Shown here: in pieces, positions 1 to 64,000 of the stretch
Layout of the letters: each line of letters starts with the position of its first letter
How positions within the stretch are numbered: the first letter of the stretch is position 1
IMG/VR virus record: IMGVR_UViG_3300035182_000466
Coordinates: 64,001 to 128,000 of that record
Origin: a virus
Direction: 5' to 3' (one strand)
Length of the DNA stretch: 64,000 nucleotides
Notes under the pieces: generated by a model
Told to the model about the DNA's origin: nothing
Seen by the model: only the letters and a program-made list of their open reading frames with translations
Database searches by the model: none
Position numbers and translations under genes: made by a program

Positions 1-1
1 T

Positions 2-1153
2 TATTTTAAGGTTATAAATGATACCTTAGGACACACTATTGGTGATAAACTTCTAGTTAAAGTTGGTAAAAGAATACAAGAGTGTTTAGAACATGATGAC
101 TTTTTTGCTAGGTTAGGTGGAGATGAATTTGTTATTCTTATCACCCAACCTTTTTCTTATGGAAAATGCAGAGAAATTTGTAATTGTATTTTAAAAATGG
201 TAAAAAGACCATTTCAAATAGAAACACATGAAGTATATATAGGTACATCTATTGGTGTAGCAATATATCCTACTGATGGAACTACTAAAGAAGAACTAAT
301 TAAATGTGCAGATATAGCTATGTATAAAGCAAAAGAACTATCTAGAAATAATGCCTGTTTCTATGACAAGTCTATGAATAAAAAATCAGAAGAGCACTTA
401 TTTATAGAAACGAATTTAAGACAGGCTATGGACAGAAATGAATTATTCATACAATATCAACCCATTCTTGATTTAGAAACTAATACTATAACCTGTGTAG
501 AAGCGTTAGTTAGATGGAAGTCTGACAAATACGGTATTATACCACCAAATAGTTTTATACCAATAGCTGAAAACACTGGGTTAATTTTATCTATCGGAGA
601 GTGGGTGTTAGATAGAGTTTGCAAAGATCTAAATAACCTTTTGGAATATGGATTATCGGTAGTAATGTCTGTAAATCTAAGTCCTAGACAACTTCAACAT
701 ACTGAAATAGTTAAGTCTATAAAGCAAATACTAAATGAAAATAAAATAGATCCAAAATTGATACGTCTAGAACTTACAGAAACTAGTCTAATGTGTCAAA
801 AAGATATAATAAATTTGTTAAAATCTTTGAGGTCTTTGGGTGTAGATTTAGCTATAGATGATTTTGGAACTGGTTATAGTTCATTATCTTATTTAAAGTA
901 TCTTCCAGTATCTACCTTAAAGATTGATAAGTCTTTTATTGATGGAATTCCAGTTGATGTAGACGATACCAGTTTAGTTAAAGGTATAATTGGTTTAGGA
1001 AAAAACTTAGGACTTAAAGTAATTGCAGAAGGTATTGAAAGTCAAAGTCAAAGAACGTGTCTTGAACGATGTGGCTGTGATTCAATACAAGGATACTTAA
1101 TAAGTAGACCAGTTGATTTTGAGGTATTAAAAAACTTTCTTCTAAAAGACTAA
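2..1153 (+). CDS. GGDEF-EAL diguanylate cyclase/phosphodiesterase (5' end outside window)
   Basis: Frame 2 is open from base 2: YFKVINDTLGHTIGDKLL...FARLGGDEF (GGDEF at 116-130), in frame with track ORF 197..1153. That ORF carries the EAL motifs EALVRW, ELTET, DDFGTGYSSLSYL, KIDKSF, AEGIE and QGY. Confidence 0.95.
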   Translation, partial: YFKVINDTLGHTIGDKLLVKVGKRIQECLEHDDFFARLGGDEFVILITQPFSYGKCREICNCILKMVKRPFQIETHEVYIGTSIGVAIYPTDGTTKEELIKCADIAMYKAKELSRNNACFYDKSMNKKSEEHLFIETNLRQAMDRNELFIQYQPILDLETNTITCVEALVRWKSDKYGIIPPNSFIPIAENTGLILSIGEWVLDRVCKDLNNLLEYGLSVVMSVNLSPRQLQHTEIVKSIKQILNENKIDPKLIRLELTETSLMCQKDIINLLKSLRSLGVDLAIDDFGTGYSSLSYLKYLPVSTLKIDKSFIDGIPVDVDDTSLVKGIIGLGKNLGLKVIAEGIESQSQRTCLERCGCDSIQGYLISRPVDFEVLKNFLLKD

Positions 1154-1163
1154 TGAGGGCTGC

Positions 1164-2105
1164 ATGAAAGCAATCTATATAGAAAGTTTACGTCCAGAAG
1201 AAGTTGTTTCTTTTTCTTTATATCTACGTTATGGTAGTAAATATGTTTTATACAAAGCTGAAGGAAATGTCTTTACACAATCAGATAAAGATAGATTAAT
1301 AGAAAATGATACTACACACCTCTTTATTGATGATTTTAAAATATTAGACTATAACACTTATATTAACGAAAATATCTCAAAGATTTTATCTGATACAAAC
1401 ATGGATTCTAAAGTAAAAGGGCAGTTGTTGTATCAAACTTCAGGCTTTTATTTTGAAGAATCATTTTTAGGACACTCAGTTGAAGATGTAGATAGGTATG
1501 AACATCTTGTAGAACACATTATAACTTTTTGGTTATCTGATCCTAATATTGTGGTAAATCTTGCTAATCTTATTAAACATACTAATTATGAATATGGACA
1601 TTCACTTCAAGTTGCTGCATTATCTGTGATACTTGCGGAGGAGTCTTACACTTTATTAAAAGAAGAAGTGCTTGATATAGGTGTAGGAGCTATACTTCAT
1701 GATCTTGGAAAAATGTTTATTCCATCTTCAATTTTAGATAAGCCTACTATTCTTACTGATGCAGAATTAAAGATTATACAAGAGCATCCTATAAAAACAT
1801 ATAATTTATTAAAAGAAAAAGTTTCTCTGGATAAGACGGCTTTAATGATCTTATTGGATCATCATGAGTATTTAGATGGAACAGGTTATCCAAATAAGAA
1901 GAAAGATCAAGATATAGGTAGGAACGCTAGAATAGTTACTATAGCTGATATTTATTGTGCCTTAACTTCCGATCGACCGTATAGACCTGCCTTTACAGAG
2001 AAACAAGCACTATATATAATGCAGCAAGAATTTAAAGGAAAACTAGACTTAAAAATCTTTGAAACGTTGAAAGCGTATGTAAACAAAAAACTAAATAATC
2101 TGTAG
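1164..2105 (+). CDS. HD-GYP cyclic dinucleotide phosphodiesterase
   Basis: Motifs YGHSLQVA, LHDLGK, HHEYLDGTGYP and IADIYCALTSDRPYR. Confidence 0.93.
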   Translation: MKAIYIESLRPEEVVSFSLYLRYGSKYVLYKAEGNVFTQSDKDRLIENDTTHLFIDDFKILDYNTYINENISKILSDTNMDSKVKGQLLYQTSGFYFEESFLGHSVEDVDRYEHLVEHIITFWLSDPNIVVNLANLIKHTNYEYGHSLQVAALSVILAEESYTLLKEEVLDIGVGAILHDLGKMFIPSSILDKPTILTDAELKIIQEHPIKTYNLLKEKVSLDKTALMILLDHHEYLDGTGYPNKKKDQDIGRNARIVTIADIYCALTSDRPYRPAFTEKQALYIMQQEFKGKLDLKIFETLKAYVNKKLNNL

Positions 2106-2133
2106 TAAACCTCTCACTGAAAGGAATCTATCA

Positions 2134-3405
2134 ATGCTTAAGGTATCAATTTTTACTCCCACTCATAATCCTGTACATTTACTAGACATTTGGACAGACT
2201 TAAAAGATCAGCCTTTTTATGAATGGATAATCGTAGCAAATGGAGAAGAGCTAAAGAAACAAAGAGATGAGTTAGGAGAACACTGGATTTCTGGTCTTTT
2301 TCCTATGTCTGAAGATGAGAGAGTGAAAGTTCTATGGTTTGATGGCCCTGCTTACGTAGGGGCTTTAAAGAAGTTTGCTTGTGATAATTGTATCGGAGAC
2401 ATTTATCTTGAATTAGACCACGATGATATTTTACTTGAAGGTGCAGTAGAAAAAGTAATAGTTGCTTTTGAAAATAATCCTGAGGTAGGATTCGTTTATT
2501 CTAACTGTGCTAACTTTAGAGGAGATTTCGAGAAAGCTGAAAGATATGGTGAAGGTAATGGTTGGAGATATAGACCTTTTATTTATAAAGGTAAAGAATT
2601 GGAGGAAACCTTATCTTTTAAAGATACGCCAGCTTCAGTATCCCGTATTTGGTTTTGTCCAAATCATTTAAGAGCATGGAGAGCAGATGTTTATAAAGAA
2701 GTTGGTGGGCATAATCCTAACATGAGAGTATTAGATGATCAAGAGCTTATTAGTAGAACTTATATTCATTCACCTTTTTATCATATTGATGAGTGTTTAT
2801 ACTTGTACAGAATTGGTGAAAAGAATACATGGTTAGAGCATAATAAAGAAATTCAAGATAATGTATTACCTATTCATTCTAGATTCATCCAAGACATAGC
2901 TGTTTCTTGGAGTAAACGGAACAGTTTGAAAGCAATAGACTTAGGTGGTCGTTTTCATAATAAAGAAGGTATAATAAGTGTAGATCTTAAAGACGCTGAA
3001 GTAAATTGTGATCTAAATGAAACCTGGCCTTTTGAAGATAACTCCGTTGGATGCATAATTGCAAATGATATTGTGGAGCATCTTAAAAATCCTATTCATT
3101 TTATGAAAGAAGCTCATAGAGTATTAGTAGATAATGGAATGTTACTGATCTCTGTTCCTAGCACTGATGGACGTGGAGCTTTTCAAGATCCAACTCATAT
3201 AAGTTTTTGGAATGAAAATAGCTTTTGGTATTATACTCGTGCAACACAAGCTCGTTATATTGATACTCCAGTTCGTTTCCAAGAAGTATACTTAACAACT
3301 TATTTTCCAAATCAATGGTATAAAGATAATAATATCTGTTATACTCTGGCACATTTGTGTGCTTTAAAATCTAACTTTCGTAGACCAGGTCTTATCCTTA
3401 TTTAA
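2134..3405 (+). CDS. GT2 glycosyltransferase fused to C-terminal class I SAM methyltransferase-like domain
   Basis: N-terminus: KVSIFTPTHN, ELDHDD (DxD-like), VGGHNP..LDDQEL. C-terminus: IDLGG, WPFEDNSV, DIVEHL, EAHRVL..GMLLISVP, QDPTH. Confidence 0.85.
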   Translation: MLKVSIFTPTHNPVHLLDIWTDLKDQPFYEWIIVANGEELKKQRDELGEHWISGLFPMSEDERVKVLWFDGPAYVGALKKFACDNCIGDIYLELDHDDILLEGAVEKVIVAFENNPEVGFVYSNCANFRGDFEKAERYGEGNGWRYRPFIYKGKELEETLSFKDTPASVSRIWFCPNHLRAWRADVYKEVGGHNPNMRVLDDQELISRTYIHSPFYHIDECLYLYRIGEKNTWLEHNKEIQDNVLPIHSRFIQDIAVSWSKRNSLKAIDLGGRFHNKEGIISVDLKDAEVNCDLNETWPFEDNSVGCIIANDIVEHLKNPIHFMKEAHRVLVDNGMLLISVPSTDGRGAFQDPTHISFWNENSFWYYTRATQARYIDTPVRFQEVYLTTYFPNQWYKDNNICYTLAHLCALKSNFRRPGLILI

Positions 3406-3433
3406 CTAATATTTTGGCATGAGGTGTTGCAGA

Positions 3434-3862
3434 ATGAAAATAACTAAATTTAAAGTTCAATCTGGTGCAAGAGGTAGATCTATTGATACTCCCATAAGAT
3501 TTCCTTCTGCAACACAGCCAAGCCTATTAACTGCACCAGATACTAGAATAACAATAAAAGATGCTTCTGGTGAGATAGACCTAGATGAGAAGACCAAACT
3601 AGAAGACGCCAAAAAATCTATAAGATTCGGTGGTAAAGTGTTATCTAATAGTTCAAGTCCTATTCAAATAACAACTAAAGGTAGCATGGGTTATGACGGA
3701 CCTTTCTTTTTTATAGCAGTATTTCCTGATGGTAAACGTTACAAGTATTGGTTTGATAGTCAATTCAAAAGAGATGATGCTGTAAAAGCTAGATTTAATA
3801 TTGGAAAGTTTGTAAATCTGGTTAAGAATACTTCGTATCAGTATGAAAGGTTACAGCAATGA
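3434..3862 (+). CDS. hypothetical protein
   Basis: Track ORF 3419..3862. GAGGTG RBS at 3421-3426 favours the ATG at 3434 (MKITKFKV). Confidence 0.7.
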   Translation: MKITKFKVQSGARGRSIDTPIRFPSATQPSLLTAPDTRITIKDASGEIDLDEKTKLEDAKKSIRFGGKVLSNSSSPIQITTKGSMGYDGPFFFIAVFPDGKRYKYWFDSQFKRDDAVKARFNIGKFVNLVKNTSYQYERLQQ

Positions 3863-4209
3863 AGATAAAAAAAGTAACCCTCTCAGATAGTAGACTGTCT
3901 TATAATGAGTCTGGAGAGTCTACTACTTTCATGATAAGAGACAAACATTATCTTGAGGAAGACGAAGATAAAGATACAGTATTATCTATGTATGAAGACC
4001 AATGTAGAAAGCAACCAAAAGATATAGACATAGAGTATGTAAAAAATGATGTTTCTAAGAATGATATTATCATAGAGACAAAAAAATCTGACTGTAAAAA
4101 ATATGATAATAAGTTTAAAGGTTTTAAAAGTAAAGAAAGTAATATTTCATGGAGAACAAATGATGTACCTACAGAATCTTTAGGTCCTAAAAGCAAAATA
4201 TTACTATAA
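3859..4209 (+). CDS. hypothetical protein
   Basis: ATGA overlap with the upstream gene; 116 aa. Confidence 0.7.
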   Translation: MKIKKVTLSDSRLSYNESGESTTFMIRDKHYLEEDEDKDTVLSMYEDQCRKQPKDIDIEYVKNDVSKNDIIIETKKSDCKKYDNKFKGFKSKESNISWRTNDVPTESLGPKSKILL

Positions 4210-4219
4210 GGATATAACA

Positions 4220-4522
4220 ATGGATCTTCAAATTAAAGTTGCTCTTATTACTGGGTTCTTTACACTATCTTCAGCTATAATAACAGCTACGATTGCAGCA
4301 CTTATAAGTAGACGTTGGTTAAACCAAGAAAAACTAAAAGAACAATTAGAGACAGCTAAAAAAGATATAGAGTTTCTCTTATTACTAGAAGATAAATTAT
4401 ATGAAGACCTACAAGTATTACAAAATATGAAAGGTTCACCTAAACTAAAATATAGAGCCTTAATGTTTAGACGTGGTTATAAATTTAGTGGAAAATTTAC
4501 TTTGAGTAGGGTGAGAACATGA
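4220..4522 (+). CDS. small membrane-anchored coiled-coil protein
   Basis: Hydrophobic N-terminal helix (VALITGFFTLSSAIITATIAALI) followed by a heptad-like charged region. Confidence 0.7.
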   Translation: MDLQIKVALITGFFTLSSAIITATIAALISRRWLNQEKLKEQLETAKKDIEFLLLLEDKLYEDLQVLQNMKGSPKLKYRALMFRRGYKFSGKFTLSRVRT

Positions 4523-6120
4523 AATGGACCGAAAAAGTAATAGAGTATAAGAAAGAACAATATCCAAAAGACGAAGTCTTAAGGTATATAAAATCTATCT
4601 TTACTAAAAGAAAAATAAAATGGGAACAACGTCATCTACAACAATTTGAGACTGCTTGGAAAACTAAGGTTCAAATAAACCCAACTGTAGAAGATATTGT
4701 TCCTGAAGTTGATTTACCTGCGTCCATGCTAAAGCTAACACCACTACAAAAGAAACAACTTATAAACGTCTTTAAAAACTTAAATAATAATGAGTTAAAA
4801 CGAAGAAAGAAGTTATTAGATATAGCTTTGAATCTAGCAGTTCATAGAAACAAAAAGAAAGATGTAGATAATTTTTCAGTTATAAGTGATATTATTTTTG
4901 AATCTCGTATGGTTAAAAAACAGAAGATAGAATCTGCAGGTTATAATAATAAGCCTAGTATAAAGTGCAAACGAGTTGATATTTTAAAAGTATCTAAATC
5001 TGAATTAGATGAACTACGTGCATCCATTTTAAAAGACGGTTATATTTTTGTAAAAGATGTAGATGATTTTTATGTTTATAAAGTGTCATGCGATGGTGAG
5101 AATGGTATAGGTGTAGGACCAGTGGAAGGAAAAGTTGTACTTTCTAACTTAAAGAAATGTGACTCTTTCCATACAGACGATGTTAATGTAACTTTTGATG
5201 ATAACTATGACAAGGTATTACGGGATTCTCTTAAAAGAAGAAAGAAAGAATTATCTGGAATATCTCCTATCCTGTATCATTTAACAGAACCACATAAATT
5301 GTTATCTATGTTAGAAGATAACAGAATCCATATGACTTCTAATATAGGAACAAGATCAGATATAATTGGAAATAAGAAAAAGTTTAAACCTTATTATTTT
5401 TCAATGAGTAGAGTAAAATATGGTGGCTTTAATCGTTCTTTTGGTAAAGACACTAGTGTTGCAAATTTAGTACTTGATGGACAAAAATTATCATATAAAT
5501 ATGAAGGTATGCCAGTAGATTATTGGGGTCCAGAATATAGAAAAGGAAATGATTTAGATCAAAGACTAAGAAATGATGAGAATGAAGATAGGATAATTTC
5601 GCCAGATCCATATATAGAACCTTTAAACAAATATGTAAAAGAAATTCATCTTTTCGCAGATTCAAAAGCAAGAGAGTATTATAAAACTGGTGAATATACC
5701 GAAGAAGGTTATGAAAAACATCGCCAGATACAAAAAATTGCAGCATTAGCTAAATCGTTAAAAATACCATTCTATGTTTATATAGATTATGAACCATTTA
5801 AACTATTAGATAAAAGGAGAGCATTACCTAACGAAAGAATAATTAGATCTACAGAATTGGATGAATTACTTGAAGTATTCACTAAAAAGTATGAAGATTT
5901 ATCTGATTCTGCTAGAGAACGTGTATATAGATGCTACATTAGTCCAGATGAGAATAGATCAATAATTGGTAATGTTTTCCATAATGCTAAATTTGGCTCA
6001 AAGTCTGAAAAGTTGCAAATAGACGAAGTTATTGTCTATATGAGAAAGAATAAACTTCATTCAATAACAGATTTAGTATCATTTTTAGGTAAGATTTATA
6101 AAGAAAACAAAGATCTGTAG
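4519..6120 (+). CDS. hypothetical protein with possible ADP-ribosyltransferase-like C-terminal domain
   Basis: 533 aa; LYHLT...YFSMSR...DENEDRI resembles the H / S-x-S / E-x-E arrangement of ART folds (inference). Confidence 0.55.
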   Translation: MKWTEKVIEYKKEQYPKDEVLRYIKSIFTKRKIKWEQRHLQQFETAWKTKVQINPTVEDIVPEVDLPASMLKLTPLQKKQLINVFKNLNNNELKRRKKLLDIALNLAVHRNKKKDVDNFSVISDIIFESRMVKKQKIESAGYNNKPSIKCKRVDILKVSKSELDELRASILKDGYIFVKDVDDFYVYKVSCDGENGIGVGPVEGKVVLSNLKKCDSFHTDDVNVTFDDNYDKVLRDSLKRRKKELSGISPILYHLTEPHKLLSMLEDNRIHMTSNIGTRSDIIGNKKKFKPYYFSMSRVKYGGFNRSFGKDTSVANLVLDGQKLSYKYEGMPVDYWGPEYRKGNDLDQRLRNDENEDRIISPDPYIEPLNKYVKEIHLFADSKAREYYKTGEYTEEGYEKHRQIQKIAALAKSLKIPFYVYIDYEPFKLLDKRRALPNERIIRSTELDELLEVFTKKYEDLSDSARERVYRCYISPDENRSIIGNVFHNAKFGSKSEKLQIDEVIVYMRKNKLHSITDLVSFLGKIYKENKDL

Positions 6121-6248
6121 TATAATGGATTTTGAAGAATGTAATTTATATTAACGATATAATCAATATGGAAAAAATAAAAAAACTCTTTAAACTGTTA
6201 GAAGTAGCAGTAAACACTAGAAGTGTTATCAAACGAAAGGAGAATCAA

Positions 6249-7973
6249 ATGGCAAGAAAGCTAAGATTCAAAGGTGTAGCAACCGTAGGTAAGAACCTTA
6301 AAACTGCTACTGCGGCATTTCTTAAAGTCATTATCGGTAATAACAGAAAGATGATTGTATCATCTGACCGTTCCGTTTATGCTGTTAATGCAATGCCTTC
6401 AGTAAAGTTTTGGGATCCAAAAAAAGGTGTAAGTCATGCAGGAGTTTTAGCCAAAGACTTTAATTTAACATTAGCGTCTGATGGTAATCCTGGTGATACA
6501 TTAAAAGCCTATACGGTTGTATGCTCCGGTTGTAAAGAAGTTATTTTGACTGAGTCTAAACTGAAACATTGTATCCTTTGTGCTTCTGAAATTGAAGACT
6601 CTGAATATGAAGATGTTGAGTTAGACTTACCTCCTACTGAAGAAATTGAAGATGCTACTAATGGGGATTTCCTTGAAGATGATGATGATGATGAAGAAAT
6701 AGAAGACGAAGATGGTGATGATCTTGAAGATTCAGATGATGACGAAGAAATAGAAGACGAAGATGGTGATGATCTTGAAGATTCAGATGATGACGATGAT
6801 GCAGAAGTAGAAGAAGATGGGGATTTCCTTGAAGATGATGATGATGAAGAAGTAGAAGAAGATGGGGATTTCCTTGAAGATGATGACGAAGATGACATCG
6901 AAGTAGGCGATGAACTTGAAGATGATGACGACTCAGACGTTGAAAATACCGATGAAGATGACCTAGAATTAGGTGATGATCTTGAAGATTCAGATGATAA
7001 TGATGAAGAAGTAGAAGACGAAGATGGTGATGAACTTGAAGATGAAGATTGCGTTGATGATGCTGACTGTGAAGATCAAATCGGTGATGAGATTGATGAA
7101 GAAGAAGAGCAAGTTGATGAAGATGATGAGCAGGGCGACCTGTTTATTGAAGATGATGGCTCAATAAATATCGATCTTGTTGATGGTGCTGAGTTAGAAG
7201 ACACTGATGAAACAGACGTAGAGTATTCTGCTTCTATCAAAGGTGAAAAGCGCTGGATTGTAAATGTTAATGGACTACCTGTAGCTCATTTAACTGAGAC
7301 AGCATCCGGTACAAACAAAGACATCTTCCATACCGAGAAATTCGGTAAAGTAATTAGTCAAGTAGTTGCTTCCGAAGGTTTAAAAGGTCTGAAGAAACTT
7401 GGATTCCAGTCAATCATAATTGCAGCTCCTATTAAGAGTCTTATTAACACTGCAGTACAGACTGAGATTTCAAAGCATGAGACTGAGGTAAGTAAGCAAC
7501 TCAAGTCTTTAGTTTCTGATTTCCAAACAACCTTAGGAATGGCTTCGGTTGGTATTAATCGTGGCTTCTTCTCTGATGCGGTTAACCCATTAAAAGTAAG
7601 AATGTGGGAAGAACTATCATCTTTAGGTATTCCACAACCACACAGACTTATTGACAGAGTATTTAAAGAAACCGCAGAAGATTTCTGTAAGATTCTGATT
7701 GAAAAAGCTTCAGAGCTTTATGCAAAGCCTGTTGAAGTTCGTGCAGAGCTTTCAAAAGCTATTATAGGAAGTAATTTCATTTCTGCTTCAGAAGAAGAAG
7801 ATGAAGAAGAAGTTGAAACTGTAGATGATAATGGATTGGAAGAATCAATTGCAAATAGAATCGAAGCTTCTTCAATTCCATTTGGAACTCGTTCAATAGT
7901 TGAAGCTGCGTCCACAACCGTTAAGGAAGATGCATTTACATCCAAATTAAAGACTGCTTTCAGCAGCTTATAA
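6249..7973 (+). CDS. highly acidic putative prohead scaffold/core protein
   Basis: AAGGAG RBS just upstream of ATG 6249 (MARKLRFKG). CxxC..CxxC pair, then a ~200-aa D/E tract; two genes upstream of the capsid gene. Confidence 0.65.
   Translation: MARKLRFKGVATVGKNLKTATAAFLKVIIGNNRKMIVSSDRSVYAVNAMPSVKFWDPKKGVSHAGVLAKDFNLTLASDGNPGDTLKAYTVVCSGCKEVILTESKLKHCILCASEIEDSEYEDVELDLPPTEEIEDATNGDFLEDDDDDEEIEDEDGDDLEDSDDDEEIEDEDGDDLEDSDDDDDAEVEEDGDFLEDDDDEEVEEDGDFLEDDDEDDIEVGDELEDDDDSDVENTDEDDLELGDDLEDSDDNDEEVEDEDGDELEDEDCVDDADCEDQIGDEIDEEEEQVDEDDEQGDLFIEDDGSINIDLVDGAELEDTDETDVEYSASIKGEKRWIVNVNGLPVAHLTETASGTNKDIFHTEKFGKVISQVVASEGLKGLKKLGFQSIIIAAPIKSLINTAVQTEISKHETEVSKQLKSLVSDFQTTLGMASVGINRGFFSDAVNPLKVRMWEELSSLGIPQPHRLIDRVFKETAEDFCKILIEKASELYAKPVEVRAELSKAIIGSNFISASEEEDEEEVETVDDNGLEESIANRIEASSIPFGTRSIVEAASTTVKEDAFTSKLKTAFSSL
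6693..6794 (+). repeat. 51-bp tandem duplication (EEIEDEDGDDLEDSDDD x2) within the acidic tract
   Basis: 6693-6743 equals 6744-6794. Further EVEEDGDFLEDDD duplicates follow. Confidence 0.85.
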
Positions 7974-8000
7974 TCTAATTCAAGAAAGGAATTTAAAACA

Positions 8001-8735
8001 ATGCTTAAACTTCAAAAAACCCGTATTATGAAATCCTTTCATCGTAACGTAGCTACTGGCTATGATATTAAGAATGAAGGGGTTGCACTCGTTTATGTAA
8101 ATGAGAATGGTGAAGGTAAAGTTAAACCTTCATCTGGAGCACCTAATGAGAAGTTTGCTGGTGTTTCTTTATCTCAAGTACAAGTTCCTACCCAACTTAC
8201 TGGTGTAGAAAACTTCCTAGTTGCTGGTACTACCACAATTAAATTAGCTCGTACTAATTTAGTAGCTGGTCAGATCACTGTTAAATCTGGTAATACTACT
8301 TTAGTACTTGCTGCCAATGCCGCTGCTGGTCAATTCGCTGTTAATACTTTAATTGGCGAAGTTACCATTGACTCTTCAAACGCTGGTACTGCTATTTCTC
8401 CAGTAGAAATTTCTGTTGTTTATAAGTATGTACCTTCTGTTCAAGAAGCAATCAATGCTCAAGGCTATGGCCCAGCAGGTGGCATCCATTCAGCTTCTTA
8501 CTATTCAGTAGTTGGTGTTATTACTGAAGGCGACGTCTCTACTGATCAATTCGATGTAACCGATGATTGGTCTGCAACTACTGGTCCTGTTTATCTTGGT
8601 CCTAATGGTTTATTTACTCTTAAAGCTGGTGGTACTGAGCTAAAGGGTTGTAACATTATTGGAGCTCCCTCTGCTCCTAATGGCTCCTTCTTTGGTGCTT
8701 TTATCACCCTTAACTTTGGTCCTTACAGCGGCTAA
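8001..8735 (+). CDS. putative head decoration/structural protein
   Basis: Gly/Val/Thr-rich 244 aa, strong RBS, codon usage of a highly expressed gene, immediately upstream of the capsid gene. Confidence 0.6.
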   Translation: MLKLQKTRIMKSFHRNVATGYDIKNEGVALVYVNENGEGKVKPSSGAPNEKFAGVSLSQVQVPTQLTGVENFLVAGTTTIKLARTNLVAGQITVKSGNTTLVLAANAAAGQFAVNTLIGEVTIDSSNAGTAISPVEISVVYKYVPSVQEAINAQGYGPAGGIHSASYYSVVGVITEGDVSTDQFDVTDDWSATTGPVYLGPNGLFTLKAGGTELKGCNIIGAPSAPNGSFFGAFITLNFGPYSG

Positions 8736-8793
8736 TCGCATAATAAACTAAACTACTACTTTAAAAATAAACAGGAAAAGGAGAATTAAACAA

Positions 8794-9894
8794 ATGTCTA
8801 AGGCAAAACACAATCCTTATGCTGGTGTAAAGTTTACACTCGCTTCTGGCGCTGAAATTACTGATCTTCGTCTCGGTAAATCCGCTGAGCCTGCATTAGC
8901 AAGTAATGGCGAAATTAATGCACATAGCCAAAAGGAACTTCTCTCTAAGATTTCCGAACTGGTTACTGCTTCTTCTAAAGGTGAGATTGTTCGCCAAGCT
9001 CCTGAGAAAGATCGTCGTCTTCATCGTGAAGTTTTAGCTGCTGCTTTTACTGATAAGTCTGGTTCTAAGTGGAATCAGTTAGGTGTTGCACTAGCTGCCA
9101 AGATTGAAGAAGCTGCTTACCGTGAAGGTTTCATGCGTAACCTGATGATTGAAGAGCAACTTAATCAAGGTGAAATCCCACGTTGTCGTATGCGTGTAAA
9201 TAACGTAGTTGCTATGATTGCAACTTCTGTTGCTGATGTTGTACCTCAGCTTGTTCGTGAGCGTATTTTTTATCCACCTGAGTTTTATATCAATGCAAAC
9301 GTAGAAGTTGAAAACCGTGACATTGATCAAATCTCTTCTGACATTCTGGATGAAAAGTACACCGAAGGTTTACAGAACATCATGGTTCAAGAAGACCTGG
9401 TTTGGAAGCGTCTTGCAGATGGTACTGTTGGTTCCGCTAACAACATTACTTATATTGCTGGTCAGCTCACTCCTACAACTTTGAGCACCTTACGTAACAA
9501 CGTAGCTCATTGGAAAATTCCTGCAACTACTTGTTTATTAGCTCAAGATTACTGGAATGACATCGTTGGAAACAGCGAATTCCAATCAATGCTTGATCCT
9601 GTCAGCAAGTATGACCTGGTTCTGAATGGTGAACTCGGTATTATCTTAGGCCTCCGTGTTGTTACAGATGGCTACCGTGCACCTGAGCTTCAGGTTCTTA
9701 ATCCAGGTGAGATTTATGTTGTTGGTGCAGCAGCTAACCATGGTCAGTATACAACCCGTGGTGGTGTAGAGTCAACCCCAATTGATGGTGCATTACAAAG
9801 CCGTAACAGCAAAGGTTGGTTCCTTGCAGAGAACATCAGCTCCATTATCACCAATGCTCGTTCCGTAGCAAAAGGTATGAAAATTGGTATGTAA
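8794..9894 (+). CDS. major capsid protein
   Basis: 366 aa, strongly biased codons (CGT, GGT, GCT), AGGAG RBS. Capsid-like segments (GELGIILGLRVVTD, PGEIYVVG, ITNARSVA); followed by a strong terminator. Confidence 0.8.
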   Translation: MSKAKHNPYAGVKFTLASGAEITDLRLGKSAEPALASNGEINAHSQKELLSKISELVTASSKGEIVRQAPEKDRRLHREVLAAAFTDKSGSKWNQLGVALAAKIEEAAYREGFMRNLMIEEQLNQGEIPRCRMRVNNVVAMIATSVADVVPQLVRERIFYPPEFYINANVEVENRDIDQISSDILDEKYTEGLQNIMVQEDLVWKRLADGTVGSANNITYIAGQLTPTTLSTLRNNVAHWKIPATTCLLAQDYWNDIVGNSEFQSMLDPVSKYDLVLNGELGIILGLRVVTDGYRAPELQVLNPGEIYVVGAAANHGQYTTRGGVESTPIDGALQSRNSKGWFLAENISSIITNARSVAKGMKIGM

Positions 9895-9927
9895 CAAATA
9901 GTAGGAACAAAACAAGGATGTATAGAG

Positions 9928-9961
9928 AAAGGGGAGAGGACATTATTCTCTCCCCTTTTTT
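9928..9961 (+). terminator. Rho-independent terminator after the capsid gene
   Basis: AAAGGGGAGAG-gacattatt-CTCTCCCCTTT hairpin running into a T tract. Confidence 0.9.
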
Positions 9962-10020
9962 AATGGCAAAATTATATGTAATTTATAATAACAAATATAT
10001 ATAAGATGAGGTGAAGAAGC

Positions 10021-10731
10021 ATGTATACTTTAGCTGGGGATCTTATTATTTTAGCTACTTCTGCTGCAAACTCCGGTGATTTAAAATCAGCGGCAAGATT
10101 ATTTCTTCAGGCTTGTGTTACATCTGATTTACCTGTGTTAATAAATAAGATTTCTAGTAACAAAGATGTAACAGCTTCTGATACTATAAGTTCTTATAAT
10201 TTTATCAATAAAAAGATAAATAAACGGTTCATCGTTGCCTTAACGGAAGAACTGGATAATACAACCCTTTTTAGTAAAAAAGAAATTATGGATGCAGTAA
10301 GAGCCATAAAATCTTCTGACACTTCTTCTAATAAAGATAAGTATTCTTTTGAAATAGTAGATAAAGAAGTTTGTCCTGAAGGATGTGATGAAACCTGTGA
10401 TTGTAATGAGGATGAGACTCAAGATGAATTTGATTTAGATGGTGCTGTTATAGAAGACGATGATATAGAGATATTAGCTTCTTCATCTACTTCTCTAGAA
10501 GAAGATATTAAAACTGCCTTAATCTCTTTAAAACTAAGATCAGATGATTGGGATGTTAAGAAGTTTATACCAATATTAATGACCATATTTCCGGATCTAG
10601 TTATAAAAGGATCATCTAATAGAGAGATAAGAAATATAGTCAATAATATTATAAACAGGTTAAAGACATTAGATAAAAACAAATTAAATGAATTACACAA
10701 TGCAGTAAAGCCGTTATTAACTCAGGAGTAA
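10021..10731 (+). CDS. hypothetical virion-associated protein
   Basis: GAGGTG RBS; 236 aa; between capsid and tail genes. Confidence 0.65.
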   Translation: MYTLAGDLIILATSAANSGDLKSAARLFLQACVTSDLPVLINKISSNKDVTASDTISSYNFINKKINKRFIVALTEELDNTTLFSKKEIMDAVRAIKSSDTSSNKDKYSFEIVDKEVCPEGCDETCDCNEDETQDEFDLDGAVIEDDDIEILASSSTSLEEDIKTALISLKLRSDDWDVKKFIPILMTIFPDLVIKGSSNREIRNIVNNIINRLKTLDKNKLNELHNAVKPLLTQE

Positions 10732-10733
10732 AT

Positions 10734-11522
10734 ATGTCAACCACTCCAGATTTTTCGGATATCTCCTTTGTTTTTGATACAGATGTTTCTAAATTTAGTG
10801 CAGGTTCTATAAATGCTATCTATGAAACTACACTATTAAGTTTAACCTTGCATGGATTAAGAGCTTCATTTAACAGGATATTACAGTGTCCTAGTCCTAT
10901 AGATTTTTCTTTTACAGACAGACTTAAAGAATTACAAGAAAAAAGAGAGTCTAATAACTTAAAGTATCCATATGCCTACATAGTATTAAACGATTTAGAT
11001 CTTTTAAAAGATCAGGCTAATACTACGGCAATGTCACATCGTGGATTAGCAGGAAGAAAAGCCTTCATAGGAGATTCAGTAGATGTAACATATGCATTTC
11101 CAATGAAGTTAAATATAACTTTGAATGTATTAGATTCAGATGTTGTAAGACTGTTAAGCTACGCACAATCCTTAATTTTGGCAGACGTAGCTAGAGCTTT
11201 TAATTTCAAAATAAATGCTTTTGATACACAAAGTATTTGTAAAGTTCAGAGATCTGGTAATATCTCTTTTCCAGAGAATCTTATATCTACTGATAACGAG
11301 CAAGACTACAACAGTGGTAAGGTATCTTTATCATTTGAAGTTCAAGGATGGATTGGATTTACTTGTTTAGTGCCTGGAGTTAAAACTATTAATTTAAGGT
11401 TCTATCAACAAGAAGTAAATTCAGATAAACGTACATTAGAACAAGCTTATATCTTAGAGTTGAAAGAGGAAGACGATGGCAAAGTCAATCTCTACAAATT
11501 TCTCCCTGCGGATAAACAATAA
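10734..11522 (+). CDS. putative neck/tail-completion protein
   Basis: Position before the sheath gene; YPYAYIVL and 'SFEVQGWI' strands typical of tail terminators (inference). Confidence 0.45.
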   Translation: MSTTPDFSDISFVFDTDVSKFSAGSINAIYETTLLSLTLHGLRASFNRILQCPSPIDFSFTDRLKELQEKRESNNLKYPYAYIVLNDLDLLKDQANTTAMSHRGLAGRKAFIGDSVDVTYAFPMKLNITLNVLDSDVVRLLSYAQSLILADVARAFNFKINAFDTQSICKVQRSGNISFPENLISTDNEQDYNSGKVSLSFEVQGWIGFTCLVPGVKTINLRFYQQEVNSDKRTLEQAYILELKEEDDGKVNLYKFLPADKQ

Positions 11523-12039
11523 GAATCAACCTAAGGTAATTGCAGATTCTAAAATATCCAGCGGATTGACTGAAGAATATTTTTATACAACAACTTATAA
11601 AGTTGATTCTATAGGTATATACTTAGGTGAAATAAAAGACTTTTTAGCGATTCAACCAAAATCTCCTATACTTATTGATTTTCAACGAGTAGACATGATA
11701 GAGCCTACACAAATATACTGTTCTAAACTTTTCATTAATCATGGAGAAATGGGAAAAGTTTGGTTACGAGTAGTAGGTGAACCAGTTATTACAACTGTTT
11801 GGTTTAGTACAAATAATTTGAATCTTGCTGGAAAGTTCTACATAAAAGTTAAGACAAAAGACTTGAGAATAAGAGAAAAGCAGTTAGAATTAAAGAATCT
11901 AGATGGTATAGACTTCAGTCTTCCTGTTAAACAATCTGTAAGATTTAAAGGAATCCGAAAGAAGAAGATACCATCAGATGGAATACCTGTGATAACTCAT
12001 TTTGGAGAAAATAAACTTTTAGTTGTAAATTCTAAGTAA
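11476..12039 (+). CDS. hypothetical structural protein
   Basis: GAGG RBS upstream; 187 aa; overlaps the previous gene. Confidence 0.6.
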   Translation: MAKSISTNFSLRINNKNQPKVIADSKISSGLTEEYFYTTTYKVDSIGIYLGEIKDFLAIQPKSPILIDFQRVDMIEPTQIYCSKLFINHGEMGKVWLRVVGEPVITTVWFSTNNLNLAGKFYIKVKTKDLRIREKQLELKNLDGIDFSLPVKQSVRFKGIRKKKIPSDGIPVITHFGENKLLVVNSK

Positions 12040-12051
12040 AAGGAGAGCAAT

Positions 12052-12378
12052 ATGTCTCAATTGGTTGAAGTTATTAATGTAGGTACAATGCCTGCAAGTA
12101 TTGAGTTTATAAACTCCAATGGAGATCATGACTCAGCAACTTTAGCAGCAAAGACTAGACATATTATTGATGAAGAGTGTATAACAACTTCAAAAGAGAA
12201 TTTAACTAAGAGGTCTATTAAGGTTAGACCTATATCTTCATCTACACCAGTAGTAGAAACTTCAGTAGCAATTGAAGCTAAAACTAATAATCAACCTAGT
12301 GTAGTTAAGCCAACTTCAGGTACTAATAATTCAAAGTCAATGCAACCTGTAGGTATTGTAGATGGGAAAGATAAATAA
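12052..12378 (+). CDS. hypothetical protein
   Basis: AAGGAG RBS; 108 aa; directly before the sheath gene. Confidence 0.65.
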   Translation: MSQLVEVINVGTMPASIEFINSNGDHDSATLAAKTRHIIDEECITTSKENLTKRSIKVRPISSSTPVVETSVAIEAKTNNQPSVVKPTSGTNNSKSMQPVGIVDGKDK

Positions 12379-12432
12379 ACAATAAGATAGCAACAAAATA
12401 GATGACTCATATTACGTGAAAGGAGATAGTTC

Positions 12433-14187
12433 ATGGCGACTATTGTAACTCATTCCTCTGCTGGTGTATATACTTCTGAAAAAGATAATTCTCAGGGTAT
12501 AGTACAAACAGCACAAGTAAGTATTGGAGCTATTGTATTTTTTAGTGAAATAGGACCAGTAGATCAGATTATAGAAATAACTGGAGGTCAAGCAGAATTC
12601 CTAAGTAAATTTGGTTCACCTAAGTATGAAGTGTCTTTAGGTCATTATGCAGCATTACAAGCTCTGACTAAGATGCCTAAACTATTGTGTACCAGAGTAC
12701 ATAATAGAGCTAAATTCGGAGGTTTAGTTGTAACGTTAGATAACTCCGGTTTAGTATCAATGCGCCAATTTACTACTGCTAAAGATGTACATCCAGAAGA
12801 TCCTAATATGTTCTTCATGGAGCTTGGTGATGCAGACTACAATGACGTTAATGACTTATTTTATATTTACGGAGCAGATCCAAACAAGTATAATGGAGAT
12901 TACCGTATAGTAATTACGGATGTTAGAGATGAAGACGACAAGTCTTTACCTAATACATTTAAGATACAGGTATTTGTAAAGGGATCAAATAGTGTTATTC
13001 CTGTGGAGTCTTTTGTTGTAAGTAGAAGTCATCAAACTGATGGTTATGGACGTCAACAATTTTTATCAGATGTAATTAATGGTAGATCAAGATTTATTCG
13101 TGTTTATAATAATGATCTTAACACTACTAAAATTAGTACTTCTATAATGCCTACCATGACGTTAAACTACTTAGGTACAACTCCTAGTGCAGTTCCTAAT
13201 GCATACTTATCAAATGGAGATTCAGGTTTAGATAATATTCCACTTAATGGACTATCGGCAATTATTATGGGAAGAGATGCACTTCCTAGTAATATGTCAA
13301 ATCCTTATACACCATATAAAAACAGTGGTTGGCAGCTTTACTATGAACGTGAAGAGGTTAAATTCCAATTGCTGATAAATGGTGGTTATACTAATCCACA
13401 GATTCAATTAAAGATGTTAGATCTTTGTGAAACTCGTGGTGACTGTATGGCAATTCTTGATATACCATTTGATAAGCAAGGATCAAAGTATGATCGTACT
13501 ACTGATCCTGTTGATTATCGTAATAATCCTTACGGTGGATTAGATGCAGATTCATCTTATGGTGCATTATATTCACCATGGTATTATGTTAATGACGAAT
13601 TTAGTGGTAAGCAGATTTGGTTACCACCTTCTGGATTTATTGCAGCTATTTATGCTGAGACAGATATCAATTACGCAACATGGTTCTCACCTGCAGGTTT
13701 AAATAGAGGTATGCTTCATAATGTAATTGACGTTGGTGCTAAGTATAAACAAGAGGATAGAGATCTATTAGTAACAAATCAAATTTGTCCTACTAGAGTA
13801 TTTAAAGACATTGGTATTGCGGTATGGGGAGATGTTACTCTTCAAAAGAAAGACTCTGCAACGTCTAACATAAACGTTAGACGTTTATTGAACCTCATAA
13901 AATTGGATGTAGAATTTAATTTACAATATTCAGTATTTGATCCAAATGACGAGATTTTAAGATCTGAGATTCGTCAAAGAGTAAATAACATTCTTGAACC
14001 TATTAGACTGGGACGTGGTTTATATACCTACTCTGTAGTATGTGATGGTACAAATAATTCCGTTGACGATTTAGCTAATGGTATACTGAATGTTGATGTG
14101 TATCTTGAGCCTGTAATTCCGGCTAAGAGAATAATGGTTCAGTTGATTATTAATCGTACTTCTGTAAAGATTGAAGTTCAATCCTAA
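12433..14187 (+). CDS. contractile tail sheath protein
   Basis: SAGVYTSEKD N-terminus, YSPWY, LPPSGFIA, WFSPAGLNRG, VWGDVTL, INVRRLL, VVCDGTNN, VYLEPV: gp18-like sheath motifs. Confidence 0.95.
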   Translation: MATIVTHSSAGVYTSEKDNSQGIVQTAQVSIGAIVFFSEIGPVDQIIEITGGQAEFLSKFGSPKYEVSLGHYAALQALTKMPKLLCTRVHNRAKFGGLVVTLDNSGLVSMRQFTTAKDVHPEDPNMFFMELGDADYNDVNDLFYIYGADPNKYNGDYRIVITDVRDEDDKSLPNTFKIQVFVKGSNSVIPVESFVVSRSHQTDGYGRQQFLSDVINGRSRFIRVYNNDLNTTKISTSIMPTMTLNYLGTTPSAVPNAYLSNGDSGLDNIPLNGLSAIIMGRDALPSNMSNPYTPYKNSGWQLYYEREEVKFQLLINGGYTNPQIQLKMLDLCETRGDCMAILDIPFDKQGSKYDRTTDPVDYRNNPYGGLDADSSYGALYSPWYYVNDEFSGKQIWLPPSGFIAAIYAETDINYATWFSPAGLNRGMLHNVIDVGAKYKQEDRDLLVTNQICPTRVFKDIGIAVWGDVTLQKKDSATSNINVRRLLNLIKLDVEFNLQYSVFDPNDEILRSEIRQRVNNILEPIRLGRGLYTYSVVCDGTNNSVDDLANGILNVDVYLEPVIPAKRIMVQLIINRTSVKIEVQS

Positions 14188-14218
14188 TACTTATATACAG
14201 ATTCGGAGGTTTTCTATT

Positions 14219-14779
14219 ATGGCAAGCACTATATCAAGAACTAGAATTGGAGACGTATTGGCTATAAATGACCCTCTTTATGGGGACAATTTTGAGTTAT
14301 GGATACCTACATTACCTACTGGTGTTTCTGGTACTCCTGGTAACGCAAAAAATGCTTTACGTATCCAGTGTAAATCAGTTTCAATGCCTGGAGTTCAAAA
14401 CGAAGCACAAGATCTTACCTTACATGGTTATAAAGTATCAGTAGTTGGAAGAACAGTATTTCAAAATACTTTATCCATAACCTATGTAGAGACTAGACAG
14501 CTTGAGATTTATCAAACTTTAAAACAATGGGTTAAAGCCTGTAGGGATTGGCAAACACAAATAAGCAAAGGTAAACAAGCCTATTCAACTGTTGGAAACT
14601 TGGCTCTATTTGATGAGCAAGGTCAAGTAATAACTGGAAGTGCTTGGACTATAGGTAACATGTGGTGTGAACAAGTTCAAGACATAAACCTTGATGGTTC
14701 ATCTGCTTCAATTGTTGAAGTTTCCGCTTCGTTTAGATATGATTGGTTTGACCAAGTTGAAACACCTGCAAAATCATAA
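14219..14779 (+). CDS. tail tube protein
   Basis: GGAGG RBS at ~14204 favours ATG 14219. gp19-like pattern (CKSVSMPG, TLSITYVE, VSASFRYDW); follows the sheath gene. Confidence 0.85.
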   Translation: MASTISRTRIGDVLAINDPLYGDNFELWIPTLPTGVSGTPGNAKNALRIQCKSVSMPGVQNEAQDLTLHGYKVSVVGRTVFQNTLSITYVETRQLEIYQTLKQWVKACRDWQTQISKGKQAYSTVGNLALFDEQGQVITGSAWTIGNMWCEQVQDINLDGSSASIVEVSASFRYDWFDQVETPAKS

Positions 14780-14789
14780 GTAATTCCTG

Positions 14790-14819
14790 AACAGGGGTAT
14801 CTTATGGTACCCCTGTTTA
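14790..14819 (+). terminator. stem-loop (probable terminator) after the tail tube gene
   Basis: AACAGGGGTA-tcttatgg-TACCCCTGTT perfect 10-bp stem with a short T tail. Confidence 0.7.
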
Positions 14820-14832
14820 ATTAGGTGATGAT

Positions 14833-15399
14833 ATGTCTAAAAAACCTACTATATCTACAGTAATAGCACTAGCTAATACTGGGCCTTTAATGAGTCATAA
14901 TTGGTCAATTGAAAGTGTAACGTTACAAGATTCAACTAATGCTAATAGTTTTAACAGCTTTTTCCCTTCCAGGTTCTTTCAAAATTATGTAGAGTCGATA
15001 GAACTTCCCTTCAGACAATTCAACGCTGATGATCGTCACCTCGCTACGACCAAACAATTCTACGCAGGGTTTAATACTGTAAATAATTTTACGGTAACAT
15101 TTTTTGAAGATTCAAATGCATCTACAATTAAAGGATTCTCTAAATGGCAGGATTTAATAATGGATTCAGATCCAAGTAAACCTGAAACCTTTGGAAACTA
15201 TTATCCTGCATCTAACTATAAAGCTAAAGTTATAGTTAATCTTTTAAGTGATACCATTCAAGGTAAAATTATTAGAACCGCAAGTTTACTTGGTGTATTT
15301 CCATTGATTATTAATCCTTTAAACATGACAAGTGTAGTAGACATAGTTACAGTTCAAGTAACATTTAGCGTAGATAAAGTAAATTGGTCAAACATCTAA
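14833..15399 (+). CDS. second tube-like protein (tube initiator, gp54/gp19-like)
   Basis: VESIELP, FTVTFFED, LLGVFP and VQVTFSVD parallel the tube fold. Confidence 0.7.
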   Translation: MSKKPTISTVIALANTGPLMSHNWSIESVTLQDSTNANSFNSFFPSRFFQNYVESIELPFRQFNADDRHLATTKQFYAGFNTVNNFTVTFFEDSNASTIKGFSKWQDLIMDSDPSKPETFGNYYPASNYKAKVIVNLLSDTIQGKIIRTASLLGVFPLIINPLNMTSVVDIVTVQVTFSVDKVNWSNI

Positions 15400-15423
15400 A
15401 GAAAAACTAACTAGGAGACACTG

Positions 15424-16320
15424 ATGAACAACAGCAATGGACAAATTATGCCACCGAAGAGGAAAGCTATTCTAAAACCTGTATCATCACAACTACAAGA
15501 ACCTGTATCTAAAACTCAAGATCAAGCTCATTCTGAGAAACAAAGATTTCAGAATGATGGTCGTTATGTCTTATTACAAGAACTTCCTTCACAGTATCAT
15601 CCACGATTTGGGTACGACTTTGAAGAACTATGGATCAGACAATTAACTACTAATGAAGCTCGCTTGATACATATGGCTAAAGTTAGTAATAACATTACTT
15701 ATTTGATTAGTGCAGTTGGAGCATGTTTAAGTCAACCAATAAACAAGTTAATTGTGGAAGACTTTGAGTTCTGTCTTTATTGGTTACGTTTAAATAGTTA
15801 CCCTGCAAGACCTTTTCATGTTACTTGGACTTGTGATAATGAACTTGAAGATCTAGATGAAAATGGTAACAAGAAGATTTGCGGTCATAAAGATCAATTA
15901 TCACAAATAAAGAAATCCGATATAACTATTAACCATATACCAGATGATTTTAAAATGTTACCAGAGGTTGCATTTCCTACAATGCGATTCTTTGAAGAGC
16001 TGGATTCTCTTAGACGAAGGATCGAGTCATTTAAAAACTCCGATCTTACAGATGAGGATGAAGAAAAAGAATATACCTCTTTAATGGGAGATCTTTATTT
16101 AGCAGATATAGCTCAATGGATTAAAGCTGGAGATTCATTAGCTGAAAAATTGATGATTTTAAATGAGCAACCTAATCTTGTGCTTCAAGAAAAAATTGAG
16201 GGGTTTGTAGAGAAACTTCCTCAATTTGGGGTATCTGAATGGATATCTTTAAAATGTCAAGCTTGCGGAGGTATAATGAGAAGGAAACTGACATTGAATT
16301 ATCTTTCCTTCTTTCCCTAG
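15424..16320 (+). CDS. tail/baseplate-hub assembly chaperone (short form)
   Basis: WIRQLTTNEA, DFEFCLYWLRLNSY, WTC..ICG and CQACG Zn-like pairs; ends LSFFP. T4 gp26/gp51-like features, located between the tube and tape-measure genes. Confidence 0.7.
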   Translation: MNNSNGQIMPPKRKAILKPVSSQLQEPVSKTQDQAHSEKQRFQNDGRYVLLQELPSQYHPRFGYDFEELWIRQLTTNEARLIHMAKVSNNITYLISAVGACLSQPINKLIVEDFEFCLYWLRLNSYPARPFHVTWTCDNELEDLDENGNKKICGHKDQLSQIKKSDITINHIPDDFKMLPEVAFPTMRFFEELDSLRRRIESFKNSDLTDEDEEKEYTSLMGDLYLADIAQWIKAGDSLAEKLMILNEQPNLVLQEKIEGFVEKLPQFGVSEWISLKCQACGGIMRRKLTLNYLSFFP

Positions 16321-16453
16321 CCTGACTATACAACAGATACTAGATACTCAGTGGACTTTAGCTACAAAATGTAATATACCACCTAATGATAATATGCCTA
16401 TAATGAACTTGTTATACTGGGCTTCTTTATACAAAGAAGATATCTCAAAATAA
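16319..16453 (+). CDS. +1 frame extension of the chaperone (44 aa, SLTIQQILDTQW...YKEDISK)
   Basis: Open +1 frame beginning at TTT-CCC-TAG-C (16312-16321) that fills the gap up to the next gene's RBS. Closed upstream by TGA, with no canonical start at its 5' end. Confidence 0.7.
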   Translation, partial: SLTIQQILDTQWTLATKCNIPPNDNMPIMNLLYWASLYKEDISK

Positions 16454-16464
16454 AGTAGGATGTT

Positions 16465-19287
16465 ATGGCTAATTCATTATTCAGTAACGTAATGAAAGAT
16501 ATAAAATTAAATACTATAGACATAGTTAAAAATAAGTATCAAGATGTAAAAACTAATGTTAGGAATAATGTTGCAGATAGAGCAGGTTCATTAAGCCAAA
16601 CTCTATCTAAGCATGCTCCAAACACGTATCCAAACTCCTCTTTATCTAGAACCTTAGAAAAGATTGCAGGTAGTAAAGTACAAGATATAAGAGAAGATGC
16701 TAAGAAGAGATTAGAAAGAACTCAGGACGCCGCAGCTCAGGAACAACAGACTGAAGCTTTAGATGGAATGGATAAATCTTTAACAGCGCAGTTAAAGCTG
16801 GTTAATAAAAATCTAGAAAAAATAGACAAGACTATAAGAGTAACTGGTTCTGATGGAGGTTTACTTGGCAAGTACTTAGAGTACAGAGGACTAAAAGGTA
16901 CTTTAAAAGGTAAAGGTACTTGGTATAATCCAAAAACCTGGTTTAATAAAGGTGCTGGTTCTACTACAGAAGCTGCTGCCGAAGCAGCAGAAGCTACAGG
17001 AGCTACAGCAGCAGAGACTACAGAAGCTACAGCCGCAGCAGCAGATACTACAGCAGTCGCAGCTTCTACTGGAAGTCGTGTTTTGTCAGGAGCTACTAAG
17101 GTAATAGGTAGAGTTGCATTACCTCTAACAGGTTTAATTGCAGGATATTCAGAGTATAATTCAGCAGATAATAAAGATCAATCCACTGAGGTAAAAACTG
17201 CAAGAGCTGTAACTACTGGTGCTGGTACAATGGCAGGTGCACTAGGTGGTGCTAAACTAGGCGCAATGGGTGGTGCTGCTTTAGGCTCTGTAATACCAGG
17301 TTTAGGAACTACGGTTGGAGGTATTGTAGGAGCTATAGTAGGTGGTATTGGTGGTGCATTCGGTGGAGAGAAATTTTCAAAGTGGATCTCAAGAAAAGTA
17401 TTTAAAAGTGATGAAACTAAACAAAAAGATGTAGATACTAAAAAAGAACTTACTGATAATTTTGATACTAGAAATGCCTTAATTATAAACAAGGCAGAAG
17501 ATATAACAAATAAATCAACTGCCCTAACAGGTAATGAAGAAGGTGATGAAGAAGGTGAAGGGCCTACTTACTTAGAAAAACAAGACGCTAAAAATCTAAA
17601 AGATTTGACCACAATTACTAAGGAAGCGTATAGACCTAGAGGACTAATGGAACGTCTATTTTCTACTTTAAGTGCACCGTTTGAGTGGCTTAGAAGTAAG
17701 CTTGGTGGTGGTCCCTCAACTCCTACAGGAGGAGCACCTATAGGTGCTCCAAGTTCTAGTGATGCAGAAGTACCTATGGCTTCTTCACATGGTACACCAT
17801 CTTCTTCTTCTTCATATGGTACACCATCTTCTTCTTCATATGATACACCTTCTTCTTCAGGAAGTACCACATCAAGCACTTCAGGTTCTATAGATACTTC
17901 CAACATTGTTGCAGAAGGTTTTGCAGGAGCAGCCCTTTCCGGAATACCTTATAATAACAAACGAGATGGAACAGGAATGGACTGTTCCGAAATAAGCCAA
18001 GCTGCTTATCGTGCTGCTGGAATATCAATTCCAGGTACTGCTGAAGCTCAAAGAAAAGATGTTCTAAAAAATGGTACTCCTGTTACTAGTATAAAAGATC
18101 TTCAGCCTGGAGATCTTATCTTCTATCATAGTGAAAAAGAAGAAGCTTTAAGAAAAGCTGGAATAGCAGGTGGTGGAGCTAGAAAGCCAGTAGGGCCTTT
18201 TGGTGCGACACATGTAGCTGTATACCTAGGTAAGGATCCAGTTACTGGCAAACCTAAGATGTTTGAGTCTGGAAATAGTAAAACTGGTGCTAAGTCAGGT
18301 GTGAAAGACTTTAGAGCCAAAGGTTTTATAATGGGTGGACGCCCAACTAAGTCAGGAGATTCTGGTAAAAGAGTAATGGCTGCCTTAGTAGGAAATCAAG
18401 GTGGTTCAATTCCTAAAGACGACATACAAGTCGCATCTTCTGACAAAGCAGAGCCAGAAACAACTCAAAGTACCAGTACACAAAAAGCTTCTTCAGAAGA
18501 CTTTAAAACTGTTACATCACCAGAAGAAGACATTAAAAAAGAAGAACCTTATGATGTGGCCTCCGTTGCTTTACCTTCTGATATTGATTCTGAACCACAA
18601 GGTCTTGTAAAACAGTTATTAAAATCTGATAATTTTGTAGCTGCTTCTTCACCTGCGGTTAAGAAAGAAGAACCACTGTTAGATACAGTTAGTGCTGTAG
18701 AAGCAGCGTCTAATATACCGGCATCTTCTGGAACTAACTTGCCTATTTCTTCAACTGAAGGTTTAAAACCAGAAACAACTACGAATAACAGTGGTCTATT
18801 AGGATTCTTAAATAAGGTTTTAAGCACAGTTACTGGTGCGGCGACTTCTGGATACTCTGATTTAAAAGATTCTGGTGGAAAACTATATGATAAAATTTCT
18901 AATGGAATTAGTGATACTGTAGGAGCAGGACTAGATACTTTAAAAAATAAAGCACAGTCTGCTACTGATACGGTTATGGGTTCATGGGATAACTTAGCTT
19001 CTTCTGCCTTTCCAGTAATTGATGGAGCTACGGGAGCAGTAAATAGAGCTTTTAGTGGAGTGCCAGATGCCCAGACTGTAAAATCACCTGAGTCAATAGT
19101 ATTACCACCAAGAGCAGAGCTGACATCAAATAAGCCTACTACAAATAAAGATAATAAAGTTAGTCAACAACCAAGCTATCCACCTACTGCTAATCTGCCT
19201 GCCGCAGAAGTTCCAAGTTTAAGAACTGATGGAATGTTTATGGTTGAGGATGGTGGACTAAATCTTATTATATTAGGAGTAGTTTAA
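16465..19287 (+). CDS. tape-measure-like tail protein with NlpC/P60 peptidoglycan hydrolase domain
   Basis: Ala/Gly-rich helical and glycine-zipper region. GIPY..GMDCS..LQPGDLIFY..HVAVYLG..FES NlpC/P60 motifs; Ser/Thr-rich linkers. Confidence 0.8.
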   Translation: MANSLFSNVMKDIKLNTIDIVKNKYQDVKTNVRNNVADRAGSLSQTLSKHAPNTYPNSSLSRTLEKIAGSKVQDIREDAKKRLERTQDAAAQEQQTEALDGMDKSLTAQLKLVNKNLEKIDKTIRVTGSDGGLLGKYLEYRGLKGTLKGKGTWYNPKTWFNKGAGSTTEAAAEAAEATGATAAETTEATAAAADTTAVAASTGSRVLSGATKVIGRVALPLTGLIAGYSEYNSADNKDQSTEVKTARAVTTGAGTMAGALGGAKLGAMGGAALGSVIPGLGTTVGGIVGAIVGGIGGAFGGEKFSKWISRKVFKSDETKQKDVDTKKELTDNFDTRNALIINKAEDITNKSTALTGNEEGDEEGEGPTYLEKQDAKNLKDLTTITKEAYRPRGLMERLFSTLSAPFEWLRSKLGGGPSTPTGGAPIGAPSSSDAEVPMASSHGTPSSSSSYGTPSSSSYDTPSSSGSTTSSTSGSIDTSNIVAEGFAGAALSGIPYNNKRDGTGMDCSEISQAAYRAAGISIPGTAEAQRKDVLKNGTPVTSIKDLQPGDLIFYHSEKEEALRKAGIAGGGARKPVGPFGATHVAVYLGKDPVTGKPKMFESGNSKTGAKSGVKDFRAKGFIMGGRPTKSGDSGKRVMAALVGNQGGSIPKDDIQVASSDKAEPETTQSTSTQKASSEDFKTVTSPEEDIKKEEPYDVASVALPSDIDSEPQGLVKQLLKSDNFVAASSPAVKKEEPLLDTVSAVEAASNIPASSGTNLPISSTEGLKPETTTNNSGLLGFLNKVLSTVTGAATSGYSDLKDSGGKLYDKISNGISDTVGAGLDTLKNKAQSATDTVMGSWDNLASSAFPVIDGATGAVNRAFSGVPDAQTVKSPESIVLPPRAELTSNKPTTNKDNKVSQQPSYPPTANLPAAEVPSLRTDGMFMVEDGGLNLIILGVV

Positions 19288-19288
19288 T

Positions 19289-19906
19289 ATGTCTGAAATA
19301 GGTGGATATGAGTCTTTAAATAAAAATTATAGAGTATGGTTAAGTAAAGGTAGTTCAATAGTATCTACACCAATGGCTGAGAATTTTTCTACTTCTTTAG
19401 ATATAACATGGAATCCAATACTTGCCGGTGGTATGCAAGAAGCAATGTCAGCTATGGTAGGTGGAAATGTTACTGAATGGGTTAATAAGACTGCCGCAGC
19501 AGGTGGTTTTAACTTTCAGAATAAACAGTTAAGTGCTCAATTATGGCAAGGATCTTCGTATATTTCATATAATATTCCTTTTGTGTTTAAGGTAGAGAAA
19601 GATCCTCAAAGAGAACTTGTTGAACCAATAAAAGAAATAATGAAGATGGCTCTACCTAGAGAATTTGGTCCTATCCTTAAAGCGCCTTATACACCTATGT
19701 TACCGGATAGCGAAACTAATTCTCCAGTAGAAGTTAGATTTGGAAATTTCATGGTTCTTAAAAATTGTGTAATAACTAATATAAGTCAGACATATGATGC
19801 AATTTTTGATTCTGATGGTAGACCTTTAAGTGCTAAGTTAGATGTTTCAGTAATATCTACTTATATTATCGTCTATGATGATATTCAAACTATGTTCAAA
19901 CATTAA
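19289..19906 (+). CDS. putative baseplate/tube initiator protein (gp48-like)
   Basis: NCVITNISQTY..DGRPLSAKLDVSV pattern; follows the tape measure gene. Confidence 0.6.
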   Translation: MSEIGGYESLNKNYRVWLSKGSSIVSTPMAENFSTSLDITWNPILAGGMQEAMSAMVGGNVTEWVNKTAAAGGFNFQNKQLSAQLWQGSSYISYNIPFVFKVEKDPQRELVEPIKEIMKMALPREFGPILKAPYTPMLPDSETNSPVEVRFGNFMVLKNCVITNISQTYDAIFDSDGRPLSAKLDVSVISTYIIVYDDIQTMFKH

Positions 19907-19920
19907 CTAGAGGTTATTAT

Positions 19921-20253
19921 ATGTCGATATATGATAGACATTTATATCTAACTAGAGATAACTTAGGTAATGACCCTCTCACAGATAAATTGGTTGATAA
20001 AATAATGGTAATACCTTATTCTTCAATATATGAAATACCTTTTTATAATGAGAATAGGCCAGATAAAATTTCAGCTTTATTCTTTGGTTCACCTGAGTTA
20101 TATTGGGTAATACTTGTTTATAATAAACTTATTGCAAATACTGAACTGACTGCAGGATCATTTATAAAGATACCTAATTTTACTATTTTAAATGATCTTT
20201 TAGTTAAACAGAGCCAAGGTAAACGTTTATCCAAACAAATTTATTTGAAATAA
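19921..20253 (+). CDS. baseplate wedge protein, gp53/LysM-like
   Basis: RPDKISALFFGSPELYWVILVYN..GSFIKIP. Confidence 0.75.
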   Translation: MSIYDRHLYLTRDNLGNDPLTDKLVDKIMVIPYSSIYEIPFYNENRPDKISALFFGSPELYWVILVYNKLIANTELTAGSFIKIPNFTILNDLLVKQSQGKRLSKQIYLK

Positions 20254-20265
20254 CTAGAGGCCTTT

Positions 20266-21840
20266 ATGTCAGTAATAGCACTAGATGGACAACTATTTTT
20301 AGACCTTAAGGTAGATGATCAAGATCTACCTGTAGCTGGAGTAGATTTTTTGGATCAAATAACTATGCTTCAAGACGTATCTTCTGGAATACCAACGTTG
20401 ACATTAACCGTCAATGACTCAGAAGGTATATTTTCTGATTTACATCCTTTGTCTGATGCCAATAAATTTTCAATTACTATTGGTAAAGATAAAGATGAAC
20501 TATCTAGCAATAGACCTTATGAGTTTAGGCTATTTAGTTGGAAGGCTATACAGTATAGCCGTGGTTTAAAATATGTAATACACGCTGTTTTAGACAACTA
20601 TAAGTTTATAAAAAAGATAAAGACCAAAGCATATAAAGGAACAAGCTATAAAGTAATAAAAGAAATTGTAGAAGACTGTGGTTTAGACTTTGTAGGAGAT
20701 AGTTCTGGAGACCCTTGTTCAGATGAACAAACGTGGATAAATGTTTGTGATCCTGTTGCTATTTTCATAAAGAAAATAACTCAACATAGTTATTCAGAAA
20801 ATGGTGTAATGCTAGCTTGTGCTTCTTTTAATGGTGACTTTATTTATAAAAATATAAATAATGCCTTTTCTGAATCTACGCAACCTTATGCTAGTTTTGA
20901 CTCAGACCTAGATTCTAAGAAAACTGATAATACTACTACTAGTCCAGCAACTACTTCTAATCCTTCTTCTATTGGAGGAACAGACTTTAGCAGTTCTCCT
21001 GATAAGTATACAATGAGAGAATATACAACTAGCAGTTCTTCTGGATTCTTAAACTCATGGGTAAACTATGGATATAAGATGATAGAAGATTTAATGTCTG
21101 GAAGTAATGAAGAGTATAGTGGTGTTTCAATACCTTCAGCGGATGGTGCTGCTTCTATAAATACTGAAATATCTGATCAGATAGAAATAGCCCGTAGAGA
21201 TTATGCTCCTATAGACTGTGGAAATACCTATCCAAAATATTGGAAGGCTTACCATAGAAATCTTCGTATGTTAGGATTATTTAGTCAAAAATCAACTTTC
21301 TTGGTTGATACTGTTACTAATTTACAACCATTAGATCCTATTGATCTTAAATTCTATAATCTATCTACTGGAAAGCCTAATGGCTATAGTGGTAGATATA
21401 TTGTTGGGGCACATAAAATTGTCATAAAAGGTACAAAGTATGCAGAGTTGTTTGAAGTGTATAAAATGACAGTACCTAAAACAAGCTCAAGTTCAACAGA
21501 AGCAGATAATTCTTCAAATATAACTAATGCACCTAGTGATAATAGTAGTAGTCAAAAATTACCTAAACTTGCAGATTCACCACCACCTCAAGGGTCTGCT
21601 TTTAGTGGAACTAAAACTAGCTCTGGCGGTATAGCTGTTAATGATATGGAACCTTTAGTATCTGGTGATAAACCTGTTAGTGATAATCAATTGATACAAC
21701 CTAAAGAAGTTAATACTTTGCCTCTTGCTTCTGATGTACTTAAGTCCAATAAAACTTCTAGTACAACGAATACAAGTCAAGTATCACAAAGTAGTAGTAT
21801 TATAGCTGTAAAGAATTTAGGAGAGTTACCTAATATATAG
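20266..21840 (+). CDS. baseplate hub protein (gp27/gpD-like) with Ser-rich tail
   Basis: PTLTLTVND, YSGRYIVGAHK; position after the gp53-like gene. Confidence 0.6.
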   Translation: MSVIALDGQLFLDLKVDDQDLPVAGVDFLDQITMLQDVSSGIPTLTLTVNDSEGIFSDLHPLSDANKFSITIGKDKDELSSNRPYEFRLFSWKAIQYSRGLKYVIHAVLDNYKFIKKIKTKAYKGTSYKVIKEIVEDCGLDFVGDSSGDPCSDEQTWINVCDPVAIFIKKITQHSYSENGVMLACASFNGDFIYKNINNAFSESTQPYASFDSDLDSKKTDNTTTSPATTSNPSSIGGTDFSSSPDKYTMREYTTSSSSGFLNSWVNYGYKMIEDLMSGSNEEYSGVSIPSADGAASINTEISDQIEIARRDYAPIDCGNTYPKYWKAYHRNLRMLGLFSQKSTFLVDTVTNLQPLDPIDLKFYNLSTGKPNGYSGRYIVGAHKIVIKGTKYAELFEVYKMTVPKTSSSSTEADNSSNITNAPSDNSSSQKLPKLADSPPPQGSAFSGTKTSSGGIAVNDMEPLVSGDKPVSDNQLIQPKEVNTLPLASDVLKSNKTSSTTNTSQVSQSSSIIAVKNLGELPNI

Positions 21841-21861
21841 TAAATTAGCGAGGAAATAAAA

Positions 21862-22407
21862 ATGGGTAATTTTGATTATGCTCAAAGAGTAACAATGTCT
21901 GATGGTGATTATCCTATTGATGATAAGAGTACGTTAAAAAGCGGTGATTGGAATAATACTACAATCCTACAGCCTTGGGATGCAATTGAGTCTAATGGTG
22001 TACTAAGACCACAAACTGGTTCAAAACGTCCATGTTATGCAACATACATGACCAGAAGAAAAGCTGTAAGTCAAATGAAAGTTACAATAGTTGGAACTTA
22101 TAGAAAAATAAGTCTTAAACTACCTGGACTAGAATACTTATTTGACAATGCACCAAATGGTTGGTTAGACTTAACCATGTTATATGATGGGTATGATACT
22201 CCAGGATCTGGAAGAAACAGTAATGGATGTGCTTTAGGTATTGCTGCAAATGGAGGAAGCGGTCTTTTTATTGCTACCTTTGGTAGACAATCTAGCACTA
22301 ATAGTAGTAACAATACTATTTTAGTAAGGATAAAACTCGAAGCTCTTGATGTTATAAAAGGAATAACCTTAGAAGGAATGGTTGAAAATCCAGATATAGT
22401 ATGGTGA
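21862..22407 (+). CDS. hypothetical structural protein
   Basis: GAGG RBS; 181 aa; within the tail module. Confidence 0.6.
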   Translation: MGNFDYAQRVTMSDGDYPIDDKSTLKSGDWNNTTILQPWDAIESNGVLRPQTGSKRPCYATYMTRRKAVSQMKVTIVGTYRKISLKLPGLEYLFDNAPNGWLDLTMLYDGYDTPGSGRNSNGCALGIAANGGSGLFIATFGRQSSTNSSNNTILVRIKLEALDVIKGITLEGMVENPDIVW

Positions 22408-22434
22408 CATAGTTGTCGGTAGTGGAGACTAAAA

Positions 22435-23346
22435 ATGGCAATTTCAGATACTAAAAAATTAGATATAGTTTGGAAGAAACTTTTTGGTGTAGCTGAAACT
22501 GATATTTTAAATAAGGATGTTTTGAATGAAACAATTTATACTAACGTAATATCTTATGGTCATGAGATTTGGACAGACTCAGGTAAAATACCTTCTACAC
22601 CGCCTATATCAAATACTAGAGAAATTGGCTTATATAAAGATGATACTATAGCTAAGATGGTTGTTGATGAAACAGTCCCTGGTAATAGAACTTGGTTAGC
22701 AGTAGATAATAGCAATGTACGATTACGAGACTGGATTCCTCCATCTTTAGGCTATAGTTATGCAGTAAGAATATATGTAGAAAATTTAGACTATGGGACA
22801 CATAGAAAGATTATAAATCCTACACTACTAACAATGGAGTATGTATTTGATTATAACGCTGGTGTATTATATTTTCCAAATTGCGTTCCTTCAGATGTAT
22901 TATCTAATAATGCAGTTTTATATATTGAAGGTTACAGATATATAGGGCCTAAAGGCGTTGGAGATGGCGGTGGTCCTATCGAACCTCCTAAACCTGTAGG
23001 AGATTTAGTATATGAACTTTCTGGATCTATCTTCGGTTCAGCTAAGCCTGATGAAGTAGTAATGCGTTTTGTTGTAGCAGCACCAATACGAATAGATAGA
23101 AATTTTCCTAAGTCACAGGCTTACTGTACTATTAAACCTAAAAGAGATACTGAACTGTTGATAACCAGAAATGACAGTATATTTGGCAAGATAGTTTTTA
23201 GAGCAAATGGAGATGGTTACGGAGAGTATAGAGGAATAGAGACTTTATTATTTCCAAAAGATATTTTATTAGTAAAAGCTCCATCTGATTATGATAATAC
23301 GATGAGAGATGTAGAATGGACTATAGTAGCACAACCTGCAGGATAA
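22435..23346 (+). CDS. hypothetical structural protein
   Basis: 303 aa; YVFDYNAGVLYF..YIEGYRYIG motif, two-domain layout with a Pro/Gly linker. Confidence 0.6.
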   Translation: MAISDTKKLDIVWKKLFGVAETDILNKDVLNETIYTNVISYGHEIWTDSGKIPSTPPISNTREIGLYKDDTIAKMVVDETVPGNRTWLAVDNSNVRLRDWIPPSLGYSYAVRIYVENLDYGTHRKIINPTLLTMEYVFDYNAGVLYFPNCVPSDVLSNNAVLYIEGYRYIGPKGVGDGGGPIEPPKPVGDLVYELSGSIFGSAKPDEVVMRFVVAAPIRIDRNFPKSQAYCTIKPKRDTELLITRNDSIFGKIVFRANGDGYGEYRGIETLLFPKDILLVKAPSDYDNTMRDVEWTIVAQPAG

Positions 23347-23372
23347 ACTTCGTCTATACATGAGGTATAAAG

Positions 23373-26300
23373 ATGTTAATTTCTAGTTCATATAAAATAG
23401 GATTTACTAGTTTAACTGAAGTATTTGATTCAGTTTATACTGAGTTTATTTCTGCAGGATGGAACTCTGTTTTTAAAGGTACTGATAAATTTACTATTGA
23501 AACAACTACAACAGTTGATAGTTTATCTCCACTTGAGTCTTGGCGTGTTCACATGGACGCTGGATACATATTAAAATTCAAAAAGCTAATGTATGGATTT
23601 GATGAGCCTAAAGAAGAGGAAATAAAAGAATATGGAAGAATTGTTCTTGGTACTTCTCATCAACTGTTAGATGATGGTACTGTATTACCTACTCCTATTC
23701 CTAAAGATGGTAGATCTACCGATAAACCTTCCGATATAGAGATAGCCGAAGCTCTTATTAGACAGAAGTATGAAACATCTTTGGATGAATTTCTGACAAG
23801 CAAGTTAGCTACACCTAAACCACCAGATGAAATTTATATACCACAATATGATCTTATTGATGGTAAGGAGTGTATAAGGTTTGATACAGATGGTACTTCA
23901 CTACCTTTACCTTATGGTGATATAAGTCCATTATTAAGTGAGGTAGATGCAGTTGGAGAAGGCAGAGTTTTAAGCTATCGTCTTTCTATATCTGATTCTG
24001 GATTTGTTTTAGTGATAAAATCAGAAGGGCACCCTCAAGGCCGTGGAGTAAAATGGCTTTGCGCCCAACGTTTGGTAGACTCAACTACCGGTATTCCATT
24101 TATAGGAAAATTTAATCCAGTAGTTTGTCTAACTAATCATATAGAAAGAAACTATATTAGAACCTTAGGTGATTCTAGTACTGTGTTATATCCTCGGTCT
24201 GGTGATAATGTGGTTTGGCAGTTTATAGTTAGAGAGAAGGATGTACTTATACCTACAGCCCATAGTTATTCTAATATTTGCACAGACTACTCTTCTGATC
24301 CATGGAACAACAAAAAACAAATATCTATTTCAGAACGAGGAAATTATCTAGTTACTATTCCTGATGGAATAACCACTAAAAGGTTTTTATATCAAGATCA
24401 GTGTATGGATCTTATCTCATTTGTTTCTGCTAATGTATTATCTGAAGGTAATACTGCAGTATTTAATTGTTTTAGACAAGGAGATCATTTAGTTAGACTT
24501 GAATATACTGGAGAAAGAGCCTCCATTAATTATAATGAAGGACAAAGATTACTAATTCAAACTAATTTTGATTATCTTAATATTCCTGAACCTATAGCAA
24601 TTGTTTCTGGTAATCCTGATAGGATAACTAATAGTTCTAATCTTGATGTTTCTGTATCTGGATTATACTTAATAAATTATAAGTGGAGAATAGATTTTGG
24701 AGAATGGAGTGATGAATTAGACATAATAACACCAATTAAATTAAAGGATTTACCAGAAGGTCAAAGAGTATTAGAGGTAATAGGCCAGCGTGATGATAAC
24801 AAGTGGCAGATTAGACCTACTACAGTTTTTTGGACTATAGATAAAAGTTATCCTACTGCAATAATAAATTCAGATGTTCCATTTGCTACAAGAAAAAAGG
24901 ACATAACGATTAGTATTGGTGATAATTCTGTATCTGCTTTTAAATATAAATTAGACAATAATAATTGGAGCCAGGAGATTTTAAATTTTCCTACTACTAA
25001 AATTAAACTCACTAATTTAACTGAGAGTACTCATACTATAAAAGTTATTGGAAAAAATAGTATAGGAAATTATCAACCAGAAAATGTTGCTACTGAATTT
25101 TCTTGGGTAGTAGATACATTAACTAATGTTCCTATATTAACTAATGTACCAAAAAGTCTTACCTATTTAACAACCACAGATATAACTATCTCTGGAAGAA
25201 ATGTAAATATTTATAAATACCGTATCAATAATGGAACATGGAGTGGAGAATATTCTTCATCTCAACCCTTACAACTCTCGTCTTTACCAGATGGTCTAAA
25301 TAAATTAGAAGTTCTATCTTTTGATATAATAAATCAGGTATGGCCAGCAGAATCTGAGGCAGTAACTTATTCATGGACTATAAACTCAGTAGAACCAGAA
25401 GCAATTTTAACAAATCTTCCAAAGCTTTTAACAAATGTTACTTCTACTAATATTAATGTGACAGGACAAAATTTAGTTTTATATAAATATAAAATTGATG
25501 AAGAACCTTGGAGTATAGAATATCCACTTACACGTAGTATAGACCTATCTAATTTATCTTCAACTTCTCATACTTTACTAGTGGTGGTTAAAAACACTGC
25601 AGATAATTGGCAGGAAACAACACATCCTACAGAATTTACTTGGACAATAGATACAGAAAAACCTGTTGCAGTTATTTCAACTACAATACAAGATTACACC
25701 AATTCTACTATTGCTATTTTTAATATTTCTGGAGAGAAAGTTGTTAGTTACACCTATAAACTAGATACAGGAGCGTGGACAAATCCAGCACCAATTTCGT
25801 CTCCAATTAGTCTTTTAGGACTTGCATCTGAAACACATACATTGCAAGTTTGTGGAATAGATGCCTTAGGCAATATACAAGATACGTTAAATCCAACCAC
25901 ATTTTTATGGACAATTGACACCACTGCACCAGTTGCAACAATTTCAGGTCTTCCTACTACAGAGTACGCTTTAACTCATTCAGTAACAGATTATGATGTG
26001 GTTGTAGGAGGTACAGATGTAGTAAAATATAGATATTCATTAGATAGAAATGCATGGAGTGGAATAAAGTCTGTCTCAGAAAAGATTCTTTTAAGAAATT
26101 TAACACAAGGCGGACATTCACTACGAGTTGTCGGATCAGATTCTGTAGGAAACTGGCAAACTTCTGCTTCAATTTATAACTGGAATGTTTCTACAGAACC
26201 TAGAATATTTATAGACAATGTACCAAACGGTCCTGTTACTTCTCCTTATAATATTAACATCTCAGTAAAATTAGAAATGTGTTATTACTATAGTTATAGA

Positions 26301-26474
26301 TATTACTTATCTAATGTAGAACCTGTTTGGAGTAATTGGATTACGCAAACAAAAGATCAAAATATAGTTATTTCTGTAAATCAACCTACTACAGCTAATA
26401 TACAATATTGTGGATCTACGTCTTCTGGAGAACAACTTACTGTTTATGGATTAGTTACAATAACAATAACATAA
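23373..26474 (+). CDS. fibre/appendage paralog 1: shared core domain plus ~7 Ig-like repeats
   Basis: N-terminal ~400 aa shares motifs with 26514 and 29130. C-terminal ~90-aa repeats (YKYKID..WS..L..L..H.L.V..WQ..WTID). Confidence 0.7.
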   Translation: MLISSSYKIGFTSLTEVFDSVYTEFISAGWNSVFKGTDKFTIETTTTVDSLSPLESWRVHMDAGYILKFKKLMYGFDEPKEEEIKEYGRIVLGTSHQLLDDGTVLPTPIPKDGRSTDKPSDIEIAEALIRQKYETSLDEFLTSKLATPKPPDEIYIPQYDLIDGKECIRFDTDGTSLPLPYGDISPLLSEVDAVGEGRVLSYRLSISDSGFVLVIKSEGHPQGRGVKWLCAQRLVDSTTGIPFIGKFNPVVCLTNHIERNYIRTLGDSSTVLYPRSGDNVVWQFIVREKDVLIPTAHSYSNICTDYSSDPWNNKKQISISERGNYLVTIPDGITTKRFLYQDQCMDLISFVSANVLSEGNTAVFNCFRQGDHLVRLEYTGERASINYNEGQRLLIQTNFDYLNIPEPIAIVSGNPDRITNSSNLDVSVSGLYLINYKWRIDFGEWSDELDIITPIKLKDLPEGQRVLEVIGQRDDNKWQIRPTTVFWTIDKSYPTAIINSDVPFATRKKDITISIGDNSVSAFKYKLDNNNWSQEILNFPTTKIKLTNLTESTHTIKVIGKNSIGNYQPENVATEFSWVVDTLTNVPILTNVPKSLTYLTTTDITISGRNVNIYKYRINNGTWSGEYSSSQPLQLSSLPDGLNKLEVLSFDIINQVWPAESEAVTYSWTINSVEPEAILTNLPKLLTNVTSTNINVTGQNLVLYKYKIDEEPWSIEYPLTRSIDLSNLSSTSHTLLVVVKNTADNWQETTHPTEFTWTIDTEKPVAVISTTIQDYTNSTIAIFNISGEKVVSYTYKLDTGAWTNPAPISSPISLLGLASETHTLQVCGIDALGNIQDTLNPTTFLWTIDTTAPVATISGLPTTEYALTHSVTDYDVVVGGTDVVKYRYSLDRNAWSGIKSVSEKILLRNLTQGGHSLRVVGSDSVGNWQTSASIYNWNVSTEPRIFIDNVPNGPVTSPYNINISVKLEMCYYYSYRYYLSNVEPVWSNWITQTKDQNIVISVNQPTTANIQYCGSTSSGEQLTVYGLVTITIT

Positions 26475-26513
26475 AATTTATAATTTATATAAACAATGTA
26501 AAGCGAGGTTCTT

Positions 26514-29108
26514 ATGGGATTTTCAATAAGTAGAAATGGTATAACAGATATTTATACACTTTTTACAAATTTAGCTCAAGATCTTGTAGATGGAGGATTT
26601 GATCTTATATGGACTGAAGAAGAGCCTGAGAAAGTATTTATTCAGACAAAGTATTTAAAAGTAAAAATAGATGGAGAATTAGTAGATCCTTCTCATTATA
26701 TTGTTTCAACTTCTTCACCAAGAGATATAACCGCAATTTGCTCTATTCAATTTGTTGAAGGTTTTTATCCATCGAAGGATTCTAAAACGATAACGGCAGA
26801 CTTTTATTATCTTCGTGCATTTAAACAAGCTACGGATATTCCTGTACTAGGTACACCAAGCTCTTTTAATAACATTTTTAAAACAACTGGTTTATCTGAT
26901 ACAAATATCTTAGATGAAGACTCATTTAATCTTTATATAGACGATAATTCAGTAACAAAGGACTCTTACACTCTTAAACCAATACCTGGAGATGGAAATT
27001 ACAGTATAACTGTGAATAATTATGATTTATTGCCCTCAACAGGTTTCTCAATCAAAGCTAGCTACACTACTTCTTATTTAGAAACTAGCCCTACTTATTT
27101 GCTTTCTTCTTATAGTGGTTATGATACTGTAACCAGCATTTCTTTAGCTGAAGATAAAAATAGTTTTACTATATCACTTAGAGGTAATATGGGATTTAGC
27201 ATGACTGAGGTTCCAAGTAATGTACTTCAAATATATATAACTAATATTGTTAAGAATGCTTCTAATATTGTATATGAATTAGAAACCACCTTAGGTGGTC
27301 ACCCAAAACGTTTTTACTGTGATACATATGGACCTAATTCACGGTACATTAATATCCCAGAGTCGGCTGTAACTAAGATGTCTGAGAGTAAAGATCTTGC
27401 TGAGGCTGAATTTCTTGTAGATATGACTTCTTTTTCAGCACAAGATAAACAAGATACAATATTTACTATTAATAACTTAAATACCTCTATAACCTATACA
27501 GAGCTTGTTCCAACCGCAGTATATGATGAAGGAGTTACTTTAGAACAAGCTATACCGAAAGTTGTAACCTATTCAATGAACACTTCTGTTAAGAGTAATC
27601 TACGGGTATATAGATTTATAACTAACACTACTCTTAGTGGTAAGAACACAGGATACAATGATATTTTTTATACACCTAAAGATTTAGTATCAGTTGACTT
27701 ATCTACTTTTGAGCTTAAGGTTAAGGATACCCCAACTAGTACTGCTGTTATTTATTCATTAGGTCTAGACTATTTAGTAGATCCGATTCCTTCAGGGCAA
27801 GCAAAAATAACTATTGTAGATAAAACTAAAATTCCAATAGATACTGCAATAGTAACCGCTAGTTTTAAATATCAACTGCCTGGTAAAGAAGAAGTAGTAA
27901 ATTGTGTTTTAAAAGGTGATATAGATGGAGAAAATAATATTTTTGATATTGGCCCAAGATTAGTTGGAAAGAGATTTACTTTAGAAGCAAGCTCAAAAGT
28001 TGATCCTTTAGTTACTTTTCAGCCTTGGAGAATACACTTAGATTCTAGCTATTATATAAATTTTTTAATCAACACTTTGAGGCCTATAGGATCTAGAAAT
28101 GACTTAGAGTCAGATCCTCCAGAACAAATAACAGAGTATGGCAGACTAGTAGTAGGAACCAAGTATCAGTTATTAGACGATGGAACTGTTTATGACATAT
28201 TTGTACCTGAAAATGCTCCATTTCAAGATTATTTTATTTGTATATATGATACTTCTTATGAAGACTTTAAGTCGATTGTTTACACTCAACAGACGGGTGC
28301 TCCGTCTGTTGAGGACCGTGGTGGGTTGTACTATAATCAGATGGAATATAGTTCAGCATTTCCAAATGGTAGACTAAGATTTGATATAGATGGTATAGAG
28401 AGAAAAATGACAGTAGGTAATATAAGTCCTTTAATAAGTGAAGTTGATTTAAACCCAAGTAGACCTGTTTCTTATGTTGTATCTATATCTGATCATGGAT
28501 TTGCTTTCCATTTAAAAACTGAAGCTTATCCAGAGGGTAGACAAGGTAGTTTTGTCTGCGTTCAAAGACCAGTAAATGCTAAAACTGGAAAAGTTTCAAC
28601 CGATGGATTAACACCTGTAATTGGCTTATTTAGTCAGATAGATAGAATATATCAATCAACAGCAGGTGGAAGTCCATATACCAAATTTCCAAGTTCTGGT
28701 TTAAAAACGGTGTGGCAAATAGTTGTTAGAGAAAAAGATGTATGGACACCTTCTGTACCTAAAAATATAACCTACAATCAAAATAATAATGACTTAAATC
28801 AGAGTTATAGCTCAACTTTTTGGAATGCTAAGAAACAGATTTCTATAGCAGAAGACAATAGTTATATAATTACCGTGCCTGATGGAATTGTAACAGATAG
28901 GCATTTGTACCATAATGAAAGACTTGATATGATTGCTTTTATTTCTGCTAATGTTATTGCGGAATCAATGGTTGCAAAAGTTAATATGCATGGAGAGCTA
29001 GACTCAAATGGACAAAAATTAATGCGAGAGTATACTGCTCAAAGATCAACAGTTGGATATCACGAAGGTAGTCGTGTAATGATTTTGACAAAAGGTGGCG
29101 GAGTATAA
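26514..29108 (+). CDS. fibre/appendage paralog 2 with large internal insertion
   Basis: MGFSISRNG start, ~450-aa beta-rich insert, then QPWRIHLD, YQLLDDG, VREKDV, KQISI, TDRHLY, GGGV. Confidence 0.7.
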   Translation: MGFSISRNGITDIYTLFTNLAQDLVDGGFDLIWTEEEPEKVFIQTKYLKVKIDGELVDPSHYIVSTSSPRDITAICSIQFVEGFYPSKDSKTITADFYYLRAFKQATDIPVLGTPSSFNNIFKTTGLSDTNILDEDSFNLYIDDNSVTKDSYTLKPIPGDGNYSITVNNYDLLPSTGFSIKASYTTSYLETSPTYLLSSYSGYDTVTSISLAEDKNSFTISLRGNMGFSMTEVPSNVLQIYITNIVKNASNIVYELETTLGGHPKRFYCDTYGPNSRYINIPESAVTKMSESKDLAEAEFLVDMTSFSAQDKQDTIFTINNLNTSITYTELVPTAVYDEGVTLEQAIPKVVTYSMNTSVKSNLRVYRFITNTTLSGKNTGYNDIFYTPKDLVSVDLSTFELKVKDTPTSTAVIYSLGLDYLVDPIPSGQAKITIVDKTKIPIDTAIVTASFKYQLPGKEEVVNCVLKGDIDGENNIFDIGPRLVGKRFTLEASSKVDPLVTFQPWRIHLDSSYYINFLINTLRPIGSRNDLESDPPEQITEYGRLVVGTKYQLLDDGTVYDIFVPENAPFQDYFICIYDTSYEDFKSIVYTQQTGAPSVEDRGGLYYNQMEYSSAFPNGRLRFDIDGIERKMTVGNISPLISEVDLNPSRPVSYVVSISDHGFAFHLKTEAYPEGRQGSFVCVQRPVNAKTGKVSTDGLTPVIGLFSQIDRIYQSTAGGSPYTKFPSSGLKTVWQIVVREKDVWTPSVPKNITYNQNNNDLNQSYSSTFWNAKKQISIAEDNSYIITVPDGIVTDRHLYHNERLDMIAFISANVIAESMVAKVNMHGELDSNGQKLMREYTAQRSTVGYHEGSRVMILTKGGGV

Positions 29109-29129
29109 ATTAAGATATAGGAGATAATC

Positions 29130-30404
29130 ATGGGGTTTACTGTTGAAAGATCAGGCTTTATTAGAAGACCAGATATATATAACCAAATCATAAAGGACTT
29201 AGTTGAAAATGGTTTTATTCCAGTCTATTATAATTTAGGTGCGTTATCTGATCCTATTGCAGATATTACTGCTACTAAAGCTACTTTAATTGCTGGTCCT
29301 TCTGTTGATATTATGAATGATCCAAGTAATGTTTATCCATGTGGATTACAACCTTGGAGGATACAAATAGATGGCACTCTTCCTGGAGGTCAGGTTATTG
29401 TAGCTACAGAATATCAACTTCCGGATGATGGTAGCTGCTATACATTTACTGGAACTAAAATACCTGCTACTAATACTACAATAACTACTGATATAAGTGG
29501 TTGTATAGGAAGAGCAAATGAAGATGAAGACGGACTAATAACTGAATCTACTATTCATAATGCAAATCCTTACAATTACATACTAAGTATAACTAATAGA
29601 GGTATAGCAATTGAGATTTTTCAACAAATTGCAGTTAATGGTGCCAGGCGTTATAGTTGGTTCTGTATACAAAGACTTGTTAATCCAATTACTGGAAAAA
29701 TTCAGACTACTGGTAAATGTCCTGTTGCAGTATTATATTGTTGTGAGGCTTCAGGTAAACATGCAAGAAGATTTTATGCTAGGGAGGTAGACGTATATGG
29801 TCCTACCCAATCACAAGCAGCTTATGTATATAGCGATTATGTAAATCAAGTAATAAACGTAGAAAAACAAACGGTATTAGCAGAAACAAATCAGTACTAT
29901 ATTATATTCCCTGCTGGATTTAATACCAATAGACATCTATATAATGAAGAGATGGACATGGTAGCATATACTAGTGCAGGTGTTTTATCACAGAACAATG
30001 ATGCTATAGTAAATGTGTATGGTAGGGCTACAGTAGCTTTTTCAAATGGTTCTACCAAACCTCTCTCAGAAGATTTAATAAAAGATCCTATTACCGGAGC
30101 AACTGGTGTTGTTTATGAAGTAGTTTTAACTTCAGGCACCTGGTTAACTTCAACCACTGATCCTATAACAGGAACAGTTACAACTACAGGTGGAGATGCG
30201 AAAGGTTTTATAAATGTTTATAGCTGTAGTGGAACTTTTGTTACTTCTAATCCAATAGATAACGTAACTAAGAATTTAACCAAGATTGCAGTCTCAGATT
30301 TAGATAGCCAATTAGAATACCGATCTTATCGTGGTGGATGTGCTAATATACCAGATGCAGAAGGTATGAGGATGCTATATCTAGTAAGTGGTGGCGGAAT
30401 TTAA
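29130..30404 (+). CDS. fibre/appendage paralog 3
   Basis: MGFTVERSG, QPWRIQID, YQLPDDG, CIQRLVN, TNRHLY, GGGI. Confidence 0.7.
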   Translation: MGFTVERSGFIRRPDIYNQIIKDLVENGFIPVYYNLGALSDPIADITATKATLIAGPSVDIMNDPSNVYPCGLQPWRIQIDGTLPGGQVIVATEYQLPDDGSCYTFTGTKIPATNTTITTDISGCIGRANEDEDGLITESTIHNANPYNYILSITNRGIAIEIFQQIAVNGARRYSWFCIQRLVNPITGKIQTTGKCPVAVLYCCEASGKHARRFYAREVDVYGPTQSQAAYVYSDYVNQVINVEKQTVLAETNQYYIIFPAGFNTNRHLYNEEMDMVAYTSAGVLSQNNDAIVNVYGRATVAFSNGSTKPLSEDLIKDPITGATGVVYEVVLTSGTWLTSTTDPITGTVTTTGGDAKGFINVYSCSGTFVTSNPIDNVTKNLTKIAVSDLDSQLEYRSYRGGCANIPDAEGMRMLYLVSGGGI

Positions 30405-30425
30405 AATTCTATTATTGGAGAGAAA

Positions 30426-32456
30426 ATGATTTTAGATCCAATAGTATATTTACCTTTAGACTCAGACTTAAAAGATTACTCAGGAGGTGGATTTGATGCC
30501 ACCTCCTATGAGTTCTCTGAAATAAAATACTCCAATATTTCATTTAGAAATTCATCTGTAGTATTAGATAGAGACTATTTATATAATCCTTCCGCCCTAC
30601 CTATAGTAAACGACTTTACTATAGTCCTCGCTATTAATCCAAACAAAGATCTAGTTGGATTAATACCTTTAGTTTTCCTTGGCTCTAACTTAACCGGAAT
30701 AGGCCTTAGTTTAGTATGTGGTAGACCTTATGGAGAATATCCATATGGTAAAGATCCATATGGAGGATTCTATAGTTTATCTTTACTAATAGGTACTGGT
30801 TTATCTTTAGAACAAATATTTATTGGTTATGATATTAAATTTTCTCGTTGGACACCTATCTTTTTAAGAAGAAAGTCTAATGTTTTAACCTTACATATTG
30901 GAATGTATAAAGTATATACTGATAATAACTTTTTATATTCTCTTAATTTAGACTCTGGATATAATATAGGGACTATACCTCCAGATAGGTCTTACTATTA
31001 TACTGGCGGATTAGATGAGTTTTATATTTATAATAAAGCCTTAACTGACGAGCAGTATAAATTATTCTTTCCTATAGTTTACAGAAAATACAATCAAAAA
31101 ATTACTATTTCACAAGATAGATTTATAAAGTATAAGATAGGTTCAGATCCTATTGATACAACAGAAAAAACTTATGAAAATAGTATATGCCATTGCTCCT
31201 TAGCTACTAATTCCTATGATTTTATCTCAACTTTAAAACATGTTGCAACCAATTCTGAAATAAAAATACTTGGTAATATAAACCACTCCACTCCCATAGA
31301 CTTTTCGTACTCTGCTTCAACTTCTGTTGATAAAGCCACTTTATGCTTTAATACAACTAATTTTAAATCTTGGGTTTATCATAAAGACATTAATACAATA
31401 GTACCTTCTTACGTTTCAAGTATTTTAGATAGAGCTATTAATACAATAATTCCTTTATACTTAATGAATATACCACATGCTTATTTAGCATCTCTTTCAA
31501 AAATATTTTCTATAAGTTCTTTAATGGAATACTCTATATTAACTTGTTTACCTGGAGCATTAAGTAATGAATTTAAGTATAGTCTAACTTTAAGTTCCTT
31601 AGATACAGAGACTAAAAATTTATCTAAGTATATTTTCTTTAACTTAGGATTAGATACAACTGGTACTATAGCAATTTCAAAAGAGGCAACTTTCTCGAGT
31701 GTTAAAGTACATCCAAAAGAATTATCTAAAATTAGAACATTCATAGAAAGAATAGTTAGTAATAATCTTATTAATACTGAATCCTTATGCATAGATTTAC
31801 CTATGTATAATGTACATGAACTTTATTCTAATCCTTCTTATATAAACTTTTCTATAAGAAATGGTAAATCTTTTAGTGTTAATCATGTTTCATTTGTTTA
31901 TAACAATAGAAAAAATGTTAGCCCTCTTTATATAAATATAGTATACCTTAATTATAAAAAACAAAAAGAAACTAAGTGGTTTACACCAGTTCAAAAACAT
32001 AGAAAAGTGATAGGTTCTGAAAAAACTATAGCTGTTGATATTAGTTATGACAACATAAAACCAACTAATGATTTGAAGTTTATAAATATAGTAAAAGATA
32101 ACTATAGCAGTATCTCAAAGGAGTTTGAAAGATATAGAAAATTAGTTAAGATAAAGTTAGACTCAACGTATGACAGGAAAGCACCTTCTAAAGGAAAAAC
32201 CTGTAACTTATATGCAGTTAAAAAAATGAAACAGTCTTCAATATCTTCAGAAAAACAAGTTGCTAAAAGAGCTACAACTAAAGCCTCTATATCTTCTAAG
32301 GTAGATCTAGATTTTATTAAGAGAATTAGTGTAAATGCTAGTGTAAAATCTAGCTTCTCTAAATACTTATTAGATAATAAAAAATCCTCTATGATATTTG
32401 GCAAGACTCGTAGGATACTAATAACTTGCCGTCCTTATCAAGAGCAAGAGAATTAA
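30426..32456 (+). CDS. LamG/concanavalin-like domain protein
   Basis: VYLPLDSDLKDYSG, FTIVLAIN and YTGGLDEFYIYNKALT are LamG-like hallmarks; basic C-terminal region. Confidence 0.7.
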   Translation: MILDPIVYLPLDSDLKDYSGGGFDATSYEFSEIKYSNISFRNSSVVLDRDYLYNPSALPIVNDFTIVLAINPNKDLVGLIPLVFLGSNLTGIGLSLVCGRPYGEYPYGKDPYGGFYSLSLLIGTGLSLEQIFIGYDIKFSRWTPIFLRRKSNVLTLHIGMYKVYTDNNFLYSLNLDSGYNIGTIPPDRSYYYTGGLDEFYIYNKALTDEQYKLFFPIVYRKYNQKITISQDRFIKYKIGSDPIDTTEKTYENSICHCSLATNSYDFISTLKHVATNSEIKILGNINHSTPIDFSYSASTSVDKATLCFNTTNFKSWVYHKDINTIVPSYVSSILDRAINTIIPLYLMNIPHAYLASLSKIFSISSLMEYSILTCLPGALSNEFKYSLTLSSLDTETKNLSKYIFFNLGLDTTGTIAISKEATFSSVKVHPKELSKIRTFIERIVSNNLINTESLCIDLPMYNVHELYSNPSYINFSIRNGKSFSVNHVSFVYNNRKNVSPLYINIVYLNYKKQKETKWFTPVQKHRKVIGSEKTIAVDISYDNIKPTNDLKFINIVKDNYSSISKEFERYRKLVKIKLDSTYDRKAPSKGKTCNLYAVKKMKQSSISSEKQVAKRATTKASISSKVDLDFIKRISVNASVKSSFSKYLLDNKKSSMIFGKTRRILITCRPYQEQEN

Positions 32457-32495
32457 TGTAAATGCTAGTGTAAAATCTAGCTTCTCTAAATACTT
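32319..32495 (+). repeat. 50-bp direct repeat (32319-32368 and 32446-32495), one mismatch
   Basis: AAGAGAATTA[G/A]TGTAAATGCTAGTGTAAAATCTAGCTTCTCTAAATACTT occurs twice, 127 bp apart. Confidence 0.9.
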
Positions 32496-32533
32496 GATGA
32501 ATACTATGACGGAGATGTGATAGGAAAACTATT

Positions 32534-33673
32534 ATGGCTATTTATGATCTTACACCTAATATTGGATTAAAAAATATAAAAATTGGTGAACGTCCTTGGG
32601 GTAATGAAGAACGAGAGAATAAAATAATCTTAGATAGTGTTATATCTAACATATCTAACAGCGGGAAATTAAAGATAAGTTTAAAACCACAAAATGCAAT
32701 TAAACTAGTAGTTTCTAGTGCTGTTATAGAAACATTAGCTCATAATGAACCAGTTGTATCATTTGAACCTATAACTGAAATTGGGTGGTTAATTACAGCC
32801 GCTGAAACCTATGAATATTCACCAAGAGCAATACCATTTGTATCAAAAAGTTTAGTTACAACTAATATAGGAAAAACTTTTTTATATGGTGACACTGATA
32901 GTAATTTTATCAATGAAATAATGCCTAATGATGAAATAAAAGTAGGAGAACTTACCTGTATTGTTAAAAATGTTACTGCAAGTGTATTAGAGGTAGATAA
33001 AACTTTCTCTGAACAGCTTAATGGTGTTCAGATGATAGTAAATCCTTCTGGATCAGATAGAGTAAAACTTGAAGTTAAATGGGTAGCACCTAGTGCATGT
33101 ACTAATGTGGCTTGGGGTTTTAACCTAAATACTTTACTTGATGGTGAAGAGTATGACATTCAAGATATTCTGGTAAAAAAGATTCATTCATTTGTGGACT
33201 TTACTTCTACTGAAGCAAATAAAGTAACTACTTCAACTTACATTTTTTCACCAGAAGTATTTGAAATAAATCCAGGTAAGCCAAGTATATTTAAATTATC
33301 TTATACTACAAGTTCACCAGAAACAACAATTAAAGTATTAAGTGTAGACTTTACACTAGCTAGAGAAAAGAACGTACCTTGCTTTTTAAATAATATTTAT
33401 AATATAAATGTCGAAGAATTAGATACAGTAACTACTGAGTATACTTATGATTCCGATGGAAATATTATAGAGAGCTCAGAAATTTTAGTAGGAGGTTTAA
33501 CTAGAATTACTAATTTTGTTTATGATGCAGAGTTTAATATAATACAGCAAAGAATTGACTTCGATAACTCAATTACAACAGAAGACTATACTTATGATAC
33601 ACTCGGTAATATAATTAGAATAGATAAAAGTATAGTACCTTCATATAAACCTAATACAGTAATTTTTCCATAA
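32534..33673 (+). CDS. structural protein with C-terminal YD-like repeats
   Basis: TPNIGL..GERPWG N-terminus; EYTYDSDGNII, FVYDAEFNII, DYTYDTLGNII. Confidence 0.6.
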   Translation: MAIYDLTPNIGLKNIKIGERPWGNEERENKIILDSVISNISNSGKLKISLKPQNAIKLVVSSAVIETLAHNEPVVSFEPITEIGWLITAAETYEYSPRAIPFVSKSLVTTNIGKTFLYGDTDSNFINEIMPNDEIKVGELTCIVKNVTASVLEVDKTFSEQLNGVQMIVNPSGSDRVKLEVKWVAPSACTNVAWGFNLNTLLDGEEYDIQDILVKKIHSFVDFTSTEANKVTTSTYIFSPEVFEINPGKPSIFKLSYTTSSPETTIKVLSVDFTLAREKNVPCFLNNIYNINVEELDTVTTEYTYDSDGNIIESSEILVGGLTRITNFVYDAEFNIIQQRIDFDNSITTEDYTYDTLGNIIRIDKSIVPSYKPNTVIFP

Positions 33674-33691
33674 TTTATGTAGGAGCAAGTT

Positions 33692-34801
33692 ATGTCGCTT
33701 TCCTTACCTGTTGTTCTTACTTTTGTTAAGAACAAGTTAAAAGCTTATTATACTAAAATCCAAATAGATTCTCTTCTTAAACGTACAAAACAGAGTTGTA
33801 TAGTAGACTTTACTTTACCTGCACATTCTTTTACTGTAGGTAACTGGGTTATTCAAACATCTAGTGGATTAGAAAAAGGTATAGCTACAGCTCCAGAGAC
33901 TTCTGATGTTATAGGAGTAATAGTAGCTACAACTTTAGATACTATTTCAGTGTGCACTTCAGGATATATACAAGAATTAACAGGATTGATTCCAGGCTCA
34001 GTGTATTTTTTATCGGACGTTACTCCAGGAGAAATGATTATTAATGGTCCAACAGATTTAGATCATGTTAGTAAACCTGTATTTTTAGCAGTGTCTACAA
34101 CTTCAGGTGTAATTTTAAATCAGAGGGGTATAGTTTTAACTAACACTGATCTTGATTTAGGAATAAAAATTGCTAAAGACGGAACAGAATTTACTGATAC
34201 TGTAAAAGTTTTAAATTTTGAAAAAATGTTATGTACTGAGACTGATCCTGGAAAATTTACACTATCAGTAGATGATTCTCCATTAGATAAAAAAGAAGAT
34301 AAAATAAACAAAAACGTAGCAAATGGTTATTTAGGACTAGATACTGATGCTAAGGTTCCACCAGATTATTTAAGTAAACTTTTAAATGATTTAGACACAA
34401 CAGGATCTACTAATAGAGCGTGGAGTTCATCATATACCTTAAGTAGAATAAATAGTCCAAGTTTAAAGAACTATAAAGAAGTTTTAGTAAATTTAGGAAA
34501 TATATCTGGAAACGTAACGTTAGATCTTACTCAAGGTAATGTTTTTGTAGCTACACTTACAGGAAACGTGGTATTAAATCTTTCTGGAGCAACTTCTGGC
34601 TATGCACATAGTTGTACCTTTATACTGACAAATGACTCAGTGGCAAATAGGACATTAAATTTCTCTTCAACAGTAAAATATCAGAAAGGTATTGTACCAT
34701 CTAGGACACTTACTGCTAATGCTACAGATATATGGACATTTTATACTTGGTCTGCAGGAGCTACATGGTTGGCATCTATATCTATTCTGGATTTAAAGTG
34801 A
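33692..34801 (+). CDS. tail fibre-like protein
   Basis: GLIPGSVYFLS, NVANGYLGLDTDAKVP, TLDLTQGNVFVATLTGN fibre motifs. Confidence 0.65.
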   Translation: MSLSLPVVLTFVKNKLKAYYTKIQIDSLLKRTKQSCIVDFTLPAHSFTVGNWVIQTSSGLEKGIATAPETSDVIGVIVATTLDTISVCTSGYIQELTGLIPGSVYFLSDVTPGEMIINGPTDLDHVSKPVFLAVSTTSGVILNQRGIVLTNTDLDLGIKIAKDGTEFTDTVKVLNFEKMLCTETDPGKFTLSVDDSPLDKKEDKINKNVANGYLGLDTDAKVPPDYLSKLLNDLDTTGSTNRAWSSSYTLSRINSPSLKNYKEVLVNLGNISGNVTLDLTQGNVFVATLTGNVVLNLSGATSGYAHSCTFILTNDSVANRTLNFSSTVKYQKGIVPSRTLTANATDIWTFYTWSAGATWLASISILDLK

Positions 34802-34808
34802 GATCCTT

Positions 34809-35747
34809 ATGTTCTTTGATAGATTTTTTTGGAGTTCAAATAGTGCTCCTAGTTATACAATATTAAAAGCAACAAACATAGCTACAACAAGTTGCACTTT
34901 ATCTTGGAGTGCTGCTACAGATATAAACAATGATCCTGTTACTTATTTTTTATATAGAGATGATATACTGATAGCCTCAAATTTACAAGTGTTGACTTAT
35001 TCTGTTACTGGAATGACTCCAGGATCATCTGTTACCTTTTCTATTGAAACTTATGATGGAAAAGTATATGGACCAAGAACTTCTATTGTAGTAACTTTCG
35101 TAAAAACATGGGCTCAAGTATATGAAAAATGGTATAGATTCTCTCATGATACTACAACGAATCAACCTGCCAATGCTTCAGAATTGACTACATGGACATA
35201 TGATGCCACTGGTGATTATATTCAGAATAACACTAATAGCGTTACCTACATTGGATTTATAAGTACTGAATACTACGAAAACTACTATTTTCAGATACAA
35301 TTAACTGCAAACTCTGATGATGATGACTGTATCTCTGTAGTTTTAGCTTTTGCAGTAGATGAAAAAGGTTTTGAGCATACACTATCAGCTGTACGATTAA
35401 GAAACAATAATCAATTCTATCCAAAATTACAATGGGCAATTGTTTATGACTATAATAGATCAACTCAAGCATTACTAGCTAATGGTGATAGTAAGATTGC
35501 TATTTCTGTTGGTAGTTGGAATACAGTACCTAATGGAACTACTGTAAGAGTGGAGAGAACTGGTGATATTTTTGTTGCTAAATGCTCACCATTTAATAGT
35601 ACCGTTGTATCTGATGCTTCAGCTTTAACTATTGACTTAAATTCAGATGCAAGATTAGCTGTTTTTAAAGGCCCTCAAAGATATGGAATAGGTTGTTTAA
35701 GTCAGCAATATTCTCGTTATTCAAATCTAATTTTTAATTATAGCTAA
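34809..35747 (+). CDS. FN3 plus lectin-like domain protein (paralog A)
   Basis: FN3-like TLSWSAATD..VTYFLY..YSVTGMTPG; C-domain WYRFSH..SDDDDCI..EHTLSAVR. Confidence 0.7.
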   Translation: MFFDRFFWSSNSAPSYTILKATNIATTSCTLSWSAATDINNDPVTYFLYRDDILIASNLQVLTYSVTGMTPGSSVTFSIETYDGKVYGPRTSIVVTFVKTWAQVYEKWYRFSHDTTTNQPANASELTTWTYDATGDYIQNNTNSVTYIGFISTEYYENYYFQIQLTANSDDDDCISVVLAFAVDEKGFEHTLSAVRLRNNNQFYPKLQWAIVYDYNRSTQALLANGDSKIAISVGSWNTVPNGTTVRVERTGDIFVAKCSPFNSTVVSDASALTIDLNSDARLAVFKGPQRYGIGCLSQQYSRYSNLIFNYS

Positions 35748-35758
35748 CTGGAGACATT

Positions 35759-37237
35759 ATGTCTAAACCAAGTACAATAATTTTATCTTCTTACTTTGCA
35801 AATTCAGGAGTAGATTCGAATTTAGTTTGGAAGAATCCTATTAGTAATAGAGGTCTATCAGACATAGATGCTTTAACTTTGACTTTTTTAAATCCAGTAG
35901 ATGGAACTACTTCTTCTATTATAGAAACTGGAAAAATATATAGATATAGTTCTGTGTCTTCTACTTGGATAGACATTTCTAGCTCACATGGATTTTCTGG
36001 ACATGAAATAATTGATGCCAAGACAAATTGTACTTTAAAACTAAACAGAGGACTAGATGCAGATAAACCTGTAACACTAGAGGAAGGTGAGCCATATTTC
36101 TCTTTAGATACAAATGCTTTATACATAGGAAATTCTGCTAAAAATTTAATTGAGATAAAAGATATTTATTTACAGAGTACAGAACCTATAAATAAGAATA
36201 AGTTATGGCTAGATCCAATACTTGGAACTTTTTATTTTTATGATTTTTCTGATTCTACTTGGAAAGATATTATACATTCAAAATTAGGTTCTTCTGATAT
36301 AACTGCACTACTTTCACAAAAAGCAGATAAAGCAACTACCTTATCTGGTTATGCTATTACAGATGCTTATACTAAGTCAGAAGTTAATTCAAGCCTGGAC
36401 TTAAAATTTGATAAAACTGGTGGTAAAATATCAGGAGCAGTTGAATTAGGATCATATCTTTTTAGAACTACTCAAGATGGTACTTCATATTTTATGCAGC
36501 AAGATGGCACAGGTAACTTACACTGGTATTGGAATACTATTGGTGGTACTTCTCCAGTTTTTGAAAGATCCAATACTGGTGCCTCTGATATAATGCAAGA
36601 TATAACATCTAATGGATTAGCATACTTTAAGTATAGATACTCTGATGGTTCAACTAAGTCGGCTGGTGATTCAATAAAATGGACTGATATACTTTACGCT
36701 GATTCAAATAATGTCTTTAAGTTTTTAGATAAGGATGTTTGGCACAAAGGCAATTTAGAATCTGCTTATACTAAGGCAGAGACTGATACACTACTATTAG
36801 AAAAAGAAAATAAATTACCTACTCCTACAAGTATAAGTCTTATACAAAAAAGTCCTGAAGGTGTTTACTCATTTGCTAAATATCCAAAAGAGTCTTTTGG
36901 TATAGCCTTGAGTGATGAAGTTACACCTTTAGTAGCAGGATCGAATAAACTTATTTTTAGGATGCCGTATGCTTTTAATCTATTAGAAATAAGAGCATCA
37001 GTAAGTTATGAGTCCACTTCTGGAAATATAACCCTAGATATAAAACATAATGGAGTAAGCGTAACAAATTCTTATGTAGTAATAGACGCAGGGTCTAAGA
37101 CTAGTTTAAATTCTAGTAGTAGCTTTGTTATAACAACTACCAGTCTATTAGATGACTCTGAGATAACTATAGACTTAGTTTCAGCAGGTACGAATAGTAC
37201 AGGACTCAAATTATGGTTAATAGGTAGACAGCTATGA
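35759..37237 (+). CDS. tail fibre protein
   Basis: LEEGEPYFSLDTNALYIG, KADKATTLSGYAITDAYTKSEV, FDKTGGKISG, VWHKGNL fibre motifs. Confidence 0.75.
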   Translation: MSKPSTIILSSYFANSGVDSNLVWKNPISNRGLSDIDALTLTFLNPVDGTTSSIIETGKIYRYSSVSSTWIDISSSHGFSGHEIIDAKTNCTLKLNRGLDADKPVTLEEGEPYFSLDTNALYIGNSAKNLIEIKDIYLQSTEPINKNKLWLDPILGTFYFYDFSDSTWKDIIHSKLGSSDITALLSQKADKATTLSGYAITDAYTKSEVNSSLDLKFDKTGGKISGAVELGSYLFRTTQDGTSYFMQQDGTGNLHWYWNTIGGTSPVFERSNTGASDIMQDITSNGLAYFKYRYSDGSTKSAGDSIKWTDILYADSNNVFKFLDKDVWHKGNLESAYTKAETDTLLLEKENKLPTPTSISLIQKSPEGVYSFAKYPKESFGIALSDEVTPLVAGSNKLIFRMPYAFNLLEIRASVSYESTSGNITLDIKHNGVSVTNSYVVIDAGSKTSLNSSSSFVITTTSLLDDSEITIDLVSAGTNSTGLKLWLIGRQL

Positions 37238-38166
37238 GTTTTATTTTAAATCCTTATACTTTTCAAACCGTGGCTCCTGAACCTTATTTAGTTTTAGATG
37301 TAACCAATATTACAGATGTTAGTTGTACTTTAAATTTTAACTTATACAATTTTTCTTCTCCTGTAACTTATACAATTTTAAGAGGCTCTGAAATATTAGC
37401 TCAAAATTATTCAGGAACATCGTTTAATGTAACGGAAAGCACTGCAGGATTAACTGTAAATTATACTATAGTGGCGTATAGTGGCTCCTTAGAAAAAGCT
37501 ACAACAAATAAAACTGTATCGTATGTTAAGACATGGGCTCAAGTATTTAATGACTGGAGAAGATTCTCTCATAATACTACTACTGAAAATCAACCTGCTA
37601 GTGCTACAGAAATATCTAGTTGGACCTATTCTTCTTCTACTAATAGTTTAAGTTGTCCAATTAATAGTTTAACTTATCTAGGATTAGTAAGCAATGAATT
37701 ATATACTTCTTATATACATAAAGCCCGGCTTACTTCTACAGCTTCCGATGATGACTTAATAGGTGTTATTATATCTTTTGCTGTAGACGGAAACGGAAGA
37801 GAGCATACATTATCTGCAGTCAGGACAAGAGGAGGTTTACAACCACGATGGGGTATTTATAAAAACTATAGAAGATCAGATCAGATACTTCTTATTGATG
37901 GCAACTCTAAAATAACTTCTCAGACTGGAGGATGGAATGCAGTATCTACAGGTACTACGGTTAAAATAACGAAGACAGACAATCTTATTGATGCACGTTG
38001 TTCTGTCTTTAATAGTACTTCTGTGCTATCTAGCTCCTCATTATTGCTAGACTTGTCTGCGGATCCAAACTTGTCTATTTTTAGGCAACCATGTGCATAT
38101 GGATATTCTGTATTTTCACAACCTAATACTACATACTCTAATATAGTTTTCTCTTATTCAGAATAA
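37234..38166 (+). CDS. FN3 plus lectin-like domain protein (paralog B)
   Basis: Co-linear with 34809: VKTWAQV..WRRFSH..NQPA..SDDDLI..EHTLSAVR..YSNIVFSYS. Confidence 0.7.
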   Translation: MSFILNPYTFQTVAPEPYLVLDVTNITDVSCTLNFNLYNFSSPVTYTILRGSEILAQNYSGTSFNVTESTAGLTVNYTIVAYSGSLEKATTNKTVSYVKTWAQVFNDWRRFSHNTTTENQPASATEISSWTYSSSTNSLSCPINSLTYLGLVSNELYTSYIHKARLTSTASDDDLIGVIISFAVDGNGREHTLSAVRTRGGLQPRWGIYKNYRRSDQILLIDGNSKITSQTGGWNAVSTGTTVKITKTDNLIDARCSVFNSTSVLSSSSLLLDLSADPNLSIFRQPCAYGYSVFSQPNTTYSNIVFSYSE

Positions 38167-38204
38167 TAATATTATATTAATTAGGAAGAGGAAGGTATAA
38201 TTTT

Positions 38205-38966
38205 ATGGGACTAATAAATTCTACAAGAGATATTTTAAGGGTAGGTTTAAGAGAAGGTGTTAGATATAGAGCTATAGTTACAGATAATAAAGACCCGAAG
38301 CAACTAGGAAGAATAAAATTTAAGATACCAAAATTCTTTGAGTTAGAATTAAAAGATTCTCCTTGGGCTATCTGTGCAAATGCTGGCATAGATGGTGGAA
38401 CAAAAGAATCTGGAAGTCTTGATATTCCTAGAATAGACTCTTTTGTAGAGATAATGTTTATGCATGGTAGTCCATATCATCCAAAGTATTTCTCAACAAC
38501 TTTATTTAAACCAAATCAATTAAAACAAGCACAGGTTAACTATCCTGATAGAAAAATAATAAGACTAAGTAATAAAGCCTTCCTTGTAGTTGACCTACAT
38601 AATAATCTTATTCAAGTTTATAATCCTGGTGATGTATCTATTGAGATAAATGGGAGTTGTGGAATAAACGTGCAAGGAACGACTACTTTATCTTCAGTAG
38701 GTGATACGACTATCTCAGTTAGTAAAGGTAACTTAAATGCAACTGTATTAAAAGGTGATGCTAATGTAGTAACAGAGAAAGGGGATATTATAGCTTCAAG
38801 TGCAAATGATGTCTCAGTTATAGCATCACATAATATTTATTTAACTGGTGGAAGTGGTGATGGTGACTTAGCTGGAGTAGTTACCGGAGCTTGTACTTGT
38901 GCGTTTACTGGTGGACCACATCCTGACTATTCTAATAATGTATTTGCAACTACAGGAGGAAGTTAG
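38205..38966 (+). CDS. baseplate central spike (gp5/gpV-like OB-fold plus beta-helix)
   Basis: YRAIVTDNKDPKQLGRIKFKIP..SPWA..IPRIDSFVEIMFMHGSPYHPKY; C-terminal CTC..GPH. Confidence 0.85.
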   Translation: MGLINSTRDILRVGLREGVRYRAIVTDNKDPKQLGRIKFKIPKFFELELKDSPWAICANAGIDGGTKESGSLDIPRIDSFVEIMFMHGSPYHPKYFSTTLFKPNQLKQAQVNYPDRKIIRLSNKAFLVVDLHNNLIQVYNPGDVSIEINGSCGINVQGTTTLSSVGDTTISVSKGNLNATVLKGDANVVTEKGDIIASSANDVSVIASHNIYLTGGSGDGDLAGVVTGACTCAFTGGPHPDYSNNVFATTGGS

Positions 38967-38967
38967 T

Positions 38968-39234
38968 ATGCCTTCAGACATGACAGGTCTAAATTCAGAA
39001 CGCCTAACACTAGTTTTACAAGAAGCTATGCAAAAGAAAGTTATGCAGTCACAGACTATAATGTTCAGTCTTGGATTAGATGGTACTGCTGCATTATATG
39101 ACTTTTGTAACATCATAGCTGAAGCTGTTTCTGAAGAAGTAATTAAAGAAATAACAATGCATAGTAAATTAGAAGCAATGTCTAGAGATGCCGGAATTGC
39201 TGGTTCTGGTATTATAACCGGTTCAGTTAGTTAG
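38968..39234 (+). CDS. small spike-associated protein
   Basis: AGGAGG RBS at 38954-38959 favours ATG 38968 over the track start at 38899. Confidence 0.6.
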   Translation: MPSDMTGLNSERLTLVLQEAMQKKVMQSQTIMFSLGLDGTAALYDFCNIIAEAVSEEVIKEITMHSKLEAMSRDAGIAGSGIITGSVS

Positions 39235-39243
39235 GAGTGAAGT

Positions 39244-41553
39244 ATGCCCTGGAGATCTGCAACGTTAGCTCAAATATTAGGACCAGCAAATGCTATGGTA
39301 GCAGCAGCTTTGGCTGCTGCTGAACTAGCCTTAGCTAAAGCACAGCTAGTATTAGCTTTATTGCAAGCTGCACTTAGTGCAATTTTAGATCAAATAAATA
39401 AGATACTAAGAATAGTAGAAATACTCGAAGCAACTGGTGCTTATGTTATTGTACTTAGTGGGGCTAAAGGATCATGGAATTCTCGAATGAGATTAGCTCC
39501 TAATGCTCCTCCAGAAGGAACCGATTGGTGCACTACAGGTGTAGCTTTAGTAGCGGTAGGTCCAGATCTTGCTGGTAATATTGCAGCTTTTAAACAAGCT
39601 ATGGATACGGTGAATAAAGGAATTAAAGAACTTTTTATTAAAAGAGACCAAAACCTTCCACCGCAAATTGCTCCAAAGCCACCTCAGCCACCACCTCAGT
39701 TTAATGTCTGGTATTCAATGACTTTAGGTGACATGTTTCCTGGATATTTTGCATTAGCTAAGAACGTTCTTAATACGGCTAAAGGATTTATAGGTAATTT
39801 AAAACATGATATAGCTAACGCTAGCAATGTTATAAATTCTGCAAATGGTGTATTATCTAGTATAGCTTCCTTTATGTCTGATCTAAATCAGACAGGAGCT
39901 TATGGTATAGTATTACCACCTAAAGCACTTGGTATAATGCAAAGATTAGAAACAGAAGCTAATGCTCCGCCCATGACTTCTCAATTTTACTCTATAGGTT
40001 TGTGCTTTTGTTTTTATTATCCTAATTGGAAAGCCTGTGATGATAAATATGCTTCATTGTGTCAAATTTTTGATCCTAATCCAAAAGAGATAACTATATC
40101 TAGACCTTCTGATCCTTTTAGACCGACAGATATATTTGAAATAGAAATACCAATAAAATCATGGGCTGTACCAAAAGGTGGTTATTATGATAAACAGGTA
40201 AGTGTACAGTTAAAGTGTAATGTAGCTAATGCAACTATTTTTTATACTATAAATGCAGAAAAACCTAGAACTAATCCTTTTAGACGTATTTATAGTGATC
40301 CAATTCTAGTTACTAAAAATAATACCGTAATAAGATTTTATGCAAAAACTTATTTACAAGAAGAAAAAAGAGATAGAGAAGAAGTTTATAAAATAATTGA
40401 ATATGCTCCTAATGCTAATTATTACTATGACTTAAATTATGGTTTATTACCAGGATTTCCTGTTGATGAACCACCTGATTGGTGGTTAGGAAAAACTCTG
40501 AATGAGTGTATTCAAGCAAGACATCAAGATGCTACTGATTTAGTATTAGATCCAGGTAATGCTACTAGAGACATTGATACATGTCCAGAGTATTATAATC
40601 CTGTAATACCTGATGATCCTACTTTAAAGGATTTAAAGATAGTAGCAAAAGTTCAGGATTCTCAAGCTGGAACTACTACTCCAAATAATCATGCTCTAAC
40701 TGCCTGTGACGCCTATGTAGATAGTGGCGGATTATCAGGATGGGCAGAGAGCAGTTTAATAGCTAGCTTTGGATTTGGTCCGTGGGGAGCTTACTCCGCT
40801 TTTCCTGATCCTACTGCTTATTGGATATGGAATGAAGCTGGTGCTTCAACAACAGCTTTAGTTAATACTTTCGTTGTATTTAAATATTGGTATAATAATA
40901 CTACTGGGCAGGATTTTACTTGTAATATTTGTTTTATGTGTGATAACACTGCAATGTTATTTAGTGATAATGCATATATAGTTGGTACAAATCCACTTAC
41001 AGTAGGAGAAAAAAGGTTATTAGATACTGACTCAGGATGGGATAGCATTAGCGGTACTGCAAAAGGTTCATGGGAGACTGAATACGGTTATAGAAATATA
41101 GAAATTATAATGCCTCAAGGTATTACTGAGTTTTCTTGGATAGGAACTAATTGGGGTGGTCCTGCAGGTTTAATATTTACTTGTATGGATTTATCTTCAG
41201 GTACTGTTTATTTTCATTCCGATGCTACTATAAAAACCATTGGAGCCTCGGACGATTGGTATACTAATTATATAGTAAACTATGTAGATAAAGGTTATGC
41301 TATAAATGGAAGTATCTCACAAACAGTAAGACCTGTAGTTGGAGAATACTTTTATATACCTGTTGTTTTAGGTGATTCTAAAATAACAGAAGCTTTAACT
41401 GATTTACACGGATTTGAAATACAATCTAACAAAAAAGGATTATATGGTAAAGTTGATGATCCATATCCTTTTAGCATTACGTTACTTGTAGATAACTCTG
41501 TACATTTTACTATAATTATTTCACCTAAGAATGATTTAGACACGTTAAGTTAA
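39244..41553 (+). CDS. baseplate-associated multidomain protein (helical duplicated N-domain, Fn3-associated and lectin-like domains)
   Basis: TGAYVIVL..APNAPP and TGAYGIVL..EANAPP duplication; PKGGYY..ATIFYTIN; AYWIWN..CDN..NWGGPAGLI. Confidence 0.55.
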   Translation: MPWRSATLAQILGPANAMVAAALAAAELALAKAQLVLALLQAALSAILDQINKILRIVEILEATGAYVIVLSGAKGSWNSRMRLAPNAPPEGTDWCTTGVALVAVGPDLAGNIAAFKQAMDTVNKGIKELFIKRDQNLPPQIAPKPPQPPPQFNVWYSMTLGDMFPGYFALAKNVLNTAKGFIGNLKHDIANASNVINSANGVLSSIASFMSDLNQTGAYGIVLPPKALGIMQRLETEANAPPMTSQFYSIGLCFCFYYPNWKACDDKYASLCQIFDPNPKEITISRPSDPFRPTDIFEIEIPIKSWAVPKGGYYDKQVSVQLKCNVANATIFYTINAEKPRTNPFRRIYSDPILVTKNNTVIRFYAKTYLQEEKRDREEVYKIIEYAPNANYYYDLNYGLLPGFPVDEPPDWWLGKTLNECIQARHQDATDLVLDPGNATRDIDTCPEYYNPVIPDDPTLKDLKIVAKVQDSQAGTTTPNNHALTACDAYVDSGGLSGWAESSLIASFGFGPWGAYSAFPDPTAYWIWNEAGASTTALVNTFVVFKYWYNNTTGQDFTCNICFMCDNTAMLFSDNAYIVGTNPLTVGEKRLLDTDSGWDSISGTAKGSWETEYGYRNIEIIMPQGITEFSWIGTNWGGPAGLIFTCMDLSSGTVYFHSDATIKTIGASDDWYTNYIVNYVDKGYAINGSISQTVRPVVGEYFYIPVVLGDSKITEALTDLHGFEIQSNKKGLYGKVDDPYPFSITLLVDNSVHFTIIISPKNDLDTLS

Positions 41554-41579
41554 TAATTTATATTACATGAAGAAGTTAT

Positions 41580-41984
41580 ATGAGGTTAGAAATGGCAGAC
41601 TTATACGTTGATATAAATTCAAATTACACTGCAGATTATTCTTCCAATATCTTGTGTACTGGTGCACAAGCCTTATTAAACTCCCTTATAAACTTAATAA
41701 ACACAATAAAAGATGAAAATGGGATAAGTGAGAGACTTTTTAAACCATATTTAGGAACAGGTCTATATAGACTTCTTTTTGAACCTATTGATTCTATAAC
41801 TGCATATAAGATACGAATTTATATAGATCAATTAGTAGAACAAGAACCTAGAGTAATGCTAGTAAATAATGAGACTAGTATAATTGAAGATATTGAGAAT
41901 CAGTGCTACTATATTACATTAACTATTATTGATAAAGCTACACAGGAAAAGGCATCTTCAAATTTAATTTTAAGCAAGCCTTGA
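41580..41984 (+). CDS. baseplate wedge/sheath initiator, gp25-like
   Basis: SLINLINT..ERLFKPYLGTGLYRLLFEPID..EPRV. Confidence 0.85.
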   Translation: MRLEMADLYVDINSNYTADYSSNILCTGAQALLNSLINLINTIKDENGISERLFKPYLGTGLYRLLFEPIDSITAYKIRIYIDQLVEQEPRVMLVNNETSIIEDIENQCYYITLTIIDKATQEKASSNLILSKP

Positions 41985-41989
41985 GGTGA

Positions 41990-43843
41990 ATGATGATAAG
42001 AAAACCTGTAGACTTAAGTACAGTCGTTCCAAATTTTTCAGATTTTGTTGCAGCTTTACAGCAAGATCTTAGAGCACGAGACTCTTGGAAGGACCTTGTT
42101 GATGGTAGTACCGGAGAAACCTTAATAGAACATAATGCTGCTATTGGGACATTTCTACAGCAATCTTTAGAGACTGCCTTTAAAGAGTGTTTTACAGATA
42201 CAGCCTCCAGAGATAGTTCTATTTATGCAATAACTAGAATGTTGGGTATTAGAGTATCCAGAAAATTACCTGGAGTGCAAAGTTGTAACATTCAAAGATC
42301 CAATATGCTTAACTTGCCTATAAGTAATTCATTGGTTATTCCAGAATTTTCACAGTTTACTGTTGGTGATGATATTCCTTTTTATAATAGATCTACCTTG
42401 AACTTTGTAGAATCTAGTGCAACATTAAATAATGTTCTTTTATATCAAGGTAAAATTTATACTAAAAAGTATGTAAGCTCTGGAGAACCATTTCAGAGAA
42501 TAATAATTCAATCATCCTCACCAATGTCTATATCAGATATAGATATAATTGTTTATGTTGGAGATGAAAAATGGACTGTCGTTTATGATGGTTTATGGAA
42601 TTATGGAATAGATGATAAAGTTGTAGCAGATTCTACTTTAGGTACTGGTGACGTTATTCTTCAGTTTGGAAATGGCTATAATGGAGCATTACCTGCAACT
42701 AATCAAGATATAACCGTACAGTATGTAGAGACTTATGGTGCAAAATTAAGTATGATAGGTTCAGGTGCAAACGTTCAATTAAATAATCAACTTAATGGAT
42801 ACTCTATATCTGGTAATATTATACGACTACCAGATGTTACCCAAATTTTTACTACCTTAGGTGGTTTGAGTTTAACACTAAGTAGTTTAACTAATCCTAC
42901 TCCAGTAGTTTATTTACCTTCTGGAAATAGTTGGGACATAACTAATGTTGGTTTTCAATTAGAAGAGAGTAATGGAGGACTTGCTTTAATAACAGGAGTA
43001 AATGGAAATGAAGCAACCTTATCTGTAGTGTCTCCTTTTACGACAAAAAATTTATCTGCTGGATCCTGGTTTATGTCAGTACCAACTACGGGTCAAGATG
43101 AAAAACCTAGTTATTATTATAAGGTTCTATCACCTAACATGAGCAAGGCAATGGGAAGAGCTGTTACTACTCAAGACCACTCTGCTGTTATAATGCAATA
43201 CAGCGGAATAAGTGATGTTTTGGTAAGAACAGAAAAAGATATAATAAAAGCTTTGACGCAAAAAATACAGAAAAGTGCAGAGGTTATAGCTAGAGAACAG
43301 TCTCTCAATATTTATAACGGTGTGGATTACTATGAAATAGTTCCAGATATACATCCTGCACTTCAAAATGTGATATGGGTTTCATTTTTAACATCTAGTG
43401 GATTAAGTTTTAATTCACTTCAGAATACCGAATTTTTAAACTGGTTTAGATCTAAGCAATTTGATGGAACTACTATTAAACTTCAGGTTCCTACTAAAAA
43501 CATGGTAGATTTATCAATTTCTTTATATTGCAATTCTGGAAAAGATCTTCTGGTAGCACAATCATTGGCAGAGACTGCAATAAGAAAGATGTTTGCAACA
43601 GACAAGCCTATGTTGAGCAAAAAGATTGTAATGAATGATATTTATGATACTTTAAGTAATAGCCTTGATGACTTTTTAGATTATTCTTCTATAGAGGCTA
43701 AGTTAGATGGAGTAGCAACCTTTGAGTTAGTTCCAAAGAATGCAGCTATAGATGACTTCGGTTTTCCTGTACCACCTGGATACTTATATTTGCAGAATTT
43801 ATCTATAACAGCCAAAACTACAGATAGAAGAAGTAAAAGGTAG
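41990..43843 (+). CDS. baseplate wedge protein, gp6/gpJ-like
   Basis: FTDTASRDSSIYAITRMLG, SSGEPFQ, LQFGNGYNGALP, GQDE, RAVTTQD. Confidence 0.85.
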   Translation: MMIRKPVDLSTVVPNFSDFVAALQQDLRARDSWKDLVDGSTGETLIEHNAAIGTFLQQSLETAFKECFTDTASRDSSIYAITRMLGIRVSRKLPGVQSCNIQRSNMLNLPISNSLVIPEFSQFTVGDDIPFYNRSTLNFVESSATLNNVLLYQGKIYTKKYVSSGEPFQRIIIQSSSPMSISDIDIIVYVGDEKWTVVYDGLWNYGIDDKVVADSTLGTGDVILQFGNGYNGALPATNQDITVQYVETYGAKLSMIGSGANVQLNNQLNGYSISGNIIRLPDVTQIFTTLGGLSLTLSSLTNPTPVVYLPSGNSWDITNVGFQLEESNGGLALITGVNGNEATLSVVSPFTTKNLSAGSWFMSVPTTGQDEKPSYYYKVLSPNMSKAMGRAVTTQDHSAVIMQYSGISDVLVRTEKDIIKALTQKIQKSAEVIAREQSLNIYNGVDYYEIVPDIHPALQNVIWVSFLTSSGLSFNSLQNTEFLNWFRSKQFDGTTIKLQVPTKNMVDLSISLYCNSGKDLLVAQSLAETAIRKMFATDKPMLSKKIVMNDIYDTLSNSLDDFLDYSSIEAKLDGVATFELVPKNAAIDDFGFPVPPGYLYLQNLSITAKTTDRRSKR

Positions 43844-43849
43844 GATGTT

Positions 43850-46018
43850 ATGATTCCGACTAAAGCTAGCAATTGGGAATATATCTATTTAGATACTAAT
43901 ACTAACTTGTATGTTCCACATTACTATAACATAACTGATAGAGTAATGTTTGAAGATAATGAGTACATAGCTCAAGTAAGTCATTATGCTACTAGTTCTT
44001 TCACGCAAGACTACTTAAATGGATATTGGAAACGTTGGAATCTTATAAAGACTAGAGAATGGCTTCCAGGAACAATTTATGCATCAGGAGATAAAATTAA
44101 GTATGGTCATATAACATATATATGTAAATATGGTCATTTATCTCAAGACTTATTTAGTAAAGATCTTAGTGTAAATTTAGATAACTTAAACTTCGATTTT
44201 TTATATAAGAGAAATGATTATAACAAAGTTTCAAAATCTTTTCCTTGGGCAGGCATAAAAGTATATACCAAAGATGAATTAGTAATAGATAGAGATATAA
44301 CATATAAGTGTTTACAAGATCACACAGTCAACACTCTTGCTGACATATATTCAACTAGACCTTTATATGGTGTAAATTGGAAAAGCTATTGGACTTTTAC
44401 TATTGAAGAACCTAAAGATTTAAACACTCGTTGGGCGCAAGGTCGTATCTTTAATATTAATGATCTGGTAGAAAATAATGGTAAGTTATATCTTTGTAAG
44501 AGCGCCTATAATGGATTATCTCCTGAGTATATAGATAATAATGAACCTGGAATGGGTTCTACTTGGAAAGATTTTTGGGATGAATTTGTACTATGGGATG
44601 TAGAACTAACCAGATGTGATTATGTCAACTGGATGAGTGATGTACCATTTCTTCGTGATTATTTAGAAGTTATTGATCTATTGCAAATAACTAATATAGA
44701 TCATCCAATAGTCAAATTGACAAAATTGAGATCATTAGATACAGAAACAGAGCAGGAGATATTAAAACTAACCACTAGCTTTTTAGGTTTTTCTTTCCTA
44801 GCCGAGTCTTCTTTAATAGATCCATCCTCATATTATCAATACATAAATTATTTGTCTATGTATAAGAGTGAGTCTGGAACTGAATCTTACTTAAAATTTT
44901 TAAACTTTATAGTAAGACATGATTTAGATATACCTTCAAACGATACTCCTCTATCTCAGTATATAGATAAAACTACAAAAGTTCCACTTTGGAAAATTAA
45001 AGAACTATATACTCATAATTATAAATCTTTTTGGACTAAAGAAGAAGTTATTTGTAAGTTAGGACTGAGCAAAAAATACTTTAAAACTACTTTCTTTAGA
45101 TCTAATGGACAAACAGTATATAATATGTTTGAAACAGTTGAATATATGGGTTGGGTTTGGAGTAGTCTTGTTGATAATAATGAAGACTTACCTACTTTAA
45201 CTTCTCCTTATTGGACCAGAGTTTCTGCTCTACCTGAATCTGAATTTGTAGATAGTTCATTACTTTCAAATTTTGATGATAGTGAGGTTTTGTATTTAAA
45301 TTTTCCTATGACATTTAGAGGAACTTGGTTCAAGCTAGAGTCTTATTATTTGAATGATACAGTAATATATAATGGTAAAATATGGAACTGTATTAAAGCT
45401 GGTGCTAAAGGATATATACCTTATGATGGAAGTTCTTACTGGAGTAAGGTTTCAGATATAAATCTTTTTGAAGTGTATAATAGTTATAAAACATACTATG
45501 TAGATGATAAAGTAATGTACAACAATGAAATTTGGCAGTGTACTAAAGCCAGAATAAAAGGTCAAGAACCATCTGACTCCAGTAGTTCTTGGAACAAGCT
45601 CTCTGACTCCAGTTCTGTAGCTAGTTCTGAATTTAAGAATTATGGTTATTATAGAACCAATAGAGTATATTTATATAGATCTGATGATATGCGTAAGATG
45701 GGTTCTGACTTAGAAAAGTATCCTGAATATGCAGGTATAACTAAAATATTTTATGAATTATCAATTGCAGCTAAAGTAATTTATATAAAGGAGATTGGAT
45801 ATGATTATGTATTATCTAACTTACCAAGACTTGTTCAGATAAATCCAGATAATAGTGAATTTGAAGAAGCTCACTATATACCATTTATTTGTAATAAAAA
45901 AATTACATATCCTACACCTGTAAGAGTAGGCAATTGGGTACCAGATGACCTTAGATCTTGTGTAACTTGTCCACAAAAATTATTTACACCTAATATTACC
46001 GAAAGTCAACAACTGTAA
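43850..46018 (+). CDS. baseplate wedge protein (gp7/gpI-like core) decorated with ~7 CBM5/12-like aromatic repeats
   Basis: Central FLGF..YKSESGT..LNF core. Repeats W..G.IY..GD.I.Y....YIC and YY.DD.V.YN..IW.C..W. Confidence 0.65.
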   Translation: MIPTKASNWEYIYLDTNTNLYVPHYYNITDRVMFEDNEYIAQVSHYATSSFTQDYLNGYWKRWNLIKTREWLPGTIYASGDKIKYGHITYICKYGHLSQDLFSKDLSVNLDNLNFDFLYKRNDYNKVSKSFPWAGIKVYTKDELVIDRDITYKCLQDHTVNTLADIYSTRPLYGVNWKSYWTFTIEEPKDLNTRWAQGRIFNINDLVENNGKLYLCKSAYNGLSPEYIDNNEPGMGSTWKDFWDEFVLWDVELTRCDYVNWMSDVPFLRDYLEVIDLLQITNIDHPIVKLTKLRSLDTETEQEILKLTTSFLGFSFLAESSLIDPSSYYQYINYLSMYKSESGTESYLKFLNFIVRHDLDIPSNDTPLSQYIDKTTKVPLWKIKELYTHNYKSFWTKEEVICKLGLSKKYFKTTFFRSNGQTVYNMFETVEYMGWVWSSLVDNNEDLPTLTSPYWTRVSALPESEFVDSSLLSNFDDSEVLYLNFPMTFRGTWFKLESYYLNDTVIYNGKIWNCIKAGAKGYIPYDGSSYWSKVSDINLFEVYNSYKTYYVDDKVMYNNEIWQCTKARIKGQEPSDSSSSWNKLSDSSSVASSEFKNYGYYRTNRVYLYRSDDMRKMGSDLEKYPEYAGITKIFYELSIAAKVIYIKEIGYDYVLSNLPRLVQINPDNSEFEEAHYIPFICNKKITYPTPVRVGNWVPDDLRSCVTCPQKLFTPNITESQQL

Positions 46019-46019
46019 A

Positions 46020-46041
46020 TATAATATAATATAATAGGAGG
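46020..46041 (+). promoter_or_regulatory. three overlapping TATAAT hexamers plus AGGAGG RBS before the fibre/radical SAM operon
   Basis: Sequence tATAATATAATATAATAGGAGG. Promoter role is inferred; the background is AT-rich. Confidence 0.35.
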
Positions 46042-46048
46042 TTTTACT

Positions 46049-48613
46049 ATGGCTACAATGCAAATAACTAAAGTCGGTTATGAGCAAATAACCGATGCAC
46101 TACAAAGTGGTTATACTTTAAAGATTACTAAAGTTAAATTTGGTACTGGATCAGATTATGTTCCAACAGCAGGAGATGTTGAACTTCATGGTCATATTCT
46201 ATATGAAGGCCCAATTAGTAATGTGGATGTAGTAAATGATGATATAATTGATTTTCTTTGTATTTGCCCTGAGAACTTAGGTGTAGACACAGTCACTATT
46301 GGTGAAGTTGGATTATATATAGAAAATACTGATGGAACCGATACTCTATTTGCATTAGCTTGTTATCCTTATCCTTTCAGTAAAGCACCAAATATGCGGT
46401 ATAAAACACACTGCTTAGTTTTGAATCCATATATAAGCAATGCAGTAGATTTAACTTTAACTTGGACTATGAGTTTACCACGAGTTAATTATTATGGAGA
46501 TTTACCTAATCCGGAAAGAACTGGAGATAATGCTTATATAGTAAACCACGGATTTACAGATAGTGGTGTTTTAAAACCTTCTTTAGTTACACGATACGCA
46601 ATGTCTGATACAGGCCCACTAGCGTGGGGGCTCTTAAATGGAGATTTATATTATGATGGCTATGTTACTCCAGTTGAAGGGGATCCAGCCAGTTTTAAAT
46701 TAGCTGGTTTACCATTGTCTAACTTTCCTGCCATAAATATTAAATTTGCTTTTGTTTATGTTTGTGAAGGTACAGGAAGAACTCAGTGTAGAGCATTATC
46801 TTATAATGCATCACTAGATTGCTTTACTACTTTGTATGAAGACTTTTCCTTAACTGTTAAGGGATCTGGAACTCCTTCCTATGAAGGAGCTTGTAATACA
46901 GGTAACACTGCAGGTACTGTGTTGCATATAACTAATCTAGATTCAAGCTCAAGAGTATTGATTTGGACAGCGGTAAGGATGGAAGCTACTGGTCTTGTTT
47001 TTAGAGGTCGTTGGGATGCAGCAGCAGGATATCCATCTAGTCCTATTCCAGGATCATACTGGGTAGTATCTGGTAATGGTATTATAAATGGAACCTGTTA
47101 TCAAGTTGGAGACTGGATGGTATTTTCTGGTGATGAACAGTGGGATAAGATTGATAACACTGAACTACCTTACTTACTATATCGTGGTGATTGGGATGCT
47201 TCTACCGGTCAAGCTCCACCGCCACAACCAATACAATATTATTGGCAGAATATTCGTCAAGGACATTATTGGGTAATAAGTACTGCTGGAGTTATAGCAG
47301 GAGTATGGTTTGATGTTGATGATTGGATAGTATGGAATGGAACAAAGTGGCAAAAAGTAGATAATAAAGGTGGTCTAAAATTTAGAGGGTATCATGCTAT
47401 AGTATCTGATAATCATGTGCCTACTGTTTTAACTGATGGTGACTATTGGATTGTGTCCCAAAAAGGAACTATTAATGGTATTCGTTATGATGTTAAAGAT
47501 ATCCTAGTATGGACAGGTTCAACCTTTATGCGGTTGATAAATCAAGAAGGCTTAGTTTATCAAGGTCTTTATGACCCAAGCATAACTGGTGAATATCCAG
47601 TGCCTTTCAAATCTGGTGATCTTTGGATTGTTAAAAAGAATGGTGAAGTAACTAATCAAGATGATCCTACAGTTAAAGATAACTTATATGTAGATGATTT
47701 TTTAGTAGCTATTCCAACTACTAGTACTACTTTTACCTGTGATACTAATAGTAATAGTACCATTTTAAATACTACTGGTAATATGCGTTGGAAAGTAATT
47801 TCAGCAGGAGGATTAACCTATCGTGGTACTCATGATGCATCTACTGGTATTATGCCAATTCCCCTGCATAAAGGAGACTATTGGGTTATTACTAATCCAG
47901 GTTATTTAAATGGTGTATATTATGAAACAAATGATTGGATTACATTTAATGGATCTTCTTTTAATAAAGTTAGTAATAGAGAAGGTCTTAAATATCAAGG
48001 ACTGTGGGAAATTGGTACCAACGGATCTGTACCTCCAACTCATCCAGTAGAAGGTGACTTTTGGATTGTTAGCTCTCCTGGATCTGTACAAGGCACTGGA
48101 TATAGTATAGGTGATTGGTTAGTTTGGACAAATTCTGGATGGACTAACGTTGATAATAGACCTGGATTCTATTATAGAGGAGACTGGAATCCAACTTCAG
48201 GAACAAATCCAGTTGCATTAAAAGAAGGCGATTTGTATCGTATTAACGCTGCTGGTACATTCAATGGCGAGCATGTAGCTCCTGGAGACTTCATTGTTTG
48301 GACAACAGCAGGATGGCTCCTGATCTTAGGAACTCTTGACCGTATAGATATTCCTAGATATAACATAACCACTAATGATTACATGCTCCGTGAGTATGAA
48401 TATGCAGATGCTTCTACTGGTAAAGTATATAACTCAGCTAAAAACCTTAAGATAGGATTTGCATTAGAGATTTTATTTAAAGATAGAACTAATCCAGTGT
48501 ATGTACCATATCTTGAACAATTGAACGAATTAGAGTTTTGTGGTTGTACTTGTACTTGTACTTGCCAATGTACGGCACCTTGTAACTGTTGTAAAGGCGC
48601 AGGTCCAGTTTAA
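46049..48613 (+). CDS. tail fibre: collar-type N-domain, 7 ~55-aa repeats, Cys-rich C-terminal tail
   Basis: MQITKVG..KITKVKFGTG..IGEVGLY..LFALA baseplate-attachment domain. Repeats (Y/F)RG.WD..GD(Y/F)W.V..G..GD.LVW.G..W.KVDN; ends CGCTCTCTCQCTAPCNCCKGAGPV. Confidence 0.85.
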   Translation: MATMQITKVGYEQITDALQSGYTLKITKVKFGTGSDYVPTAGDVELHGHILYEGPISNVDVVNDDIIDFLCICPENLGVDTVTIGEVGLYIENTDGTDTLFALACYPYPFSKAPNMRYKTHCLVLNPYISNAVDLTLTWTMSLPRVNYYGDLPNPERTGDNAYIVNHGFTDSGVLKPSLVTRYAMSDTGPLAWGLLNGDLYYDGYVTPVEGDPASFKLAGLPLSNFPAINIKFAFVYVCEGTGRTQCRALSYNASLDCFTTLYEDFSLTVKGSGTPSYEGACNTGNTAGTVLHITNLDSSSRVLIWTAVRMEATGLVFRGRWDAAAGYPSSPIPGSYWVVSGNGIINGTCYQVGDWMVFSGDEQWDKIDNTELPYLLYRGDWDASTGQAPPPQPIQYYWQNIRQGHYWVISTAGVIAGVWFDVDDWIVWNGTKWQKVDNKGGLKFRGYHAIVSDNHVPTVLTDGDYWIVSQKGTINGIRYDVKDILVWTGSTFMRLINQEGLVYQGLYDPSITGEYPVPFKSGDLWIVKKNGEVTNQDDPTVKDNLYVDDFLVAIPTTSTTFTCDTNSNSTILNTTGNMRWKVISAGGLTYRGTHDASTGIMPIPLHKGDYWVITNPGYLNGVYYETNDWITFNGSSFNKVSNREGLKYQGLWEIGTNGSVPPTHPVEGDFWIVSSPGSVQGTGYSIGDWLVWTNSGWTNVDNRPGFYYRGDWNPTSGTNPVALKEGDLYRINAAGTFNGEHVAPGDFIVWTTAGWLLILGTLDRIDIPRYNITTNDYMLREYEYADASTGKVYNSAKNLKIGFALEILFKDRTNPVYVPYLEQLNELEFCGCTCTCTCQCTAPCNCCKGAGPV

Positions 48614-48630
48614 ATTAAAGTGAGGATAAT

Positions 48631-49368
48631 ATGTCAAGAGTATATTTTTGTGTTAAAAACAGTTATTCTTCTACCACTCCTAAACCTGCGAATATTACGT
48701 CTGTAGGAGATGTAACTATAACAGTATCTAATTCAAACATAATAATAAATCAACCCGATGTTCTTATAGACTCAGATAGAGATATACATTTAATAGTTGC
48801 TTCAGATTTTACATTTAATACTCCTGGTCTAGTTCAGACTTCGCATGTTTTTGGTTCAAAGGATTATTTTGATAAAGTACAGGTTTATTATTATAATAAT
48901 ACCTATTTCTATTATTTTGAAAGTGTAGAACATTACTGTGCCGTATATGAGCGTCACTTTTCTACAGTTTATTTTAGACATGATCCTACTAAAATATTCT
49001 GTGAAGTAACATCTAATGCGATAGCTATTCAAGGAGCAGGTAAATTTGTTTTTCTAATCAGAGGTCTTTTTGTTTCAGAAAATGTAGTTACCTTGAAAAT
49101 GCAAGATGAAGAAAAAACTGAAATACCAATATCTTTAATATCAGATAGTAATACACAAACTACGTTAAACTCTATAAATACTTCTTTCAATACGTTAGAA
49201 AATGGTACTATAGTAGATTCCTTTATTCAAAGTCGTGGATTCTTTTTAGAGCTAGACCCCGATGTTTTAAAAGGTGAAGGTTATCTAATAATAGAGAATG
49301 AATTACCTACAAGTTTTGCAATAACCGGTGTATCTAAGACTAGAAGTAAAATGATGTTCTTTATTTAA
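48631..49368 (+). CDS. hypothetical protein (fibre chaperone or rSAM accessory candidate)
   Basis: GAGG RBS; 245 aa, beta-rich; between the fibre and rSAM genes. Confidence 0.6.
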   Translation: MSRVYFCVKNSYSSTTPKPANITSVGDVTITVSNSNIIINQPDVLIDSDRDIHLIVASDFTFNTPGLVQTSHVFGSKDYFDKVQVYYYNNTYFYYFESVEHYCAVYERHFSTVYFRHDPTKIFCEVTSNAIAIQGAGKFVFLIRGLFVSENVVTLKMQDEEKTEIPISLISDSNTQTTLNSINTSFNTLENGTIVDSFIQSRGFFLELDPDVLKGEGYLIIENELPTSFAITGVSKTRSKMMFFI

Positions 49369-49402
49369 AATAATAACTGATTACTGGTAAAGGAAAAATA
49401 AA

Positions 49403-50767
49403 ATGATAACTAAACATGATTTAGAAGATGATATTTTAACCTTTTCTAAAGATAGGTCTTTTAGGTATTTTAAAACAAAAGGCGGATTATTAGTAAAGAG
49501 CTTTCTTAATACAAATAGATACTATATAGAAAGTGCTGATGATGATTTACCTATTGCCTCTGTTTGTTTTGGAGAAGAAATATTTACTAATGATGAATTA
49601 GATCAACTATATGATATTATAAATCAAGATAAAAAACAGTTACGCCAAGATATATTTAGTTTAGGAATATTCAATTCTACCTGTAATGTTAGTTGTGAAT
49701 ATTGTACTAATGGCGATAGAACTAAAATGCTCCAGAAGCTACCAAGTATAGAACAACTACAAGAGGTCTTTAATACTTATAACATCAAATATGTAAGTGT
49801 AGCTGGAGGAGAACCATTAGTAGAATGGCCCCAACTAAAAAATATTCTGACATTTTTAGATGAACAACCTGGTATAAAAACAATGGAAATCTTATCAAAT
49901 GGAAGATTACTTAAGCCTGAGATACTTGAGTTTATATCTAGTTTAACACGAGACGTTAAGTTATTTTTAACTGTTACTACAAAAGAAGACTCAAAAGATC
50001 ACATGAATATACAAGAGCTTTATGAGTTATATCCGAAGTTGGTAGGACACCCTGTTGAAATAAATATTGTTATAGACCACTATAAATTTGATGTAGATAG
50101 ATTTTTATCTTTAATTGTAGAAATGGTTAAAAAAGGAAATTTTGGAGTAACCTTAAATGCAATACGCAGAGAAGACGCAACAGAAGAAGGACTATTGCAA
50201 TTAATAAATAATGTAAAAGCAATGATCCGAAGTCCTCATATTCGTGATTTGTCTTGCCCCGAAGACGATAATCCAACAACACCTTTTTATTATGCAACCG
50301 GAAGTTGTAGTAGTGGGATGATTTGTGCTTCATCTAAAGGTTATTCCTTTTGTTTGGCCTCTATGCCACAATATATAGAACAAACTGTAGAAGGTGTAAA
50401 GAATATAAGATATATGCAGTCTAAGCATGGATGTGAATCTTGTGATGCTTATTTTGATGATGTCTTATGTAAGAATAATATTTTCTCTGGTAGTTGTTAT
50501 AAACTAGAAAGATTCAACTGTTTAACTTGTCCTAATTTATGCCAATGCCAATATCAGAAGTGTTATTATCTTTCAGTGAAAAAAATAACAAATCCAGTTG
50601 CAGATTATAATAGAGACTTAAGATGTATAGCTTATGTTTTAATTTTCAATCTTATTGACTATATAAAACATCAACATATAGATTATTCTGATAGTAATAG
50701 TGTGTATAAAATAGACTCAAATAAAATACCGGAGAAATTAGTAAATGAATATTTTTCTACTAAATAA
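49403..50767 (+). CDS. radical SAM protein with Cys-rich (SPASM-like) C-terminus
   Basis: CNVSCEYC, AGGEPL, LSNGRLL; C-terminal CSSGMIC..FC..CESC..C..C..CLTCPNLCQCQYQKC..C. Confidence 0.9.
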   Translation: MITKHDLEDDILTFSKDRSFRYFKTKGGLLVKSFLNTNRYYIESADDDLPIASVCFGEEIFTNDELDQLYDIINQDKKQLRQDIFSLGIFNSTCNVSCEYCTNGDRTKMLQKLPSIEQLQEVFNTYNIKYVSVAGGEPLVEWPQLKNILTFLDEQPGIKTMEILSNGRLLKPEILEFISSLTRDVKLFLTVTTKEDSKDHMNIQELYELYPKLVGHPVEINIVIDHYKFDVDRFLSLIVEMVKKGNFGVTLNAIRREDATEEGLLQLINNVKAMIRSPHIRDLSCPEDDNPTTPFYYATGSCSSGMICASSKGYSFCLASMPQYIEQTVEGVKNIRYMQSKHGCESCDAYFDDVLCKNNIFSGSCYKLERFNCLTCPNLCQCQYQKCYYLSVKKITNPVADYNRDLRCIAYVLIFNLIDYIKHQHIDYSDSNSVYKIDSNKIPEKLVNEYFSTK

Positions 50768-51863
50768 ACATCACACTTGCTACCTATCAAATTCTGAGTT
50801 AAACTTTCTTAGGTTCTGTGCAGAGAAGCTTAAAGGTCTTGAATATGTAGAACAACCAGAGCTAGCAGATTTAATTGTTTATTCCGGATGTTCTGTTTCT
50901 GACGATTATATCATGAGGAATAATAAAGAGCTGGATAAACTTATAGCGCTATATCCAGAAAAGAAATTTATGTTATTTGGATGTGCTGCACCTTATGGTG
51001 AGCACTCAAATGTAATTAGTATTGTACATCTAGAACATTCTAAATTAGATGATCTCTTTAATTTACCTTCTGGTTCAATAAAGCAACTTCACTCTTATTA
51101 TTTCACCTATGAGAAAATTTTTGAAGATCAGAAAGCTATTTTTATATCTAGTGGTTGTGCTAGTAATTGTACTTATTGTAATATTAAGTTATCTAGACCT
51201 AAATTAAAATCAATGCCTTTAGAAGATATTCTTGAAAGAGTGAATCAGTTTTATGCAACTAATCATCATTATGTCTTATGCTCAGATGACTGTGGTTCAT
51301 ATGGATTAGATATAGGGACTAATTTTGCAGTTTTACTAGAAACTTTAGTTTTAAATTTTCCTGATATACTTATAAATATAAAGTGGGTTAATCCACAATG
51401 GTTTATAAAGTATTATGATGTTATAAAGAAATATGTGGATACAGGTAATGTTATAGGTATAGAATGTCCTATTCAGTCAGGATCAGATAGAATATTAAAG
51501 TTAATGAATCGTCCATATACTGTAGAAGAAGTCATTGATAAATGGACCAAGATAAAAGGAAAGTTACTATCTTCTAAAGGTACAGTCATAGTAAACTTTC
51601 CTGGAGAAACTTGGGAAGAATTTTTAGCTTCTATGTCTTTACGTAAACATTATGAAATTTTTATAGTATATATTTTCAAACTAAACAAAAATACAGCTAG
51701 TGCAAATCTTCCAGATAGACGAACAGAGGAGGATGCTAAGAGACGACTTGAATATCTAAAAGAACATTATCCAGACATATACTATGGTGGAGATCTTATA
51801 GATAATAACTTAGACCGCTGTATAGACAAACCTTATATGGTAGATAACTTAGAATATGATTGA
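50745..51863 (+). CDS. MiaB/RimO-like methylthiotransferase-family radical SAM protein lacking TRAM domain
   Basis: N-domain Cys triad (HTC, ADLIVYSGCSV, FGCA); GCASNCTYC; PIQSGSDRILKLMNRPY; VNFPGETWEEF; only 372 aa. Confidence 0.85.
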   Translation: MNIFLLNKHHTCYLSNSELNFLRFCAEKLKGLEYVEQPELADLIVYSGCSVSDDYIMRNNKELDKLIALYPEKKFMLFGCAAPYGEHSNVISIVHLEHSKLDDLFNLPSGSIKQLHSYYFTYEKIFEDQKAIFISSGCASNCTYCNIKLSRPKLKSMPLEDILERVNQFYATNHHYVLCSDDCGSYGLDIGTNFAVLLETLVLNFPDILINIKWVNPQWFIKYYDVIKKYVDTGNVIGIECPIQSGSDRILKLMNRPYTVEEVIDKWTKIKGKLLSSKGTVIVNFPGETWEEFLASMSLRKHYEIFIVYIFKLNKNTASANLPDRRTEEDAKRRLEYLKEHYPDIYYGGDLIDNNLDRCIDKPYMVDNLEYD

Positions 51864-53076
51864 TACTTTATCCATAAAAATGGTAGATATTCCAGGTGTT
51901 CTTGAATATCATTCTTCGACGCATTCTTTCAATTATTGTCCTGAAGTTATACAGACTGAAAGAATAAAATTTGAAGATAGAAATGAAATACAACAAGACT
52001 TCTCGAAAGAATATCTTAATAAACAAAAAGAAGAATCAGATAAAGTACCAATTATAGGTACAGTAACCATTACTAATGAATGTAACATGGGATGTTCTTT
52101 TTGTTATGCTCATAAAAATGAGCAACTAGGAAAAATAAATTTAGACTATCTTATACGATTAAAGGAAAAGCTTCCTAAAGAATGTTTTGATCATCTTATT
52201 TTATCTGGTGGTGAACCATTATTATATTTTGATACGGTTAAGTCAGTAAGAAAGTTATACTCAAAGGTTGTAATATATACTAATGGTAGTCTTTTAACAG
52301 AAGATATTATTAAATGGTGTATAGATACAAAGACATGGTTATACATAACGTTAGATTTTGATATTCCAGATTTTATTGGTCATCACTCTAGTCCTGTAAG
52401 AGATTTACTAGAAAAGTACATTTATAAGTATCCTAAATTGTTAGATATAATATCTTTTGGGACAGTTCTTCCAATAGAAGAACTTATAAATTTGCCTAAG
52501 CTTAGGCAACAACAAAAACCTTTTGAGTCAGGTATATGGAGACTATACAATTTTTTAGATCCAAAAGATAAAAATTATGTAGTTAGTTCTGAAGGTTTTG
52601 ATCTTGAAATGAGTAATATAGAAACTGGTTCTATTAGTCTTCAAGAATCAATATTTTTTAGATATTTGAACTATGTACAAACAGCTTCTACTAATGAATA
52701 CAACTATAGTTGTTGTGGAAATTCATTAGCCCTAACACCCAGTGGAAACTTAACTATCTGTAATGAGTTATCAAGTTTACCTGAGTCTCGTTTAAAAAAT
52801 ACAAAAGTATGGTCAATAGATTCATTAGATTTAGAAGAAGTTAAACAAGAACAATTAAGAGTAGGTAAATACGGTATTAAAAGTTTTTGTGGTTCATGTA
52901 TTATGAAATATTTTTGTTCAGGATTGTGTTGGCAGAAAAAGGGTAATCTTAAACATCAATGTCAAATGGCACGCTTCGGAATAGCATATAGTATGTATTA
53001 TAAGTTTAACTATTTGAATACTAATTCAATACTAAATCCGAATACAAAGTTATCAGAAATCTTAAGAGATAGGTAA
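51856..53076 (+). CDS. radical SAM/SPASM domain protein
   Basis: CNMGCSFC, SGGEPLL, YTNGSLL; SPASM-type SCC..LTPSGNLTIC..CGSC..YFCSGLC..C. Confidence 0.92.
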   Translation: MIDTLSIKMVDIPGVLEYHSSTHSFNYCPEVIQTERIKFEDRNEIQQDFSKEYLNKQKEESDKVPIIGTVTITNECNMGCSFCYAHKNEQLGKINLDYLIRLKEKLPKECFDHLILSGGEPLLYFDTVKSVRKLYSKVVIYTNGSLLTEDIIKWCIDTKTWLYITLDFDIPDFIGHHSSPVRDLLEKYIYKYPKLLDIISFGTVLPIEELINLPKLRQQQKPFESGIWRLYNFLDPKDKNYVVSSEGFDLEMSNIETGSISLQESIFFRYLNYVQTASTNEYNYSCCGNSLALTPSGNLTICNELSSLPESRLKNTKVWSIDSLDLEEVKQEQLRVGKYGIKSFCGSCIMKYFCSGLCWQKKGNLKHQCQMARFGIAYSMYYKFNYLNTNSILNPNTKLSEILRDR

Positions 53077-53083
53077 TATATTT

Positions 53084-54352
53084 ATGTCTTCATCAAAAAT
53101 TTTAGTAAATGCTATTGGTATAAAAGATAATTCTACGGGATTTGCTATCTTATATGTTCCAGAATTTCATTTATTTTTAAAGTCTGAAATACGTCAAAAT
53201 AAACCTGTAGAATTTTATACTAATTATTCAATGCCTGTACTTTGTACTCATCAAAATGAGATATATGAAGAGTACAATAAACTAGAAACTCAGGCAGTAA
53301 ATAAAATTCCTAACATAGGTTATGTAATAGTTAATAATGTCTGTAATATGAATTGTACCTTTTGTTATGCTGCGGCTAATACTAATCATAAAAGAGTAGA
53401 CATTTCTGATCTAGAGCACCTGTCTAAGATATTGCCCAAAAATTCGTTTAGAAAAGTAATTATTTCTGGAGGAGAACCTTTATTAGACTTTGATCTTGTA
53501 AAACAAATAAGAACATTTTTTGATGAAATGACTATAAACTCTAATGGAATGCTTCTTACAGAAGATATAGCTAATTGGTTAGTAGAAACAAAGACAAAAA
53601 TGTATATCGCCTTAGATTATGAGATTAAAGATTTTGAAGGACATGACTTTAATGCTAAAGCGCATGTAGAAAGTATAATCGCTAAAGTTCCAGAAGTTCT
53701 TCCATTTATAGAAGTCGCTGTAACTTACCCTAGTGATAAACTAGATGAGTTAAAAGATATTAGAACTCAAAATCTTCCATTTGAAAAAGAACTGACCCAC
53801 GATTTTAATTACATTAAAGGAAAGGATCCTTTAGTTTTAACTAAATCTATATTTGAAAAAGAAATAGAAAGAATAGAAAGAGATGAAATTTCATTACAAG
53901 AATCTATCTTTCATAAACCTCTTAAATATATACGAAATACTTATAACTGGAGACTTAATATAGAGTCATGCTCTCCAGCCGTACATTTAAATCATCTTGG
54001 AGATTTACATCTATGTCAGGTTAGAGCCTCCAATACAAATAGACCTGAAGAGTATGAGAAAGATGTTATCTGTAAAGCTAAAGATTTTAATTTAGACATA
54101 TATAGACAAAGATCCAACAAAGATAAAAAGATTGGAGTTTGCACAATAGATAAAAATTGTAACTGTAGATGGTTTTGTGGAAATATATGTTGGGCTAATA
54201 TAAAACATAATAAACATAATTGTGAAGTTCTTAAATACTCGTTATTCTATTCTATGTATTTAGTTCATAATTATCTTTCTATGGAAGGTTTTAGTTTATT
54301 AAATTTAGATAGATTTTTCAATTCAAAACTAAAAGGATTGAACTATGTCTGA
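53084..54352 (+). CDS. radical SAM/SPASM domain protein (paralog of 51856)
   Basis: CNMNCTFC, SGGEPLL, NSNGMLL; SC..LNHLGDLHLC..C..CNCRWFCGNIC..C; shares ISLQESIF with 51856. Confidence 0.92.
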   Translation: MSSSKILVNAIGIKDNSTGFAILYVPEFHLFLKSEIRQNKPVEFYTNYSMPVLCTHQNEIYEEYNKLETQAVNKIPNIGYVIVNNVCNMNCTFCYAAANTNHKRVDISDLEHLSKILPKNSFRKVIISGGEPLLDFDLVKQIRTFFDEMTINSNGMLLTEDIANWLVETKTKMYIALDYEIKDFEGHDFNAKAHVESIIAKVPEVLPFIEVAVTYPSDKLDELKDIRTQNLPFEKELTHDFNYIKGKDPLVLTKSIFEKEIERIERDEISLQESIFHKPLKYIRNTYNWRLNIESCSPAVHLNHLGDLHLCQVRASNTNRPEEYEKDVICKAKDFNLDIYRQRSNKDKKIGVCTIDKNCNCRWFCGNICWANIKHNKHNCEVLKYSLFYSMYLVHNYLSMEGFSLLNLDRFFNSKLKGLNYV

Positions 54353-57300
54353 TATTCGTCCTGTACTAAGTATTTTAGAAAAACCTGAAACCTTAAATAA
54401 AAGTAAGCAATGTTCTTTTACCTTTAAGTCATCTAAACCTTTGAAATATGTCTGGTGTGTTTTGGATAATAATCCAAGTTTTAAACTATATCCATCAAAA
54501 GATTATCCAGAAGGTGATATTGCTATTTTATCTTTAACCTATGATGATTCTGATGATAGAGTTAAACACGAGCTAACAGTTCAAGCAGTAGATACAGATG
54601 ATAATCTTGAGATATATAAAAATGTAATAGTTTGGACTAATGTTTTTATACCTATACAGTCTACATTAGTAGAACATCCTTCTGATCCAGATTTAGACTT
54701 AGCAAGTTATTTTCTAATTACTACAAATAAAACTGTATTGGGAGTAAGATATTCCTTAAATAATAATCCTTATGTTTTTGTCAAACCTTCAGATAGAGTT
54801 TCTGATAACAAGACAGTAGATATTTCATTATATGATCTATCAGAAAGATCATATACGATAAGATATAAAGCTGTAGATGAATTTGGATTCGAAGAATTAA
54901 CTGAACATGAATTTACTTGGAATAAAGTAGTACGTCCTATTACTACAATAGTAAATATATCTGAAACAAACGATCCAAAAGTAATAGAGTTATCTGTAAA
55001 TAAACAAGTTGCATATATTGAAAGTTATCATTATTACGGTGAAGATAAAGAATCTTTTAGCGAAATTTGTTCAGAAGTAAACTCCTCTGGACAAGAAAGA
55101 TTCTACTTTAGAATACCACAACCTTTTGAAGGTAAAAATGAAGTACAATTTACAGCTGTAGATACTAAAGGTTACAGAGAATTAGAACCCGTTGTTTATA
55201 CTTGGTATGAAGATAAAACAGTTTTATATTCTACCTTTATTGAGACACCAGCAAAAGTATCACAGATTACAGATTCTAAATTTACTATTGTAACTAATAA
55301 ACCAGTCGATCATATAGAATATACTTTAGACGATCAACCGGAGAATAAAATATACCCTTGGCCTGAAGATGTAACTAATAAAACGTTCAAGATAACATTT
55401 ACATCTATGCAAGAAGGGTTTCATAATCTATCTATAAGAGCAGTAGATGGGTCTGGATATTTGGAGGATGAGGCACGTGTTTATTCATGGAAAGTAGAAG
55501 ATCCACCAGTTTCAAATATAATAAAGTACCCAATTAGTCCTAGTACAGAATCAACTGCTACCTTTAAAATTGTTGCTAACAAACCATTGAGTCATGCATT
55601 ATACTCGTTGAACGGATCGTCTTGGAAAGTATTTAATATAGATCCTAATGACTCAACTAAGACAAGTGCAAGTATAACAATATCTAATTTAAAAAATGGC
55701 GATTATACTATACAGATAAAAGCAGTAGATTTATTTGGAGCTGTGGAGAGAGAATCAACTGAAAAATCTTGGAGTGTAGAAGGTATTGAAGTTGTTTATC
55801 CAAATGTAGGATATGGTTCATCTAAAACAATCTTACCAGATGGAGTTACAGAAGCATTTAGATTTCACCCATCTCCAGGTGTATATTTTCCAGAGAGCTT
55901 ACTTGAGTTACCATCTGTTAGATCAATAATATATCCAGATACATTTATTGTAACATTTCCCGAAAAGTTTTCTAATCAAACTTCAGGAGTATTTACATTT
56001 TCATCTACTAGAATTGGAGCAACCTACCAGATTAGTTTAGATGGTTCTGAGTGGAAAGATGTAGGTAATCTATATAAATTTAATGATCTAGTTTTAGGCT
56101 CTCATTTACTTAAAGTTAGATCTATAGATAGAGCTGGGAATATTGATCCATCACCAGCAGAGTATTCTTGGAGTATAGACACTAAAAAACCAGTTTCTAC
56201 CTTTGTAGAAACTCCACCTAATATATCTATCTCACAGGAAGCATCTATAAGAATAGAGGTAGATAAACCAGTTCAGTACGAGTTGTACTCTTTAGATAAT
56301 TCTATATGGTTAAAGTCTTATCCTTTAGAGTCAGATCCAGATAATAGAACGATATTAGTAGAATTATATAATCTAAATTCTGGACCGCATAATTTTAGAG
56401 TAAAGGCTTGTGATATATATGGTAATATAGAAGTACCAGAAAAGTATTATAACTGGTTTGTAAATACAGATAGGACTCCACCTGATACTATTATAACTAC
56501 TATAATTCCTGAATATACTAATAAAGTTAACTGGGATATAGACTTTATGTCACCTAAACTTGGTTGCACTTTTGAAGTAGCTTTAGACGTAACATTATCT
56601 AATACAGATATACGATATGGTGAATGGGTGTCTGCGAAAAGTCCTTATATTCTTTCTGATTTAGCTGATGGACATTATGTGATAAAGGTTAGAGCGATTG
56701 ATCTATTTGGAGATATAGATGTTACACCTGCTCAATTAGCTTGGAATATAGATACAGTTCCACCAAAATTATTTTTTGTTACAAAGCCGACAGGACCAAA
56801 TGGAACATTTGAAGTTGTCTCAAATAAAACAAATTGCAGCTATCATTTTATTTATAATGATAGTGATACAGAAAACGTAGTATACAGTCCTATCATACCA
56901 TATAGCAATTTACCTGAAGGAGTTAATATTGTAAAAATTTATGCTAAAGATATGGCAGGAAATTCTGGAGATGTTATTTCTTATACTTGGACTATTGATT
57001 CAGTAACACCTAATACCTTTATTGATACTTATCCAATAGATAATAGCTCAAGTGGGCAGTTTACTTATCACGCAGATAAACCTAATTGTGTCTTTGAAGT
57101 TACTTTGGACTCAGTTACAAGTTTTAAAGAAAGTCCTTTTACTTTCACTAATTTATCTTCAGGTTTTCATACCTTTTCAGTTAGAGCAAAGGACTTAAAT
57201 GGAAATTTTGATGTTAATCCCAAAACATATACTTGGGAAGTAAAGATTTTAAGTACGATAACTGTTACAGTTTTTAATGCAATTAATGCTAAAGCTATCT

Positions 57301-57920
57301 CAGGTGCACTTGTATCTATAGACACTGGAGAATCTAGTAATACAAATACTTCTGGTGAAGCTAAGTTTACTAGTATAAAGGCAGGACTTAGAACAGTCAC
57401 AATCGCTAAAGATCAATTTGTTACAGAAACCGTAACAGTTACTTTAACTGAAGCTGCGATAGCAATAACTGTTTTATTATCGCCCTCTCTATGGGATGGT
57501 GCCTATCGTGCTGTATTACGTTGGGGTTACAAACCTTCTGACTTAGATATCCATATGTATGTACCATCAGGATCAACTTACATAGACCGTAACTGGGCTA
57601 ATAAAGGAAGTGAAATTTCCACACCATCTGGATGGCTAGACATAGATGATACTGATGGTTATGGTCCAGAAACTGTTACTGCTAAAACTCCAAATATAGG
57701 TATTTATCAAATATGGGTGTACAATTATTCTCAAACACCAGATATAACATCTTCAAATGCTGAAGTTAGTATATACTCAGACCAAGGAAAACAGCGTACT
57801 TATAAAGTACCTTTAAACTTAGGTACAGGATATAAAGCTTGGCATATATGTGATATCGACTGTGTAAACAAAATTATAACTGATGTAAATTTATTAAGAA
57901 CAAATCTACCAAATATATAG
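54345..57920 (+). CDS. large Ig-like repeat protein (~10 repeats) with carboxypeptidase-regulatory-like and YfaP/DUF2135-like C-terminal domains
   Basis: Repeats PDT.I..P..F..S..Y.LD..L..G.H...V.A.D..GN....Y.W. Then VFNAINAKAISGALVSI and LRWG..DLDIH..LDIDDTDGYGPET. Confidence 0.75.
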   Translation: MSDIRPVLSILEKPETLNKSKQCSFTFKSSKPLKYVWCVLDNNPSFKLYPSKDYPEGDIAILSLTYDDSDDRVKHELTVQAVDTDDNLEIYKNVIVWTNVFIPIQSTLVEHPSDPDLDLASYFLITTNKTVLGVRYSLNNNPYVFVKPSDRVSDNKTVDISLYDLSERSYTIRYKAVDEFGFEELTEHEFTWNKVVRPITTIVNISETNDPKVIELSVNKQVAYIESYHYYGEDKESFSEICSEVNSSGQERFYFRIPQPFEGKNEVQFTAVDTKGYRELEPVVYTWYEDKTVLYSTFIETPAKVSQITDSKFTIVTNKPVDHIEYTLDDQPENKIYPWPEDVTNKTFKITFTSMQEGFHNLSIRAVDGSGYLEDEARVYSWKVEDPPVSNIIKYPISPSTESTATFKIVANKPLSHALYSLNGSSWKVFNIDPNDSTKTSASITISNLKNGDYTIQIKAVDLFGAVERESTEKSWSVEGIEVVYPNVGYGSSKTILPDGVTEAFRFHPSPGVYFPESLLELPSVRSIIYPDTFIVTFPEKFSNQTSGVFTFSSTRIGATYQISLDGSEWKDVGNLYKFNDLVLGSHLLKVRSIDRAGNIDPSPAEYSWSIDTKKPVSTFVETPPNISISQEASIRIEVDKPVQYELYSLDNSIWLKSYPLESDPDNRTILVELYNLNSGPHNFRVKACDIYGNIEVPEKYYNWFVNTDRTPPDTIITTIIPEYTNKVNWDIDFMSPKLGCTFEVALDVTLSNTDIRYGEWVSAKSPYILSDLADGHYVIKVRAIDLFGDIDVTPAQLAWNIDTVPPKLFFVTKPTGPNGTFEVVSNKTNCSYHFIYNDSDTENVVYSPIIPYSNLPEGVNIVKIYAKDMAGNSGDVISYTWTIDSVTPNTFIDTYPIDNSSSGQFTYHADKPNCVFEVTLDSVTSFKESPFTFTNLSSGFHTFSVRAKDLNGNFDVNPKTYTWEVKILSTITVTVFNAINAKAISGALVSIDTGESSNTNTSGEAKFTSIKAGLRTVTIAKDQFVTETVTVTLTEAAIAITVLLSPSLWDGAYRAVLRWGYKPSDLDIHMYVPSGSTYIDRNWANKGSEISTPSGWLDIDDTDGYGPETVTAKTPNIGIYQIWVYNYSQTPDITSSNAEVSIYSDQGKQRTYKVPLNLGTGYKAWHICDIDCVNKIITDVNLLRTNLPNI

Positions 57921-57940
57921 TAGTATAATACGAGGACTTT

Positions 57941-58159
57941 ATGACAACTATTTTAGATCCTTATTACACTTTATTAAGTCAATATTACAATAATTATGAT
58001 CTATTCATATCTAAGTGTAAAGATAGTGGTTTAACAGTCTTAACCATAGTAGAGTTTAAAGATAAAATAAATACTTTATTTCCTAAAACTAGTAACGTTC
58101 ATAGAACACCTGTTACTCGTTCTCCACGAAGTTGCTGTGGAGGTGGAGCATCTCGTTGA
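57941..58159 (+). CDS. 72-aa peptide ending RSCCGGGASR
   Basis: GAGGA RBS; ORF in track. Confidence 0.65.
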   Translation: MTTILDPYYTLLSQYYNNYDLFISKCKDSGLTVLTIVEFKDKINTLFPKTSNVHRTPVTRSPRSCCGGGASR

Positions 58160-58202
58160 ACTATGTAATTTATTATGTAGTTAATATATTAACAAAAGGA
58201 GA

Positions 58203-58586
58203 ATGGAAATGGAAGACAATACTACTAAAACTGAAGAAAACGTAACTGCAAGTGAGGAAAAGCCAAGTGAGGAAAAGAAACAACAACCATTTATTAACCA
58301 TAATACTTTTGCATTAGCTTTTGTTATTATAACGGTAGTATATATTACACTAGTGTTTAAGTATTTTAATCCTACTACTGGTCCTGAGTACGGAACTGCA
58401 CTTAGAATAAGTGCAAGTTCTATGCAGTCTACAGCTTTATGGTTTATCTCTGCATTAGGTTTTGTGATTACTCTAAATGGTCTTAAATTCGATGTTTATA
58501 AAGAAATAGTAGATGAGCATAATATAGCATTAGCTCTTTTAGTTGGTTTTGCATGGTTAGCTCTTGCTTTAGTTATAGCACTATAA
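58203..58586 (+). CDS. three-TM membrane protein (DUF350-like; holin candidate)
   Basis: Three hydrophobic helices; FDVYKEIVDEHNIALALLVG; adjacent to the hydrolase gene. Confidence 0.6.
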   Translation: MEMEDNTTKTEENVTASEEKPSEEKKQQPFINHNTFALAFVIITVVYITLVFKYFNPTTGPEYGTALRISASSMQSTALWFISALGFVITLNGLKFDVYKEIVDEHNIALALLVGFAWLALALVIAL

Positions 58587-58598
58587 CTGGAATTAAAG

Positions 58599-59249
58599 AT
58601 GAAGAAGTTAATCTTGTTAATTTTAACTTTCTTGTTTTTATTTTCAGTACCTAACGTAGTATTTTCTGGACCTTATGATCTAGAGGTCTTAAAGAAAGCA
58701 GAATCTTACTTATATGTAAGAGAGCTTAATCCTATTAATGGTAATAGAAGTCCAGAGATAGATATGTGGCTTAAGTATGTAGGGCTACCACCTGGATTAT
58801 CTTATTGTGTTACTTTCAATGTCTATTGTGTTGGTAGTGTCTATGAAGCACATGGCAAAAGAAATCCTTTACCAAAAATTGGAAGAGTATCAACATTGCT
58901 AAAAATAGTAAAAAAAGATAAGTATGCTTTTACTGTAGTACCTGCAAAAGATGTAGAATATGGTTCGTATATTCTAAAACCTGGGATGATAGCTATTTGG
59001 TCTAACAATAAAAAATTAGATGGTTCTGGTTTAGATAAGTATGATTGGGCCGGTCATGCAGAGTTTGTAACAAGTCCGCTGGTTAAATCTAAATTTGGTT
59101 CTATTGGGGCTAACACTATAGGTGTAGATGACATACGTTCACAAAGAGAGCAAGCTAAGACTGGACCTGTAGGTGGAGTTTATAGAAAAAGTAGAAACAT
59201 AAGTAAACTTAAATCTTTTAATACAGAAGCATTTATTAAAATAAATTAA
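58599..59249 (+). CDS. signal-peptide-bearing CHAP-like peptidoglycan hydrolase (endolysin candidate)
   Basis: MKKLILLILTFLFLFS signal; LYVRE..NRSPEID..GLSYCVTF (Cys), PGMIAIW, GHAEFV (His), SIGANT. Confidence 0.7.
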   Translation: MKKLILLILTFLFLFSVPNVVFSGPYDLEVLKKAESYLYVRELNPINGNRSPEIDMWLKYVGLPPGLSYCVTFNVYCVGSVYEAHGKRNPLPKIGRVSTLLKIVKKDKYAFTVVPAKDVEYGSYILKPGMIAIWSNNKKLDGSGLDKYDWAGHAEFVTSPLVKSKFGSIGANTIGVDDIRSQREQAKTGPVGGVYRKSRNISKLKSFNTEAFIKIN

Positions 59250-59261
59250 CATAAGAGGTGT

Positions 59262-59693
59262 ATGATGCCCGAAGCAAGTAGAATTTTTATATCTGGACCA
59301 ATGATGTTCCAAGTAGACCAATATCTTATGACTCGGTATAAACTAGATCCAGTAGCTGCATCTACTACTCAAAGTTTTAGATTAGATTTAACTAGTACAA
59401 AAGGCGTTTTAATTTCTGTTAAAGTTCAGTGTTTATCTACTTCTTATGATGTTTATATCATGCCTTTTGAAAATGTAGACATAGATTCTTTAATGACAAT
59501 TTATAGAAAAACTGACATAAATAAACTATTAGAAGATACAAATTTATCTTCATTTTGGGCTAAGTTTAATCCTTTTCATTCACAGAAGTATGGAGAATTA
59601 GATACAGATAAGTGTCTATACTTTAAGATTGAAAATAAAGCTGAAGATACTGGAGATATTTATGTAGAACTTATTTATAGAGTAGCATTATAA
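59262..59693 (+). CDS. hypothetical protein
   Basis: GAGGTG RBS; 143 aa. Confidence 0.65.
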   Translation: MMPEASRIFISGPMMFQVDQYLMTRYKLDPVAASTTQSFRLDLTSTKGVLISVKVQCLSTSYDVYIMPFENVDIDSLMTIYRKTDINKLLEDTNLSSFWAKFNPFHSQKYGELDTDKCLYFKIENKAEDTGDIYVELIYRVAL

Positions 59694-60005
59694 ATGACTT
59701 CTTCTTGTTCAATAATACTTTTATTTGTTAAACAGGTTTTTGAAGTATATGCTATTACTTTGATTTTAGCTAGTAGTTCTATCTTAGAACCTTTTAGATA
59801 TGTTATTATAAAAAGATACCCAGGTCTTTACAGTCCGTTAAACTCATGGATAAAAGCTCCATTAGTTTATGAAAAACACTTTATCGAGTGTAGGATGTGT
59901 ATGGGATTCTGGGTATCTTTGTTTAGTTGTATTTATTATAACAATCTAAGCTATTTTGTAGTTGTTTTTGGTATAAGCTATTTTATTTGTACTCAAGAAA
60001 GGTAG
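59694..60005 (+). CDS. small membrane protein with CxxC (DUF1360-like)
   Basis: ILEPFR..FIECRMCMGFWVS motif with hydrophobic helices. Confidence 0.55.
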   Translation: MTSSCSIILLFVKQVFEVYAITLILASSSILEPFRYVIIKRYPGLYSPLNSWIKAPLVYEKHFIECRMCMGFWVSLFSCIYYNNLSYFVVVFGISYFICTQER

Positions 60006-60015
60006 GTAGACAAAG

Positions 60016-62463
60016 ATGATTTTATTAAAAGATATGAAGACTAGTCTTTTTAAAAATGCTGATGCCTATTGGAAGAGTAATAGAAAAGATCATATCCAAC
60101 TTGAAAGTTATGATCTATATATAGGTGCTAGATTCAGATGTAAAGTACGAACAGGATCAACTTTAAAGTATTTATACTTTACTATAATATCTTTAGATCC
60201 TGCAGTTATAGCTTATTGGATTCAGGATGAATTTGCAATTTATCTAGCACCTGTAGATTTTGAGCAACTATTTATAAGAAGGATACTCAATAGACGTAAC
60301 CTTATAGAAAAAATGTTACATCCACAAGATATTCGAATTATACCCGTCAAAGTATTAAACTCCATACAGACTAGAAAAATGCTTTGGATGATACCTAGAT
60401 TAACACAGAAAGATGTTCAATCAGCGCCTTATAGCTTGAACATTATTTCTCCTAAACTGATTTACAACTTTAGTACCTACATTAGTGCAGGTAAAGAAGA
60501 TATCTTCGGGTGGTTACTTAATCTAGTAACACAAGCCAATTCTGATTATCATACAGGTAAAAAACAATCAAGTCTTACTGATGATCAATATGACGAACTA
60601 AAAGAACTGTTGCTATCTATAGATCCTAAAAAAGCTAAGATTTTAGAATCAGTTGGGGCACCAGTAATAGAAGAAAAAGATGTTAGGAAAAAGGTAGAAC
60701 TTGAATATAAAATGGGTTCATTACGTAAGATTAAACCAGATGGTTCTACTACAAATAAATTTATAAAAGATACAAAAGATGATGAGTATATAGTCTCTGA
60801 TAAGTTAGATGGATTAAGTCTGAGTTTAACTTATAGAAATTCAAATTTAGTAAAAGCTACAACTAGAGGTGATGGTTATATTGGACAAGATGTAACTAGG
60901 CATATACTTCAAGTTCCTTCTGTACCTAAGAAACTTAATTCTAAATATGCTAAAGAGAATCTAACTATACGAGCTGAAGGAATTTTAGCAAACTCTGATT
61001 TTGAGATGTTTAACAAACTCTTGGTTAAAGAAGGTAACTCGGAATTTGCTAATCCACGCAATATGATAGCTGGTGTATTTAATAGATTATCACCTAATAA
61101 AAAAGTTTTAGCTAAGTTAAATGTTGTAACTTATGCTATAATGAGTAGAGAAAAAGACTTAGATAAAAAGCAACAACTTAAACAACTTGAAGATATGGGT
61201 TTTCATGTAGTTCCTTACAAAGTATTTAAAGCTAAAGATATTTCAGAAGAGAAGTTAACAAAGTATATTTCTGATAGAAAGCTAATGGGTGACTTTGATT
61301 TAGATGGGGCTGTAATAGAAGTAAATAATGCTAAGATCAGACAATCCCTTGGTAATGAAACTAATTCAATAAATCCTAAATATGCTAAAGCATTTAAGAC
61401 TGGTGATACTGAAAAAGTTGAAGCTAAAGTACTAGAAGTTGTATGGGCTGTATCTAAACATGGATATTTAAAACCACGGATTCGTATTTTTCCTGTAAAA
61501 TTAGGTGGTGTTACTGTATCATATGCTACAGCTTTTAATGCCTCTTTTGTTTATGAAAATAAATTAGGTCCTGGAGCTAAGGTATTATTAACACGTTCTG
61601 GCGATGTAATTCCACATATACTTAAAGTAATAGATAAAGCTAAGAAACCTCAAATGCCAGATAAAGATGTAGTAGGTAATTATGAATGGAATGATACAAA
61701 AGTTGATTTAGTATTATCTGAACCACATGAGAATGATACTGTAAAGATAAAACAAATATCCGGATTCTTTAGTCGGATAGGAGTAGATTATCTTGGACGT
61801 GGCTTAATAACACGTTTTTATGAACACGGCTTTGACTCTATAGATAAAGTAATTCACATTACTGTAAAAGATTTATTATCTATTGATGGTATTCAAAAGA
61901 AAAGTGCAGAAAAATTATATGAAGGTATTACTAAAGCATTACAGACTGTAGACTTACCTACTCTAGCTTCTGCTACTCCATACTTTGGAGTAAACTTTGG
62001 AGAAACAAGACTAGATAAAATATACGAAGTTTATAAAGATGAAATGTTTAGTAGATGGAAAGGTTATACAGTAAGAACTGTAGCAGAAGAAATTTCTAAA
62101 ATACCTGGATTTAGTTCTAACACTGCAATTCAATTTGCAAAAGGTATTAAACCTTTTAATTCATTTTTGAAAAGAAATTCTGATGTATTAAAAATAAACA
62201 AGAAGAAGGAACAAAAGAAATTAAGTAATGTATTTTCAAATGTATCTATTTGTTGGACTGGCATTAGACAAAGAGACTTAGAAGAACTACTTATAGCAAA
62301 TGGCGGTAAAGTAGAATCATCTGTTAAAAATGGATTGACCTATCTTGTAGCAAAAGATCCGAATAGTACTAGTGCTAAAATGCAGAAAGCTAGAGATTTG
62401 AAGATAAAGATAATATCTCCAGACCAAGCAATAAAATTGTTTAAAGATAAAGGTGTTTTATAA
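60016..62463 (+). CDS. ligA: NAD-dependent DNA ligase with N-terminal extension
   Basis: TDDQYDEL, MGSL, KLDGLS, TRGDG..GQDVT, RAE, FANPRN, LDGAVI, AFK, VSYAT, RSGDVIP, HhH motifs and a C-terminal BRCT. Confidence 0.95.
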   Translation: MILLKDMKTSLFKNADAYWKSNRKDHIQLESYDLYIGARFRCKVRTGSTLKYLYFTIISLDPAVIAYWIQDEFAIYLAPVDFEQLFIRRILNRRNLIEKMLHPQDIRIIPVKVLNSIQTRKMLWMIPRLTQKDVQSAPYSLNIISPKLIYNFSTYISAGKEDIFGWLLNLVTQANSDYHTGKKQSSLTDDQYDELKELLLSIDPKKAKILESVGAPVIEEKDVRKKVELEYKMGSLRKIKPDGSTTNKFIKDTKDDEYIVSDKLDGLSLSLTYRNSNLVKATTRGDGYIGQDVTRHILQVPSVPKKLNSKYAKENLTIRAEGILANSDFEMFNKLLVKEGNSEFANPRNMIAGVFNRLSPNKKVLAKLNVVTYAIMSREKDLDKKQQLKQLEDMGFHVVPYKVFKAKDISEEKLTKYISDRKLMGDFDLDGAVIEVNNAKIRQSLGNETNSINPKYAKAFKTGDTEKVEAKVLEVVWAVSKHGYLKPRIRIFPVKLGGVTVSYATAFNASFVYENKLGPGAKVLLTRSGDVIPHILKVIDKAKKPQMPDKDVVGNYEWNDTKVDLVLSEPHENDTVKIKQISGFFSRIGVDYLGRGLITRFYEHGFDSIDKVIHITVKDLLSIDGIQKKSAEKLYEGITKALQTVDLPTLASATPYFGVNFGETRLDKIYEVYKDEMFSRWKGYTVRTVAEEISKIPGFSSNTAIQFAKGIKPFNSFLKRNSDVLKINKKKEQKKLSNVFSNVSICWTGIRQRDLEELLIANGGKVESSVKNGLTYLVAKDPNSTSAKMQKARDLKIKIISPDQAIKLFKDKGVL

Positions 62464-62475
62464 AAGGAGAATTAG

Positions 62476-62616
62476 ATGTTAAATTTTACTAAAAACTATA
62501 TGTTAAAAACAAAGGTAATAGTATACATTTGCATAGTGTTTATTTTATTCAGCTCTATAGGTTCAACTGTATTCATTGAAGAAGTAAAAGAATCTGTTTC
62601 GGTATTTAGGATATGA
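62476..62616 (+). CDS. 46-aa single-TM peptide (not in ORF track)
   Basis: AAGGAG RBS; MLNFTKNYMLKTKVIVYICIVFILFSSIGSTVFIEEVKESVSVFRI*; ATGA overlap with the next gene. Confidence 0.7.
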   Translation: MLNFTKNYMLKTKVIVYICIVFILFSSIGSTVFIEEVKESVSVFRI

Positions 62617-63776
62617 GAAAAGTATCTATAGCTGCTAGAAAAAATCCTACTCAAAATAAGAAAATATCTGCTGTTGATTATTTAAGGCAGTGGAAAAATG
62701 ATCCAAATGCCTATATTAGTTTCACTGAGATAAACAAGATAGGTATAAATCCTAAAAGTAAATATAATACCCCTTTAGGTATTTATACCTATCCATTAGC
62801 TACAGTATGGGTAGAATACGATTTAGACTATGCATCTTCACTTAACAAATTGCCTTTTGCAGCTAATTTACCTCATATTTGGATAATAACCCCAAAGTCT
62901 AACTCAAATATCTTTATAGATGATTTATACTCTGATTATACTTCTAAAAACTATGATAAGGATTCAGAACTTTTAAAAGATCTGTTTATAGAAGAATCTT
63001 TAAAAAACATGGAAGTAGATTTATCTTATACTAATACTCATGATGTAGCTTTTATAGAACGCTGGAAGAAAGAGTATAAACAAAAAGTGTATGATAAATG
63101 GGCAAATATTTATGCTAAGAATATAATAACTACAAAAGTAAAAAATCCTGGTGGTTTCTTTTGGAATTTATGCAGATTAATATCTATGAATTTAGCTGTC
63201 CCTTCAGAGGATAGTACTACACCAATTTTAAGTATAAATTCCTTTACAGATGTTGAAAGAAGAATAGCTTCTATCAAATGGAATTGGCTTTTGAGAAAAT
63301 GTGGTTATTCTGGTTTTGCAGACAAACACGGACAAGGTATTATACATGAGTCAGAACCAATTCAAGCTGTATTTTTATCAACAAGTTCTTTTAAAGTAAT
63401 AGGAAACTGCAATAACATTTCACCTGTGTATAAAGATAAAAGAAAATATATAAAAACTGCATCAGATCTGTTTCCTATTTTATCTAATGCTAAATATCAT
63501 CCAAGCAATTTAAATCAAGATGAAGATAGAGCTTTTGATAAATTACTATTAGGTTATTTGATTGGATTCTATAATGAATCAGTTTTAAAGGAACTACCTT
63601 TTAAGGTTGTTGTAGATAAAAACGTATTGTGGAATTCTTTTAATAAAATACAATATGAAGTTCTTTTGGACTATTGTAAAGAACATTCTTATGAAAATTT
63701 AAAGGAAAAGAAATGGTGGAGAAACACTGCAGTAACTTATTTAGAGTTGATAAAAGAAAAGCATGATTGGAGATAA
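62613..63776 (+). CDS. hypothetical phage protein
   Basis: 387 aa; IGINPKSKYNTPLGIYTYPL..GYSGFAD..GIIHESEPIQAVFL. Confidence 0.7.
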   Translation: MRKVSIAARKNPTQNKKISAVDYLRQWKNDPNAYISFTEINKIGINPKSKYNTPLGIYTYPLATVWVEYDLDYASSLNKLPFAANLPHIWIITPKSNSNIFIDDLYSDYTSKNYDKDSELLKDLFIEESLKNMEVDLSYTNTHDVAFIERWKKEYKQKVYDKWANIYAKNIITTKVKNPGGFFWNLCRLISMNLAVPSEDSTTPILSINSFTDVERRIASIKWNWLLRKCGYSGFADKHGQGIIHESEPIQAVFLSTSSFKVIGNCNNISPVYKDKRKYIKTASDLFPILSNAKYHPSNLNQDEDRAFDKLLLGYLIGFYNESVLKELPFKVVVDKNVLWNSFNKIQYEVLLDYCKEHSYENLKEKKWWRNTAVTYLELIKEKHDWR

Positions 63777-63777
63777 G

Positions 63778-64000
63778 ATGAGACAGAGTGTATTGAGTGC
63801 TTCAAATTTAAAACTTAATAAAGTGTCAGTTAAAGATATAGTCGTATATTTAGATAAAACTATAGATGAAAAAGATGATTTCATGAGAAGTACAAAGTCG
63901 CATATCTCCAATCCTTCTATTAAAGAAAGCTATTTAAAAGCAGAATCAGTTAAAGATTTTGCTGAATATTTAAAAATGGCTATAAAAACTAATTCTCCAC
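63778..64000 (+). CDS. hypothetical protein, truncated by window end
   Basis: GGAG RBS; MRQSVLSASNLKLNKV... open to the end of the window. Confidence 0.6.
   Translation, partial: MRQSVLSASNLKLNKVSVKDIVVYLDKTIDEKDDFMRSTKSHISNPSIKESYLKAESVKDFAEYLKMAIKTNSP

Follow-up and report, generated by a model that had tools for sequence, protein, structure and literature searches.

Phages of the type analysed here probably modify their host-binding fibre chemically, as judged from the pairing of a cysteine-tailed protein with radical SAM enzymes in every related locus examined. In the locus described first, four radical SAM genes follow the gene for a cysteine-tailed tail fibre. This locus lies in a 64,000-nucleotide stretch of viral DNA, hereafter the window (positions 64,001 to 128,000 of IMG/VR record IMGVR_UViG_3300035182_000466). 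The favored reading, with a probability of roughly 0.6, is a phage-specific maturation module in which an enzyme of one radical SAM family, termed A, would covalently modify the cysteines of the fibre tail, most likely by installing thioether cross-links. Modification of a host-binding fibre by a radical SAM enzyme has not been described before for a virus particle. The genes of the locus and its downstream boundary are as follows.

46049..48613, plus strand: tail fibre, 854 aa; carries the C-terminal Cys tail and is the proposed substrate
48335..48538, plus strand: Cys-free spacer, fibre residues 763-830; precedes the core and is common to L011
48539..48592, plus strand: Cys-Xaa core, nine Cys in 18 residues (831-848), then six residues and the stop codon (48611-48613)
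48631..49368, plus strand: accessory protein, 245 aa; counterpart at the same position in L008
49403..50767, plus strand: radical SAM enzyme B, 454 aa; PF04055 at 39.8 bits, Cys-rich SPASM-like C-terminus
50745..51863, plus strand: TRAM-less MiaB/RimO-like radical SAM enzyme, 372 aa; TIGR00089 at 149 bits
51856..53076, plus strand: radical SAM/SPASM enzyme A1, 406 aa; universally conserved candidate maturase family
53084..54352, plus strand: radical SAM/SPASM enzyme A2, 422 aa; A1 paralogue
54345..57920, plus strand: Ig-repeat protein, 1191 aa, with Ig-like domain matches; adjacent, outside the conserved module
57941..58159, plus strand: 72-aa ORF with a Cys-Cys-Gly-Gly-Gly end; doubtful member
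58203..59249, plus strand: membrane protein (127 aa) and CHAP-like protein (216 aa); downstream boundary

The window phage is uncultured, large and myovirus-like, and its source record spans 170 kb at an estimated 63% completeness. The locus sits in a tail/baseplate module, where a major head protein, a sheath and a baseplate wedge are recognized, and the fibre gene follows the wedge gene. Junctions along 46049-58159 measure, in order, +17, +34, -23, -8, +7, -8 and +20 bases; the ORF positions, overlaps and gaps given in an earlier sequence-only reading of this DNA are all reproduced by the ORF list and by this measurement. A terminator scan finds no plus-strand terminator-like site between module genes and a single weak one (51383-51396) within the MiaB-like gene. 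A promoter scan is uninformative for this locus, returning fewer sigma-70-like sites than shuffled sequence. The 127-aa and 216-aa proteins are probable lysis genes; the pair also follows the module in L008 and L011, with a weak CHAP match in the L008 counterpart.

Assignment of the 854-aa protein as a tail fibre is based on its place in the baseplate/fibre module and on domain similarity: its N-terminus scores 22.6 bits against the tail-collar fibre domain PF12571 (cut-off 23), and it matches PHROG tail-fibre families at E 4e-7 to 6e-5. The nine-cysteine end that the sequence-only reading had described is borne out by a count of nine Cys within the last 24 residues. Six of the nine fall in strict C-x-C register, partly from three TGTACT units, and the final residues include Cys-Cys-Lys-Gly-Ala-Gly. 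The Cys-tailed fibre of L011 is 44% identical to the window fibre over 480 aa and shares the spacer motif Asn-Pro-Val-Tyr-Val-Pro-Tyr, and residues 763-830 are a possible recognition ("leader-like") segment. Contigs from four possible source DNA datasets show no difference at the fibre end that would indicate repeat slippage, a comparison in which rare variants stay hidden.

The evidence that carries the proposal is the linkage of tail and enzyme across related loci. A Cys-tailed protein lies zero to four genes upstream of an A enzyme, on the same strand, in each of the 11 related loci whose upstream DNA can be read (L008-L010, L006, L011, L020, L021, L022, L023, L224, L226, L228 and L229), a count of enzyme loci scored for tails rather than of tails scored for enzymes, drawn from contigs that are mostly short metagenome fragments. 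A-family identity across the linked loci is 23-43%. Cysteine alternates with another residue in 10 of the 11 tails. The core holds 9-13 Cys in every related locus, and Thr, the usual intervening residue, occupies that position in 50 of 93 C-x-C units. The tails are borne by at least seven bodies without detectable mutual similarity, among them tail-collar fibres, Mtd_N proteins and small proteins of 129-255 aa. Because the pairing recurs in all 11 loci and the tails sit on unrelated bodies, the conserved core of the module, as read from these sequences, is the Cys tail plus an A-family enzyme; the other radical SAM enzymes vary between loci. The same comparison indicates that the Cys tail moves as a module between bodies, and it speaks for tail and A enzymes being functionally linked. 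We infer that the fibre tail is the A-enzyme substrate.

These results bear on several points of the sequence-only reading. It had suggested searching phage genomes for co-occurrence of CxCxC-ending fibres with SPASM radical SAM clusters; run from the enzyme side, that search yields the 11 loci. L058 adds a more distant case: in its siphovirus-type tail-tip region, a tail of similar kind precedes a more divergent SPASM enzyme. Homologous clusters lacking a Cys-rich partner, which it had named as grounds for abandoning the idea, are not found among the 11 readable related loci. Its idea of a structural protein carrying a fused RiPP-like core gains support, by genomic association, from the occurrence of the tail on unrelated fibre bodies. 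The full set of four enzymes that it had listed is not required: related loci have between one and three, and only a single subclade includes the MiaB-like enzyme. Searches from the tail side are less productive. The tail alignment is too variable for the locus finder, and a search with the 50-residue tail returns the window fibre alone. A DNA pattern of five Cys separated by Thr retrieves 80 viral loci, among which L058 has the sole real C-terminal tail and the sole enzyme-profile match; almost all the rest are microsatellites or out-of-frame artefacts.

The A family is narrowly distributed. At E<=1e-30, 22 representative clusters out of 1.84 billion match its profile, and scores fall steeply after them; its members come from phage or metagenome contigs only. 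A scan of 185,579 prokaryote genomes gives generic radical SAM-core matches and no A-family member. Among GenBank phages, tblastn with A1 finds nothing at 1e-8. At 1e-3 it reaches only distant sequences, in one unannotated phage record from a faecal sample and in three records of Ralstonia jumbo phages (RP12, RP31); a Cys tail is absent from RP12. The DNA of the radical SAM block likewise has no match among GenBank phages. Scanning IMG/VR with A1 alone reveals no relative, and L011 surfaces only in an alignment-based scan.

The sequence-only reading had claimed four radical SAM genes, and all four products exceed the PF04055 cut-off of 29.5 bits (39.8, 69.4, 49.2 and 45.8 bits), with a CxxxCxxC triad invariant in the enzyme alignments. 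A1 and A2 are 35% identical, and the orthologue of A2 is a 412-aa gene of L008 (39%). Seven C-terminal cysteines (A1 positions 287, 302, 345, 348, 354, 358 and 369) are invariant in a 20-sequence alignment. Both enzymes display the SPASM arrangement of seven Cys for two auxiliary [4Fe-4S] clusters (C-x9-15-G-x4-C, C-x2-C-x5-C-x3-C, C), and the structural match to CteB and anSME extends across the C-terminal domain. The earlier SPASM assignment thus holds for A1 and A2 by motif and fold and shrinks to a Cys-rich C-terminus for the 454-aa enzyme, and the Pfam SPASM model PF13186 matches none of the four at E<=0.01.

The A1 model (pLDDT 86.8) has as its nearest folds CteB (E 7e-12), anSME (TM 0.58-0.67), ChlB, SkfB and SuiB, and CteB is also the best PDB sequence match (E 1.9e-18, against 1.1e-6 for anSME). 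The NCBIfam matches listed for the enzymes are mostly maturases of Cys-containing peptides, but for no named maturase family does any of the four enzymes come near the curated cut-off. Against the ranthipeptide and sactipeptide maturases (CteB TIGR03974, PapB NF047865, SkfB and others), the highest scores reach 37 bits where 425 are required and 35 bits where 340 are required, with the radical SAM core alone aligned. Because the scores are so far below the named-family cut-offs, enzyme chemistry is not readable from family membership. TIGR04463, the CrpC family, is not among the best 25 of 51 NCBIfam matches of A1 or the best 25 of 46 of A2. In the A1 model the N-terminal 65 residues hold four strands and one helix, placed within residues 1-61, with no canonical winged helix, and no canonical RiPP recognition element is identified in the model.

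Co-folding, a check proposed in the sequence-only reading, weakly favors the pairing of A1 with the fibre tail. A1 with fibre residues 763-854 scores 0.37 against 0.02 for the best control, with one of three runs at 0.01, and at values of 0.60 or less the mark is reached by only 7 of 80 solved complexes and by both of the mismatched pairs that pass. Over its full range the mark is reached by 58 of the 80 solved complexes, as against 2 mismatched pairs out of 110. Contact agreement between the A1/fibre runs is 12% or more, with a partner pLDDT of at least 28.

The closest characterized systems are CteB/CteA (SCIFF, thermocellin) and PapB/PapA (freyrasin), which likewise combine a radical SAM enzyme bearing a seven-Cys SPASM domain with an adjacent Cys-dense C-terminal core. 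In thermocellin Thr is an acceptor residue, and it is also the residue that dominates the Xaa positions of the phage tails. Unlike CteB and PapB, the phage enzymes fall far below family scores and show no canonical recognition domain; their proposed substrates are virion-region proteins of 129-888 aa rather than short peptides, and the C-x-C spacing differs from C-x3-D or SCIFF spacing. The A family is also phage-specific. QhpD, a radical SAM/SPASM enzyme, forms intraprotein Cys-to-Asp/Glu thioethers in QhpC, the gamma subunit of quinohemoprotein amine dehydrogenase. Its substrate is a structural subunit and not an antibiotic peptide, as proposed for the fibre, whereas QhpC belongs to a bacterial periplasmic enzyme and carries other motifs, and QhpD is not among the NCBIfam matches listed. 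The anSMEs (AslB/AtsB) have a very similar fold, SPASM domain included, and act on a Cys in a peptide segment of a folded protein. RimO modifies a protein, ribosomal protein S12, and the 372-aa enzyme resembles RimO, MiaB and MtaB in its N-terminal three-Cys cluster domain and radical SAM core. It differs from them in lacking TRAM, in scoring below cut-off, in being encoded within an operon for phage tail proteins and in occurring in a single subclade.

The nearest published precedent with a protein-sized substrate, a likeness drawn from its description, is CrpC of Methanococcus voltae, a radical SAM/SPASM enzyme with three [4Fe-4S] clusters that introduces ranthionine cross-links into the adjacently encoded CrpA, in its Cys-rich C-terminal region (PMC13692751, 2026). 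CrpC/CrpA is archaeal and cellular, and CrpA contains 17-residue repeats with C-x-x-Q/D motifs; neither phages nor tails are mentioned in that study (PMC13692751). Literature searches found no paper on radical SAM modification of phage tail proteins. The statement in the sequence-only reading that no characterized example is known can therefore stand for phages, while for protein substrates in general the archaeal pair qualifies it (PMC13692751).

In the mechanism proposed here, the fibre would be made with a C-terminal extension consisting of a Cys-free spacer and then a (Cys-Xaa)n core, mostly Cys-Thr, with nine Cys in the window phage. A1 and A2, encoded just downstream, would be expressed alongside the late structural genes, bind the tail, and use the 5'-deoxyadenosyl radical and auxiliary Fe-S clusters to modify its cysteines covalently. 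The likeliest products would be sactionine- or ranthionine-type thioethers joining Cys sulfur to a carbon of a neighboring residue, within one chain or between fibre chains, and the outcome might be a rigid tip resistant to reduction and proteases. Both the thioether chemistry and the structural role are guesses by analogy with the nearest known enzymes. Enzyme B and the MiaB/RimO-like enzyme, a candidate methylthiotransferase, might add further, lineage-specific modifications, and the 245-aa protein could serve as a chaperone or an adaptor. A bolder version is tentative and rather doubtful: several unrelated phage lineages might install thioether ladders in or between the chains of receptor-binding fibre tips, the first enzyme-made radical cross-link in a virion. 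Such a ladder would act as a covalent staple that stiffens the recognition tip and protects it from reduction and proteases in anoxic habitats, its product perhaps tuned by the number of Cys-Thr units and by accessory enzymes, including a protein-directed methylthiotransferase.

The tail cysteines might instead be modified without cross-linking, for example by anSME-like conversion to formylglycine, giving a chemically reactive fibre tip. By fold, anSME (4K36-4K39) fits about as well as CteB, with the lowest rmsd of the top matches (4.6-5.6 A), and JGI automatically names two relatives "sulfatase maturation enzyme AslB". The enzyme oxidizes Cys within the motif Cys/Ser-x-Pro/Ala-x-Arg, however, and the fibre tail sequence contains no such sulfatase motif; the PDB sequence match is also weaker than that to CteB, and 9-13 densely packed cysteines at conserved spacing fit multiple ring closures better than nine aldehydes, so this reading is unlikely. 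A metal-thiolate or iron-sulfur tip, with the radical SAM enzymes building or inserting a cluster or making a minor change, has a different appeal. Metallothionein domains contain dense C-x-C metal-thiolate sites, and the needle of the T4 long fibre has a metal-binding His-x-His spine. With 9-10 Cys in about 20 residues, in C-x-C and C-C units, the phage tail is metallothionein-like, and in a strand the alternate residues would put all thiols on one face; the Crp genes of M. voltae, moreover, are upregulated on pyrite (PMC13692751). Yet metal binding alone needs no enzyme, the tail is always linked to one to four radical SAM genes, and family searches of the locus find no metal-chaperone gene, which leaves the metal tip quite unlikely.

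Leader-plus-core organization at the C-terminus is typical of RiPP precursors, and some phage fibres lose C-terminal parts after assembly, as with intramolecular chaperone domains that are removed once the fibre is assembled. The fibre could thus be a carrier from which the tail, once modified, is cleaved to yield a free RiPP-like peptide, acting for example against competing cells or phages. No protease or exporter gene is detected in any of the loci, however, A-family-locus tails are always on tail-region proteins and never on free short precursors, and the genes lie in a late structural operon directly before the lysis genes, all of which makes release of a peptide improbable. Least credible is an incidental adjacency, with the enzymes acting on nucleic acid, a host protein or a cofactor. 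Phages do carry radical SAM enzymes for other purposes, QueE-like and viperin-like partial matches occur, and the same genome holds a fifth, unlinked radical SAM/SPASM gene; but linkage persists in 11 of 11 loci despite unrelated bodies and the low enzyme identity, and chance neighborhood is very improbable.

Were covalent maturation of the fibre tail by A-family enzymes to prove correct, radical SAM chemistry would be a recurrent step in building virions, an oxygen-sensitive post-translational maturation of the organ of host recognition. Radical SAM/SPASM enzymes acting on Cys-rich cores have so far been associated with small peptides of the antibiotic type and with a few cellular proteins, to which 2026 added one archaeal protein. 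The module would add a means of virion stabilization beside HK97-type isopeptide chainmail and metal-binding fibre needles, and would offer RiPP enzymologists a new family of enzymes whose substrate is simple and repetitive, along with a possible protein-directed methylthiotransferase. Engineered phages or tailocins bearing such fibres would also depend on the maturases. Since the linkage rule pairs a Cys-Xaa tail with the A family, synthetic genes would allow a direct test of the question.

The remaining enzymes and neighbors vary in their conservation. Enzyme B is 33% identical over 446 aa to its L008 orthologue, and more distant counterparts are encoded by L011 and L006. The 372-aa enzyme aligns to TIGR00089 positions 25-358 of 429 below the cut-off of 251 bits, and is considered to lack the TRAM end because the match stops at position 358. 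Its UPF0004 N-domain match is weak (22 bits, cut-off 27); its assignment follows from the three-Cys domain together with the radical SAM core, and the L008 orthologue, even shorter at 335 aa, retains both the cluster cysteines (Cys12, Cys49, Cys80) and the triad (138/142/145). This enzyme is confined to the subclade formed by the window, L008 and probably the P0002 contig. The 245-aa protein is homologous to a 241-aa gene of L008 (E 8e-8) and weakly similar to a 250-aa gene of L011 (hhalign E 6e-4). It has no family match and no usable Atlas match, a database search returned only itself, and its AlphaFold model is too poor for use (pLDDT 45.6). Accessory proteins of about 250 aa from different clades show no detectable relationship to one another.

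The Ig-repeat protein (Big_13, Y_Y_Y and Ig_J matches) has no counterpart in L008, L011, L006 or other related loci. The 72-aa ORF ends in Cys-Cys-Gly-Gly-Gly-Ala-Ser-Arg, resembling the last residues of the fibre tail; no related locus has a gene like it, and a 74-aa ORF of L008 lacks the motif. The sequence-only reading had included both in the system, and both are rejected as core parts, being present only in the window phage. The fifth radical SAM/SPASM gene, elsewhere in the window phage genome, matches PF13186.

The window, bases 64001-128000 of a viral record of 170 kb rated 63% complete, comes from a large phage with a contractile tail and carries its structural module, in which the candidate modification genes follow the fibre gene. 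The sequence-only reading had described a tail-fibre operon with four radical SAM (rSAM) enzymes, and its genes, coordinates and overlaps are confirmed: every ORF it named is present, and the junctions from enzyme B through to the Ig-repeat gene measure -23, -8, +7 and -8 bases.

Features of the window (window positions)
8794-9894: major head protein
12433-14187: sheath
within the structural module: tape-measure or lysin-like protein
41990-43843: baseplate wedge
46049-48613: 854-aa fibre protein, tail-collar fibre domain at the N-terminus
48631-49368: 245-aa protein
49403-50767: B, rSAM enzyme, 454 aa
50745-51863: MiaB-like enzyme, 372 aa
51856-53076: A1, rSAM/SPASM enzyme, 406 aa
53084-54352: A2, paralogue of A1, 422 aa
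54345-57920: Ig-repeat protein, 1191 aa
57941-58159: 72-aa ORF

The C-terminal end of the fibre carries nine Cys within 18 residues (nt 48539-48592), then six residues. This end is the same across four of four assemblies from the likely source samples of the record, metagenomes whose labels name sediment and microbial mat. Oxygen-sensitive enzymes suit such habitats, a fit that does not count as separate evidence.

All four enzymes downstream of the fibre prove to be true radical SAM proteins. The 372-aa enzyme has a MiaB/RimO architecture without the TRAM domain, while A1 and A2 share 35% identity and define a narrow family. Among 5.8 billion proteins, word matching turned up only three relatives. 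The profile of this A-family, run against 1.84 billion representatives, gave 22 clusters at E<=1e-30; past these, the score falls from 170 to 112 bits and the matches are generic rSAM proteins. No member occurs in 185,579 prokaryote species (one genome each) or, at E<=1e-8, in GenBank phages. An alignment of 20 sequences shows no variation in the CxxxCxxC triad or in seven C-terminal Cys, which follow the canonical SPASM spacing. A confident AlphaFold model of A1 (pLDDT 86.8) finds its best PDB fold matches in CteB, anSME, ChlB, SkfB, SuiB and TigE. CteB, a thioether synthase for SCIFF peptides, is also the top PDB match by sequence profile (E 1.9e-18) and the nearest characterised enzyme, and every match to a named maturase family runs through the rSAM core alone, far under the family cut-off. 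Together, these matches and sub-cut-off scores point to enzymes that would work like Cys-directed SPASM maturases and lie outside any described family.

Neighbourhoods were compared for A-family members 23-43% identical to A1. A Cys-tailed protein lies upstream of the enzyme and on its strand at 11 of 11 loci with upstream DNA, a count that leaves out one further member's contig, and ten of the 11 tails show strict C-x-C alternation.

Cys-tailed proteins at related phage and metagenome loci
L008/L009/L010: fibre-like, 407 aa
L006: 643 aa, behind Baseplate_J
L011: 720 aa, 44% identity to the window fibre
L020: 255 aa
L021: two in succession
L022: 370 aa, immediately before the enzyme
L023: visible only over its final 22 residues, an alternating Cys run immediately before the enzyme
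L224: 148 aa
L226: two, with Mtd_N domains
L228: 660 aa, immediately before the enzyme
L229: 888 aa, most distant member, Cys-rich tail with wider spacing

The bodies that carry these tails fall into at least seven groups with no detectable similarity between groups. Their cores hold 9-13 Cys, and Thr dominates the Xaa positions between them (50 of 93 units; Pro, 11 of 93). Both of the small L226 paralogues (158-970) carry Mtd_N, the domain found at the N-terminus of the Bordetella phage tropism determinant, and each closes with a Cys ladder and a Ser/Gly-rich stretch after it; that locus has two A-family enzymes.

As L022, L023 and L228 show, the minimum module is a tail plus an A-family enzyme. 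Other parts vary. In L011 the fibre is accompanied by a 250-aa protein and by one enzyme each of the B-type and the A-type; L006 and L224 have in common a different layout, in which there are three SPASM-type enzymes. Only L008 offers a clear homologue of the 245-aa protein; the one in L011 is weak, and genes near this size in other clades are unrelated to it in sequence. The MiaB-like enzyme is confined to the window, L008 and the P0002 contig, in the last case judged from the size and order of the genes. The ending Cys-Cys-x-Gly-x-Gly-Pro is common to the window and L008, two cases in which the enzyme could be linked to this motif. Neither the Ig-repeat protein nor the 72-aa ORF has a counterpart among the related loci compared. 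The proposal that the phage modifies its own fibre is supported at the level of genomic association and with a shortened part list: the pairing of tail and rSAM enzyme is borne out, and these two genes drop away. In the window, L008 and L011 the module is succeeded by genes for a membrane protein and a CHAP-like protein, probably for lysis, so it stands at the end of the late structural operon. Its genes are not separated by any terminator-like site on the plus strand; one weak site falls within the MiaB-like gene.

The Cys tail is the probable substrate, given its linkage to the enzyme, its portability over unrelated bodies and the likeness of the enzyme to Cys-directed maturases. A co-fold of A1 with fibre residues 763-854 scores 0.37, against 0.02 for the best control. 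Of 80 solved complexes, 58 reached the mark, as did 2 of 110 mismatched pairs; at scores of 0.60 or under, where this pair lies, the mark was reached by only 7 of the solved complexes and by both of those mismatches. Contact agreement between runs is at least 12%, and partner pLDDT at least 28.

Thioether formation on the tail Cys would be the most likely chemistry, given that CteB is the nearest characterised enzyme, that Thr prevails at the Xaa positions and that CrpC offers a precedent. Thr is a known acceptor in SCIFF peptides. The links might form within one chain or between chains of the presumably trimeric fibre. An anSME-like enzyme would instead oxidize Cys to formylglycine, and anSME matches the A1 model with equal fold quality, but its substrate motif is absent from the tail. 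The Cys ladder might alternatively serve as a metal-thiolate tip, or the tail might be released as a free peptide, although the loci yielded no gene for a protease or an exporter. As for the preferred thioether reading, CrpC installs ranthionine links on an adjoining protein-sized, C-terminally Cys-rich protein (PMC13692751). Both systems pair an enzyme with the Cys-rich C-terminus of a neighbouring protein. The CrpC paper makes no mention of phages (PMC13692751), and full-text literature searches brought up no paper in which radical SAM enzymes modify phage tail proteins. The system appears to be a new form of SPASM maturase system that is specific to phages and has the virion fibre as its putative substrate.

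Viral contigs scanned with a DNA pattern gave microsatellite noise for the most part and one genuine C-terminal tail, at L058; none of the other 79 loci has an enzyme-profile match. At this siphovirus-type locus (2898-6114, minus strand), a lambda-J-like tip protein precedes a protein of 191 aa that has a 16-Cys tail and two motifs of the His-x-His type; next come a more distant SPASM rSAM enzyme and another rSAM, 449 aa long and of another type. In the cultured jumbo phage Ralstonia phage RP12 (NC_041911.1, 77168-92076), three rSAM genes stand directly after genes for virion structure, and there is a 125-aa protein that abounds in Tyr, His and Trp and is devoid of Cys; the theme may be related, with an aromatic substrate instead.

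The genome encodes a fifth radical SAM enzyme outside the window (327 aa, G000:C1:149102-150085; L005 916-1899, minus strand) with a clear Pfam SPASM match and no Cys-ladder ORF within the surrounding 3.4 kb. The 72-aa ORF ends in Cys-Cys-Gly-Gly-Gly, a likeness to the fibre's last residues, Cys-Cys-Lys-Gly-Ala-Gly (48584-48610), that may or may not be meaningful. Behind its Ig-like repeats and a CarboxypepD_reg/PEGA-like domain, the Ig-repeat protein closes with a domain of about 150 aa without a family match (57300-57920). An 815-aa NAD-dependent DNA ligase (60016-62463) matches its family from residue 167 onward, behind an N-terminal extension without assignment, and L011 has a gene of like size (811 aa) at the corresponding position. 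Three successive proteins of 1033, 864 and 424 aa (23373-26474, 26514-29108 and 29130-30404) match phrog_12249 ('tail sheath', PHROG), an unusual triple set of sheath-domain paralogues on top of the canonical sheath gene.

Follow-up and report, generated by a model that had tools for sequence, protein, structure and literature searches.

A cysteine ladder at the C-terminus of a phage tail fibre, encoded upstream of radical-SAM enzymes that probably modify it

A tail fibre gene in the window, the whole 64,000-nucleotide stretch of viral DNA analysed here, ends in a dense run of cysteines and is followed by a block of radical-SAM enzyme genes, which raises the question of whether these enzymes act on the virion protein and what they might make of it. 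The open reading frame at 46049–48613 (stop codon 48611–48613) translates into 854 residues; like every other feature described below, it lies on the + strand. The fibre C-terminus reads ...YLEQLNELEF-CGCTCTCTCQCTAPCNCC-KGAGPV*. Translation of 46049–48613 bears out the composition given in the preliminary description: 9 of the 18 residues 831–848 (48539–48592) are Cys, six of these (831, 833, 835, 837, 839 and 841) alternate strictly, and part of the run is encoded by three copies of the hexamer TGTACT (48545–48562), which encode CTCTCT. With a Cys background of 1.25% in the long ORFs of the genome, the probability of at least 9 Cys in one 18-residue segment is ∼3e-13, or ∼1.6e-8 such segments expected across the ∼48,000 ORF residues. 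The Cys density of the fibre tail is thus far above chance, and the rest of the fibre (830 residues) contains 10 Cys. The run together with the following KGAGPV (48539–48610) is the proposed core and the candidate radical-SAM substrate.

The fibre consists of an N-terminal tail-collar-fibre attachment domain, W-rich internal repeats extending to about residue 755, and a C-terminal module that carries the Cys tail. It matches Pfam PF12571 slightly below the cut-off (22.6 bits, 1e-4) as well as the PHROG tail-fibre families 1162, 3737 and 1780, and the adjacent genes code for a baseplate wedge (phrog_219, 1.5e-38) and a tail sheath. No metal-binding family was found in the fibre in a Pfam scan, and residues 755–854 matched nothing in NCBIfam, precursor models included. 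The stretch between the repeats and the Cys run (48311–48538, residues ∼755–830) is a candidate leader-like recognition element or a folded tip domain.

Three further phage lineages with the tail (L009, L010 and L014) were identified by HMMER searches and locus scans. A phmmer search with residues 755–854 against 1.84 billion proteins gave C-terminal-end matches to P0128 (4e-11) and P0131 (8e-7) only, and the L014 fibre was matched by the C-terminal HMM at 8.5e-22. All that the four fibres have in common is their last ∼90 residues, Cys run included, and the N-terminus of P0131 is unrelated. The N-terminal ∼440 residues of the fibre studied here are, besides, 48–57% identical to those of the fibres of L009 and of a further relative, L001. 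Alignment A6 of the tails shows that the Cys run is conserved and that the motif [F/Y]-C-x-C-T-C-T-C...C-C-x-G is kept at the extreme C-terminus in all four lineages, with PC[N/E]CCxG[A/S]GP[I/V] at the C-terminal end in three of them. The alternating part comprises 4, 6, 7 or 8 Cys. The preliminary description had taken the residues before the run for a ∼60-residue non-repeat linker; they are indeed non-repetitive, but rather than a loose linker they form a module of ∼75 residues (∼757–830) with 35–44% identity across four otherwise different fibres.

The lineages that bear the tail (n=4) span 26–44% GC, and the homologous tails use mixed TGT/TGC and ACT/ACA/ACC/ACG codons for the same peptide. 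This difference in Cys and Thr codons indicates selection on the peptide, not on a DNA repeat. It had been suggested that the hexamer repeat might let the number of Cys expand or contract. The number does differ between lineages, but the mixed codons and the constancy within populations speak against a repeat-driven process: independent assemblies of this phage gave identical fibre sequences with no variant in tail length (contigs, in which rare variants are invisible), no insertion or deletion occurred within the tail in contigs from four sequencing runs, and four contigs of the L010 phage showed no tail length variant. As the Cys count differs across lineages and is constant within phage populations, its variation appears to be slow and evolutionary rather than the work of a fast switch.

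The narrow tail family may be rare. Scans with the A6 tail alignment recovered only L009 in JGI metagenomes, only L014 in IMG/VR and nothing in GTDB genomes. A word-indexed protein search with fibre residues 700–854 returned only the fibre itself, an Atlas lookup of the C-terminal 100 residues gave scores below 0.8 throughout, and the INPHARED phage collection contained no match to the block (megablast) or to the fibre (tblastn). Scanning IMG/VR DNA for CTCTCTC produced one real case, L171, the remainder being simple repeats and out-of-frame matches; a weak MiaB-HMM match in L171, considered as a methylthiotransferase, proved to be a B12-binding radical-SAM enzyme. Sediment and microbial mats are the habitats from which the source metagenomes were drawn, and no RNA data set was found among the sequencing runs listed.

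Immediately downstream of the fibre gene, a 245-residue β-rich protein (48631–49368) is a candidate fibre chaperone, adhesin or maturation accessory. Weak homologues occupy the same position in L009 (233 residues) and L010 (241 residues), with 21–24% identity and E ∼1e-4 by BLASTP, and an HMM built from these copies matches these loci only. The protein has no Pfam, PHROG or NCBIfam match and no usable Atlas lead, and its AF2 model (pLDDT 55) is too poor for a structure search. Radical-SAM enzyme A (49403–50767, 454 residues; PF04055 at 7e-10) contains CxxxCxxC and at least 10 conserved C-terminal Cys, and has orthologues with 31–34% identity in L009 and L010. Its nearest PDB sequence matches, confined to the core region, are viperin-like enzymes, YydG/EpeE and MoaA. 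The next gene (50745–51863, 372 residues) encodes a homologue of the MiaB/RimO methylthiotransferases, with PF00919, PF04055 and TIGR00089 (1.5e-43; 149 bits, below the cut-off of 251). The best PDB match of the family profile is RimO (4jc0, 5e-33, chain residues 10–352 of 438), and the three orthologues agree in having three N-terminal Cys, CxxxCxxC and QSGS..LKLMNR. The family members (335–372 residues) are without the TRAM domain, as judged from PF01938. Their nearest relatives (32–34% identity) lie inside clusters of 6–11 radical-SAM genes, one of which carries YcaO and HxsD, and none is in a translation-related context.

Two radical-SAM/SPASM enzymes follow. Enzyme B (51856–53076, 406 residues) was classed as CteB-like from alignment A3, its AF2 model and a match to PHROG 1802 (9e-18). 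The five sequences of A3 conserve CxxxCxxC (C76/C80/C83), then Cx14C (with Gx4C) and Cx3Cx5Cx3C...C; one Cys of this SPASM pattern is missing from enzyme C (53084–54352, 422 residues), a paralogue of B with 35% identity that is present in this phage and L010 and not in L009. The model of enzyme B (pLDDT 73.5) is matched best by CteB (5wgg_A, Z 20.4), with 346 residues aligned between model residues 1 and 387, through the SPASM region. Its N-terminal ∼65 residues, considered as a possible PqqD-like RiPP recognition element, align with CteB from residue 1 on, in a short stretch of mixed model confidence. The next matches are ChlB (Z 19.0), anSME (17.9) and TigE (17.4). All enzymes score far below the curated NCBIfam cut-offs: enzyme B reaches 37 bits against the SCIFF maturase model TIGR03974 (cut-off 425) and 35 against PapB NF047865 (cut-off 340), and enzymes A and C are likewise low against both. 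Consequently, the chemistry of the enzymes is not readable from homology. An alignment of the three SPASM-type enzymes used as a query found almost no matches outside this phage, and single-protein locus scans of IMG/VR with enzyme B and the 245-residue protein found nothing.

The inserted block also encodes a 1191-residue protein with Ig-like and Y_Y_Y repeats by Pfam (54345–57920), which matches a partial ORF of L009 at 2e-20 (BLASTP). Its homologue follows the enzymes in L009 and is absent from L010, so it is not a core part. A 72-residue ORF ending in RSCCGGGASR (57941–58159) was considered as part of the system and set aside; L010 has no counterpart, and L009 stops short of it. No protease, peptidase, exporter or transporter domain was found within 46049–57920 by Pfam, PHROG and NCBIfam scans, and promoter and terminator scans of 45500–58700 stayed at chance level.

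Tail and enzymes are inherited together. An enzyme B orthologue, the sole enzyme found in all four lineages, lies downstream of the tail-bearing fibre in each, and the 245-residue-type protein, enzyme A and the RimO-like enzyme are also kept in three of the four. Tail and enzymes share a strand, with the tail lying 0.8–3.2 kb upstream, a layout kept in the four lineages. L014 has no RimO-like enzyme and no clear enzyme A, which implies that only part of the cassette is obligatory. The L001 relative, collinear on both sides, lacks the tail, any CxxxCxxC ORF and the entire ∼10.5-kb block, the missing segment running from about fibre residue 480 to 58159. We looked for homologues that had kept the radical-SAM cluster and lost the tail, the case that the preliminary description had held would count against a connection; homologues keeping the cluster keep the tail. 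More broadly, ORFs ending in CxC ladders occur in 8 of 28 radical-SAM locus groups from IMG/VR, compared with none of 80 radical-SAM loci retrieved in the same way from prokaryotic genomes. In one large phage group of this kind, with CNCNCDC...DD tails, the best NCBIfam match of the enzyme is PapB (1.7e-31), which the enzymes of the present phage match at only ∼1e-7 to 1e-9.

We lean towards reading the final ∼24 residues of the fibre as a RiPP-like core that remains part of a structural virion protein and on which the neighbouring enzymes act, most likely by introducing Cys-to-Thr thioether cross-links. The co-transcribed radical-SAM enzymes would act on the tail late in infection of an anaerobic host; the sediment and mat sources could suit such oxygen-sensitive enzymes. 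For the CteB-like enzymes B and C, the most likely reaction would be bond formation between the sulfur of a Cys and a carbon of a nearby residue, Thr or another; the Cys-Thr ladder would thereby become a knot held by thioether staples, which neither redox conditions nor proteases would affect. With the attachment domain at the N-terminus, the knot is expected at the far end of the fibre, where it would face the receptor. Further modifications may come from enzyme A and the RimO-like enzyme, such as epimerisation or another link in the one case and a methylthio group or other sulfur chemistry in the other. In favour of the thioether reading, the enzyme B model matches CteB, a synthase of Cys-Thr thioethers, along its entire length. 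The preliminary description had envisaged a leader followed by a Cys core, and it agrees with this arrangement that the C-terminal ∼90 residues are the sole common part of the fibres and that radical-SAM/SPASM genes follow. The conserved ∼75 residues before the ladder may present the tail to the enzymes, as we infer for a leader-like part, or may instead form a folded tip.

Several observations weigh against this reading. The connection between tail and enzymes is one of gene linkage, the enzymes might in truth act on the 245-residue or the Ig-like protein, and the locus is unlike classical RiPP clusters in having neither protease nor exporter. Metal-thiolate sites, too, typically show strict CxC spacing; it places all thiols on one face of a strand and characterises metallothionein-like sites. 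A metal or Fe-S column at the tip of the fibre trimer was the alternative raised in the preliminary description: the three tails might bind Zn, Cu, Fe or iron-sulfur clusters through the alternating Cys, with the radical-SAM enzymes serving another purpose or merely helping to load clusters. The tail is at the distal end of the fibre, and the fibre tips of T4 gp37 and gp12, which have His-x-His metal sites, offer an analogue. We nevertheless think a metal-binding tip rather unlikely: it leaves unexplained the strict co-inheritance with three to four peptide-maturase-like radical-SAM enzymes in four lineages, the joint absence of tail and enzymes from L001 and the broader link between CxC tails and radical-SAM genes in phages. 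Moreover, Thr conserved at alternate positions is unnecessary for metal binding, and no Pfam or NCBIfam metal-binding family was matched.

The enzymes might instead give the tail a modification other than a thioether, such as conversion of Cys to formylglycine by an anSME-like enzyme, epimerisation, methylthiolation alone, or C-C or C-O links. This is suggested by the fit of anSME, ChlB and TigE to the enzyme B model, almost as good as that of CteB, by the epimerase YydG/EpeE among the weak matches of enzyme A, and by the RimO-like enzyme in the block. Yet sacti- and ranthipeptide systems are recognised by just such a pairing of Cys-rich substrate and SPASM maturase, the anSME recognition motif C/S-x-P/A-x-R does not occur in the tail, and the ladder is without the aromatic residues that cyclophanes need, so we judge such chemistry quite unlikely. 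Least probable, and in our opinion improbable, is an ordinary inter-chain disulfide knot or a cleaved C-terminal chaperone piece, with the neighbouring enzymes as unrelated cargo; these might act, for example, on the 245-residue or Ig-like protein. The 245-residue gene does occupy the usual position of a fibre chaperone, and many fibres have C-terminal assembly domains that are later removed. No peptidase domain was detected in the fibre or the cassette, disulfides would be unstable in sediment and mat, which are likely reducing, and the same evidence of tail-enzyme linkage counts against it.

The tip of the host-binding fibre is thus probably a target of chemical modification by the phage itself, with cross-linking as the most likely form. 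More tentatively, a ∼90-residue tip with the Cys-Thr ladder and a radical-SAM pathway that covalently rebuilds the end of the receptor-binding fibre could together be a portable host-range module of phages in anoxic habitats. The parts of such a pathway would be CteB-like thioether synthases, a further radical-SAM enzyme and a TRAM-less RimO-like methylthiotransferase. To our knowledge, radical-SAM thioether chemistry has been described for small antimicrobial peptides and, to date, for only a handful of proteins, QhpC and CrpA among them. Literature searches for phage fibres with radical-SAM, thioether, SPASM, ranthipeptide or maturase returned nothing relevant, and no report was found of a methylthiotransferase in a RiPP pathway. 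If the proposal is true, viruses build host-recognition apparatus with RiPP chemistry, in a class of viral structural-protein modification for which we found no published report. It would also provide the first methylthiotransferase-type enzyme in a RiPP-like pathway, and new enzymology in the form of a RimO-like enzyme working there without the usual substrate-binding domain. A redox-proof substitute for disulfides would be a plausible reason for the occurrence of such tails in sediment, mat and gut phages. The proposal also bears on the engineering of stable phage receptor-binding proteins. Current RiPP miners seek short precursors and would therefore miss such systems, a point relevant to genome-mining rules.

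Among known systems, CteB/CteA (SCIFF, thermocellin; PDB 5WGG/5WHY) resembles the present one in that CteB and enzyme B both have an N-terminal domain, a radical-SAM core and a SPASM domain, and that CteA and the fibre tail are both Cys-rich at the C-terminal end and encoded beside the enzyme. The residue to which CteB links Cys is Thr, which is also the conserved spacer of the fibre tail. However, CteB and enzyme B share only 14–15% sequence identity, CteA is a peptide of ∼45 residues as opposed to the end of an 854-residue virion fibre, and three further radical-SAM enzymes are present here. In PapB/PapA (freyrasin), other ranthipeptide systems and QhpD/QhpC, the SPASM enzyme attaches Cys to a carbon in the side chain of Asp, Asn or Glu; in the fibre tail, the spacer positions are taken by Thr, Gly and Gln instead of Asp or Asn. 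Sacti- and ranthipeptide systems (CteB, PapB, SkfB) use a short precursor from which the leader is cleaved and the product released, unlike the fibre tail. RimO, the Asp methylthiotransferase of ribosomal protein S12, is the member of its family that acts on a protein. RimO (PDB 4JC0) and the 372-residue enzyme both combine a UPF0004 domain with three Cys and a radical-SAM core, the latter differing in its want of a TRAM domain and in its sub-threshold family score. T4 gp37 and gp12 are trimeric fibres that likewise alternate residues able to bind metal close to the distal end; there these are His, while here they are Cys at the extreme C-terminus, linked to enzymes. In Methanococcus voltae, CrpC introduces thioethers (protein ranthionine cross-links) into CrpA, a substrate of protein size in which a conserved N-terminal region precedes Cys repeats at the C-terminal end; the radical-SAM/SPASM enzyme CrpC is encoded adjacently, and the product stays a protein (PMC13692751). 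CrpA differs in being a cellular protein of an archaeon, its repeats are 17 residues long and its motifs C-x-x-Q/D, and its cluster has one radical-SAM enzyme, whereas the phage has a strict CxC ladder, spaced by Thr, at the end of a tail fibre; phages are unmentioned in that report (PMC13692751). What CrpA and the fibre, the latter as a candidate substrate, share is their protein size, a conserved part followed by C-terminal Cys, and an adjacent radical-SAM/SPASM enzyme.

The tail fibre of this phage is an 854-residue protein (46049–48613, + strand) whose translation ends in ...YLEQLNELEF-CGCTCTCTCQCTAPCNCC-KGAGPV. As claimed in the preliminary description, the C-terminus is dense in cysteine, with nine cysteines in residues 831–848 (48539–48592), six of them strictly alternating, and the hexamer TGTACT is present in three copies at 48545–48562. 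Cysteine makes up 1.25% of the residues across the long ORFs of the genome, and an equally Cys-rich window is expected ∼1.6e-8 times per whole 170-kb genome. The fibre tail has the highest Cys density among all of these ORFs; other within-gene stretches of comparable density are found only in two neighbouring radical-SAM proteins.

The source virus record is 170,061 bp long with a GC content of ∼32–33% (IMG/VR), and the + strand carries all long ORFs. The fibre, which has an N-terminal domain of the tail-collar-fibre type, is located in a myovirus tail module with tail sheath, tape-measure/lysin-like and baseplate wedge genes. It is followed by genes for a 245-residue protein without a family match, a radical-SAM enzyme (A, 454 residues), a MiaB/RimO-family enzyme lacking the TRAM domain (372 residues, 50745–51863), two paralogous radical-SAM enzymes (B, 406 residues, and C, 422 residues) and an Ig-like protein of 1191 residues, beyond which an NAD-dependent DNA ligase gene lies at 60016. 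Directly 5′ of the fibre, a 722-residue protein (43850–46018) contains two CBM_5_12 modules of the chitin-binding type and may be a second receptor-binding protein. A 72-residue ORF (57941–58159) ends in ...RSPRSCCGGGASR, with a CC-G-G motif akin to CCKGAG of the fibre; it has no counterpart in L010, another phage with a Cys-tailed fibre. A fifth radical-SAM gene with a 333-residue open frame is located elsewhere in the genome (G000:C1:149687–150049, minus strand, outside the window).

A word-indexed protein search with the fibre C-terminus found no homologue. Searched exhaustively with phmmer, the last 100 residues gave two proteins that align through to the C-terminus: an orthologous fibre of 650 residues ending in ...GEYCSCTCTCTGPCNCCDGSGPI, and a 407-residue protein that has an unrelated N-terminus and ends in ...IEYCSCTCTCECTCTCPSPCECCNGSGPI. 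A locus scan added the 720-residue fibre of a third phage lineage, L014 (...VQFCSCTCTCTCTCPCTCQFYSPHSCCQGMM). The four fibres have only their last ∼90 residues in common, with 35–44% identity. The alternating run contains 4, 6, 7 or 8 cysteines and the whole tail 7, 9, 10 or 10. The tail-bearing lineages range from 26 to 44% in GC and differ in their Cys and Thr codons; thus, the alternation is kept at the protein level.

The tail and the enzymes occur together. In L009, the order is fibre, RimO-like protein (starting 2 nt past the fibre stop codon), 233-residue protein, A, B and Ig-like protein; in L010–L013 it is fibre, 241-residue protein, RimO-like protein, A, B and C; and in L014 it is fibre, 250-residue protein, a divergent radical-SAM enzyme and B. 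L001, a jumbo-phage relative, is collinear with the window on either flank and has an orthologous fibre N-terminus (57% identity) with a different C-terminus. It contains no CxxxCxxC ORF and no match to the window from approximately fibre residue 480 to 58159. Since L001 lacks both tail and enzymes and the tail-bearing lineages have both, we conclude that these were gained or lost jointly as a unit of ∼10.5 kb. The decisive test of the preliminary description, that the tail be kept wherever the radical-SAM cluster is kept, is passed in all these lineages. L013, an L010-type phage of 26% GC, comes from the mat/sediment sample series that also contains the phage studied here. It encodes a Cys-tailed fibre of its own along with four radical-SAM enzymes; the two phages match at the DNA level only over short stretches of enzyme genes.

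The hexamer repeat had also been proposed to let the Cys number change. The count does differ between lineages (4, 6, 7 and 8), but no length variant is seen within the phage population, which leaves a rapid switch unsupported. Two independently assembled contigs of this phage, among eight that contain enzyme A, do not differ from the window for up to 13.4 kb, a stretch that takes in the tail, and contigs from four sequencing runs (sediment and microbial-mat samples of 2020, the source sample possibly among them) contain no tail insertion or deletion. The tails in four contigs of the L010 phage are likewise identical. All of these contigs are consensus sequences, in which rare variants would not show.

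Enzymes B and C retain the radical-SAM triad and a SPASM-type Cys pattern. The AF2 model of B (pLDDT 73.5) is structurally most similar to CteB (Z 20.4, rmsd of 4.6 Å for 346 aligned residues, model residues 1–387), followed by ChlB (Z 19.0), anSME (17.9) and TigE (17.4). In sequence, all cassette enzymes fall far short of every curated cut-off, and they have almost no relatives among 5.8 billion proteins. Enzyme A, with at least ten conserved C-terminal cysteines, matches viperin-like enzymes, YydG/EpeE and MoaA at the level of the core only. The RimO-like family retains the three N-terminal methylthiotransferase cysteines, and its best PDB match is RimO (5e-33), with the alignment ending ahead of the TRAM domain. 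The closest relatives of the 372-residue protein (P0005 and P0011, 32–34% identity) belong to cellular clusters with 6–11 radical-SAM genes, one of which additionally contains YcaO, HxsD and B12-binding radical-SAM genes. Our analysis suggests that the TRAM-less MiaB/RimO-like proteins form an uncharacterised methylthiotransferase branch that acts on peptides or proteins.

The tail and the enzymes are most economically read as a system for RiPP-like maturation of a virion protein. The proposed substrate is the conserved C-terminal fibre module terminating in a Cys-Thr ladder, which would be modified by the CteB-like SPASM enzymes together with the accessory radical-SAM enzymes, probably to form thioether cross-links. 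Because CteB joins Cys to Thr, threonine is the likely acceptor. A metal-thiolate tail is a live alternative. For RiPP-like maturation, a plausible benefit would be that, in anoxic and reducing habitats, the distal fibre end is held by a covalent staple that resists reduction.

Searching IMG/VR with generic patterns derived from the alignment of B and C yielded 80 loci. When these loci are clustered by their radical-SAM enzyme at 60% identity, 8 of the 28 groups contain ORFs on the same strand that terminate in CxC ladders (including CNCNCNCDC..DD, CACACNC, NCNCKCDCAC and CTCTC), some fused to tail proteins of 230–350 residues and others forming proteins of ∼130 residues. As a control, 185,579 prokaryotic genomes were searched in the same way; this returned 80 radical-SAM loci, none with a CxC-ladder tail. 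In the prophage-like locus L041, the genes for the ladder proteins lie between the tape measure, fibre genes and two PHROG-1802 radical-SAM genes, and the top NCBIfam match of the enzyme is PapB.

Many uncultured phages and prophages (L018–L066, L075 and L085–L090) encode one to three CxC-ladder proteins, ending for example in ...SQCNCNCNCDCSDDSGGG, (CQx)n...NCNCDCNCNCSDDS or ...NCNCNCACACNC, no more than a few kb from PHROG-1802 radical-SAM genes and inside the tail-fibre module (e.g. L041:4970–5953, 9148–9883). In IMGVR_UViG_3300029286_003688 (minus strand, ∼2898–10788), a 194-residue protein ending in ...HIVCCECECTCTCTCTCTCTCTCTCTEQCCSECDCGD has nine CT units in mixed codons; its gene lies after that of a GpJ-like tip protein and ahead of radical-SAM and B12-binding radical-SAM enzymes. 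The cultured Achromobacter phage JWF and Ralstonia phage RSP15 have a related radical-SAM gene directly after the tail-fibre genes and no long Cys ladder, the side tail fibre fragment of RSP15 ending in ...NTNCQCGN; both are possible laboratory models.

In the literature, we found no account of phage fibres being modified by radical-SAM enzymes. A comparable system is that of a methanogen, for which a 2026 paper (PMC13692751), without mention of phages, describes a SPASM enzyme that installs ranthionine cross-links on a Cys-repeat protein.
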